Assembly: GCA_002633005.1 (NCBI GenBank)
Contig: NMRA01000135.1
Coordinates: 741,681-805,680 of the forward strand
Direction of reading: 5' to 3'
Length of the DNA stretch: 64,000 bases
Origin: Phoronis australis
Taxonomy: Eukaryota; Animalia; Phoronida
Shown: positions 1 through 64,000 of the stretch, piece by piece
How the letters are laid out: each line of letters opens with the position of its first letter
Numbering within the stretch: position 1 is the first letter of the stretch
Program-made: the position numbers and the translations under genes
The notes under the pieces: model-generated
Seen by the model: only the letters and a program-made list of their open reading frames with translations
Told to the model about the DNA's origin: nothing
The model's database searches: none

Positions 1-280
1 CACTGGTTGACTGTGTCTATACTATTGACTAATCTGTAACTGCTGCTACACTGGTTGACTGTGTCTATACTATTGACTAACCTGTAACTGCTACACTGGT
101 TGACTGTGTCTATACTATTGACTAATCTGCAACTGCTGCTGCACTGGTTGACTGTGTCTATACTATTGACTAACCTGTAACTGCTGCTACACTGGTTGAC
201 TGAGTATACTATGGACTAACCTGTAACTGCTGCTACACTGGTTGACTGTCACTTTACTATTGACTAACCTGCAACTGCTG
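1..280. repeat. Minisatellite, ~45-48 bp unit (CACTGGTTGACTGTGTCTATACTATTGACTAAYCTGTAACTGCTGCTA), ~6 copies, runs off the window start
   Basis: Tandem copies directly visible. Confidence 0.95.
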
Positions 281-785
281 ATTCTGTTATTGCTGACTTT
301 GTAACTAACTCTCACTAACTCGTATCCAATTATTCATAATCTCTTACAAAATCTTTTGCCTAAATCGTTACTGGTGACTTTTCCTTTGAATACTCTGAAT
401 ATACTGGGCCACTTGTGAGATTTAACTCTGCCAGCAGAGCATTGTGGATTGTGGTAACTGAAGTCTTGAGTTTGAATTTGTGTTGTGGGTGATCTCAAAA
501 AAAACACACAAAGTTTCTTATTCATTGTGTCACATTATAGAAAACTTCAAACAGCTCAATACAGGCATGTGCTTCTTGGTTTTTAATTCTATAAGCAAAA
601 TTGACAAAACCAGGGATTTTTTTCTGTGGAGCTTGTGATTCATTAAAACCTTAATCTTAAGGAAATGTTTATGCAAATTAGTGTCACCGGAATTAAGATT
701 TAATTTGCAGTGACTCAACATACAGAAATGTAATGAATTTAGAGTCCTGATGTTCTGTTCTATGAGGGTCAAGTATTGTCATAAA

Positions 786-970
786 CCTTATTCATGCAGT
801 CGCCATTTTAAAAGTAAGCCTCTTTTTAGGTTTTAAAAACAAGGCATTCAGCACTTAATCATTGTGCAAAGCGTCATTTTTTGCGTACCTTGTTAATATT
901 TATGTCTCAATGCATTGTATTTTTACACCTACAAAGAAGCGCACTTTTAAAATGGTGACTGCGAATAAGG
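786..970. mobile_element. Small MITE-like element with imperfect terminal inverted repeats
   Basis: CCTTATTCATGCAGTCGCCATTTTAAAAGT at the left is the near reverse complement of ACTTTTAAAATGGTGACTGCGAATAAGG at the right. Confidence 0.6.
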
Positions 971-1341
971 TGTATAGAGTCACTTTCTAAAGTAACTTAT
1001 GGTGTCCACTGTATTATTTGACGACTGGTAGTTTATTCTGTACTCCAATTGGCTAAAGTGCAGTACAATGACTTCCATTATGAAGTGATGTTGCCTTGCT
1101 GTACACGTAATATCATTTTTAATTCAAGCTGCTCACACATTAAATGTTAATTTTTGTGATCTGACCAATTACACTTACAAAGAAATCTTAAACCCCAGAC
1201 CAAATAAATAAAATTAGTGAAGATGCAGCAATGGAGGTAGTGAATTATCGTTTTACGCACCGGGTGCTCTTTCAGTCTATGAAAAGCTGTCGGCTCGTTT
1301 CTGGTGACGCCTCTGTTTAACTATAGTTGGTGTTGTTGCAG

Positions 1342-1527
1342 GGTCAAGAGCCAGATATCTCCACCTTCAACAAGTTCATGAAGGCTTCCGTTGACTACAC
1401 TTTCTTCAGCCCCTGTGGATTGTATCTGATTGGTTCCCTTCAAGGCATTAGTCCAGATCACATGACTCCCAGTGAGACCTTCCCATCGGACCATGTTTCA
1501 TTCAAGCATGTGTTTGCCTTGTTGTAA
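1342..1527 (+). CDS. Terminal exon of an EEP-superfamily nuclease of the CCR4/nocturnin/angel/PDE12 type (upstream exons outside the window)
   Basis: Acceptor TTGTTGCAG|GGT at 1341/1342; translation GQEPDISTFNKFMKASVDYTFFS...PSETFPSDHVSFKHVFALL* carries the DY-x-F and P-S-D-H C-terminal EEP motifs; candidate AATAAA at 2638-2643. Confidence 0.8.
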   Translation, partial: GQEPDISTFNKFMKASVDYTFFSPCGLYLIGSLQGISPDHMTPSETFPSDHVSFKHVFALL

Positions 1528-1959
1528 ATCAAATATGATATTCAGAATTGAGTCTTATTAAACTTGTAAATATGAATGACTACCGTTGAGACTAGTGAAC
1601 TGGTTGGATGCTGAATCTGTATCATTTTATGGATTTTCTATAGTTGGTGTTTTTATGCTGAAAATTATTTTGGTATTTCACAGTTCAGCTGTTTTATTTG
1701 GTAGAGATGAGAATCAGTGTCCATGATGTTTAGTAATTGATTGTCGATAAATGTTAGAAGCTTTATTTGGCCATTGGTGGTCCTTAGCCAAGAGCTGTAC
1801 TTTAAGACTTGTTGCCAGCAGCTGGTTGCATTGGAATGTGTCTGAATGAGATCAGCAGGGGCTTGGTGAACTGTCTCCACTCTTGAAAAATGAGTGGAGC
1901 TGGATCACTAGAGTTGCTTGTTACCCAAGTGTGGGATTAGCCTTGGGATGAGTTTTGGC

Positions 1960-2185
1960 TACAGGACAGTGCACTATGGTGACCACTACTGGACAGTGCA
2001 CTACAGTGACCACTACTGGACAGTGCACTATGGTGACCACTACTGGACAGTGAACTACAGTGACCACTACTGGACAGTGTTCTGTGGTGACCACTACTGG
2101 ACAGTGTGCTCTAGTTAACACTACTGGACTGTGTGCTCTAGTGACCACTACAGTCTACTGGACAGTGTGCTATAGTGACCATTAC
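1960..2185. repeat. 27-bp minisatellite (CACTACTGGACAGTGCACTATGGTGAC), ~7-8 copies
   Basis: Tandem copies visible; explains the periodic ORFs 1918-2118 and 1921-2148. Confidence 0.95.
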
Positions 2186-2906
2186 GGTCTGGGTGAGACG
2201 TCAAGTCTATAAATGCATTTTTCATACAGTTCATGCTTTGTTTATATTTCTAGGCAAACGTAATGTCACAGGTGGTATCTAAAACTTTATTCAGAATGCA
2301 GAAGAAATTTCCTCGTTTGTGTTCTGATGGGTAGTATTGTGCCAGTACTTTTGTGGCTTCTTTATAGACATAGTCAATGAAGTGTTGTATTGCATTGTAT
2401 GCTTATATTCATATTTTGCTTTGTCATGTAATGTAATTTCTGATCACAATTTTGAGGATTCTCATGACTTCGTATTTGCTCTTAGTTTGTGCTGAATGGT
2501 TTGAATTGTGCGTAAGGCCAACGCTGGCTGTGGTGAAAATAGCTTTTGAGGTTATGGTGTTATGAACTTTGGTCATGTTTTTATATTACCTTAGCAACAC
2601 AATGAATTTCCATTGTTAGTCACTGTTGATGCCAGTTAATAAACTTCTCTAGTTTGTTTGAAGTCTGGTACTTTCTCAGCAATTATAAACAAATGGGGAG
2701 TTTCTCATCAATGTACCCAAAACTACTCAGAAATATTGGTATGTGTAAATGTGCCAAGAAATTGTTTTACTAAGAATTACGAAATTTGTTTTTCTTGTTC
2801 CAACAATTCCAAAATTTCCTTTTGCACTGCCTCTCTTTACTACCTGCTGTAATTAATGTTCTTCTACTATAATTGTTTCCTCATTAACTGCATCTGTTCC
2901 CAGATG

Positions 2907-3154
2907 CATACGCGCACCCAGGAGGGGGACTCGAATGAGCCTCCCCACCCCATTTGGCGAAGTGGGCAAAAAGGTCTGCCTCAGAGAAACAAAGTCAGAG
3001 AAAACGAGACAAAAGTCCATAGGAATTCGGCGCTAATGTACAATTCATAGGTCTGAACGTAGTACCCCGTTTTTTAGTCCCTGTTTTTTTCAGTAAAGGG
3101 TTCACATGCTGAAAAATTCGAGCCCCCTAATATTTTAGGCTGGGTGCGCTTATG
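2907..3154. mobile_element. MITE with CAT...ATG termini and 5-bp TSD (AGATG)
   Basis: TIR CATACGCGCACCCAG / CTGGGTGCGCTTATG; AGATG at 2902-2906 and 3155-3159; related copies at 21712-21929 and ~45935-46158. Confidence 0.8.
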
Positions 3155-4762
3155 AGATGTGATATTCATGCACATTGATTCATTGTATCAATCGTGTATT
3201 GCCATATTGTCAAACACCTGCAATTATCCTTCTGTCACTCAAATGAAAAGTGGTTCATGAGAAAAGAACTGAATTTCTTACTGCAGAGGAGTTAACAACT
3301 GCTGTGCCTGTGTCCCATCTGTTTAGTGATAAGATGCTTATTAAAGCCGTTTTAATTACGTCTGGTTCATGATGAACTTTCAGCCTTTTGAACATTTTTT
3401 ATTTATTTCTCAAAGTAATAACAAGTACCCCAACAGCACGTTTGTCAGGGAGTGGACACGCTTCACTGCTGCATCTTTTATTTCGAGCTACACACCCAGA
3501 CCAGCAAACTTCTAACCCGTGGAACTAGTTCTGTATCCGCGTTTCGTAAGGAGGCCTACTCCGTTCCCGGTGTACAAACCCCATACCTAATAACAATCCT
3601 GAACACTGACATCAGCATTTAGTAGCGTGCGTGTGTGGAGTTTAAGGGCGCTGGTATGGAATTCAGTGTTGCTGGTTCGGGACTGGGGTTTAGGGAGTCG
3701 TTGGGATCTAGAGACGTTTCAACGGAATCGTTTCCACTCGGACCGTTTAATAAAACAAAAACACCATGTACACACATGTGCGCTCACGCATTCACTTAAT
3801 TACAGCAAAACTGAGCCCGCGAAAAGTTACGATAGGGTATTTAATTGCGGCGACTGAAGAAACACGATAAGAACTTGGCCAAAACAGATGCGTTCATTAG
3901 CCGGGTTACCGATCTTTGCACTGATGTTGCTTGTAAGCAAGCATAATATTGTAAGCGTTAGTGACACTTAACCCAGTCGATATATATTTTCTGAAAAACA
4001 GTGCTTTCTCAAGCGTTACTCTCCAGTCCATTCCATGTGGGAAACGCAGGTAGTGCATCGGTTTGTTTTGTACTAGATGGTAGAAACGTCACGAACCGTG
4101 TAATCGCCTTCCGTGAGACCACGTATGTCGTGTGTTGCAATGTGCCAACTTGCAGAGCCTGGTTTCAAACAGTAAACAACTGTTACTTCTTTCGATGGCC
4201 GAGAATCACCCTGCCTTGAAAAAGGGTACCGTTTATATGTTAGAAAGGCGTGCGCGTGCCCAGGCAGTTGCCCAGACATTAGGGGAATCGATGGATATTT
4301 AATCCCAAAGCCAGAGGACAGCGTGCTTGGCGACCGTGACGCTAGTGGGCTTGATATGACAGAAGCGTACGTGATTTAATCTAGTCACGAGTCATTAAAT
4401 AGTATAAACCTGCAACTGTGAAATAATTTACCGTAAAAGCTAGCGACTTAACAGTTTAAAAAGGTAAACCCTCATGTTTTTCTGGAAAAAATAAGGAACA
4501 CTGGGTATTCGAATTTTAAAAATCGGTAAACTCTGCTACTTTTTGAAATCACAACACCTTTAAAATCATCCCAAAGACTTCAAATGCTATTGATTTCTTT
4601 TTCCACTTAATTAGTTTAACGAACTCCAAATGCTGTGTACTGGTGTTTGCACGGTTAGAAAGCCAGCGTCGGGAGCAACATATACTGGCCTAGTAAAATT
4701 CGGCCGGGCGTCATGGATTCTGTTTTTCTAAGCTATAGCACTGATCGGCCTGGGTCGTCACT

Positions 4763-5397
4763 ATGGGCGGGCTGCTATTATGTAGGACATTATCTACAAG
4801 TGTATGTATTTAGCCATATATTTAAGTCACTGTGAAGCAGAAAGCCCCAGCTCGGCACGAGAATTTTATTTTTGATTGGTCACCAATCTGCTATTCATTG
4901 GGAAACGCGACCATATCACTTTTATTATAAAGTTTAGCAAAAAGGGAAGGCATATCTCACGGCCACGGCATATCTGATCAACAACATGACCAAATTTGTT
5001 TGATATTCAATGTTCAAGATGAAATCTAATTAAACAACGGCTGTTTTAGTTTTCTCTAAATTGATTTTCTTATACAATTNATGGGCGGGCTGCTATTATG
5101 TAGGACATTATCTACAAGTGTATGTATTTAGCCATATATTTAAGTCACTGTGAAGCAGAAAGCCCCAGCTCGGCACGAGAATTTTATTTTTGATTGGTCA
5201 CCAATCTGCTATTCATTGGGAAACGCGACCATATCACTTTTATTATAAAGTTTAGCAAAAAAGGAAGGCATATCTCACGGCTACGGCATATCTGATCAAC
5301 AACATGACCAAATTTGTTTGATATTCAATGTTCAAGATGAAATCTAATTAAACAACGGCTGTTTTAGTTTTCTCTAAATTGATTTTCTTATACAATT
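4763..5397. other. 317-bp direct duplication around a single N (5080): probable contig-overlap/haplotype assembly artefact
   Basis: 4763-5079 repeats at 5081-5397 with ~2 substitutions, joined by one N. Confidence 0.85.
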
Positions 5398-6769
5398 TTA
5401 ATTGTTTTTTTTAAACCATTTTTATAGCACCTCATACAAAAATCGAAAATTTTAAAAGCAATTCTTAGAAGCGTCTTGCATAAAGCATACTATCTGAAAG
5501 TTTCATGTCCGGTCCGGCGCCGGACATCCATGATCTGAGTGATGCCCGAGTTTCGAAGTAGCCTGGCCTAGTAGCCGGCTAAAATTTGGACATTTTTTCT
5601 TGGACTCCTACATACGTGATTCAGCCCAATTTGATGATAACCCGCTGTCTGGGCACAGATTCATTCCCTTCTCCCATAGCTTTGACTTGTAGTACAAGAC
5701 ATGACTTCGACGCGGAATGTGCAGTGGGTCGATTCACGAAAACGCGCTATGATTGTTGCATGGTTTTTAAATTAGTAAAAGTTTGCCATTTTTTCTTCGC
5801 CTATAATTTGAGTTAAAAATATCACTACAAAAATGCTTTCCTCAGGCGCATACCTCACAGTGTTTTTCAGCGCTACGTATCGGGTTGTGCGAACATTTGT
5901 GCACACCCATGTCGATCGGTGTCAGTGAATCCGGCTGTGTAGTGTACCAATATGAAACCTCCGTCCGATTTGTAGGTGGCGCTGAATACTTCTCCACCAA
6001 AGACCCGATCGCCCTCTAGCGAAATATAGTGATATGAGCGGCTACCGGCATCAAAGATCTTTGTCGGTACTTCGAAAATCAGCTAACTGAGGTCAAAGGA
6101 TATTCCGAGGAAAGTCGAGTTCTGAGCCTGTGCGAAATGGAACGTTTTAGCGTGTTACGTAAAATCGTCCATTCTGACCGAACCTAGTTAGTTGGCCTTT
6201 CCGAAAAGAAACGTGTCAGAGCCAGTTTGTCGCATTGCCGCATGGCGCTTTAGGCGGTCCTGTACTTAATTAGTTAAACACTGCTGCGTCAGACAAGGTC
6301 AATCTATCGTTCAGTGAACTTGCCAGAACGGGTAGGTGACGAGATAGGGATGACTGTGTGACACACTTACAAGCAAGACATCTGTGTGTCTCAGTGGTGC
6401 AAACTACACTCCCGGGCGGAGACTACTTCGGTCACGGTATCGGTCTGAGACCATGCAAGTCAAACGTTGCCGGTAACCTCCGGTGGCCTGGGTAATTGGC
6501 TTAATTAATTCAGAACCGATCGAAGGAAGAGCCGTTGCCTGTAACTGACGGGTAGCCTGCAAACGCCGGACGGTTAATGCTAGTGTGTTGCATATTTGAG
6601 AACTTCCCACTCACAGATTTACTTGGTTCTGTAGGCCTACACGTGGCACAATAAAATCGCGACCACAGTGATCGATCGGTGCCTATACGAACAAAGGCTT
6701 GTGCACAAGCAGTTTGGACGTGAGAAGCTTGCATGTGTGACCTTTCACTGAGAACTCCAGGCTCTAAAA

Positions 6770-8206
6770 ATGAAGAGCGAGTCACAAGGTGATGACTCTA
6801 TTAATATGACTGACCGCGAAACGGAGGTCTCGGAGGTGGTTCATCATGATGGACAGAACGACGTTGGCGAAAACCACGAACAGAATTTCAGAAAGACAGT
6901 GTACTTAACCATAGCGTTATATGCAAGTGTGTTTTGCCTTGGGCTTGTTGGTTCTGTAGTTGGACCATCTCTATTGGATTTACAGGAGTTGTATCAAATT
7001 ACTACATCCTCAGCTTTGATTATTGTTCCTTGCATTGCCGCCGGTTATCTCACAGGATCATTAGTTGGTGGTTACTTGTTTAGCAAACTGAATGACACTT
7101 TTTACTTTTTGTTAGGAAGCAGTGGTATGGCCATTGGTTTTAGTGCGGTGTTGTGGATTCCAAATTACCCTGTTGTCTGCGCTGTGATGACACTGACAGC
7201 AGTTTTTCAGGGTCTTTCGGAAGTGGCAAGTCACGTGTTCATAATGACCACGTGGAGAGCCAACCGGCACTTAGAATCATTGACTATGATCATCTCGGTT
7301 GTATGGTCGATTGGGTCATTCTTAGGGCCAATCATTTTAGAACCATTTTTGTCTGAACGCAGCCAAGGTTTCAGAAAAGATGGCGCAAACGTCACCGACA
7401 TCGCCTCTGTTCCTACCGGCAGCCAAACAAACATCCGGTACGGTTGGCTTGTAATTTCACTGGTTTGTTGCATGGCTGTTGCATTGACTGGAACTTCATT
7501 TTTTTGGAACGGAAGGGAATTTAAAAAAAGAAAGGTCACTACCGCAAATGCTGGAGGTAGTCAAAGACAAACAAAGTTGTATAAAGTACTGGTGTCATTG
7601 TTTGCCGTTTGTCTCTATTTTTTCTATATGTGCATTGAACAAAGCTTCGGAAGTTTGCTAACTGTCTACGTCGTTGATGGGCTTATGTGGGAAAAGTATA
7701 AGGGTCCTCTTATAACATCTGTCTACTGGGCCCTGTTTGGACTGTCTCAGGTTGTTGCCGTATTCCTCACAAAAATTGTTTCGCCCTTGAAGATAATTCT
7801 CGTTCATTTTGTGTTTGTCAGCATTGCATTACTTGTATTGAGTTTGACAGCTCATGTCAGCGAAACTGCGGTTTGGGTGTGTGTTGCTGTCGTGGGATAC
7901 AGCGAAGGACCATTTTTTCATTGTGGCTATTTACTGATAGACAAGTATCTGCCAATGGACGGTTGGCTCTCTGCGATCATAGTGTGCACTTCTTGTGGGT
8001 CTTCGATGATCAACATTCCGTTGCTAGGACACATATTTACTACGTATGGTTCCAGTGCTATGACTTTCACTCTCTTAGGCTATGCGCTTTCCGTTCTTGT
8101 TAGTTTGTGTTTGTTGCCGTGTGTTATACGTCGCTACCAACGTCGCCAGGAGATATCAAGCGTCGAGGTGATCGAGGAGCGTGTAGTGTTAAATAATAGC
8201 GCATAG
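6770..8206 (+). CDS. Major facilitator superfamily transporter, MFSD4 / sodium-dependent glucose transporter 1-like, 478 aa, single coding exon
   Basis: Long ORF with ~12 hydrophobic segments; N-terminal LGLVGSVVGPSLLDL and GYLTGSLVGGYLF, GSFLGPIILEPFL, and FFYMCIEQSFGSLL..Y motifs typical of the MFSD4/FucP group. Confidence 0.9.
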   Translation: MKSESQGDDSINMTDRETEVSEVVHHDGQNDVGENHEQNFRKTVYLTIALYASVFCLGLVGSVVGPSLLDLQELYQITTSSALIIVPCIAAGYLTGSLVGGYLFSKLNDTFYFLLGSSGMAIGFSAVLWIPNYPVVCAVMTLTAVFQGLSEVASHVFIMTTWRANRHLESLTMIISVVWSIGSFLGPIILEPFLSERSQGFRKDGANVTDIASVPTGSQTNIRYGWLVISLVCCMAVALTGTSFFWNGREFKKRKVTTANAGGSQRQTKLYKVLVSLFAVCLYFFYMCIEQSFGSLLTVYVVDGLMWEKYKGPLITSVYWALFGLSQVVAVFLTKIVSPLKIILVHFVFVSIALLVLSLTAHVSETAVWVCVAVVGYSEGPFFHCGYLLIDKYLPMDGWLSAIIVCTSCGSSMINIPLLGHIFTTYGSSAMTFTLLGYALSVLVSLCLLPCVIRRYQRRQEISSVEVIEERVVLNNSA

Positions 8207-11102
8207 TGGTTGGGAGAGGTTGAGGCGGCGGGGCTCGTATCGAGTAAGGGACGTAGCAAAACGCCCGTAATCCTCGCGGAATACCCCGGAAGAGGTATGC
8301 GTGACGTGCTTCACAGATGAGTGACTTTCCCAGTGAGAGAGCATGTACTAAGGGTTCACTTTACAAGTTAGATGGAACTCTACGCTTACGGTGGGGGTCT
8401 CGGATTGCTTCCAGGTGGGGATGTTTTGCATTTGATAAAATTCAATATGTACGAGGAAACCCGGGTGTAATGCAGTTTGAAATAAGTGTGTTATAAAAGA
8501 CAAATGGCTATTTGTTGCCGAAAAGCACCAGTGATTGATTGGGGTAACTTATGCAAATACAGTATTCAGTTACAATGGTCTTCAGAAAGGGTATATACAT
8601 ATTTATATTTAAAACTTATAATTTCAAAAGATATGGCAGTGGCGAGTGCTCATTGATAATATAACATCTCGTGCACTGTTTGTAACGTAATAGGTTAACA
8701 GATAGCCGTTCAAGAATCCCAACGAAACAGTTGGATTTATGAAGTTAACGCTTACGGAACTTTTTTTCTAGAACAAAATCCTACGAAATGGAAACTTTTT
8801 GTGGAATCTCCCTTAGAAACGGATCCCTTCTCTCGTCCAATCCAAAAGGTGTGGGTATCCTTTTTTCGGGCTCCACCCCACCCCCGTCGACGTCTGAGCT
8901 ATAACGTATTCGTGTACTGGTGAAGTGTCAGCCGACGCACGAGTTATGTTTGCCATAAGTTCGTAGTTGTAATGATAAATGTCGTGCAGTGCTGTGAACG
9001 TAGAAGCCTCACGGCGAACTTGGGATCAGATACGATTCTCGAATTTCTTGTTCTTCATGGCCGTGGTAAAATTAGATGGTTGGTTGTGTGTACTTGTTTA
9101 CCTATAACACATGTACATGTAGTCATCACACTGGTTACAATACAGGTGGGAACGGATACATTGGCGCATTCCTAGTCGAAGTTATCAGCGTAGGGGTTAA
9201 TGGTGCACTGTTTCAATGTGTTTCAGTTTTAATTTATTCTTGTTATGTTGCAGTTATTGTTTTGAGTGCCAATAAAGGAAATTAAAAACCACTTAATTTA
9301 TTTTCCACTCCGGTACCGTCAATGTCCTCATATACATGTTGTCTTTGTTGCCTGAAGTTTACAAGATTGTCTTGCTATGCAATGTTCAGTACTCGATTGG
9401 CAGAATGTATGGTAAGAAACCCACCAATCAATACAACAAGATATATCTAATCTGCTATCCTTTTTTGTGCACCGTTCCATATTTTGCTACCGCTTCACGA
9501 CTCCTCGTAGCTTTACTGTTAATGGTTGCTATATCTAGTTAATCCTATACAGGGTTTCCCAAAAACAATGTCAGTGTCATTTAAAATGACATTTGCCCGC
9601 TAATTCCTTATTTCTTTGATTGTTTGGTCAAAATAGTTAGAGAAAACAAAATATAGCAACGATGTGAATAGTTAAAAAATGCTAAATGCTTTTCAGAACG
9701 ATTTTTTGTGGAAAATGATCCGCCGTAAATCACTTAACCGTGTCCAATATATCGTGACGTGGTGTTGGGGAGGTCCGAAAGTACGTCATTAGTGCAAAAG
9801 TCACCTATTTGCAGAATTTCTTGTTTTCACATTTACAAGTGCTCAATGGATACTTCACATAGCATTGTCGTTTAGTTCTTGTTATACATTAGCATAATTA
9901 GGAGCATCCATCTTTAAATGCTTGCACATCGAAATCGAGGGTCAGGTTTTCATGAATGCAATTTGTTAAAATTAGTATGCATGTTTTACAGTAATTATCA
10001 AAAAAATATCTATAAAGGTGTCAATTTTGGAGGATGCACGCATCAAAAATGTCCTTGACCACTTTTTCGATCTGAGGTGCGCGCTCGGTGACCAATTGCT
10101 GATACAGATTCTAGAAGAAATGTGTATACTGAATAAATTTCGGTAATTACTCACGTTTGTTTGTCATGTAATTACGTAATTTTAACCTTTATTATGCAAA
10201 TGAACTTAGACCATTGGATTTCACCAAGTAATTGGTGTCGGACACTTTTGTTGACATTGCCGGTTGTTGTGCAATTTTAGAGACCAACGAATATTGTTCA
10301 TTCATGCAAGAACATACATCAGTACCACTGAGATTAGTTGTCCCTACCATCCAATTACCCTTCTAGCTAGCGTAACCAAATAGTCAAGAACAAGATGAAC
10401 TTATCAAAAGGATACCGCCACTGGCAGATGAAAACAGAAAATCAATGTCAATGTGTGGAACATGATGATGCAATTGCGTCGTCTAGGGACGCAATGTGTG
10501 GTTGTTGGAGCAGGGGATAGACGTTTTAGTGAAATCATTTAACAGGTAAGTCTTTTAGAAGCAGCCGTGACAAAAGTGATATTCGTCTTTCACTCACTGA
10601 TTGATTTGCTTTTATTAACATTTAGATCTTTCATGTTTTCAGCGATGGGAAATAGTAAGGCATCTTGTAGGGGACCTTAATTAATTCCAGGAAACTCTAT
10701 ATTTTAATATATATTTACATAAAAATCCAAACTCCATACGAGTCATTTTCATGAATATCCATGAGTCCGCATTCAAACTCGAGTGTCATAACGTTCGCGA
10801 TTCCTTGCATATATCTACGTGACCCGCATCACGTTGAAAATAGATTAATGTTCATTATCTTGACAGTGCCCGTACTGCTATGTCTGGAGCCTTCAGTGAA
10901 GACATGCAGGTAGTTATTTGGGCATAACTGGGTAAGGGGAAAACTGCACTTAAAGTAGAATGCCATCTTAATCGGTCTATGTCCACATAACCTCGTATAC
11001 GGTCGATCTCACCTCGCCGAGAGGTGTCGCGTTAACCTGTGGAGGGCGAGTAAACGGCGTAGCGACGTCAGTGGTTCTTCTTACTGCAGAGTGAGTGCGG
11101 CT

Positions 11103-11365
11103 ATGGTGTAGTGTATCGTTCCCGCTTGTGTGACCTATGAAGCCGCAAGGAAAGTGGCTGTATCGTTTTTTGATTTGCTCGAGAGCCCAAAATGCTTTGG
11201 AATTGGCTCGCGGCAATGAGGAATGAAACGTGCGTCGTTATTACCGAGTATGGGGCTGTGAACTCCGTGTCTGTGGCCGGCATTTCGTCGACAGTGATTT
11301 CACTGACGAATGCCGGTTTACCATTAAACAACTCATTGCAGGGCAGAAAAATAGACTGATGAGCA
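11103..11365 (+). pseudogene. Decayed THAP zinc-finger coding relic (transposase-derived)
   Basis: Across stops/frameshifts: MV*CIVPAC...SFF / WLAAMRNE...TEYGAV / LRVCGRHFVDSDF...KNRL, collinear with the THAP at 18459 (WLVRVKN...TYKAVENYRVCGKHFLPSDY...KQRL). Confidence 0.7.
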
Positions 11366-11639
11366 CTGGTCTCAGTCGGGATTGCAAGTTGCCATGTTGA
11401 CGTTTCATTGTGCGTCCTGTTTTAAAATGAATTATTATCACCCTAACCAATGTTTCCGTCTTGCAATAAAGCTAATTGACTGGGCACCGAGACCGTGTGA
11501 GCACATGCTAATTCAGTGTGTTGCTGTGAAACACATTATAACTCGATGTTATATACTATGGTCAGATGTTCAAGGGGGAATTTTTATTTAGATATTCATA
11601 TAAAATGTTCGAATCAGTGTTATTGTACAACTTTTGCCC

Positions 11640-12050
11640 TGACGGTTCTGTGGAAGGGAGCATGACAGCGTTTTCCCGTTTAGTGACTTTACCAGATGAA
11701 GGTGGCTCTGATAGTATAATAACATCTAGCTTCTTTGTTAACTGCCAAGCACCGTATTCTGTCTGTTATGACAACAGGCACGCCAATTATATATCAGGCT
11801 TATTACAGACCACGTTTGAACACCGTCAAACCCAGAGTGAATTGGTACATTCGGAAAGAATAGATCAGCGTAACTTCGGTTGCAGTTGGGCGATTTTGGC
11901 GATTCAAAAAATAAACATGATCATCATTTGACGTGGATTTCTGAAATGCTATTGGTTTATGTTCAAATATTTTATAACTTAACTTTTACTTTTAACAGCA
12001 CAGCCCAGTCAGACTAGATACGATCTTATTGAAGATTAGTTCAATTATCG
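11640..12050. repeat. Dispersed repeat; diverged inverted copy at ~44260-44640
   Basis: CGTTTTCCCGTTTAGTGACTTTACCAGA...TTTAACAGCACAGCCCA...GATCTTATTGAAGATTAG matches the reverse complement of 44260-44640. Confidence 0.7.
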
Positions 12051-14814
12051 AACAAAAGAGAGTTGGCCCTCCAACCCTGAATGCCTGAATGAAGTCAATC
12101 AGTAGTGTAAGATATTGGCTACAGGGATAAACTTCTCAACTTGATGTTGGGCTATAGAACCGAACGAGTTGGGAGCAACGGGAAAACGCCGCCTTTTATG
12201 TACAACCAAAGGTGTAATTTTGCATAATGAGGGCCTTGATTTGCATAATGTATGCAAATTGACAATGTATTTACCAAAACAATCGCACTATTAAATTCCT
12301 TGACCATGAAAAATGGATAAAATTATCTGGCTGCAGCGCTTGGTAAGGAAATTATAAGCAAAAATAGAATTTTGCATAATGGCGACCTTAATTTGCATAT
12401 TTTAAAAAATGCTTAAGATTTGCGAATGGTCACAACCCTAAATAATGATTAATTATGCTTAAGCTACATGAAACAACAAAGAAAAAACTTTATTCGGCAT
12501 ATCCAGGTTAAGTAAAAAACAGCATTTGTCTCCCGGTCTATGAAAGCAAACTGCAGCCACCATTTTGCATCAAGAGTAGGTCACAACTAAAAAAGCTACT
12601 CTCATTCAAAAACAATAGCAAACCAGTTTCCTTCAAATTAGTTTGAACACATTCCTCAAAACACCCACACATATATCTTTTACTTAAATTCTAGGCACTA
12701 CAAAATGCCCGTGGCTGCAGCTTGACTATTGGATCAGTGCTACTTTCAGCCACCGTCTTTGCTACCGTAGACATTGAAGTTAGTTGGTTGCCATCCAACA
12801 ACCAATAGCTGCCCCACCTACTCGTCAAATCGTAAAACGAAAAGACAAAAGTCAGTTGGAGCAAAGACACGGTCTCTGGTTGGGGCCTTAGTTGGTTGGG
12901 TGGCACTGAACAGTTATAATGCGGCCGCAGCCAATTTGCAATCTCAAAGTATCAAAATCCAGGGACAGGCGAGGCTTGGGGCATTTTCAGGTAGGCATTG
13001 CATGTACACTCGGTGAATGTGAATTGTGGCTTACATTTGTAAACATGTTGAGAACGAGAAAAGACTCCAGTTCCTTGGCTGTAGCTGCACTCTTCTTTAA
13101 GATGGCGGACCCTGTTGTACTTTAGCGAAATATGGGACGTGTGGTAGGCCTACCTGCAGAAACGTCAGTGACGTACATCCGCCGACGTACATTAAGGACT
13201 GGAATCGCGCCTCCACTTGAAATTTAGAAGCATTCACAAGAGAAACTCAGTAATATGTAGCAGTACCTACGATGATAAAGCATCACCCATGTGAATCGGC
13301 ACATACATGTGCACAAACGGATCCAATAACAACACAAGCAACAGTGACATTGAGCAGTGTGCCAAAACACTGAGGCCTCTTGATTTGAACCGTTGGATCC
13401 AGGCCAAACTCGCCGGTCAAGCAAACATATTTCCAGTGCCGAATAATTAAGATTTTAAAAATGGTGCCGTATGACAAACCGGAGAAACACTCGTTCGAGT
13501 TTCCAGAAAAAGAATAATCGGACGGAAAGAGCGTCGCTGCTCCCAACAAGTGTTATCGTACTTCAACCACGGATTCTCTGTTCAGTATTCTGTGTTCTCC
13601 CTTCATCTTTTTGTTGTAGAGTGCAACTAATCCAGTATCACGAAAAAAAATTTGCAAAGACAGAAATCTTGAATTCGAATCTGAATTCGGCCCGGACACT
13701 CAGGTCATTCACGCGTGCGCGTGCCACGTAATTAAGTAAAACCACTCTGACGCTGAAAAACATTGGATACGTTGAAAAGTCGTGTTCAACTGGCGTATTT
13801 GTAGGGAATAGCATTAGGTGATTTACTAAATCCGTGAATAATGTTCAGTCAAAATTAGAGCCAGGTTTTGAATCACTGCCGATGCCGCCCAGGCTTTTTC
13901 TAGTTTCGTGAACGGAATAAAAATGTGTTGATTGCTTTTCTTTACAAAACTGGCAGATCACTTTCACGATATGCCACAAATAACACTGTACATGTAGATG
14001 CACATTTTTACTATATAATACTAGGACTATCAACTCCCAGATATTTATCATGCTCGGACTCACACGGGCTGCAATGATCAATCTGGCCAATCCTGTTACC
14101 TCTATGAATCCCACATCATTATTAAATATGTCCCAGTCAGTTTGCTGGGTAATCAGGTGAGAGATAGAAACTGAAGAAAAACTGACCCACCTTGTCTATC
14201 AGGTTTTAAATAATATTAAGTTCTTAGTTTACAATTTTGATATAAACCACTTCGGATTGGTTTAAAACATGATTGAATAATTGAAACACCAAATATGTTA
14301 ATAGTGAATAATGAATTAAACCAAAGACATCTTGAAATTCAAAACAATTGAATTGATGATTCACGACATAATCTACATGTACTGACTTCACAAATGAAAC
14401 TGACAGCAAAAAAATGTTATAACTATAATTAAACTAGTAGTTTTACCATTCATTGGTATCCTTGAATTCTTTTTGCAAAACCAAAAAATCCAATGAAGTA
14501 GAGTGTTAAGTGACTGACCAGCTGACAGATCAACAACAACTGAAGAATGTTCATGCAGCCTGTAAAACTGCTCACTTCTTATTGAGGTTTTGTAACTTTC
14601 GCTGGAGTATTGTACCCTTTGATCAAATGATTCTTGCCTGATGACTGTGAAGACTTTTTACAATAAGATTCAAGGAAGCTAAATGTTATGTTTGGTACAA
14701 GGTCACGATTACCCAGCACATAGAAGGCTGCCATCACTGTAAACAGGAAGTAGTTAAACGTGTTACCATCGCTTTGGATTTCCTATTAATATTCATGAGG
14801 TAATATTAAGAATA

Positions 14815-15200
14815 CACCACCACTGATCAGGTGGGTCAATTATTTCATTGTTGTTAGGATGCAACCAACGAACTCACAGTCTGTCACTTATATCACAATC
14901 TAATTACTCACCAGATGGAGCAGCTATTGCATGTGAGTTGGCAGGCAACCAACTCAATCTCATTCGCCATATATTATGTTTCCACCCAAAGGTGGGGCAA
15001 GCTGTTGGTTGTTAGTTTGTAACCAACCGACTAACAATCAGTCAGCACATTTTGTTACTACCACCAGTTGGGACAGCTATTGGATGTTAGTTGGCAACCA
15101 ACTCACTCACTGTCTGTCTATGATCACATTCAAAATCCTTACCAGATGGATTAGCTATTTGTTGTTAGTTGGCAACCAACTAACTCACTCCCAGTCACGG
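14815..15200. repeat. Degenerate ~78-bp tandem/dispersed repeat (CCACCAGATGGGGCAGCTATTGGTTGTTAGTTGGCAACCAACTAACTCAC)
   Basis: ~5 tandem units here; further units at ~12770-12900, 15830-16130, 21520-21650, 48540-48690, 49280-49330. Confidence 0.75.
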
Positions 15201-15607
15201 TAAGGTGCACTCAACATTTTTGCCAGGTCGAGTCAGCTCCAACAGTTAGGTCCACAGGATGTACAAAACCTGAACATTTGAATGGGCGTAAAATCTATTG
15301 AAACTGATTAGAAATTCAATTTTCCACCTTTTACGACTACCGGAAATGCAGCCAGTTACTTGAAAAAAAAACCAGCCAATGCGCCAAACCAGCAGTTTTC
15401 ACCCCAAAACCACCATTTGCGTGCGATTACTAAGAACGTACTGAGAAACAGCGCATTCGCACTACAAAACACTCCAGATTCCAGTAATCAGGTAAAAAGT
15501 GGGTGTCGAACTAAGCCAGTTTTTCACAAGATTAGTCCAAAGAGCCAGAAGGGTACCTGACTGAATTTCTTGCTGAATTTCAATTTCCCACTTGCAAGCA
15601 GTGAGGT

Positions 15608-18193
15608 TTAAGTAAGCCACGGCTGAGCAAAAAGTGGGTCAAGGGGTTAACAGCTGACAATCTTTCACTCAGAACAGATTAAGAAATCAAGCTAATGCCA
15701 TTCGTAGCCTTGACATGCAGCACAGAACTTGAAATGTTCAGCCAAACCAGCAGGCGCCAAGTCACTGAAATTGGGGAGCTAAATTCAACTGTGGCTAAAA
15801 ACTATTGAATGCCACCTAAGCACTTATCTTTCTTTCCACCAGGTAATGATTGTCAGATCGCAACTAACTAGTAACTCCGGCAATGTTTCTGGTCACGATC
15901 TAATATTCCTCGCCAGGTGGTGTAACTATTAGTAATTATTTGGCAACCAACCATCTCACTCCCAGTAAATACTCTTCTTTTTTCCACCAGGTGGGGCAAT
16001 TATTGGTTGCTAGCTGGCAACCTAACTCATCTGACTCTTAGATGGTTTGGACTTCAGCACAAGGTGGAGCAGCGATTGGTTGTTAGATGGCAACCAACCA
16101 ATGCAAACTCGGTCTGCACTCATGTTTTCCGCCTTCTAGGTGGCCGGGACAGAAATTTTAACTTGAACAATATTTACAAGGGTGAGTTGTCGCCTCTCCA
16201 AAACTAAACTCATTGAGCAACTCCCATCGGTGTCAGGAACTCTTGTCGATTCTTCAACGTACGGAAACCGCCAGCGAAACATTCATTCAAATAAGACAAA
16301 TTTTGCGGAGGAAAAATTATCAGGATTAAGTTTTATTCCTGTCCACAAGTTGTGAAATGGAACAACTGCCGTCATTTCAATAGTTTTCAGCTATTGCTCG
16401 ATTTTCATCACCCAGTTTCTGTGTCAGTTAGCACACGTTGCTAATAGCCTTTGACCGCCATTCTTTAATAAATCATTTATTCGCAAGAAGTATGTGCGGG
16501 ACAGTCACCTGATGTATGCGTCATTCCAAATATGGCAAAAGCATTCACCTGCCATACAGCTGTATATGGATTTTCAAAAAGGTACATCATGAAACACATT
16601 GCTGTTGGTAACATATTGGTGCATCAGTTTATTTCAATTTTCTCTTTTCTTTTGATTTCAGGAAAATGCGTGTTTACATTCACCCGTGTCGTTGAAATGC
16701 GGTCAATGTTTTTCTATTTCCAGTCCTGTTATGTGCTCAATGTGTTGTTATTTAAACAACTCATTGCACACGAGGTGTTGCAGGCTCAGGAACGTTACAA
16801 GCTTTTCAAAAAACTTGCGGAAACGCTAAATATAATCATGCGTGAAAGTGAGTTGTTTTCGTTCTTGGTGATTTAATGTAATTTGAATCTCATACAACCT
16901 GTCTCACTAACAAGTTACGTCAGTCCGTCTACCTGTTCACCAATTCTTGAACGGAGATAACGGGCTGGAAAGTCAATGCTGTAAAAAACCGTCCAAGAAA
17001 AATTTGATTCGGACTTCTTACTTTTGTGGAATTGGTCTTAAGTTCTCCCCTAGCGAAATCAAAATTGGTTTCTGTCCTCTGAAAGTACAGACAGTTCATT
17101 ATAGCTTGATACCAGGCTGTGTAAGTTGACTTGTCACGGCGTGTCATTTAACGCATCGAGCATGATCTCGGAGAATTACGAAGAGTCAGTCTTGCAAGTC
17201 CAGAAATAGCTTCTCGTCAGAGTAATGAAGAAGTTGAAACCAATTTCATAGCAGTAAGTTATCCAAATCAAAAGTTCACTTCTTTGACGAAAAGGGTTTT
17301 GCAGTCGCTTTAATTTTGCGATGGATGATCATGAAATGACCCAGGCAAGAAAATCGCTGGAGTCGCAACTGTCCTCGCCAGTTAGCTTAGCCTTTAAAAA
17401 CACATGCTGTAACAGAAAATCACATTTCATATTTATTTGTTCAACTTCCTGGTTCATTTTTAGGTTTAAGCAATATCCCGCAAAGATTTTTAGAACACTT
17501 TTCCTCAATTTGTATTTGGCGCTCCGGCCCGTGCTTTTTTGAAGAGGTGTGTTTATCAAACATTTAATAAGGGGAGACAATATTACCTGTAGTGCGAGAC
17601 TGAACAGAAGGGCATCGGGTTTAAAACTTAATTTCGTTCAGATTCTAAAAGGTAATCAAGCCGAAAAGGGTCCCGGAAATTGATATCATATGTTATGCAA
17701 CCAGAACCCCTTCCTTAAAATATATTTTATTTCCCCGCGTCATATTTATCCCCACTTCTCTGGTTTTGAGCAGGTCGGTCGGTTGCTGAAACCTGTTGTT
17801 ATATTTTTTGGTGCGCTCACTTTTGTTTCTTATGTTGAAAAATAAATATTTGAGGCCTCCTGAAAATACTTGTTCGTTGCAATAGCCCAGGAAAATTACA
17901 CATCCGAATAAAACGCGTGTTAATTTTTGTTAAACTACATTATGTTTTAATATTAGTGGATGTTATTAGACAAAGTTGCTGGCATATCAAGAGAAGCCAA
18001 TAACATTCTCTTGTATAAAACGCCTGTACACATGTAGCTCAACATTCATGTATTTATACCACATATCAAAGTTTTGAAATCCACATTTTTCGTCACTTGC
18101 AGTAACTGTGTCACATGACCGTTCATCAGCCTAGGTTCTTACAAGGACACGTGACACCCAAGGACGTATCAAGACATATGCAGTATGATTTAA
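15608..18193. repeat. Copy 1 of a ~2.6-kb tandem direct duplication (copy 2 = 21292-24780)
   Basis: TTAAGTAAGCCACGGCTGAGCAAAAAGTGGG (15608) matches 21292; GGACGTATCAAGACATATGCRGTATGAT ends both copies (18189, 24776). Confidence 0.9.
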
Positions 18194-18458
18194 AGGCGAA
18201 GGCAACCTTTTTCCATGTCATTTTGAGCTAAAATAAGGTTGGTTGGTCATCCTAGACATATTTTCCACTTAGTTACAGGTTTTCGTAATTTTATTAATTA
18301 ATCGTCCGCTACTCCGGAAGTGACGTTTTAGGAGGCAAGCATTTCGCGCCAATTTCTTTTCATATAGTCTGACTGTGAGAGCTGCCGAGTCAGTCATTGT
18401 TCTACCTCGGTTGTGTTAAGTTCCGTCGTCGTTTGCTTTCATTTACTAGTCAGTCAAC

Positions 18459-19245
18459 ATGCCACACTGTTGCTGCGTACCAGGATGTACTAATTATCGG
18501 CACACGCGCGCTTTGGGAGTACCTTTGCATCGCTTTCCGATGGATGACACACTTCACCGTACTTGGCTCGTTCGTGTGAAGAACGCAGCGTTACCCGTCC
18601 ACGCAACGTACAAAGCAGTTGAGAATTACCGTGTGTGTGGCAAGCACTTTCTGCCGTCCGATTACGAAAGGGATTTGTACGCTGAACTGATGAAGGTCCC
18701 TGCGAAACAACGTCTGAAGAAGGATGCCATTCCGTCTGTGTTGATTCCCGGCAGTGCCCCGTCAGTCGCCACCCCAGAGAAGTGCGTTTTTGAAGCGAGA
18801 AGCCTCGCAAGCTGTGGCCAGTACAGTGACTGGAGCCAGTGGAGGCACTTCATCTACTGTCACCCGTGCCTCCGAACGTACCCCAGAGCGTGCAATTCCT
18901 GGAACCAGTAGCGATTCGCCCTGTGCTGTTTTCTCCAGCCCCTAGCCTCTAAGCAGCCCTGCAGCGATATTGAGTAGTGGGAGTGATTACAGGCTCAGTT
19001 CGACACCCAGTGAACAGGACAGTTCGTCGTCCAGTGAACAGATCGGTGAGCCAAACTTTGGTAAGATTATTGTGGACTTGTCTAAAGTGTTGGAGCTATT
19101 TAGAAGGTGCCAAGTGTGTGGCGAGGGAGTCACACGACACGATGTAAGCAGTTTGGGTGCTCATGTCACCATCCAGTGGGAGTGTGTCGCGGGACACTCT
19201 GGCAAGTGGGACAGTTGTTCCTCTGTCCGTGGTATGCCGGAGGTC
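18459..19245 (+). pseudogene. Truncated, frameshifted THAP-domain transposase N-terminus
   Basis: MPHCCCVPGC...LHRFP...W...RVCGKHF...RLKKDAIPS is a full THAP C2CH domain; then a Ser-rich linker and CQVCG...WECVAGHSGKWDS; no DDE core present. Confidence 0.85.
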
Positions 19246-19556
19246 CACTTAACCATGTCTAGTAGTGGCTTGGCCTCGTCGAACTCTGAACAGCACAAGC
19301 ATTCCATTGAGGTAGGCACAACAACGCACACAGTGCATTTGCACCAATATGTGTCACCACGTCTGTCCTCAGTAGCCGCCTCGTTTCTTTCAACAGCTGC
19401 CTGTGCCTGTGTGTACTCTGCCTCGTTATACTCGGGCTCAAACACGTACCCACCCACTGGATGTCCGTGAAAAAAATCCTCGTCACCACTGCTGTGAACA
19501 AGGTCTCCGTCACTCACACTACTGTCACTGTGATACGGGTCACCGACTCCAGCCAT
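19240..19556 (-). pseudogene. Truncated KolX-like / P2X7 cytoplasmic-ballast-like Cys-rich accessory protein
   Basis: Acidic N-terminus, Y-x-FEP motif, then WCKCTVCVVVPTSMECLCCSE; truncated where it meets the transposase fragment. Confidence 0.7.
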
Positions 19557-19625
19557 TTTCAGCTTACAACACACTAACCAACCTTATTTTAGCTCAAAAT
19601 GACATGAAAAAGGTTGCCTTCGCCT

Positions 19626-21291
19626 CGCCAACCTTTTTTCATCATGATGTCATTTTGAGCTAAAATAAGGTTGGTTGGTTATCCTAGACATATTTTCCAC
19701 TTAATTACAGCTTTTCGCAACTTTATTAATTACTCGTCCTCTACTCCGGAAGTGACGTTTTAGGAGGCAAGCGTTTCCCGCCACTTGGTTTTGCGTTGAG
19801 TTTACCGTGCGAATCTGTTCTATTCTACTTTTGTTTTGTGCTGTTTTCAACAATTGTCGCCACCACTTTCCATCGGCGAGTATTCTGCGGCAAGATAGGT
19901 TAGTAGAGAACTCAACTACGTTGGATTTAGGGATTGTTTAGTGTCGTTGTAAGCTGAAAATGGCTGGAGTCGGTGACCCGTATCACAGTGACAGTAGTGT
20001 GAGTGACGGAGACCTTGTTCACAGCAGTGGTGACGAGGAATTTTTTCACGGACATTCAGTGGGTGAGTTCATGTTTGAGCCTGAGTATAACGAGGCAGAG
20101 TACGCACAGGCACAGGCAGCTGTTGAGAGAAACGAGGCGGATACTGAGGACAGACGTTGTGACACATCTTGGTGCAAATGCACTGTGTGCGTTGTTATGC
20201 CAACCTCAATGGAATGCTTGTGCTGTTCAGAGTTCGACGAGGCCAAGCCACTACTGGACACGGTTAAGTGGACCTCCGGCATACCACGGACAGAGGAACA
20301 ACTGTCCAACTTGCCAGAGTGTCTCGCGACACACTCCCATTGGATGGTGACCTGAGCACCCAAACTGCTTACATCGTGTCGTGTGACTCCCTCGCCACAC
20401 ACCTGGTACCTTCTAAATAGCTACAACACTTTAGACAAGTCCACAATAAACTTATCAAAATTTGGCTCACCGATCTGTTCACTGGACGGCGAACTGTCCT
20501 CTTCACTGGGTGTGGAACTGGGCCTGTAATCACTCCCACTACTCAGAGGCTCTGGGCTGGAGAAAACAGCACAGGGCGAATCACTACTGGTTCCAGGAAT
20601 GGTACGCTCTGGGGTACGTTCGGAGGCACGGGTGACAGTGGATGAAGTGCCTCCACTGGCTCCAGTCACTGTACTGGCCACAGCTCGCGAGGCTTCTCTC
20701 TTCAAAAACGCACTTCTCGGGGGTGGCGACGGGGCACTCGGCCGGGAATCAACACAGACGGAATGGCATCCTTCTTCAGGCGTTGTTTCGCAGCGACTTT
20801 CATCAGTTCAGCGTACAAATCCCTTTCGTAATCGGACGGCTGAAAGTGCATGCCACACACACGGTAATTCTCGACTGCTTTGTACGTTGCGTGGACGGGT
20901 AACGCTGGGTTCTTCACACGAACGAGCCAAGTACGGCGAAGTGTGTCATCCATCGGAAAGCGAATCTAAGGTACTCCCAAAGCGCGCGTGATTAGTACAT
21001 CCCGGTACGCAGCAACAGTGTGGCATGTTGACTGACTAGTAAATGAAAGCAAACGACGACGTAACTTAACACAACCGAGGTAGAACAACGACTGACTCGG
21101 CAGCTCTCACAGTCAGACTATATGAAAAGAAATTGGCGCGAAATGCTTGCCTCCTAAAACTTCTCTTCCGGAGTAGGGGACGAGTAATTAACAAAATTAC
21201 GAAAAGCTGTAATTAAATGGAAAACATGTCTAGGATAACCAACCAACCTTATTTTAGCTCAAAATGACATGAAAAAAGGTCGTCTCCGCCT
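19626..21291 (-). mobile_element. Kolobok-type deletion derivative (copy 2), inverted relative to copy 1
   Basis: Reverse-complement copy of 18194-19575; KolX-like ORF 19960-~20275 (+); THAP ATG at 21026 (-); ends CGCCT followed by TTAA at 21292-21295. Confidence 0.85.
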
Positions 21292-21711
21292 TTAAGTAAG
21301 TCACGGCTGAGCAAAAAGTGGGTCAAGGGGTCAACAGCTGACAATCGATCGTTCACTCAGAACAGATTGAAAATTCAAGCAAATGCTATTCGTAGCCTTC
21401 ACGTGCAGCACAGAACTTGAAATGCCCAGCCAACCCAGCAGGCGCCAGGTTTTAATGAAAGTGGGGAGTTAAATGCAACTGTGGCTAAAAAAATTATTGA
21501 GTGCTCATCTTTTTTCCACCAGGTGGGGTACGTAGTTGCTGTCTGGTAACCAACTATCTCGCCATTTGACTCGTAGATGGTTTGAACTTCAGCACCAGGT
21601 AGAGTAACTATTGGTTGTTGGTTGGCAACCAATCAACTCACAGTCGGTCTGCACTCCTTTTGCTTCCACCTTCTAGGTGGCCTGAGCAGATATTTAACTG
21701 CAGCAATATTT

Positions 21712-21929
21712 CATGGGAGCACCCAGGGGCCGCCTCAGTGAAACAAAAAGTCCGAGTAAACGAGACAAAAGTCCACAAAAGGCCACAGGAAGTCGGCTCG
21801 GATGTACAATTTATGGGCCTGAACCCTAGTGGCCTCGTTTTTTCTATAATCCCCGTTGATGTCTTTCAGTAAAAGGTCCGCAAGTCGAAAAATTCGAGCC
21901 CCCTATATTTTAGACTTGGAGCGTGTGTG
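21712..21929. mobile_element. MITE of the 2907-3154 family with 5-bp TSD TATTT
   Basis: TATTT at 21707-21711 and 21930-21934; the paralogous empty site has a single TATTT at 16171-16175. Confidence 0.8.
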
Positions 21930-23175
21930 TATTTAAGAGGGTGAGTTGTCACTTCTCCAAAACTAAACTCATGAATCACATTTATAGCAACTCCATGACA
22001 GCAAGTAGCAGCATTAAAGTAAATAACAACAGTTTTAAGACTTGACATGTTTCGGTGTCATTTATTCAACACCATCTTTAGAAGTGAGAATAGCTAGGTG
22101 GCCACTGCATCTGGGATTTTCAATGGCGCCTCGTGTGATTGTAAACCGCGGTGACAAAAACTATGGCTCTGCAGCCAAAAATGTGTGGGTTGGGATTAGA
22201 CGGACGAGCTAAAAGGATGCAGACGCATGGTACTGATGGTGGTAACGTTTTTTTTTTATTTTTTAGTCCTCCCGATTTTCAAGGCTGGGTAGCGCGCATG
22301 TTTTGGGCCGTAAAAGTTAAAAGTTTCAGCGTTTTTTGTCATTGGTCATTCTCTGACCGTGATTTCGCCAATAAATCGTTTATTCGCAAGCAATGTGCGG
22401 GACACAGTCACCTGATATATGCGTCATTACACGTTTGGCAAAAGCATTCACCCGCCTTACATGGACATTCAAAAAGGTACATTATGAAACACATTGCTGT
22501 TGGTAACACATTGGTGCAGCAGTTTATTTCACTTGATTTCAGGAAATGTCTGTTTACACATTCACCCGTGTCGTTGAAATGCGGTTAATGTTTTTCTATT
22601 TCCAGTCCTGTTATGTGATTAATGTGTTGTTATTTAAACAAGTATTGCTAGGTCACAAAATTTGTAGGCTTTTCTAAAAAAATGCGGAGACCATAAAAAA
22701 TAATCCTGCGTGAAAGTGAGTTTTTTTCGTTCTTGGTGATTTAATGTAATTTGAATCTCTCGTAGGGCTGTTTCACGAACGAATTGTGTTGGCTAATCAA
22801 GCCGAAAAGTATATAGAAAATTGATACAATAGGTTATGCAACCACAAGCCCTTCCTTAAAATATATTTTATTTCCCCGCGTCCTATTCAGTTATCCTCAC
22901 TTCTCTCGGTATGAGGTTGGGAAAACCTGGTGTTGTGTTGTTGTTTTTCGTTATTGTGGCGCGCTCACTGATGTTTCTAATGTTGATAAATAAAACATTT
23001 GAGGCTTTACTCGGTGCAGCATTCGAGTCTAATTACACATCCGAATAAAACACGTGTTATATTTGTTACACTACATATGTTTTGATATGAGTGGATGACG
23101 GCCGAAATTGCTGTGCATAGCAAGCGAAGCCGATAATATTCTCCTAGTATGAAAGGCGTGTAGTTCGACATATTT

Positions 23176-24344
23176 TCGCAAGAGGGGACGTGTAAGAACG
23201 AGTTTTGAATTGATTTTGTGCGATCGCATTGTGAATTTAAAAGAATGTTATAAGTATTTGGGTGTAACTCTGAACGAGTTTATGGATTTCAGTTTGACAG
23301 CTGAGATACCGGCAGACTCCGCGTCTAGAGCTTTGGGAGCTCTGGTGAGCAAGTACAAACATATTGGTAACATGGATTTCAACAGTTACGGTAAATGTTT
23401 TGAAATGTCAGTAGCTTCAATTCTAGAATATGGGTCTGGAATTTGGGGATACTCTCAATACTCCAAATGCGAAATGACCAGAACGAGATTACTACGCATA
23501 GTTTTAGGGGTTCAGAAGTATGCTGCCAATGCAGTACTTTACGGCGACTCAGGTTGGCCAAATTCACACTACAAACAACATGAAAATATGGCAAGGCTCT
23601 GGAATCGTTTAGTTCTTATGTATGAAAGCAGAATTGCAAAAAGTCTTTTTATGGGACCTTAAACATCGGAAGTCCTGCAATTGGTCAAGTTCAATATTTA
23701 AAATTATGGAGAAATGCGATTTTTTAGAAAATTTCAGGAACAAACAAATTGTGTCTCTCGAAAACTTCAAAACATTCAGGTTCCAGTTAGAAGAGTTAAA
23801 CTGGTTGAAAATAATCACTGAAAAGCCAAAACTGTGGTTATATAGGTCTGTTAAGAGTGACTATTGTGTAGAAGAGTATTTGCGTCTGCCGGTGTCTCAG
23901 AGGTCCGTCATAGCTCGATTGAGAGCAGGTATTCTACCATTAGAGGTTGAGCTGGGGCGGTACTTCGGAATTCCTGTGAATGAACGGATTTGTCGTGTTT
24001 GTAAAAACGGAATTGAAGATTAAGTTCATTTCATTTTTGAATGTGAAAAATATACTCACATTCGACCAATGGCATTTTTTATACAGAATTCTGCCCTACC
24101 TCAAATATTCCAAAATAACTTGAAAGGTCTAGCGAAATTCATTCAAGACGCTCTGCTGCTTAGAAGTAAGTATTTGTTTATAAACTAGTCTGAAGTGATC
24201 ATATTTGAGCGTGTGCATTATGATATGTAATGGTTTAATTATTGTTAGGTAATCCCATTGAGGCTGGGTGGTGTGGTGAATATTCTGTCTTTGAGATTGT
24301 ATTTACTGGCACCCTTATGTCACTATAATAAATGAATAATAATA
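23176..24344 (+). mobile_element. 5'-truncated non-LTR retrotransposon (CR1/L2/Crack/Daphne-like 3' end), degenerate
   Basis: YKYLG RT motif, RLRAGILPLEVELGRY...RICRVCKNGIED*VHFIFEC C-terminal Zn motif, AATAAA + (AAT)n tail, candidate TSD ATATTT (23170-23175 / 24345-24350); absent from the paralogous site near 18050. Confidence 0.85.
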
Positions 24345-24780
24345 ATATTTACACCACATATCAAAGTTTTGAAATCCACATTTTTCGGCAATCATTTGCA
24401 GTAATCGTGTCACGTGCCCGTTCAATAGCCTAGGTTATTACACGGCCAAGTGACAACCGTGCCAAATGACGTCGCATGGGGGTAGCAAGGTATTGTTTAA
24501 CTCGCGACACCCTAGCGAGGGACGTAAGCGCATCGCATGGTTATCGCCTATGGGACACTACCATTGTTTTCCTTTGTTGTGTCTTGTTGGATATAACAAA
24601 ACAGGTCTCATGGATATCTCTTGGGTGCACATCGGCCGGTTACCGATACATGCTTGCCATTCTCTTATATAACACTCAACAATGGATACACCAATCTGCT
24701 GATCTCTGTGCGACCATTTTAATAGCGACTTAGTTTCCCGTGGTTCACGGACGTATCAAGACATATGCGGTATGATTGAA

Positions 24781-24880
24781 TTGCTGTTGCTGCTCCCGCC
24801 GCCGCCGCTGCTGCTGACGCTGCTCCGCCACAGTCGATGCTGCTGCTGTTATTGCTGCTGCTGCTGCTGCTGCTGTAGCT
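24781..24880. repeat. (GCT)n/(GCC)n microsatellite
   Basis: Directly visible. Confidence 0.85.
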
Positions 24881-27720
24881 GGTAATAAAATACCAACCTC
24901 TGTTGCTTATACATTTTAAAAGGCGACACGAATGAGTAATAGATTTTAATTAATTTTAAATATATACACCTGAGACACCAGACAAGGCCTACAACTTTTT
25001 ATTGCTAAAGTACGTGTAATTGTAGATAAAATTGCGAGTTTTAATGATGCGTTGACAAGTTAGATCTTGCCAAATACACGTAATGTTAATAAAAATTTCA
25101 CCATAAATCAGAATTTTGGCATGCTCGTGCCTAGTGTGACTTGTGACGCGTCCTTGTTTTCAATTCAACTTGCTTTTTGCACGCCCCGTTGCTGCAGTGG
25201 CAGATATAGGATTTTACAGCGGATCCCAATTTCAGTTTACGTTCTTAACTGCACGTAGTGTATTTCATCCTTAAAGGTTTTTGATAATTAATTAGTTAAA
25301 GCTTGTTCTTTATGAACGGCGACAAGAACTTCTCTGAATATACTCGCTCTTACAGAAACGGAAATAAAGTTTAATCACACATCATCCTCAAAAGGGGTCG
25401 GGCACAAAACTGAACTAACATTAGCCTAAAGGTACCAGTAATCGTCATAACTACCATCAATCAAAATCTCCTTGGAAAATACTTGTACGGTAGGCGGCAG
25501 TTGCCGAAATAGTTGTGAACTGTTTCTGGGTTTCTTGTTTGGTAGTTAAAGTTGCCTTCGAACCAATCCGATAGTCTTGTAAATCGTAATAACTAGTAAC
25601 GTGTAATACGAGCAGTGAGTGAACGGTATTGAATTGTGAGGATTTGACTGATTTTCTATTTTAAGCTCAATAAAATACGAAAGCTATTTAAGTTTTTTGT
25701 GAGGAAATGTACCTTATTTTGTAAGTATTTTGTAAAAAGCCTACCTTTGGGCGATACAATCCGTATCTGCCGCTTATATAGGTTATCACACACCGGGGTA
25801 TACTGCCATAAAAGAGCAACAAGGCCCGTGCAGCTTAGAAGGTGTATTTTTCTCGATTAAATTGTCCTCGAAATGGTGGCTTTTCTAACAGAATTCCATG
25901 CAAATGGAAATAGGAACTCCACAAAAGGGCCGTTTTCCAAAAACACAATTCCACTACCTTTTTGTATGTTCTCTATGTTTTTAATCCATTGTTGTTAAAG
26001 ATTTACTAAGATTTAGCTGTCCAAGAATTTATACAACTACGAAAGTGTCAGGTTTATGAATTGAATTTAAAGCTTTAAAATAATGCAAATAACAAAATAT
26101 TAATAAGATTGCTAAAGTGACCTTAAATACGGCTAATACCGTAAATGTTTTCATTGCACACCATTTCAGGCACGTTGCCTGTTGCACATGCTTGTGTCCC
26201 ATCCTCGTTAGAATACCTTGAAAACATTATGTAAGACGACATTCTTGATGCTAATTCAAAACCTCGTTTTCAATTTGAGACCCCCCAGTCTGCACTCTTT
26301 TTCATATTAAAGATGCCATGTCTCACTTAATACGTGAATATTCAAATTTGTAGCAAGCCCTACCAAGTGACTGGAGAGCAGCGTGTGTACAAGTACAATC
26401 AGAAAAAGAAACAACTTGTAAATAAATTGCGATTTTAAAGAAGACACTCCAGCTGATACATCTAAAAACAGGTGCTGACATATAAAAATCTTTCCTAGTA
26501 ATACCAAATATTACTCAACTGTTATTTGATAATGAACTAAACTAATAGTAAAAACTGTGCCTTGCTTTATTAGGGTAGCGACAATGCTGCTGGGTCTCCC
26601 AGGGATTCCCGTGTCGTACTAAGAAATGTGGACGAGAAGTGCTTGCAAATACCTTGAATTTGCACTGCTAGAGATGTAACATGACATGATGTTGAATACT
26701 GTCCAAGGTGACGGCAAAATGAAATTGCGGAACCAATGCTTTTGTTGTGGTCACCGTGAGGTCTCAATGAGTGTTGGCCAAGGAGCCAGACCTCAGTTGT
26801 CGGTGGCCTTCAGCTTCTGTACACACTAAGATCTTTACCTTTAACACAAAGCTCGATTTAAGCTGGAGCGGCCCTCGGATACTTAATGGTAGTCGACGTG
26901 CCTACAATTAGGGCTAGTCAAGTGGGCACTCAGAAACAAAGCAGGACATTGTAATACGTTGTTCAGAGGGAATCAAGGTAACAGCCGAAGTGGAATACAA
27001 ACGGTTGTCATTCGTCTTAATTAGTTGCTAAATGACTCGGCACTCCAGCTTGAATCGTTGTGATGTTTTCTTTAAATCGCACTTTATTTACAAATTGTTT
27101 CTTCTCCTCACTTTGCTTGTGCACACAGTTTTCTAGGCGCTTGCTTTAAATTTGAATATTCACAATTCCAATGAGACATAGCGTCTTTAATAGCATTTTA
27201 ACTCAATTTCTGACATTCTTACACTTCCATTTATTTTCAGTTGTAACTCGATTAAAATTGATGGCGCGCGTTATGTGAGAATTATGTCTTTATCTCCTCC
27301 CAATTACCAAAGTTACGAAGATGTTTTCAAAGCATGGGCATTTTTGGGGTTCGCGCGTGTAGCGGAAAATTTGAACAAAATTGCTGGTGTCATCAGTTGT
27401 TTCCCGATGCGCTGAGGTCGTAGCCGTTTTTATTACTGGATATGGTCTTCCATAATATAGTAGATCCGACTTGGAATCAAACCCACAATAGCGTAGTAAA
27501 CACTACACGTCGAGAGGTTGTAACTCCCAAAACTGTTGACCTTTGAACTTGAGCTTGCGCACTTTGTTGTCGCACACAAAACAGATTGACATTAAATTTG
27601 AAATGTTTTCCCTGGCAAAAAATAACCCATTTTCCAGGGGTAAATGAACTATGCGAATCATGAAATAAGTCATCGTGGACACTTCCTCGCCATGGCAGTT
27701 GTACCATAACATTGCACATC

Positions 27721-27755
27721 CATAAATTTGAGGCCTCGATTGAATTTCAATCAGT
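27721..27755 (+). promoter_or_regulatory. Core promoter of cystine-knot gene A: TATA-like CATAAAT and TCAGT initiator
   Basis: CATAAAT 27721-27727 lies ~32 bp upstream of the A in TCAGT (27753), which is 33 bp before the ATG; the paralog has TATAAAT at the same position. Confidence 0.65.
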
Positions 27756-27785
27756 CTCTCATATGAGTCTATTTGACCGAGCAAG

Positions 27786-30700
27786 ATGAAATTGGTAAGA
27801 AGTGTTCAAACTGATAATTAATTTCAATCTTTAATGCCAGGATTTGTATTGGAAATTATCAATTTTCTTGGTTTTCACGGCGGTGCTCCCTCTTTGAGTA
27901 TTCAACAAACAAGTTTTGTTTTAGTTAAATAACTCTACAAATTAGTTTCGTTGATTGCTTTGGCTGAAAAAAATAGAAAAAATCTTCCGCGAGAGTAAAC
28001 TCCAGCACCACGCATTTGGAATGAAATAGGTAATAACATTTTAAGGGTTTTGCTTTTACTGCGTTGCACTTTAAATGAACGACTATTAACATTTTTCTTA
28101 AAGTTAAAACTTTTACTGTAAACTAATCTCCATGCATGGTTTTTGAAAATCCTTGAATAATCTTCTTTTGTTTCCACCAACCTAGAACATAGAATGAGTT
28201 TCAGCAATAGCAAGATAAAACTGAAACATTCGTAAATTGCATATCTGTTCGTTTACTTTTCAAAACAATTGTAAGTCTAAAACCTGTTTGCATAACCAAA
28301 AGTTCAAAATCTGGTAAAGGTCTATATTAAGTTCTGCTTATCTAAAAACCGTTTTTGTCGTAATAGCATCATTTTGAATGATTTCAGTAAATTTGATTTG
28401 TGTTCTATTAAGTTTTCACTTAAAATGAAGCTCAAGCACTGTTAACTGTGTAAAGATACAAGCAATCGGAGGCCCGATAGTAGCAAGTGGAAACTAATTA
28501 GATCACGTGTTCTTACTAATCTTGCAAGAAGCTAGCCCAATGAAAGGTAGCCTAAGAGAGCGTTGTATAGTTGCAATAGGCTTGCGAGTAAAGATAGTGA
28601 GGTGATATGCTTCCCTTCTAGTGACTCTCGAAGATTCGCGTGGTCTCGCTTTTCTCTCAAAAGAATTGCTGTACAAAACGCATTCTACATTACGAGACAT
28701 TTGACTCCATTTTGATTTGCCTTTTGTGCAAAATTAAACTGAAACTCACTTTACTTACGCAAAATGAGTGCAAGGGTGTGTTTACGTAAAGTGGCTCAAG
28801 GATGTATTTACAGGCTCCTAACTATGCTAATGTATAGCAGATAATCTACTCTAAACGAAGTACAGTTGTATTCATTGACAACTTGTAAGTGTGAAAACAA
28901 AAAAAAATTCTGCAAATAGGTGCCCTTTACACTAATGACGTGCCTCACTTTGTCATATAGCCAGCATCGTGCAGTGTTATTCCACAACACCACGTCATGA
29001 TACTTACTAGACACGGTTCAGTGATTTGCGGAGGATCATATTCGCCACAGAACTCGTTCTTAAAAACATTTAGCAATTTTCAACCTACTTCTTCATATTT
29101 ACATCGTCGCTATATGCTGTGTTTTGAACTAATTAGGCCAAGCAATCACAGAGATAAGGTATTAACGTGCAGTTCCACCTGAAAACTTTTAAGTTTTAAG
29201 TTTATGTCTTAAGACATAAATTTGGTGTAACACTCACTGGTCACAATTACAGAATAGGCTTACCACAGTGTAGCCATATTTCATACAAGTATTCATGGTA
29301 GCTATTAGTTTATGGATATATTCAGAGACTTTGTACTTTGTGCTGAATTGACATCTATTTTTTCAGAAATATTTGGGTCGAGCGTAAGACCAAGTAGTTT
29401 TGAGTCATTTTTCCTAAAACAGACTCTAGGTGTAATTTCAAACACATTTTTTGTTTTTCTCTTAAAACTTTATTGAATGACGTGGGTCGAAGTACTTACA
29501 ATATTTCAAATGTTTATCAAACTCAAGTCCCATTGACGGAACACTAGACTTAGAAATTATGTCCCTGTAGAACAACTACTTAAATTTGACTTGCACGACT
29601 AGTTGTTTCAGCTACTGTCATTTGCAGATCTATGTATATTGCATTTTAGATCTTCGTATACGCTCTCCTGGCGTGTGTCGCAGGGTTGCTTCAAGCTGGC
29701 GATGCCAAAATGTACGGCATCATGGAAGGCAACGTCGATAACACAGATCCCAGCGAACGTTCAGTAGAAGAGGGCGATGATCAAGGCAACGAAGAAGTTG
29801 TCGAACAGCCAGATTTCAGCGCTCGAACAGTGGAGGACTCGTTGGAAGACGACGACAGCGAATCCGACCCTTCCGCTCGCTCTGAAACTGACGTTATGCC
29901 TGACAGCGTTGATGTACACAAAAGATTGTTTCCAGGGAATTGTACGATCTACCGAAGGCGGTTCATTTTGTATCTCCGAATAAACGGGAAGCTTTACCGA
30001 CTACGCCATGTATACATAAGCCACTGGTGTCGCGTCCCAGGGTAAGGCGTTTTAAGCTGAGAGTTGAATCTCCAGGTAGTAAATTGTCAAAAAATAAAAT
30101 GAAGATGGGGAACTTTACTTGACATTCTGCCTTGTGCTTACGAAAAACGTCAAAAATTGTCAATACTCTGCGTTGTAACGAGGTCTCATATATAATTAAA
30201 ATGCATTATTTTCAAACGTGAAACGACAGAACCTTTAATTTAAAGGATACTAAACCCTGTTTTGATGATTTCAACCAATCCTCAGTCTGCCATCTCCTAA
30301 TGGATTATTGGCGTCAATTTTGAAAGATAAAAGTTGGAATCAACTAAAACTCTAATCTGACAAACTGGACATCGCGGTCCTTTGTGGGTGGTCTTTTCCC
30401 ATTGTTGCCGTGTAATTCGCTAAAAGTTTAGGTCACGCTTGCCCGTTTAGCAGACTTTGCAAGCAGTTTTCAAAATTTCCTCTACACTTTTGAGGGTTGC
30501 CGAGGGTTACTGCGCATTATTCGTTTCAGAGACCTGGATGGGAAAGTCGTTTCAAGTATCTGTTGATAGGCTAAAACCGAGTTTGATATCCTTTTAAACT
30601 TTAAATGGTTAAATTCGTCAGGGAGGATTACTAAAGGGGATAGTGTTTTGCTTTTGTTTCACGTGACTGTCACGCTGCGTGTGTTGATTCGGTGACGGCG

Positions 30701-31195
30701 GTGGTGCATGTTCTTGTCCAGATACCTGCTTCCCTTCCTGAACGGTAGATGTCGTGATATTTGCTTTACGCAGAGGTCTATGGACTGAAGAGTCTGCTCT
30801 GAGGGTATCGTAGCTCAGAATAGCCGAAGAAAAACGTAAATCTTAGCATGTTGGTGTCTCTGCGTCACCTCTCACTACTTGACAAAACTTATCCAAAGCT
30901 TCTACTGAAAACATGCTCAATCAAAATATATATTCATATCTTCATGTACCAAATACAGTGCCCACTGTGAGATTCGCCGCATTATTAAATGAGCTATGGT
31001 TACGCGGTGAGACTTGAGTGAGTTGGTTACTTTTCTATTTGCAGAGAAATTTGCGAGTTTCGCGGTAGGAATGGAAAATGTTACACTCGCCGATTCCGAG
31101 TTCGCACCATCGCCAGGTGCATGAGATGTAGCAAATGGGTTAGAGTTTGGTTCATTTTGGTAAGATGTTGCTGCGTCCGCTTTAAACTTGGCTAA
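27786..31195 (+). CDS. Gene A: secreted preproprotein (183 aa) with acidic propeptide and Arg-rich neurotrophin/Spaetzle-like cystine-knot mature domain; exons 27786-27794, 29650-30041, 31045-31195
   Basis: ATGAAATTG|GTAAGA; TTTTAG|ATC; GG|GTAAGG; TTTTCTATTTGCAG|A. The phases join into MKLIFVYALLACVAGLLQAGDA-[acidic]-VHKR-LFPGNC...CRVPGEICEFRGRNGKCYTRRFRVRTIARCMRCSKWVRVWFILVRCCCVRFKLG*. All splice sites, frame and AATAAA (31514-31519) are conserved in the paralog. Confidence 0.85.
30244..30593. mobile_element. Kolobok-type MITE (TTAA TSD) in intron 2 of gene A
   Basis: TTAA|AGGATACTAAAC...GTTTGATATCCT(T)|TTAA; empty site in the paralog intron near 54165; a second, inverted copy at ~38856-39184. 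Confidence 0.8.
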
Positions 31196-32799
31196 AGAAC
31201 AGATGGCTACAGAGACGACCTGTGAAGAGCTTACCACAATGGGAAGTGAAAAAACATGGCAATGAAACGTATTATAATTTTCTGGCATTGTTTTGTTAAT
31301 ATTTCGAGCTTTTCGCACATGTAATTTCTGGATGTGTCTAGAATTCATTTAAGCTAGAATAGCTTTTAATATTTTTTGTGCACCTGTGTGTTAAGGTCAA
31401 GGACTTTTGAGAAAAACTCACGCTGTTGGGTCTACATGAAGTGCTGTTTCCAAGGTAACACTTTCAACTGCCAAAATGTTTTGTTAACTGTCCACCTGAC
31501 AACAAGACATTCAAATAAAACCTGCTTCATTTTCACTACGTAATAGTGTTAACTTTTACTTTAAACACAAATGGCACATATTCGTTACATAGCCAACATT
31601 TCAACTCCAACGAGAGCTATCTAGCCTGTGTATGAACCTCTTTCAGTGAGCGCGGAGACAAACATTCGAAACACTATTTTATTTTTTTTATTCTCAAATT
31701 TCCTCCCAAAGTGTTTAATATCTCAGTCTGCGCATATGCGCACTTTATTCACTTAAACGAGACACTCTACTGTTGCCTGGAAGTGCGCACGTCACTAGAC
31801 TCGATGCACTTTCCACTCGCTCGAAAACTACTACGAACAAATTGAAAAATTGTGAGTCGTTTCACATGTAAACCGCTATGCATGACCGCAGAAACTTTAC
31901 TCCATCCCAACGTATTTTTGGTCCTTTACTTCCAGCGATAAAGAAAGCGAGGATCCGAAAAAAGGTGCAGAAGCACGCAAAATTGACACTTTTTAGCCCA
32001 AAACTATTTTTGATCACACAAATGCTAGTAAGACATATCAATCCAACACTAGATTCAGAAAAACAAATATCGTGGAAATTCAAAAAACGTGGTCCAAAAG
32101 TGTCGCCATGTCAGTAATTTTTTGCAATTCTGGGGTTGCAGGGTCCATATGAAATCGCAGCAGATTTCTCATTCGCTACGCAGAAATGCAAAAAATGCTC
32201 TGAGGAGGGGAGGGGAGGGAGGCGGCCGCCATCTTGAAGAAAAGTGTATCTACAGCGGAACTAGTGGACTTTTCTCATTCCCAACATGATAACAAACAAA
32301 AGCAAACTGTATTCACAGAACTTGATAGTAGAGCCTAGTACCTCAAATTAACCGTGGCCACAAGTACAATCTAACTGTACTGTGCCACCAAAGAATGTGT
32401 CTTTTAAGGAGAATGTTTGCCGTATGGCTGAAGTTCTACATGTAGGCTCACATGTGTGGCGAAGATGTTGCAGTTTCAGTGTCTCTGTAAAACGCTCTTG
32501 CGAAAACACCAGTGTTTTAAGGCCCGGCAGACAAACATCCTGGCTGTGAACGGGTCATTTTTGCCACAAGTTAGTTTTGTTTCCTTACCACGCGAGTCGC
32601 TTTTCATGCAATAAGTGTGATCTTCGTTATGTCAACATGCGGTAACTTTGACGAATGACAACCACCTTAAATGGGTATAAACCAGCGTTCCGTCAAAGAA
32701 GTGAAGTTTTCATTCAGACCGCTTACCGAGTTCTGTACTTGGATGAGACTGAATTCTGTAGCTGTTTTGACCTCTTAACCCCTGAGACCAGGCTCAGCG

Positions 32800-32912
32800 C
32801 ATCATGACACACCATCTTGACCCACCATCATGACGCACCGTCATGACGCACCGTCATGACGCACCGTCACGACACACCGTCACGACACACCATCACGACA
32901 CACCGTCATGAC
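32800..32912. repeat. 13-bp minisatellite (CRTCAYGACRCAC)
   Basis: ~8 tandem units visible. Confidence 0.9.
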
Positions 32913-32969
32913 AGTTTGTAGAGCCTAGTCTAAAGCCATAAAAATTGTCAGCTCTGTCGAACCCCTCAG

Positions 32970-34982
32970 TGAAATCATAACGTGACTAGTTTGACACACC
33001 CTAGCTAGGCCCTACTTCTGGAAAAAACGTGAGACCAATTTCATAACGGAAACAGAAACCTATTTTTGTATGAAAGGCGGGTTAATAGCCGCTTTAAACT
33101 TTTGCTAACAGCTAGGACTACGTTCCTTCGGATTCTCTTACTAGTTCATTCAAAATTTCCTGCAGGGATATCAAGCTCAGGTAACTGTCGGTGTTTCGTC
33201 AATTGTCTACGGCAGGCTGGTTCTAAGGGAGAGAGAATACAATACGAATTTCAAAGTGTAAAACGATCATACTATACTCGTGAAATTTTCAAATAGAAAT
33301 GTGGACATGTACTCCTGTGCCCGGTTGCATGAAACAGTCCCAAATAGGGACTCAACTAAGTTACCCAAGTCCACTGCGTATTTTTGGACTTGTGAAAACA
33401 TCGATAGCCCTTTCTTGTATTGTTTTAGTTTCATTTCTAAATGAACTTTTGACTTTGATTCAAATAGAGAGTGAACTCTACGTTGAATTGTCAATATTGT
33501 CGAAAATGGTTAGGGATCTTTTCATGCATCACCCCCAATTTACGGACTGAGTCCCTAATTATTTTCAATGAACTCTGTGCTCAGTGTTTAGTTATATTAT
33601 TAGAAAATGTCATTAATCAAATAGGAGCTCATCATAAAGATGAAATGATAGAAAAATATTACATCCGTGAGTCCATAAAGACACAAATACGCAAAAAAAA
33701 CCCCTAGGGACCTTAGTTGAGTCCATTTTGGAACTGTTTCTTGCAACCGGCCATTGATTTATCGAACTATAATTTTCTTATGATATTCAAAACGTTTGTA
33801 GGTGACATCCTATTTCAAAAGTAAATTTCGTTTAATTCTTCCTGCATGATTTTCTATCTAAGGCAGAGACCGTAGCGTCTTTGTCAAAGGTGCAATTAAG
33901 ATTTCAATCACGAAATAAAACGGCTCCTTGTCAAACAATTTTGAGAAAAATTGGCAAGAAAGTCGTCGATTTCNTGAAATCATAACGTGACTAGTTTGAC
34001 ACACCCTAGCTAGGCCCTACTTCTGGAAAAAACGTGAGACCAATTTCATAACGGAAACAGAAACCTATTTTTGTATGAAAGGCGGGTTAATAGCCGCTTT
34101 AAACTTTTGCTAACAGCTAGGACTTCGTTCCTTCGGATTCTCTTACTAGTTCATTCAAAATTTCCTGCCGGGGTATCAAGCTCATGCAGGTAACTGTCGG
34201 TGTTTCGTCAATTATCTACGACAGGCTGGTTCTAAGGGAGAGAGAATACAATACGAATTTCAAAGTGTAGAACGATCATACTATACTCGTGAAATTTTCA
34301 AATAGAAATGTGGACATGTACTCCTGTGCCCGGTTGCATGAAACAGTCCCAAATAGGGACTCAACTAAGTTATCCAAGTCCACTGCGTATTTTTAGACTT
34401 GTGAAAACATCGATAGCCCTTTCTTGTATTGTTTTAGTTTCATTTCTAAATGAACTTTTGACTTTGATTTAAATAGAGAGTGAACTCTACGTTGAATTGT
34501 CAATATTGTCGAAAATGGTTAGGGATCTTTTCATGCATCACCCCCAATTTACGGACTGAGTCCCTAATTATTTTCAATGAACTCTGTGCTCAGTGTTTAG
34601 TTATATTATTAGAAAATGTCATTAATCAAATAGGAGCTCATCATAAAGATGAAATGATAGAAAAATATTACATCCGTGAGTCCATAAAGACACAAATACG
34701 CAAAAAAAACCCCTAGGGACCTTAGTTGAGTCCATTTTGGAACTGTTTCTTGCAACCGGCCATTGATTTATCGAACTATAATTTTCTTATGATATTCAAA
34801 ACGTTTGTAGGTGACATCCTATTTCAAAAGTAAATTTCGTTTAATTCTTCCTGCATGATTTTCTATCTAAGGCAGAGACCGTAGCGTCTTTGTCAAAGGT
34901 GCAATTAAGATTTCAATCACGAAATAAAACGGCTCCTTGTCAAACAATTTTGAGAAAAATTGGCAAGAAAGTCGTCGATTTC
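32970..34982. other. ~1-kb direct duplication around a single N (33974): probable haplotype/contig-overlap artefact
   Basis: 32970-33973 vs 33975-34982 are near-identical (a few SNPs, one 4-bp indel); the identical 78-aa ORF appears twice. Confidence 0.85.
33319..33752. mobile_element. MITE with ~40-bp TIRs (CCGGTTGCATGAAACAGTCCCAAATAGGGACTCAACTAAG)
   Basis: Right end CTTAGTTGAGTCCATTTTGGAACTGTTTCTTGCAACCGGCC; independent diverged copy at ~48720-49076. Confidence 0.75.
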
Positions 34983-35556
34983 AACGACGTGTAGTTATTT
35001 GGACAGTAACCTGTGTCACAGAATCTTACCCCACCGCCTTTCGTAATCCAGGAAAAGGACGCAGTCTGGCCACCGGCTGGTGAATGATCTTCGATGAAAT
35101 TTGTTTCGGATGACTTATAAGTCACACTGATGTTAGTTCGTTGTGAATACGCAGCTACTGTCGCAAACCTTATGCTACCTATACTGCCCGTTTGGGAAAT
35201 ATAGCAAAATCACAAATCGAGAGACTAAAATTGATAAGTGTTGGCAAACCTTTCGGCCTAGTCCGCCAGCCCTCTCAATGACTGGCGGATCAGGTCGAAA
35301 TGTCTGCCAACCGACACCCGTCAATTTTAGTCTTTCAGTAAGTGATTTTGGTACATTTATCAGGCCATCGAGATACCATGATAAACCTATCTTACCGAAT
35401 ACTGTTGTCCTATTCTTGTTATACAAAACGTTTATGGGATACTTAGAGCCGTGTTTTGTCTGTTCTCAGCTGCATTTTTAAAATGTTTTCTAAGTGAACA
35501 ACATTCTGGAAAATCAATTAAATATTGCCGAGATCTGAGGTTTTATCAAGAGGACC

Positions 35557-36110
35557 TTTTTATGCGCCCACATATTTATATGTGGTCGCATATTGCCGTC
35601 GTCTCTGTTTGGGCGTCCGGCGTCCGTCGTCCAGTGCCCAGCGTCCACAGATGTATCCCCTGAACCTCTTACAGGGTCTTGATGAGATTTGGCAGATGTG
35701 TTCCTATAAAGTTGAATACGGATAGCGACGAATTTTGGACCCCTCCAACCACTGGTGTGCACCCCCAGTGGAAATTTAATTTTTTACGCTCACCATTGTA
35801 TCTTCTGCGTTCCTCAGTGGATTTTCATAATTTCGGTGGTAGGCATCTACTTGTGAGATGACACTACCCTGTCGTTTTCGAATGGATTCCAGGTATTTTG
35901 CGCTACCTACTGGCAGTTTTCACCGTTTTCGAGTCTGTTTTTGGCGTCCGCCTCTCAATCGATAAAACCACTCTGAGAATGATTGTGAAAATTGGCATAA
36001 AGAGGATGACTGAAGATGATTTTCCGTCGACTTCTACTACCGTGGCGCAGCCTTTAGGCAGTTTTTTTGCGCCATGGCTGTATCTCCTAAACACTGTGCA
36101 AGATGCTCAC
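35557..36110 (+). mobile_element. Possible DINE-1/HINE-like (Helentron-derived) non-autonomous repeat
   Basis: Starts TTTTTATGCGCCCACAT, then a short hairpin (CCACATATTTATATGTGG) and a CGTC-type microsatellite, the usual HINE layout; 3' end approximate. Confidence 0.4.
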
Positions 36111-38021
36111 TAAATTTAAAAACTATAGTTACATGAAGTTGACAACGGACGACGACGACTTTCAGACGGATCTGACGAACACTGTGCCCCCCTGGTGGCA
36201 ATTTCATTTTTTCCTTATTCCTTTTTTCTGAGGTTCCTTTATGGATTTTTGCGAACTTTAATGAATAGCTTTCTATTAATGGCATATTACCGTTTTCGGA
36301 TGGATTCGATGCATTTTGCGCCATTTAGTGGCCATTTTCATGATGTAAATAAACACCCCCAGAAGCAAAGCACTTGCGGTGCATTCGTGAGCGCATTTCA
36401 ACGCTCTGCGTTGCTCTGGTTTATTTTGCAGTATCTACCCAGCGTCTACAAGCACTTGAAAACGGCCAGTTTTAGTATTAACACCAACGTTCCTCTCTTA
36501 TCTGGCGTAGGCTGAATAATGAAAAGCGTTTGAGTACTATTTTTATGCCTGGGAACAGTGCTGTAGTGGTAAAATAAGAGATAAGTAGACGCCCAAAGCC
36601 CACCGTATCACCTTGAGCACTGAACGTAACTTACGGTGCGTAGGCCCTTCGTTAAAATGCGAAAAGGTGGTTGGCTGCGCCTACGTGCGCCTACGCCACA
36701 CTACAGCACTACCTGGGAACTGTGGGACCAAAGGCGTGCTGGGGAAGGCCATGGCATGCTCATGCGTCATGTTAGAAAATCGAAAGCTAAAGTTTTCCCA
36801 ATAAATTTTGTCCCTGGATGCATTAATACTTGATGAGGTCTTGAAACCCTTGTAGAAGGGAAAACAAACTGTTGTTATTATGAAATGTTTATTTAAGTTC
36901 TGTACATTGATGTATTCAAAAATACATGATGGGATGTGTTTTGAAGCAAGTTGCAGCTTGACGCTCTTTAGTCCCTTGGAATGAATTATTGACCGTATTT
37001 TACAATTTTGTAACCTTTCATGTCGTTTTGTCTCACGTTTAATCAATTTCGATGCGTGACTTTCCACATCCGTCGCACCAGAGAGGTCGGCAGTGGCAGA
37101 TCTACATTTTCAGTAAGGAGGGCTTAGGACTCGCAGGAATCCGAGGCGCGTAGCGCCGAGCGGGAGGACGTCGGAAGGGGGTCGCTCTCCTCCTGAGTAA
37201 GAATTTTTCGGCTTTTGTAGCCCCCCGTAGATCCGCCGTTCTATGGGTGGAAAGGAAGCGCATATGAATGTACTCTGGAACAGGGGAGTAATTTGCGACG
37301 ATTTTGTCCCAGTGGCTAGCAGCGTAATATTTTATGACCATTCCCCATGATAGACCCACCTGAGAATCAAAGCCGATGCTTAAGCGGTGGATCTATACCG
37401 AAACTATGTGCGTCTTCAGCCAAACACACACTCGACTGATTAAGGTTATGAAGGTACTTATCGACTTGTCAGTGTATTAAGCCAAATAACAAAAAAGTAA
37501 AATTTTCCTTTAGTAAAAGGAGAAAGCCTGTAGAATTTGATACTTGTTTTCATGCTAATTTGCTATTAGTACGGTCACGTGACCGTCTCTTTTTACTAAA
37601 ATTTAGCAAAAAAAGATAGGTATCCATTCATAGCAAAACAACGGTATCAATGACAAGATCAAATTTTGTTCTGTGTAAATGTTCAAGATGAAGGTTTCAT
37701 GTGAATCCAATCAGCCATGTCTGAGATATGATGTTCCGAGGTTTGCCAAATTTGACCATTTTAGAGGGCCCTACATAAACTTTGAACAGCCCAGCTAACC
37801 ACAGCGATTGATGACTCGACCTGAATGCCGCTTGGTGATGTCACGAAAAACACAGCCAATTACGATCTGTTATCGGAACGTTTCGTGATTATTTTTGTGT
37901 TTGAATTAACCATGAGAAGGAATACCCGCATTGGTCATTGAAGTTATTAGAATAAACACCATCGATACTACGACACAGGCAGGCAAACTCCTGGAGACAT
38001 TCCATCGACATCCTGAACATC

Positions 38022-41000
38022 ATGGTGTATTTTGTTTTCCTTTCGACAATTTTCTTGACGTCTTCTTGTCTGTTTGTACTTGTGACCGCCGGGACGTTAA
38101 GGCCTTACTTTCTATACATCAACAGAATAGCCACAGGCCAGTCCCACTGGGTGCAACCAGTCCATCGGTGTGACCGAATGCCCCCACCTCTGTGACTTGA
38201 CGCAAGGATGCAGCGCGTTCGTCTACTGCTCCGCTAATATTTCGTGTCAACTTCATACGGGCAGGGCCGTTACGCATGAAACAAGTGGGAATAATTGCAC
38301 GTTTGGCCGCAAGGTAAGACACGGTCTTCATTTCAATCGAAGAAATAGATTTTTGAAAGCAAGGCTTTTTGTGTCCCAAAATTTTCATCTGCCCACAGAT
38401 TCGTCGCAGTTTTGTAACAAAGTAGATCGAGTATTTTGCTCACGGTACGAATTGAAGCAGAATCCACGTGATCAAAACTGGATACTTGACCCAACCCGCG
38501 TTAGACGTGAAGTGTATTGAAGCACACGAATATTTTTTTTAAGTTTACGAGATCATGCGCACAAAGTAACACAGCAACACAAAATAAATCAGACTCGACC
38601 GGCTGACAGTGCTATAGTCTCGTCAATGAGATGGTTGCATTTGTATTCAAAAGTTACGAGCACAGAACAATCAGGTATAGGTCTACTGGTACAGCGGCAA
38701 CAGGCAGTCAAGTGGGTATTTAACTGTTGATCATATGAAACGGTTATTTCAAAAAAGCCGTTTGCTAATAGCGTAATAGAACTGATTCGTGTTGGTCTTG
38801 CCTATCCGAATATTATTCAAATATAAGCATGGAATGTACTTCTACATACTCTTAAAGGAATATCAAACCGGATTTTAGACCGCTAACAAATATTAAAAAC
38901 AAATTTTCCATCTAATTCTCTGAAACAAAATATTATCAATGTTCTGGAATCTCCGGCCACATTCGAAAGTTTGGGGGAAAATTTGAAAACTCCTTTTAAA
39001 GTCTGTTAAACGGACAAGCGTGACTTACGCTTTTAGTGAATTACACTTACAACTTTGGCGAAAGGCCACTCACCAATTAGTTGAGTCCTGCTTTCATATC
39101 GTTCAAGAAAGTGGCCACTAATGCATAAGCAGACGAGAGAACGAGGATCGTTTGAAATCATCCAAACATGTTTTAGTATCCTTTTAACTATACGACTCCT
39201 CCTTTTAGATAAGTTTTCAAATCATTACTAATTTGCAACCCAAAGTTACCTAGCTTTCCAAAATATTATTCCTAAAAGATATGTAGATATTCATCGGGCT
39301 TATTTGACTCGATTCACCAAACATTAGAGCCAAGCTTTCAGATACAGCATTGGAGTCCATTACCAATATCAGTTTATTCGGATGTAAAAGGTATTTTAAT
39401 GATACTGAAATATTCAGGCATTTATTATCGGTGCTCTACTTGCGCTTATAGCGATATTTCAATCGAAATTAATGGAAACACTCCATTTTATCTTGACGTT
39501 CAATTTACTTTTGCAGGTTTTTAAGGGCTGTGAAGATCATGGTGAGTGAATCATAAGTACAGGATGACAATCGTGTAGTCTATATTGTCGTCAGTTACGT
39601 TATGATTTAAGCAAATGAAATGTAAATGTTTCCGTATAGAATAGTATAACTAGGCAGTAGTGCCCTCTGGTGCAGAGTTCGTTAAAAACGATGCGACATT
39701 CATTGTTGGATAACTTCTTTCTGAATTTCTAGTATTGTCTAAAAATAGGCTACTCCTTGACAGCCGATCGCATCTATGCAGTAGCTCCCCGAGCGACATC
39801 GCTAAAAGTTATTTAAAATTGTATTAAAATTACATTACACCCCAGTACTTCGAATAGTACGTCGCATTCAGTTAGAATACACTACAATATAATTCCAGGA
39901 CTTCCAAGGACGTTCTACATTCTTCAACTGATCATGTAGACTGTTGGTCATGAGATTTCGGAAACTACTAGTGTCGCCCTCTTTTAGAGATATCGAAAGT
40001 GTTGTTTAAAAAGAAAAATGCCTAATTCCTGATGCTACTTATTCAGACGACTAAGCAAACTCACTGCTCTGTCTCATCTTTAATGGTAAATGCTAACACG
40101 TCTGTATTGCCCTATCTGTTTAGAGTTCATCGCCGTCTTTTCTTAGCGTTTAACTCATACGCCACGCGAACCTTTCTTTTTTTAAAATCGTATTTTAACG
40201 GAAATAGCTGTAACTTCCACAAATGTGAAAACTTACGCCAGATACGTGCAAATTTTATTTATTATTTGTCATTTCTTTCAAAGACTTTTACATGTAGCAC
40301 GAGAAATGTTGACTAAAGTCTGCAACAGTCCACTGCTCAGATCTCTGCCAAGATGACTTGCGATAATATTCCAACTAAAAGAAACAGAATTTGCGAGTTT
40401 CGTACGGAAATTAGGGGATTCCTTAAAAAACATAGCCACGTGACTACAAAAATCCAGACACTGTTGTCGTATACATGTCTCTTTGCTTACCTGTGGTACC
40501 CACGTGCTTAACATTTAGTAATTTAAAAAGTACTTGAAGAAATGCGCTCTTCAGTAACGAGGTTAGCCAGTCCCATGTACCTTAAAGTGCTTAAAACCAC
40601 CATTTACCTTGTTTTGACAAGTGGCAACATCACTAAAACTTCCTTTGTAGCACTGTATATAACAACCATTTTATCAATATCCCCAAATCGAGAAAATATG
40701 AGAAGAGCGACTTCAGTTGAAAATTTCTTTGCTCCGGCACCGACATGGCCGTGAGCTGAGTGTGACGTAAGGACTTACGCGACGCCAATGTGTCACAGGT
40801 GAGGATTTAGAGGGGGACCAAGGGGGCCATGCCCCACCCTAAAATTTTCCCAGATTCCATTAAGCCCCTGCTGCCATGCCCATTAACACACGAATTTGAT
40901 GTACAAACTTGTGCCATACCCACGCCTCTCCGACGTCCGGCGTAAAAATGAAAAGAACACAATCACCACAAACGCAACGCTTCGAAATTCCTTATTGTAC

Positions 41001-42169
41001 TGTAAACTAAAGGAAAACGGACAGCAATGATATCTGTCGACTTTTTCCCACTAAGTACAATCATGGAGAACGACTAGTGCTGTGTTGTCCCGATTTTATG
41101 TAGTATGTATCGGCCAATACTGCTCGTAGCATGAGATCAGCTAATTAACAAATCGTCAGATAGCGTTTGCTTTGGGCATGTACATTTTCGAGTGGCTTCA
41201 AATCTTCGATGGTTGCAATCTCCTGAGACAGGTACACCTCGTCACTCATTAAAGCAACGAGTCAGCGAACAGTCGGCTACTTGGACACGGAATGTACCAA
41301 TTCAAAATGTTCATCCAATCAATATATCAGACCACATGAGGCTTGCACTCCCACCAAGTTTTTTGCAGTTACAAGGCATGGCCGATGAAGGTCTTTGGTA
41401 CTGTTCAGTAAACGCAAGAAACTCGCCAGTAAAGATAGTGTTCATGTGCTTCGCGTGTAATACATGGTGATGTTTCACGAAGACTTTCGGGATCTTGGTT
41501 TTGTCTCAAACTTGGTCTAGGGAACCCAGTCATTTTTTGCGTCTTTCAGATCTGCCAGGCCTACGTCATACCCTCATCCATCCTGCGTGGAGTCAAGAGT
41601 CATTCATGGTAGTCTGTGACGGAAACTGGACGGTACTGATGACCCGTAAAGATGGAAGCGTGTCGTTTGATCGCTCCTGGCAAGACTACAAGGTGGGATT
41701 TGGAAATCTCAGCGAATTTTGGCTTGGCAACGAAGTTGCTCACAACTTCACTAAGCAATCACAGTGTGAGCTTGCAGTAGAGATACAATCTTTTGACGAC
41801 GAGGTATCCTACTTCCGCTACACTGCTTTCTATGTTGGCAGTGAAAACAGCAATTTCCAGTTATCTTTTGATAAAGTAGATCCCTATAATTGGGGTGAAG
41901 GGTTGGTTGACTTAAATTATGCAAAGTTCTCTACATTTGACCGTGACAATGATGCGTGCGGAGGGGAATTGTGTAATTGTGCCTCCAAGCGAAAAGGCGG
42001 ATGGTGGTATACCGCATGTGGCCCTATAGCCCTAACAGCCACGTACCCGCACAACGCAACCTATTGTCCGAATGGGGCATCGCTTTTAAACTGTATGAAA
42101 CATTATAGCAGGCCTCGTGGCTCTCAAGTATTGCTGAGGTCAGCAGTATTGAAATTTAGAAAGACATAG
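38022..42169 (+). CDS. Secreted PAN/apple-like + fibrinogen C-terminal (FReD) lectin-like protein; exons ~38022-38313, 39517-39541, 41550-42169; apparent frameshift in exon 1
   Basis: Signal MVYFVFLSTIFLTSSCLFVLVTA; ECPHLCDLTQGCSAFVY...SCQLH (PAN-like); AAG|GTAAGA; 25-nt micro-exon TTGCAG|VFKGCEDH|GTGAGT; phase-1 join to TTTCAG|AT; FReD motifs DGSVSFDRSWQDYKVGFG, EFWLGNE, FSTFDRDND, GGWWY..C. Confidence 0.8.
38856..39184. mobile_element. Kolobok-type MITE, same family as 30244-30593, opposite orientation
   Basis: TTAA flanks; its reverse complement begins AGGATACTAAAACATGTTTGGATGATTTCAAACGATCCTCG, matching 30244. Confidence 0.7.
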
Positions 42170-45100
42170 GTAAGTTTGAATTTCTTCACGCAACTTTGGT
42201 GAAATTTTCAAAAATAACTACGTTCAATATGAAAACAAAACCTTCGCAAGCCGTGTTATTGCTTTTGTTGCGTTCTTCTGCTCCCACCTGGGCACAGGTC
42301 TGACGAGACCATTGACATTTAATACATAGACCGGGCGCGTGCCACTCAGATACATGAAGCTCGCGTTGTCAATATGACGCCATATTGGAGAGTGTTACAC
42401 AGGACAAAAACGGCGGAAAACACTGGGACTCTGGGAGCCCTTCGGCATCAATCAGAAAATCCGGGGTCTCGCAGCGTTATGCCTGCAGCCAAAGAGTTTA
42501 CTTAATTTTTTGGTGCTGCCCTTGAGTCATGGGCTTTTTGGTTCGGCCATGGAGCTTAGTGGTGCTGCCACTAGGTTTTTAAGTTCTGCCAACACAGTTT
42601 AAGCTGAACGACTATGCGTTGTTTCCAAATCAGTCCTGGTGATTGAGGCCATATAAGATCAATTAAAAAGATAGTTATTGACCAGCATATGCTGTTATCC
42701 AATGATGATGCTGTTTGTTATTTGCAATTAAGTAAATATTTGGTATTAATGACAATCATATGCATTTTTACTCGTACTGAAAAATAATATCCCTGAACTT
42801 TCTCGCCAGCCATCCAAATCAGTATGTATTCTCTATTGAAATATATAGGCCTACTGCTTTAAAAACTCATTTCTTAATATGTATTCCAAAATCAGACGTT
42901 TTCTGTATCAAAACAAACAAATCCCTGCAAAATCTGTACTTATGTCGAAGTTGATATTGGAAATTTTGTAGATTTGCACTGCATGCTTACGAGCTCTTTG
43001 TTTTGCGACTCAAAACTTGAGCAAAAAGTAAAGCGCGTAGTAACCAAAGTATCAAACCTGTACGACTGAATTGCGCAACTGAGCTATAGTATAGCCAAAA
43101 TACAGAATTTCCCACTCGAAACCGAGTGGAAAATACCCAACAGAGCCAGTGTAGCATTAAATAATGATCTCGTGAAAAAATGACCCCAGTTAGTTTTTTC
43201 ACAAGGTCTAAATTTAATCTGAAGAATTTTCAGCCCATGAAAAAATTACCTCACGTCTGTGAAAACCTGTCTCGTCATTGTTCAACGGTTCCCCCGCAAC
43301 AGGGGGTTAGGATAAGCAGACACGTTACCCGCAATTGGCGATCTTTCAACAATGTTCGATACGCGGATGTTTAGGTCTGGGGGTCACCTGAGTTGGCGCG
43401 CGGCAAGGGGAATTTTGCGTTTTCAATATATGCCGCAATTAGGGAGTGAAAGTACTGAACGGCGTGCAGACCAGGAATATGGTGTGGGGGAGTTGGGCTG
43501 AAGCGAAAACAATCACTACCTTTCTAACAGTCATCCTTCATTCAGTTGCCCAAATTGGCAACTCTGGCCATTTTTGCACTGCTCGTGCCAGGATATGATA
43601 TCTGACTACTGAACTACATGAAGACCAATCCAAAATACTTGGCCACATGTTAAGAATCTTCCTATCGCAGCCAAATTTTCTTACTATCAAAGTCAAATTT
43701 GATACCATGAGAAGGCCAAGCGTGCGTGAGAGAAGAATTCATTTTTTCGGCTGAGGGATGCGCTGTATGTATATCTGATTTAGTGCGGGGATGGATAGGA
43801 ACGGTTCGAAATAATGTGTGGGAGAGGGGACGATCTCTATGTGAGCACATAATTACACGGTTTGGGGATACTACAAAACGCCAACAGTGTCTGGCGCTTG
43901 TTTGGGGGGAATTCAGATCCGTGAGAGGGGAATACTGTGCATGAGAGAAGAATATTTGTATGTTGGAAATCCCGAGCGATGCACAGGAAAGAACTGAGTC
44001 TGTATTCTTTGCGTTTTACATTACGACCTTGTCCCGTTGAGTCTAATTTGTTAGGTTGTATAGCACAACAAGTTGGGCGGATGACGGTGCATGGGCGGCG
44101 CAGCACTGAAAAAAGAGGGGGGAGGCTATAGGTTCCCCAGACCCCTATGGTGCACCGCACAAGTCATGCGCTGTAGCCAATATCTTAGTACACTGACGAT
44201 TCAGAAGTCCATTGTGGCAATTAGGGGAGGGAGGTTCAGCTTTTTTGTTCGATAATTGGTCTAATCTCCAATAAGATCGTACATGTATCTTATAGCCTCA
44301 TTGGGCTGTGCTGTTAAAAATAAGATAACTTATAAAATGTTTGAGCATGAACCAATGACATTTCTGAATTCCCAATCAAATATACTCTGATTATGCTTAT
44401 GGTTTTTGAATCATCAAAATCGCCCAAGAAAAGACAATCTAGCTATTCTGTCCGATCGTACCAACGCACTGGGTTCGACTGTGTTCACAGGTGATCGGCA
44501 ATAAGTCTTGTAGATAATTGAACTGCATGTTTTTATACCAGACAAAAGACTGTGCTCGGCAATTAACAAAGGAGCTAGATGTTATCACACGCCCGCAATC
44601 GTTGTCCGTCTGGTGAAGTCACTGAACGGGAAAACGCCCTAATGAACCTTAAAAACTTCAGTGTCATTCATTTACATGATCTCAATGAGATCAGTTTTCA
44701 CAGTAGTTCACATTAAATTTAGACCCCCATTAAAAACGACCCGGGTCATGTTTTAATTTTAGAAAGTTACCCGGGGTTATTTTTCCGACTGAGAAGTCTC
44801 CTATTGGGACCCCACGAAAGTACGTCCCAAGTGAACAGCACGTCTCCAGGATATAATGTATTTGCATCGAGTGACACGAATTAAATGTTAAATTTGCGCG
44901 ATCTTACTGGTTTCTCTTGAAAAAACGAAAAAATAAAACGCTTGCAATGGATTGACAAGCGTGCAGCCGCTCAGGCCACTCGAGAATCTCACTCGCTGGT
45001 TGCGATCTTCCATTAGTTTGATATTTTCCCTATAGACTGATTGACTCTTAAAAACGCATGTAAGTGCTACGTCTTGTGTTTTTTATGTTTCTGGAAAAAA

Positions 45101-45186
45101 TCACATCCTCGATTCTGCTAGTCTAGTTCCATTTGATAACTGAACGTTCTGTTCTTGTACATGACACTAGACGACAGGCGAACTAA

Positions 45187-45692
45187 AGGCCCTTTCATAT
45201 TGACTTAACTCCGTTCTGAGCGGAGCGTCGACGTAAACAGCGCAGTTAACTGGACCGTTCATACTGGCTTCGGTAGTTAATGACCATCGAAGTAAAGGGT
45301 TGGTGACCCTGACGTCATCGAAGTTATCGCAAGGTAGCGCTGCACGCTAAGATTTTTTTCAATGTGACAATCTGGAACATTTAAATGTGCTAAATGACAT
45401 AAAACTCATTTTTAAATCGATTGGTTATCATTAAACCCAAAAATAAGTAGTTATTAGTGACGGCACTACTCTGTAACTGTTGATGATAACAGTGGCACCT
45501 GGCGATAACTTCGATTGGACCGGAGTTAAGCGTTCATACTGCACCGCAGCGTCGACGCTGCGGTCTTAAATCCACCTGTTAACTGCGATGTTAACTGGAG
45601 CTCTTAACTGCGATCCAGGACCGGAGTTAAGCGTTCATACTGACCGCAACTCCCCAAACCATCGACGCGTCGACGTTAGTATGAAAGGCCCT
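45187..45692. mobile_element. PIF/Harbinger-type MITE with palindrome-rich subterminal repeats
   Basis: TAA|AGGCCCTTTCATA...TATGAAAGGCCCT|TTA (TWA flanks); internal repeats of GCGTCGACG, GTTAACTG and GGAGTTAAGCGTTCATACTG. Confidence 0.7.
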
Positions 45693-46754
45693 TTAGGCGC
45701 TAAAATTCTGTGACGTCAACAAGTCTGCGACCAATGACCTATATTTATCTCATTGTCTGCGACTGCGTGTGGCATAGTTTCCTTTTTAGTCAAGAAAGTT
45801 TGTCGCCTCGCTGGTTCCCTGCGTGCAGCTAGGTGGGGCGGTAGCCGCGCCAGCACGCAGGTATCACTTTATTTTCCTCGGGAAATGTTTTTACTCCGGC
45901 GTTTCTGATTGGCTAGTCGAATTCTCAACAGGCCGGCCCCATTTGGCAAAGTAGGCAAAAAGATCCGCCTCAAAGAAATAAAATTTCTCAGAAAACGAGA
46001 CAAAATTCCATTAAATAGACAGATATTCAGCGAAAGCACAATTAATAGTTCTGAACGAATCTCGTTTTCCCGTTTTTTTTTTTATTTTTTATTTAGTACC
46101 CCGTAAAAAGTCCACATTCTTAAATATTCGAGCCCAGTATAGGCTGGGTGCGCGCATGTAATAGTGTCATTGTTTTATGTTATGTAACATTATTTGTTTT
46201 GTGTACATGCTTGTTGAGATAACACACTGCTAGAGATAATTAACCTACGATTGTAAACTATGCTATTGTGTGGTAATTATTGCAATGCATTGTAAAGTAA
46301 TGTGACATTTGAATGTTCCATGTGAGATTTGTTCAGTTGTGCCATGTTACAATAGAAATGGTACATGGCACAAACACTACATTTGTGACACGGGTTTTTC
46401 ATAGCAAAACGATATAATGAATTTTAGGAGAAATTTTTGCATTTAGTTAATAAAAAATTATTGATTTTCAAAACGGTTGAATGTTTAAAACATTAAAGCG
46501 CGATGCCTAATTACCAATAGATAATGTTTAGACCACTTTGGTCACTTATAACCAAATTATCAATAAATGACTTAAATATTCAACAAAATTATATCACATT
46601 TTTGCTTTATTTTCTTAATGACGATTGCCTTGCGCTAATTAATTTGCATTAAAAATGTTTCTTTTCAAGACTTGCACTAAATTGGTGACAAGAAAACATT
46701 TTGATCTTAGATTTTAAACTGCTTCAGGCAAAATTGTGAAATTATAAAGATAAA

Positions 46755-47670
46755 ATTAAGTAAAACAGATGAGTGTAATTGAAATATTCTGCAGTTTTAG
46801 TAACAGGCACCACCTCTTATGATATATTGCACCAATTACACTGGTCTGTTTCAAATAATTCTTCATTTTCAAAGTCATATGTGAGGAACTTAATGAAACA
46901 TTCCATGGCACTTTTGTTGACTTTAGAACATTACACAACCTTTGACCCATCCGAGATCATCCATTTATTGATCATGAACGTTACATTCGTGACATTGATC
47001 CCAATTTTGATTATTTTTATTATAAAAATTGTAAAAATCTATTTAGAGTATCCCTGACAATCGGCGTATGCTTAAAGATTCTTCATATACAGCCTTTGGG
47101 CAGCTGTCAGGCGAACGCAAAGTAAAAGTATAAAACAGGTGAGTGTAACTGATACATTGCGTAATTTGAGAGTGCGCACTGTGTCAAGTACACTCATCTG
47201 TTTGAAATATTTCTTTAACTTAAAAATGCTCCATGTGATGTTTTGCTGATATTATTCCATGGAACTTTAATCTTAGATGACTGAATAACATTGTTTCCAG
47301 AAAAACAGTTCATCTATTTTTACATTCCTGACATTGGTCCCAATTTTGAGTATTTTTATTATAAAATTTGTGAAAATCTATTCAGAGCATTCCTAATAAA
47401 CATACTCAAACTTGCACAATAGGTTATGTTTATATATAACAACCTTTGGACAGTTGTCAGGTGAACGCAAGTAAAAGTATAAAAACAGGTTAGTGTAATT
47501 GATACACTGTGTAATTTGAGTTGCTTACTGTATCAAGTACACTCATCTGTTTGAAACATTTTTTTAACTTAAAAATGTTCCATGTGATGTTTTGCTGAAA
47601 TCATTCCGTGGAACTTTAATATTAGATGACTGGATGACATTGTCTCCGGCAAAACAGTTCATCCATTTGT
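46755..47670. repeat. ~350-bp tandem repeat, ~2.6 diverged copies
   Basis: Units start AGTAAAA(GTATAAAA)CAG.TGAGTGTAA.TGA at ~46759, ~47121 and ~47470. Confidence 0.75.
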
Positions 47671-49968
47671 CTTGAAAGTCACAATTACTATTACTTCTTT
47701 CCTATTCCTAGCATGATTGTCATGGAAAACTATTTTGAAAGAATGAAACATAAAGCTGGCATTAATTACAGAGTAGATGTACCTGCTTGGCACATTTCAT
47801 TCTTCTGAATTGTGAACTAACATTTTCTGTGTTCACTATCACAACACTTTTTTCTAATGTTTGTGTTCATCAATTCTGAATATAATGAAGATTTTGAATA
47901 ACTGTCTGGAACAGCTTTGGTAATTATACAGATATTGACTCCCAGCGTCAGTCAGTTAGTAGCTTCCGTGCAGTTTTGATCACTTAAGTCGTGTTTGAAG
48001 TGTAAATGACATTGTTTTGTGTTATGAATTATTATTCACTTCGTGTACATGTTTATTGAGATAATACATAGTTAGAGGTTATTAAGTTTTGATATTGAGT
48101 CGTACTGATTGCATCGTATTGTATATATAGATTATTACATGGCGAAGTCGTTATCCCCAGCCAAATCGTTATCTCACTAGTGAGATAACTTTATGGGTTA
48201 TTACACGGTTGTATCTGCCATTTGACGCTAATATTGTGGTATAAAATAATGTCTTTTAATTTATTCCTAGGGTGTTCAGTGTCTTCAACTATAATAAAGT
48301 TTTAACGTCAACCTTACATATACAATCTAACCATCTCTTATTACTTTGCATAGGTTATCCCCAGTTCACTATGAGCACATTGTGATCTGCCTACATGTAA
48401 GTGTTGTTTCATGTGACCTGTAATTATATTCGTGTTTGTCACTGGCAGAAACTTGTTGTTTCTTTTTACTCGAGTCTCTGTAAGCTAAGATAACTTCGAA
48501 CTGACATGAATATTACACCATCTCATGGTCATTTGACAATTCCAGCTCACTGTCTACCCATTTTCATTTATCTTGTTGCCAGAAGGAGAGGCAGCTATTG
48601 CCGACTAACTCCAACTCACTGTGTCTCTTCGTTTTACAATTTGACCACCAGATGGGGCACCTGTTGGTTGTTTGATGGCAACCCGATGGCTCTATAGTCG
48701 GCTGGCGACTGGATAACCTGTGCTCAAATAGGGACTCGGCTAAGTTCCCTAAATCTAATGCGTATTTTTGGACATGTGAAATAATCGATTGCCCTTCCTT
48801 GTATTGTTTTACTTGCATTACTAAGTCAACTTTTGACTTTGATACAAATCGAGAGTGAACTCAGATGTTGAATTTGTCAGTATTATCGAAAATGATTCGG
48901 GATCTTTTCATCTGCAACACCCCCAACTTAAGGACTGAGTCCCTACTGAACTCTGAGCTTAGAAAATGTCATTAATCAAAAAGGAGCTCATAATAAGGAT
49001 GAAATGAAAAATATTACATCCGTGAGCCCATAAAGACACATATGCAAAGACTTAGGACTGTTTCATGCAACCGGCCACTGGTTCCCGGGCCTCACACTTT
49101 GACGTCAAGGAACCCTATAGCCTAAGAGCTTGTGCAGGAGACTTGGGACTGGGTCGCCAACCGAAGCGACATCTTTCGAGAAAATGGATGGCAATGACCA
49201 ACTAACTTTGGGAGTCCACTTACCTTTGAGACGAGGGGGGAGGGGCATTGTAAAACAATCTGAGAGATTGACCATAAGTTAACTGGTTGCCATCTAGCAA
49301 CCAACAGCTGCTCAACCTGGTGTTAAAACCTAAAACTACTTGGGACAGATTGTGAAATTGGTTGAGGGATACATACGCCCTCTCGTGACTGATAAATGAA
49401 ACAGTAGGAGTAACGTGCACACCTAACCAGTTGGATGAATCAATGTAAGATTCTGACATGTATGAACTCTACAAGCTGCTGATGCGCCAACCCTGGTCCC
49501 AAAGAGTAATGAACCGCTAATTCTTTGAAAAAAATAAAACAAAGATCACTTCTCATTCAGCACAGAAATCGGGTTTAAAGTGTCGGGGTTTGTCAAGAAA
49601 ATAAAGACAGCGAAACAAGGAGAAGAGAGGAAATTCGAGAGAATATTTCTCAGCTACGAGTGCTTGATTTATCTTTTGAGGTTCCTGGCCATGATTGCTG
49701 TTAGACGCCCCATTTCTTGCAGACACACTCAATTTCAAATTACACACTTAATCATCATACATAATTTCCACACAGTCGAGAAAATTTGTGAAGCACGGCT
49801 TTTGCAGACAATAATAAGGATTTTAAATTCAAGAAGACACTTTTAGGGATTGCAAATCTATTTTTCTCCAGGGACTCTTCTCTGGCAAGGGATAATGGAG
49901 TCATATGCTGCTCTCTTTATTTCGTTTTTTCTCGAAATTGTATATCACGTGATGAAAATTGAGAACCT

Positions 49969-50484
49969 AGACCTGGAGAATCACACCATTATCTTTGCCA
50001 CCGATTCCATGGCAGTGTTGATGGAAGTTCAATCTGGAAACCTCCCAGCCAACTGGGGTGTCTTCCGATCACGCCACCCTCATCATGTGGTGATCTGGTC
50101 TTTCGTACCTGGCCACGCCGGTGTCTTGATTAATGAGCGTGCAGATTACCTCGCTGGCTCATGCACCACCAACCAACCCCTCTACTTATATTCGGCTGAC
50201 ATTAAGCTGCTGGCTCGCAAACGCAACCTCGAGCAGACTGCATCCCAGCTAGCTGAGTTCAATGATGGCAGCCGCCTGCTCGAAGCCGGTATTATTTATG
50301 GCCATGCTGCGGAGAGTCACAAGAAGGGCCGTGCCCGAGTGCTGTCTAATCAAATGCTTACAGGCAACGTCAGCCCTGGAGTTCTGCGCCTTCTGCTGTC
50401 ACGGGGATGGTCTGGGGAGGGGATTAATGCACCAGCATATCCCCAATAATCCTGTCCGTGACAGGTATTATTACAGGTATTATT
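49969..50484 (+). mobile_element. 5'-truncated non-LTR retrotransposon fragment encoding RNase H
   Basis: IFATDSMAVL...WSFVPGHAGVLINERADYLA RNase H motifs; stop at 50449; TAT-rich tail; 11-bp TSD ATTGAGAACCT at 49958-49968 and 50485-50495. Confidence 0.85.
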
Positions 50485-52289
50485 ATTGAGAACCTGGCAG
50501 ATAGCATCAATTGCTGCTCATTTTTTGTTTTTTGAAATCATGGATCCGTGAAGGGGCCTGTGACGGCATCCACCCGTTTCGTACTTTTGACTAGTAACGT
50601 CTGAAGACTGAGGCCACTCGTGGAGAGAGATCCCAATGATGGAATCGATTGCCTCTATTTTCTTGTTTCTGTGAAATCGTAAAACCTTTTTGTGTTAAGG
50701 AAAGTCGTTGAGGGTCACACGATGATAGAATAAATTATCATTCTGACTTTTATAGTTTTAGTGATGTTTAGCCTTTCAGTTTAAAAGCATTTCAGACGCT
50801 GGTCCTCACCCTGAAGGGCAAACCGGAGTAATGGCACCTTTGACCCCGTTCGACACTCAGTGGCAACTACTCACGAGTGAAAGAAGATTGTAGACTCCAA
50901 ACTCATAGAAAAAACACAAAACATTTTAGTGCAATAAAGCCTAGTGACCCTAACAACTAAGAAAGAATGTACTGAAAAATACAAAAGCAAAGACCATCAT
51001 AGAAAGGATGGAAGTTTAAAGAAAGTGAAGACCACTGTTTGTGAATCACACAAAAGGAATATTCCATATGGTTTTATAAAGATGAAATTTTGATATTTCT
51101 TCACATAGTGTCAAAATGATTTTTCTTCTGAAGATCGTTACTGGGAGTTGTTTGTAAGAAACTCGCACATGTCCGACAGACTTTTGGAGGTACGATTTTT
51201 GATAACTGTGAACAGAGTACATTGCAAACGGATTAAGATACTCAAAGTACTGGCAATCATAAAAGAAGATTTTTGGAGATCAAGTTTAACTCATAAACCG
51301 TAATAGCTACATCTAGAATGAACCGAAATTCACGTTAATTATAGTAAATCTGGAAATTCTTGGCTGGACCCCCACACTCCGTGGGATGTCCCACCTCCTA
51401 TGTTCCCGCCGAATGCATGCATGGGAGCATGCCTTTAGAGAATTCCTCATATTCTGTTTTGATAAACTACAAATTCGTTGGTTTCTGATTTCCACTTTAT
51501 GAATCTACGAAAATCGAATTATTCATAAACGAGTTTTTGACCCGGCAAGCACTAAAGTACACCATCTTTGCTATCTTTAAATAACTCTCAAAGGCATTAA
51601 TGAACTGCAAGTCTTGATCCATCCAGGCATATCAATTGTGAAGTGAAATGAATCGTTTCAATTGGACTTGATTGAAGTGTCTGAGAACTTCCGGGACTCC
51701 CATCCCTTTCAAAGGGAAGGTAACAACTGCGTCCGGGTACGAGCTCTTTCTTTACTGTCATCCCAGGCGAGATATTGAATCCTACCCCACCGCGTTTGTT
51801 AAGGGAAAGATAGAGCTCTTTGACAAATGTGGCTTTATTTACCCCTCTTTCGTGCTATTTTTCTCCACTCACGGCAGTAAAGATTGAGTCTCCTGTTTGC
51901 ATTCATAGCACGTGATGGCTCACGCAAAGACTTCGAAAACAACTAGGCGTAAACCGTTAAGTAAACACGCCGGGGTGCAGAATATGTGTCAGGAACTGCA
52001 TTTGAACTCTCGAAGTTGTACTGAAATGCGCAGGGGCGGATCCAGGAGTTTGAGTTAGGGGGGTCCAGGGCAGAGTATTAGCCAGGATTTTGCCCGTCAG
52101 ACGTTCGCATCCCGCACTGCCAAATGGAATGTGGGAGAATTTTAGGGGGACATCATGGCCCCCTTAGCCTTCCAGGGGCAGATCCAGGATTTTGAGTTGC
52201 CTCAAGGCTTCATTCGCACTTTTCGTGAAATTTTGTTGAAATACGGTTACTCAAGTTCTGATGACTGCCTGTCGAGGGTTTGCCCCCCC

Positions 52290-52429
52290 NNNNNNNNNNN
52301 NNNNNNNNNNNNNNNNNNNNNNNNNNNNNNNNNNNNNNNNNNNNNNNNNNNNNNNNNNNNNNNNNNNNNNNNNNNNNNNNNNNNNNNNNNNNNNNNNNNN
52401 NNNNNNNNNNNNNNNNNNNNNNNNNNNNN
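52290..52429. other. Assembly gap (N run) within a G/C-tract MITE-like repeat
   Basis: N run flanked by poly-C/poly-G; CAGGGGCGGATCCAGG-type repeat starts at 52031 and ~52173. Confidence 0.9.
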
Positions 52430-53535
52430 GGGGGTTTGCCCCCCCCCCCCCACCTACAGGTATGTCGGGCAAAAAAGCAAAATTTGTGACAGATGGATAA
52501 TGGCAAGGCCGGGGGGAAGGGGCGATAGGAAGAACAGGACGAAATTTTGGCGAAGTCTAATTACCTTTCTAGCATTACTTGTGAAGCCGTGCATTTTGGC
52601 GTCAGATAATGCTGATCACAGTTACGAACTTCGGTGAAAGCCTAAAAGCTGTTTCCAAAATCTGCGACATTTTGAGCAACGCATTATGAATTTCTATGTA
52701 TTTTTCTGGATATGATGTTGGCTTATATGTCTAGAACCGACAGGGAAGTGGAATTTTGGGCTGTAAACTGTCAATTTTGAGTGGTTTGGTGCATATTACG
52801 GACCTTCGCTTCCTTTATCGCCGGAAGCAAACGGGCCAAAAATTACTTCTGATAGAGTTTTTGCTGTCATGCACAGTGGTTTTCATGTGAAACGACTTTT
52901 CATTGTGTTCATAGCAGTTTTCGACAAAGTGGAAAATGCATCAAGTCCAACCTTTGACTTGAGCACTGCCAGACAACCGGACGGGCCTCCTTTGTATTTC
53001 AGCACAAGAATATACTGATATATAAAACACCTTGGCGAAATTTGAAGCTATAAAAATGCCCGAGATGTTCCGAATGATTCCAGTCATATTGCCGCAGCGC
53101 TCACTGAAGGAGAATACACAAGCTCAGCTCGTGTTCGGGGACGAAAAGTTGCGATTTTAAGAAGTTAGTTTTAAATATGTGACATTAAGTAAAAGTGAAT
53201 ACAACTACATGATGCAAATAAAGCAGGTTTTATTCGAATGTCTTATAGTCTGCTAGGCAGTTAACAATAAATTTGAACTGTTGGAAGTGTTACTTTGGAA
53301 ACAATACTTCATGTAAACCTCACAGCGCCGATTTTCCCAAAAGTCATTACCTTTAACACCCAATGCACACACACAATACGTTGAAAGCTCTTTTAGCTTG
53401 AAATGAATTCTTGAAACATGTACTAAAAGCTTAAAATATAAACAAAATTGATGCCAGTCAATTATAATACATGTTTTTTACGTCCGTGGCGGTTGTAGTA
53501 TGTTGTTTGCAGGTGGTCCGTGTTACCATCAGTTT

Positions 53536-56360
53536 TTAGGCGCGTCTACCCACGACGCAGCAACATCTTACCAAAATGAACCACACTCTAACCCATCTTC
53601 GAAGTCTGTAACACCAGGCGATGGTGCGAATTCGGAATCGGCGAGTGATACATCTTCCCCCCCTACGGTTTAACACGCACTTTCTTCTGCAAATAGAAAA
53701 GCAAGCAACTCACCTCCGCGTAACCACAACTCATGTAATGTAGTATTTGGCGAATCTCGCGGTGGGCACTTTATTTGCTGCATGAAGATATGAATTATAT
53801 TTTGATAAAGCATTTTCTCAGTAGGAGTTTTGAATACTTTTTGTCGAACTGTGATAGAGGACGCAGAGACACCAACATGCTAAAATTGCCGTTTTTTTTC
53901 TTCGGCAACGTTGTAAGCTACAGTACGCTGCCAACGGAGCAGAATCTTTAGTTCACAGTCCTTAATACGTGTAACACCAGATGTCATGGCATCTAGCGTT
54001 TAGGAAGAAAATCAACCAACTCACGCAGCAGATGGACAATTAAGTTGGTACATCTACCACCATGAAACCAAAATCGACACGTGGCATAACAATCACATTA
54101 AACAAAAGCAAAACACAATCCTCTACAGTAATTCTCTCCTGGCGAATGTAACCATTTTAAGTTTAATTAAAGATTTTGTCGTTTCACATTTGAGAATAAT
54201 GCATTTTAATTTTGAGAACTCTTTGCAACGAAATTCAGCGTATTGACAGTATACACCTTTATCGTAAGCGCAAAGCAGATTACTAAGTTAAGTTCCCATT
54301 CTTCATTTTATTTTCTGACAGTTTACTACGGGGAAATTCAAATTACCCTCGGGTTAAAGCGCCTTACCCTGGGAAGCGACACTGGTGGCTTATGTATACT
54401 CGGCGGAGTCGATAGAGGCGCCCATTTATTCGGAGATACAAAATGAAGCGCCTACGGAAGATCGGACAAGTCCCCGGATACAGTCTTTTGTCTTCATCAA
54501 CGTTGTCGTCTGCGTTTGCGCTGTCAGTCTTAAGGTCAGTTTCGGAGCGAGCGGACAGGTCAGACTCGCTGTCGTCGTCTTCCAACGAATCTTCTTCTGT
54601 TCGAGCGCTGAAATCCGACTGTTCTTCAACTTCTTCGCTGTCATGGTCATCGACTTCTTCTATTGAACGTTGGCTGGGACCTGTGTTATCGACGTTGCCT
54701 TCCAGGACGCCGTACATTTTGGCATCGTCAGCTTGAAGCAACCCTGCGACACACGCCAGGAGAGCGCATACGAAGATCTAAAATGCAGTATACATGGAAC
54801 TGCAATTGACAGTAGCAGAAACAACTAGTCGTGAAAGTCAAATTTATGTACCTGGTCTGCATTAAGGCATAATTCCCAAGACTCTAGGGTTATGTCAATG
54901 GAGCTTGTGTTTGATGAACATTTGCAAAGTAGTAAATACTCCGATCCACGTCAACTAATAAAATTTTAAGAGAAAAGCAAAGATGTTTGAAATTACATCT
55001 GGAGTCCGTTTCATGAAAACGGACTAAAGAAATTTAGTGTTACGCCCAACACAACTATTTCTGAAGATAATTAAATCTCATGTTAACAAATACAAAGACT
55101 CTGAATATGTCCACCATAACTACTAGTTACTATGAATACATGTACTTGTATGAATTATGGCTTGACTCCGGAGTAATTATGAGTTGGGAGTGTTAGATCA
55201 GACTTATGTCTGAAGTCTTTAAATCACTTTTCATAAGACGGACCCCTGTATTAGGGCTGCAAAGCTAAAACGAGTTTCAGCTTATTTTCTAACAAAATGT
55301 ATCCAATGTAACGTAAAAATAACGTTTTGTAGAGCAACTTTGCGAAAAAAGCGAGAACACGCGAGTCATCGCCATGCATTACAAGCAAGGCAGCTCATCG
55401 CCCAATTTTTACTAACGAGTTTCTTGCGTCTACAAAACGCCTTACTAGGCTACTTTTTGTTGCGCCAGCTGCTTACAAGATCGCACAAATGTTCACTTTT
55501 TAACGCCGCTTACTGCAATCAAAACATAGGATCTAAGTAATTTCCGCTTGCTGCTGTCGGGCTTCAGATTGTATGCATCTTGATACAAGTGCTTCGATCA
55601 GCTTCATTTAAGTGGAAACTTCATAAAAAGACACTACTAAAACATGCTATTTCAACAAAAATTATCTTTAGTTAAGCAGAACTTAATATACAATTTAACC
55701 AGATTTAGAAATTTTTCGTGTGCAGTAAGAAATGGCAAAATCGAATGATGCCGCAGAACTTCAGTTTTTATGGACTTACAGCTGTTTTGAAAAGCAAACT
55801 AACAGATATGCAATTTACGAGTGTTTCAATTTTAGCTTTCAATTGCTGAAACTCATTCGATTTCCTAAGTTGGTGGAAACAAAAGGAGAGCATTTAAGCG
55901 TTTTTCAAAAATCATGTAAGGAGATTAGTTTGAGAAAAATGTTAATAGTCGCTCCTTTAAAGTGCATCCCAGTATAAACCGGTATAAACAAAACCCTTAA
56001 AATCTTATTAGCTATTTCATTTCAAAATTGTGCTGTTGGAATTTACTGTCGCAGAATTTTTTTCATATTTTCTTTCGTTGACAGCAAGAGGTCAGCTAAG
56101 GCAATTAACACAACTACTTTGTAGAGTTATTAACCCCAAAACAAAACTTATTTGATGAATACTTGAAGAGGGAGCACCGCCGTAAAAACTATAACATTGA
56201 CTTAAAATTCTTTTTTATCAAATCACAAAAGCAAGAAAGATATCAGTTTCAATACAAATCCCAGTTCTGTGGCATTAACAGATTGAAATGAAACACCAAC
56301 TAACCAAACTACTTCAGATTGAAATTAACAATCTGCTTTAACACTTCTTACCAATTTCAT
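53536..56360 (-). CDS. Gene B: paralogous secreted preproprotein (189 aa) with Arg-rich cystine-knot-like mature domain; exons 56360-56352, 54777-54368, 53686-53536
   Basis: Same splice signals and phases as gene A; MKLIFVCALLACVAGLLQADDA-[acidic]-EDKR-LYPGTCPIFRRRFILYLRINGRLYRLRRVYISHQCRFPGRKCVLNRRGGRCITRRFRIRTIAWCYRLRRWVRVWFILVRCCCVVGRRA*; AATAAA at 53234-53229. Confidence 0.85.
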
Positions 56361-56394
56361 CTTGCTCATTCAAGTGTACCTCTTACTCGATATG

Positions 56395-56433
56395 AGAGAC
56401 TGGTTGAAATTCAACCAAGGCCTCAAATTTATA
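56395..56433 (-). promoter_or_regulatory. Core promoter of gene B: TATAAAT box and CCAGT initiator-like site
   Basis: ATTTATA at 56427-56433 (TATAAAT on -), same spacing to CAGTCTCTC as in gene A. Confidence 0.65.
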
Positions 56434-57141
56434 GATGTGCTCTGTTATGGTTCAAATACCACGACGAGGATATCTTATTTTATGTCCACGATAACTTTTT
56501 ATATAGTTCACGTGCTTCACATACACCTGGAGAAATGGGTTATTTTTTCTTGCTAGTGAAAAGCATTTCAACTTTAATGTCATTCTGTTTTATGCATGCC
56601 AACAAAGAGCGCAAGCTCAAGTTCAAACGTCAACAGTTTCAGAAGTTATAATCTCTCGTGTAGTGATTACTGTGGGTTGTGGGTTCGATTCCAAGTCATG
56701 GGGAAATATATTTTGTGTCGTCACCGTCAACCACATCTGGGCTTCTAGTTTGAGCCAATAGTCAGCTTTGTAAATTATTTAAGGGTAGGTTAGTTACCGG
56801 CTAGGTTTTCTAGCAGAAGCTTTCTATAGATGCCGGGGTTTAGATAAGCTGAAATTTATGAACACCTGGGTATAGTGCAAGATCTGTCTCGCGGTGAGAA
56901 AAATCTTGCCAAAATCACCTAAACTCATTAGAAATACACGACAATGTCACGCAGAATCTCGCGAGATCTTGCGTTTCTGATTTCCAAGAAAAAAACAGGT
57001 CTCCGGTATAAAAGCCGTACTAGTCAGGTCTGCCATGTCACGTAATAACAAAATTCGACCTCGGAGCTGATGATTGGTAAAGGCGATTTTTTTGTCATCG
57101 TCACCCATCAGGCTGGCAAGTATTGGCCGCCTTTTTCAGTC

Positions 57142-57366
57142 ATGAAAAGGTGCGCTTGTGGAGGCTGCAACTTGACCGAGAACGAATCTGTGTTCGAATT
57201 TACGAAAGACGTGAAAGTTGCACAGAAATACCATCTGTTTGTGCACCATACTAGAGTGCGGAATGACAGTGTGGAACATACGATTCGGTCGGGAGCCATA
57301 CTTTGTTCGGCACATTTCAGTCATGGAATAGTGTTTCGACCATACACAAAGGTGGCGTTTCGATGA
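57142..57366 (+). pseudogene. Isolated THAP-like zinc-finger relic inside an arm-specific insertion
   Basis: MKRCACGGC...SVFEFTKD...ILCSAHFS fits the THAP C2CH pattern, but the conserved Pro and Trp are lost and the ORF ends early. Confidence 0.6.
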
Positions 57367-60300
57367 GGGACTCGCCACTTTGTAAGTGTATTTCCAAATT
57401 TTACAAATAACGAACAAACTGTTTCCATTCTCGGGCGAGTGTTGCCAGGCCCTCTACTCCGGCCCAGATCGAGTGCTACGACACGAAGTCTTATGCATTG
57501 TGGAACAGGACTGCTAATTATATGACAGTTCTGTCTCAGTTTTCAATTTCTATATATTATATAGTCTGCCACTTAGCCGCCGATTCCTCGGTAACTACAA
57601 TATAAAACGTTGTTGTTATTTAACTATTTTCCGGAGATGTTACAAGTTTAATGCAAAGTTACCGTTGTTTTCATCTTTGTTATCGCTTTTTAAGTACCAA
57701 ACGTTACGTTTAAAATTGTTTCTTTCACTAGAGAAAACTTGCAACCTAACGCCCAAGTACATACATACAGGATGTGATCCGCCACGTGGACAGTCACAGT
57801 GAAGTATTTAAAAAATCTGCGGAAAATATGAAAGAATCTTAGGAATTCGAAGCGTATGTGTAGAAATACTCGGTTTCAGTCGATACGCGGAATAATGTCT
57901 CGTGGGATATTACTTCACGTACGCCAATCGAGGTACGTTTTGTGTACGTATTCTGCGGTAAGTTTTTAAAACTCCTTCGGTAAACATGCCCAATAGGCGA
58001 ACAACCACGTGCGTGAAATGTTCTGCAATGCAATAATATTTATTCGCGATATTTCTACTTCCCTTTAAAGTCTCAGAGTTATGCCCTTTTAAAATAACAA
58101 TCTTATTAAAGTTTTGTTATTTGAATTATTTTTAAAGTTTTAATTGTTTCATAAACCTAAACGTTCCTTGCGAGTAGAGGACACTCAGGTATCATTCAGT
58201 AGCACGTATACATGTACATGTACAATAAAAACATATCTGGCCGATTTAACCGGTGTGTTATTCATACTGTATGAATACAGAACAGTATCGTAAACAAAAG
58301 TCAGCGACAGTAGAAATTTGCATTCCGAAAAGGCGCAACCACAATTTTCTGGGATTCACATTTCTTGAATATGAATTAAGCACCGATTTGTCTGTACAAA
58401 ATTTACACTTCCTCCATCAATCATGCCAGTTTGTTTGCGTAAAGCGCTACCTGTTGAGAATTCGACCAGCTAATCAGAAATGCCAGTGTAAAAAATTTCC
58501 TGAGGAAAATTAAATGATACCTGCGTGTTCTCTACCCCTAAACGGACACGCAAGGAACTAGCGAGCTGTAGAATCAGTGTGTGTTTGGAAAACGAACTTT
58601 TTGTGGAGTTCCTAACTCTCGAAGTGTACACTTTTGAAGGACATTCTTTGTTAGAAAAGCCACCATTTTGTCGGAAAAGTGGTCGTAAACACGCCACCTT
58701 CTGAGCTGCAATATTGCTCTTCTTTGGGAGTAACCTCCGGGGAGCGGTAACTTATACAGGCAGCGAATACGGGTTATACCGCTAAAATCTGTGGACGTTT
58801 GAGATTTCTTACAAAACAATATGGCTTTGTAAAAGGTAAATTTCCACATAAAAATTCAAATAGCTTTCATATTTTATTGAAGTTAGATTTGAAAATCAGT
58901 CAAACCCTCATAATTCAATCGCGTTCATCCACTTTCTGTTCCTGTTCCAAATAAAATAATTGCTATTTATGACAACTAACCGACTGGTTTGAAGGCAAGT
59001 CAAGAAAACTTGAACTACCGTCAAGATAACAGAAACAGTCCACCACTAGTTTGCAGGTTAATTTTTTTATTTTTCGATGCCGGCAATTGCCGCCTTCCGT
59101 ACGTGCATTTTCTACGGATGCTCTTATTGATAGTATTCTGACAATTACAGGTGCCTTTAGGCTATGGTTAGTTCAATTTTTGCTCGATCGCTTTAAATGA
59201 TGATGTATGATTAAACTTTTTCGTTTCGTCAAGTGCGAGTGTATTCAGGCAAAAAGTTCTTATCGCCGTTGGATTGTTGTTCAAGGAACTAAAGAAAAAA
59301 TATGCAAGGACAAAATACGTGACAATGCAAGACAAGCTTTTCACTACATGTACAAAGAAATTTGGAGCCTGCATAAAATCCTAAATCTGCCTGGCACAAG
59401 GCGGCGTGTAAAAAGCAAGAAGCTGGACTGGATACAAAGACACGTTCCTAAGTCAAAACACGAGTCACAAGACACATGTTCACTAGTCACGAACATGTCA
59501 AAATTGAGATTTATGATTAATTTCTGATTTTCATTACGTGTATTTGGCAAGATCTATATTGTCAACGCATCGTTAAATTGTATCTAAAAATATTTACTGA
59601 GTAATAAAATTTGATGACCGTGTCTGATGTCTCAGGTGCGTATATCTAAAATTAATTGAAATTTATTACTCATTCGTGTCGCCTCAATGTGTAATAAGGA
59701 TAAGTTTTCATTTTATTCCCATCAACAACAGCGGCACTGAGCATCGTGCGCGTGCGTGTGAGAGTGGCGCGCGCGCATGTGTATGTCAATGTATCCGCGC
59801 GCTTCCAAGCGTTCACGTCGTGTGCGTAAGGTCAGGATAAATTTGGAGTGCGCCCCGCGGCGTCATTGGGGCAAAAATACAATTCATTCACGCACAGTGA
59901 TTGCTTAGCTCGGGTCAATGGGCTTATTAAAATTGGAAGCGAAAAATTACAAAACCTCACCTAAAGGTTCTCTAAACTGGTCCATAAAATTGAGGTCGTG
60001 TGACTGCGCACATGTCGGTTTGACCTTTTTGAATAAAAATAAGATAGGAATAAATAAACCCGATGCCCTCTTGTTGTGCTCTGGCCTGCATAGTAAATAA
60101 GTACGCCCCGTGAGCACAGTTGTACGAAAATAACATAATTCAGAGCAGTCAATTTTTAATGGCATATTAGTTTCGCAATAAAATGATGCGGAATGCATTT
60201 AAGTCACGTGGCGTACGAGGAAACAATTAACGAGGAACACCTTACATATTAGATTCGTTGCTGCTGTAAACAAGATGTCAGTTTTATTATCCAGCAACAC

Positions 60301-62333
60301 AGAAAATGTAAAAAAATAACGAAGCCCTTATGCCGATTGTCATTGTGTACAGGTATATTTCGGAGAAAATAGAGGTTTTATATCTCAGTTTCCTTTGCTT
60401 CAGCGAGCCTCAGTCTCGATTCATTGCTCTTCTGGCAAGGTTGGAAGCTGTTTTAAGAGTCGCCAACCCTGCCAGCGTTTCATAGCGAAGTCCTCCTTGA
60501 TCAATAAACAGGCCTAACCAAAAAGCACTGACCAGAGCGTCAAATACAAAATGAGGAAAACTGTTTTAAAAATCTTTGCGGAATTTTGTTTAAACTTAAA
60601 ATGAAACAGAACTTAGAACAATTTTCTAACATAGTTTGTCAGTTTTAAAGACTAAGCTTGCAAGCGAAGACAGTTGGACTTGAGAAACCAAAAATTTTTT
60701 ATCTGGGTCATTAAATGATTTTCCATGGCAAAATTAAAGCGACTGCAAACTCCCTTCTCGTCAAAGAAGCGAACTTTTGATTTGGATAATTTTCCGGAAT
60801 GAAATTGGTTTCAATTTCTTCATTAATCGGATGGGAAACGATTTCTGGATTTGCAAAAAATTAACTTCGTTATTCTCCCAAACCATGCTCGGGGTATTAA
60901 ATGACCCGCCGTGACAAATCAACCTATAGAGCCTCGTCTCAAGCTATAACGAGGTGTCCGTACTTTCGGAGGACAGAAACCAACTTTGATTCTGCTAGGG
61001 GACAACTTGACACCAACAGCACAACGGTAACGGGTCTGAATCAAATTTCTGACATGGTTATTGCAGCATTAACTTTCCAGACCGTTATCTCTGTTCAAGA
61101 ATTACAAGTTATGTAATTGGATGGACTATGAAAATTAACATCACACAACTCGATGGTTAGACAGTGCAGCAAGAGTTTCAATCATACTAAATCGCCACGA
61201 TCGAAAACAACACACTCTACACAGGACTATGTCTGGCGTCTCCGCAAGTGTTTGAGAAAAACATGCAACATAAAAACAAAATTATATATAATTATTATAT
61301 ATATATTTATTTTCCAACAGTTATTTTCGTTGTAGAAAGAACTAGACTACGGAAGTAAGAATAAGATATCACATACTTACAAATAAACATGTTGTCACTT
61401 TCTGATATTTTCATGACTCATCAATACCTCGTGTGCAGTGAGTTGTTAAAACAACAACACATTAATCACATAATGGGGTTGAAATGTGAAAAAGCATTGA
61501 ACTGCACTTTAACCACACGAGGTAAATGTGTGCAGATTTTTTCCTGAAACCAAAATGAAAAGAGAAAATTGAACTAAACTACTGCACCAATATGTTACCA
61601 GCAGTATTATGTTTCATGATGGACCTTTTTTAAGAGCCATATATGGCGTGTGAGAGTTTCTGCCACATATGTAATGGTGCATAGGTAAGGTGACAGTGTC
61701 CCCCAAATACATCTACGCACGCGAATAAACAATTTATTGGAAAATGTCACAGTTTATAAGCAATGGGTGACTGACCTAAACTGGGGGATGTAAATTGCGC
61801 TATAGCTGAAAACTATTGGGTGCCACGTCGGTGACATATTGGAATGACGGCAGTTGTGCCAGTTCACCTTGTGAACAGGAATAAAAATTAATCCTGACAA
61901 ATTCGTCACCCCCAAAATCTGTCTTTATTGGAAAGAATTGTTCCCTTAGGGTGTGCACACATTGAAGAATCGACAAGAGTTGCTGACAACCGTCAGTGAG
62001 AGTTGCTATGAATGTTTTTGATAAGTTTAATTTTAGAGAGGTGAAAATCACCCCTGTAAATGTTACTGCAATTCAAAGTAGTTGAGTCTACGCTCGTAAA
62101 CAGGAATAGGAAGTGAAATCGCCTAAGCGTAGCCAACAGCAGATACCTAATAGCTTGGTGGCCATCCTTACGTCAGTCTATAGATGGAGTTGTGAACACT
62201 CGTGTGTTATTTGATGAGATAAGTCATGAGTCTACCAAATAATCATAATAAAATAACAGCAAAAGTAAAAAACTATTAACCACACCTTGTGAGAGCGACA
62301 AAATGTGCAGAGCGCATCAATCACACACATTTT

Positions 62334-62508
62334 CCCATACGAAAATATTCAATAGGATCCTATAGGAATTCCTATAGGAATCCTATAAGATTTCCTATAG
62401 GAATCCTATAGGATTTCCTACAAAAATCCTAAAGGAAATCGTATAGGAATTCTATAGGATTTCCTATAGGAATCCAATAAAAAATCCTATTGGAATTTTT
62501 CGTAAGGG
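62334..62508. mobile_element. Short MITE-like element with CCC..GGG termini filled by palindromic CCTATAGG repeats
   Basis: CCCATACGAAAA / TTTTCGTAAGGG termini; ~11-12-bp ATTCCTATAGGA units inside. Confidence 0.65.
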
Positions 62509-62969
62509 ATCGCCCGGGTGACAATACACACGATCGAACGGCACATATTGTCCAACTCGGCATACATCATCGCTCGGGCGACAATGCGAGCTGAGAGCGA
62601 CAATATGTGTTTCAACTGCCTCGGGTTCAGACCAGATACGTACATACCTTCAGGCACCAATAAAGATGGGAGGCCGCCTAACGCTACGTTCGAACTGAAT
62701 ACATAATGTGGCATTTCGCTAACCATGCATATTGAGGACTGGATACCTATCAGAACAAGAGTGTCTGCCATACTGTAAAATCTTTCATATTTTTGGTTGG
62801 TGGTAACCCGCATATATGAATATAGTAAGTAACCAAGATACTGACTTGGACAGTTATCATATTTTTTATGTCAAAATAATTTTTCCTTAGGATTCCAACA
62901 ATTTCACAGGTTCAAAAACAACATTATACAATGTCAAATCTACACAAGAAATGAACACTACAGTTCTGG

Positions 62970-63830
62970 CACTATGAGTAGTGTTGGAGGTATTGGTGGT
63001 GCTGGATGTGGTGACAGTAATGACGATGATAGCGGTGGTGACGGTAGTACATTGTAAGGGTTAAGATGGACTTGATAATGGCACTGATGATGATGAAGAT
63101 AGTAGTAGAGTGGTGCCGATGATGGTTGTAATGATGATGTTGTGATGATAGTGATGGTTATCATGACAGGGATGATAGTGATGGTGGCGATGATGGTGGT
63201 AATGATGGTGATGATGATGGTGGTGGTGATGGTAACGATAGTGAAGGTTGTGGTAGTGATGATGGTAATGATGATGATAGTGATGGTAATGATGTGATGA
63301 TAATGATGGTTATGGTAGTGTTGTGGTAGTGAACACAGGGATGATGTAGGTGGTGATGAAGTGATGACGTTGTGATGGTACGTGTAACGGTGAAAAAGAT
63401 GATGGTGGTGGTGGTGAAGGTGGTGATGGTTATGATGATGGTGGTGGTGGTGGCTGTAGTGGTGGNNNNNNNNNNNNNNNNNNNNNNNNNNNNNNNNNTG
63501 GTGGTGATGATGGTGATGATGATGACGATGGCGGTGATATTGGCAAGGATAATGATAATCATTGTGGTAAATATAATGGTGGTGGTGGCAGAGATGGGTG
63601 TGGTGGTGATGGTAATGGTGGTGGCGATGGTAATGGTGGTGGTGGTGATGGTAGAAATGCTGATAACTGTGGTGGTGATATCGGTAGTGATAATAGTGGT
63701 GGTGATAGCAGTAATTACAATGGTGGTTGTGATGGAGATGGAAGAGGTATTGGTGGCAATGGTGTTGGTAGTGGTGGGGCACACTTGACCGCAATGGTAG
63801 CAACAGTTGTGATGGTGGTGGAAATGGTGA
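62970..63830. repeat. Degenerate (GAT/GGT)n trinucleotide low-complexity tract with an internal N gap
   Basis: Directly visible; source of the poly-His/Thr/Val ORFs. Confidence 0.95.
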
Positions 63831-64000
63831 TAGAGTTAATAGTGGCTGCAGCTGGAATATTACAAACAAAACAGACAAAAGTAAAGACTGGTAACATGGT
63901 AGCCATCCTATAACGCTACTCTCCTCTATCTCATTCTATGTCCAACATCAAGCCTAGTGCTTTCCACTCAGTTTCATGGAAGTCTTTGTCTGCGAGTGAT

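Follow-up and report, generated by a model that had tools for sequence, protein, structure and literature searches.

What is encoded by a set of small exons that had drawn attention within a 64,000-nt stretch of the Phoronis australis genome (referred to below as the window), and what might the product do? A first-pass annotation had proposed a hidden three-exon gene, here called gene A, for an extremely cationic, cysteine-rich preproprotein with a Spätzle- or neurotrophin-like cystine knot, and had suggested functions ranging from antimicrobial effector to receptor ligand. The locus thus raises the question of whether the gene is real, how its product would fold, and whether a scaffold known for signaling could serve another purpose here.

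Two transcribed and spliced genes

Gene A lies on the + strand, where coding exons of 9, 392, and 151 nt join in frame at GT..AG introns to give 183 amino acids and a stop codon. RNA bears this structure out: among the datasets X1–X5, of which four mapped to A and four to its paralog B, the two junctions that had been singled out for checking are both crossed by reads, 27794/29650 by 21 reads in X3 and 113 in X4, and 30041/31045 by 23 in X3 and 119 in X4, with one X1 contig crossing each as well. Transcription likely starts at 27753, where a piece of the X1 contig begins at the A of an initiator motif, TCAGT (27751–27755), and a TATA-like box, CATAAAT (27721–27727), stands roughly 30 nt 5′ of this position and aligns with TATAAAT of B. 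Exon 1 (27753–27794) consists of the 5′ UTR and three codons (27786–27794), and its GT..AG joint is present in X1, X3, and X4. Dispersed repeats occur both in intron 1 (27795–29649, phase 0; repeat near 28814–29171) and in intron 2 (30042–31044, phase 2, GT..AG; repeat near 30236–30597). Downstream of the coding sequence, an AATAAA motif (31514–31519) is followed by the end of another X1 contig at 31524.

Paralog B is located 22 kb downstream of A on the − strand (56360–53536), tail to tail with it, and has an equal three-exon layout that encodes 189 amino acids. Its promoter and exon 1 (56352–56433) contain TATAAA at 56433–56428, CCAGT at 56403–56399, and coding sequence at 56360–56352; exon 2 (54368–54777) carries an 18-nt in-frame insertion and is joined to exon 1 in RNA (junction 54777/56352); and exon 3 (53229–53686) is coding from 53686 to 53536 and holds an AATAAA motif at 53234–53229. 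In X3, 1225 and 1534 reads span the two junctions of B, compared with 4 and 18 in X5; X2 contigs span them too, and read strandedness matches a + transcript for A and a − transcript for B. The first-pass annotation had held that TATA and initiator elements, splice sites, and AATAAA are all kept in the paralog; the shared structure stands, with the correction that the TATA element of A is the noncanonical CATAAAT. Its further argument, that such conservation speaks for a real gene, carries little weight alone as far as the promoters are concerned, since introns and 3′ UTR are about equally alike (JC distance 0.19 for the promoter and 0.21–0.24 for introns and UTR, with a dS of 0.24). The matter is settled by the RNA junction reads rather than by paralog conservation: genes A and B are real, transcribed, and spliced, and their abundance is high and strongly variable. 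Judging from their sequences, the two genes split recently.

At junction 2, B-type reads exceed A-type reads by 413 to 23 in X3 and by 638 to 119 in X4, an excess that would fit the canonical TATAAA of B versus the CATAAAT of A. Reads on B account for 10,331 of 12,751,647 records in X3 (810 per million) and 155 of 11,046,276 in X5 (14 per million), a 58-fold difference within one study, the counts in both cases including some A-type and repeat reads. A-like forms predominate in X2, accompanied by numerous variant contigs, and the summed contig depth there, a poor measure of abundance, reaches at most 262,370 in one bin. A six-frame scan of the whole window for the exon 3 pattern returns copies A and B only, and loose read ends in X3 and X5 (8–25 reads each) point to a third paralog outside the window. 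Translated by eye, these read ends contain a KK site ahead of the mature start and a first hairpin with an altered turn and unchanged register, followed by C35 (cysteines are numbered by position in the mature domain) and an identical phase-2 donor. With a first coding exon of only 9 nt, an abundant, multi-copy, unannotated, and probably secreted family is overlooked by gene callers, a point that would hold even if the fold considered below is not a knot.

Precursor layout and searches for relatives

The N-terminus of the gene A protein resembles a signal peptide, with hydropathy of at least 2.0 for windows starting at residues 1–10. The first part of exon 2 (29650–29919) encodes the remainder of this hydrophobic segment (to about residue 18–22) and then, as judged by hydropathy and charge, an acidic pro-region that includes three S-[AE]-R-[ST] repeats. 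From residue 22 to the dibasic site the pro-region spans 72–78 residues, is free of cysteines, and has no Pfam match. The dibasic site itself (29920–29925) is the sole KR of the protein; it is predicted to be cleaved by a convertase and is retained in B. In the 88 residues that follow, our recount agrees with the polycationic composition claimed for A (18 Arg, 4 Lys, and 2 Glu, with no Asp), and 31 of the 88 are β-forming V, I, F, Y, W, or T; once released, the monomer would weigh about 10.9 kDa. The net charges of pro-region and mature domain are −20 and +20 in A and −24 and +25 in B, and are therefore balanced in both paralogs; B gained acidic as well as basic residues, and the balance was thereby retained. 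In terms of sequence layout, the hydrophobic N-terminus and single KR following an acidic pro-region support the prepropeptide organization proposed at first and are those of a secreted Spätzle- or neurotrophin-type precursor.

Since an intron splits the domain in two, our sequence searches used exon-sized halves, which a distant Spätzle relationship could escape. Five exon pieces of 37–137 amino acids gave nothing relevant in Pfam, with a best E-value of 0.1 and neither a Spätzle nor a toxin family among the results, and both half-profiles gave no matches to PDB sequences at E 10. An HMMER profile built from exon 3 of A and B had a single match (E 7.5e-4) among 1,835,955,588 proteins, which we rejected as an 800-residue repetitive frame without the cysteine pattern. 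When exon 2 of A was the query of a word-index search for homologs, none of six candidates scored; the ESM Atlas returned no usable match for exon 3, a viral scan gave 0 of 32, and Rfam gave no matches. Of 134 metagenome stretches, 2 passed the scan and were rejected because both lie in long bacterial reading frames that lack the cysteines. The structure searches used half-models (a lone hairpin and a model with pLDDT 51) and are accordingly little informative: the best result of the fold search reached VIA Z 2.6, and Foldseek gave no match with E < 0.001 and placed arenicin-1 44th (E 8.5). A text search of the open-access literature found no description of the family or of a growth-factor-knot antimicrobial. 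As far as searches by halves can tell, A and B appear to form a small family with no relative in Pfam, PDB sequences, or 1.84 billion proteins, in keeping with the failure of the first-pass annotation to recognize a described family.

Cysteine framework and fold

The last part of exon 2 (29926–30041) encodes mature residues 1–39, comprising C6, a first hairpin with its turn at N20-G21, and C35. Intron 2 then falls inside G39, between C35 and C42, and the coding part of exon 3 (31045–31195) supplies residues 39–88: C42, a variable heel loop, C51, a second hairpin with C64 and C67 at its tip, C80-C81-C82, and the stop. Mature A has nine cysteines (6, 35, 42, 51, 64, 67, 80, 81, and 82); all positions listed by the first-pass annotation are right, and C67 had been overlooked. 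B, in which C67 is absent, has eight. None of the variants checked, 12 for A and 10 for B out of tables that hold a further 507 and 5 entries, removes a cysteine.

The resulting spacing in A, C-x28-C-x6-C-x8-C-x28-CCC, resembles a Spätzle-type pattern as had been claimed, and excerpts from the Spätzle literature provide a concrete counterpart. In the beetle Tenebrio, the cysteines of TmSpz-like at 175, 215, 222, 236, 265, 266, and 267 give C-x39-C-x6-C-x13-C-x28-CCC (PMC8509142). By these residue numbers, taken from part of one paper, x6, x28, and the terminal CCC are common to both proteins (three of five spacing features), whereas finger 1 (28 vs 39) and the heel (8 vs 13) are shorter in A. 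To gauge how readily such spacing arises, we counted patterns in 200,000 shuffles, with the patterns defined post hoc on a sequence already seen: a loose knot pattern appeared 1500 times for A (0.75%) and 592 times for B (0.30%), and a Spätzle-like pattern 78 times for A (0.04%) and 22 times for B (0.01%).

Six cysteines ending in C-x-C are present in A and B at knot-compatible spacing. The C-x-G-x-C motif of hormone and TGF-beta-type growth-factor knots is missing from both. The order of the six is like that of neurotrophins and coagulogen in permitting I–IV, II–V, and III–VI bonding, following the definition in an excerpt of PMC4079206, and the predicted dibasic pro-cleavage site is like that of the Platynereis neurotrophin; unlike these proteins, A and B have extra cysteines, are polycationic, and have a mature domain of 88 residues versus about 120 in the Platynereis protein. 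Closer parallels lie with the Spätzle family (Pfam PF16077; PMC8637286), for which excerpts describe a pre-pro layout, cleavage at a basic site, and a spare cysteine for dimerization in Spz and DNT1 (PMC9427763, PMC2586362), as well as two inter-chain disulfides in mosquito Spz1C (PMC9427763). In these excerpts TmSpz-like and Aedes Spz1C share with A and B a signal peptide, a pro-domain, a basic site, a C-terminal cysteine domain, and spare cysteines. Excerpts also place a common intron inside the knot of Spz, Spz2, Spz3, and Spz5 (PMC8296651, PMC2586362); A and B have their phase-2 intron between the second and third cysteines, a match that extends only to lying inside the domain. Unlike the Spätzle family, A and B have much shorter precursors (183 amino acids in A vs 294), shorter fingers, a mature charge of +20 to +25, a charge-matched acidic pro-region, and an extra cysteine at the tip of finger 2, and neither half is matched by sequence.

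The same cysteines can be read in a second way. Both x28 segments are symmetric, with C6 and C35 centered on N20-G21 and C51 and C80 centered on 65/66, where C64 stands opposite C67, such that C6 and C35, and likewise C51 and C80, lie exactly opposite each other on facing strands around two-residue turns. AlphaFold models of the exon-coded halves, which hold one hairpin each and do not reach cysteine connectivity, place strands at positions 13–21 and 24–33 of the 41-residue exon 2 piece, with the turn at N20-G21 of the mature domain (core pLDDT 71–82, mean 63), and a short, low-confidence hairpin around residues 60–73 in the exon 3 piece (mean pLDDT 51). In each hairpin, 5 of 14 residues on the cysteine-flanked face are Arg or Lys, versus 2–3 on the opposite face. 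A cationic amphipathic β-hairpin is thus predicted for hairpin 1 and has the appropriate register in both, with amphipathicity that is clear in hairpin 2 and weak in hairpin 1 (face mean hydropathy −0.04 vs 0.06). An internal duplication of the two hairpins is unsupported (shuffle p 0.42 and 0.20; hhalign probability 0.2).

We consider it probable that the mature domain is a Spätzle-type cystine knot, and unlikely, although a serious contender, that it consists of two separate hairpins. The knot is unproven because this register would suit two hairpins, each closed by its own disulfide, equally well; knot fingers are likewise flanked by the cysteines of such cross-strand pairs.

Divergence between A and B is unevenly distributed along the protein. 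The dN/dS is 0.29 in hairpin 1 (purifying), 0.40 in the pro-region, about 1.0 in hairpin 2, and 0.87 over the whole mature domain, and the heel loop (residues 36–50) shows 13.7 nonsynonymous versus 0.3 synonymous differences (Fisher p 0.01, from a post hoc comparison of 15 codons).

Candidate functions

The near absence of acidic residues from the mature domain, the matched pro-region, the abundance, the turnover of paralogs, and the hairpins point to a polyanion-binding effector. Our best explanation, tentative as a whole, is that A and B encode secreted 88-residue polycations that are cut at KR, fold as a Spätzle-type knot, and act in defense by binding anionic microbial surfaces. The first step, transcription and splicing at high and variable abundance, is observed. 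The signal peptide would then direct the precursor into the secretory pathway, where the equal and opposite charge of the pro-region would shield the cell from the polycation; acidic pro-pieces that neutralize cytotoxic cations are a known device, as in defensins. After cleavage at KR by a convertase, the predicted knot bonds C6–C51, C35–C80, and C42–C82 would keep the two 30-residue hairpins next to each other; C81 (in B also C64) would remain available to link a dimer, and in A a C64–C67 bond would staple the tip. The Arg-rich and the more hydrophobic hairpin faces could finally bind and disrupt anionic membranes or cell walls in the manner of arenicin, membrane or wall binding having replaced the fitting of a receptor.

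By analogy with arenicin-1 and periculin-1, microbial membranes would be the most likely target. Arenicin-1 is described as a single-disulfide β-hairpin (PMC6627698). A and B are like the arenicin class in their predicted Arg/aromatic antiparallel hairpins with two-residue turns and basal cross-strand cysteines, and unlike it in having two 30-residue hairpins in 88 residues versus one 21-residue hairpin, with no significant fold match; membership is excluded because the BRICHOS domain is missing, an acidic pro-region standing in its place. The likeness to periculin-1, a Hydra antimicrobial with an anionic N-terminal part and a cationic eight-cysteine C-terminal part according to an excerpt of PMC11767717, is one of layout (B has eight cysteines and A nine), with no sequence match; the window, at 40% GC, also does not resemble the AT-rich DNA of Hydra. 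Taking these analogies together, A and B have the layout of a Spätzle precursor and probably the action of a hairpin antimicrobial peptide.

It is possible, if more speculative, that within a single animal lineage a Spätzle/neurotrophin-type knot ceased to be an upstream immune signal and became a direct polycationic killer. If so, A and B would add a structural class to the antimicrobial peptides and would exemplify a cytokine that became an effector, with two arenicin-like hairpins displayed on a two-fingered scaffold behind a charge-matched pro-region. According to PMC4079206, growth-factor cystine knots are known as receptor ligands, and the knots of toxins and antimicrobials are of the unrelated inhibitor type; a growth-factor knot acting on membranes would cross this line between ligand and effector and supply a stable scaffold for two hairpins.

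Polyanions other than microbial surfaces have to be considered as well. Chitin, mucins, and minerals are further targets of Arg/aromatic β proteins, and it is conceivable, if rather unlikely, that the products are a structural or adhesive secretion binding chitin, sulfated mucins, an egg coat, or mineral, with the acidic pro-region keeping the polycation soluble until release. The very large contig depths summed for X2 (subject to their weakness as a measure) and the sharp sample specificity would suit such a role, as would the β-forming residues and spare cysteines that could cross-link; the mature part, however, is without repeats or low-complexity matrix motifs, and change concentrated in one loop would be more typical of conflict with another organism. 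A comparably doubtful reading keeps the defense role and replaces the knot with two long β-hairpins closed by C6–C35 and C51–C80, with C42 stapled to C81 or C82 and the likeness to Spätzle coincidental. The exact cross-strand register and equal loops of 28, the predicted folding of hairpin 1 on its own, and the single-disulfide precedent described for arenicin-1 in the excerpt cited above argue for it; against it stand the rarity by chance of the combined x6, x28, and CCC agreement with a Spätzle, the lack of any sign of duplication between the hairpins, and the similar cysteines that flank knot fingers.

Quite improbable, by our assessment, is a gland toxin or deterrent directed against the membranes or ion channels of animal predators or prey. 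A signal peptide, acidic pro-region, dibasic site, and cysteine-rich part, together with multiple copies, a variable loop, and uneven expression, are typical of venoms; yet the exon pieces match no toxin family in Pfam, and a term search in a review of hormone-mimicking toxins (PMC13311285) gave no occurrence of neurotrophin, Spätzle, PTTH, or trunk. Least likely of the options first suggested, because of the charge, the abundance, and the fast-changing heel loop, is a genuine Spätzle/neurotrophin-type ligand of a Toll-like or Trk-like receptor that is incidentally basic: excerpts of PMC9427763 and PMC2586362 describe Spätzle and the neurotrophins as ligands of receptors, and the pre-pro layout, predicted basic-site cleavage, and spare dimerization cysteine resemble those reported for Spz and DNT1, with Spz1C as a precedent for eight cysteines, but an 88-residue domain that carries +20 to +25 and hardly any acidic residue, transcripts amounting to 810 per million reads in a single sample, and a mature dN/dS of 0.87 versus a DNT1 knot described in part of PMC2586362 as highly conserved across insects make this reading very unlikely.

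Elsewhere the window includes an intronless MFS gene and a PAN-like exon (E 0.007) that precedes a fibrinogen domain, a combination suggestive of a mollusc or other lophotrochozoan that the searches with these neighbors did not confirm: the MFS gene has no match at 1e-20, and the fibrinogen domain matches one frog ficolin at 43%.

A likely further paralog

Loose read ends over window positions 54336-54482, in the region of gene B (the inverted paralog of gene A), are seen in two of the sequencing runs aligned to the pair, X3 and X5. These read ends show a KK site, together with the phase-2 intron shared by genes A and B. They indicate a third paralog that lies outside the window and is more divergent; its relative abundance is higher in X5 than in X3.

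Motifs in the preproproteins

The acidic pro-region holds three S-[AEQ]-R-[ST] motifs (residues 38, 60, and 78; 29750-29900 in gene A and 54500-54680 in gene B), each followed by acidic residues. These could serve as additional sites of monobasic cleavage, or they could be an internal repeat of old origin. The gene A sequence also contains an N-C-T sequon at mature residues 5-7 (29938-29946), which is absent from gene B.

Neighboring genes and repeats

Both a PAN-like exon (38131-38520; E 0.007) and a fibrinogen C-terminal domain (41471-42169; E 5e-37) are situated between genes A and B; the two probably belong to a single lectin-like immune gene. Elsewhere, an intronless 478-aa ORF (6770-8206) encodes an MFS transporter (Pfam MFS_1, E 8e-16), and a search for its close relatives found none.

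Each gene A intron contains one dispersed repeat (28814-29171 and 30236-30597), covered by reads on both strands, with further copies at 9594-9905 and 38852-39190. A THAP + P2RX7_C-like element, probably a transposon, is present as a 1.4-kb inverted duplication (18190-19581 and 19934-21295; 93% identical). Near-identical (99%) tandem duplications at 32970-34982 and 4763-5397, with a single N at each join, are likely assembly artefacts.
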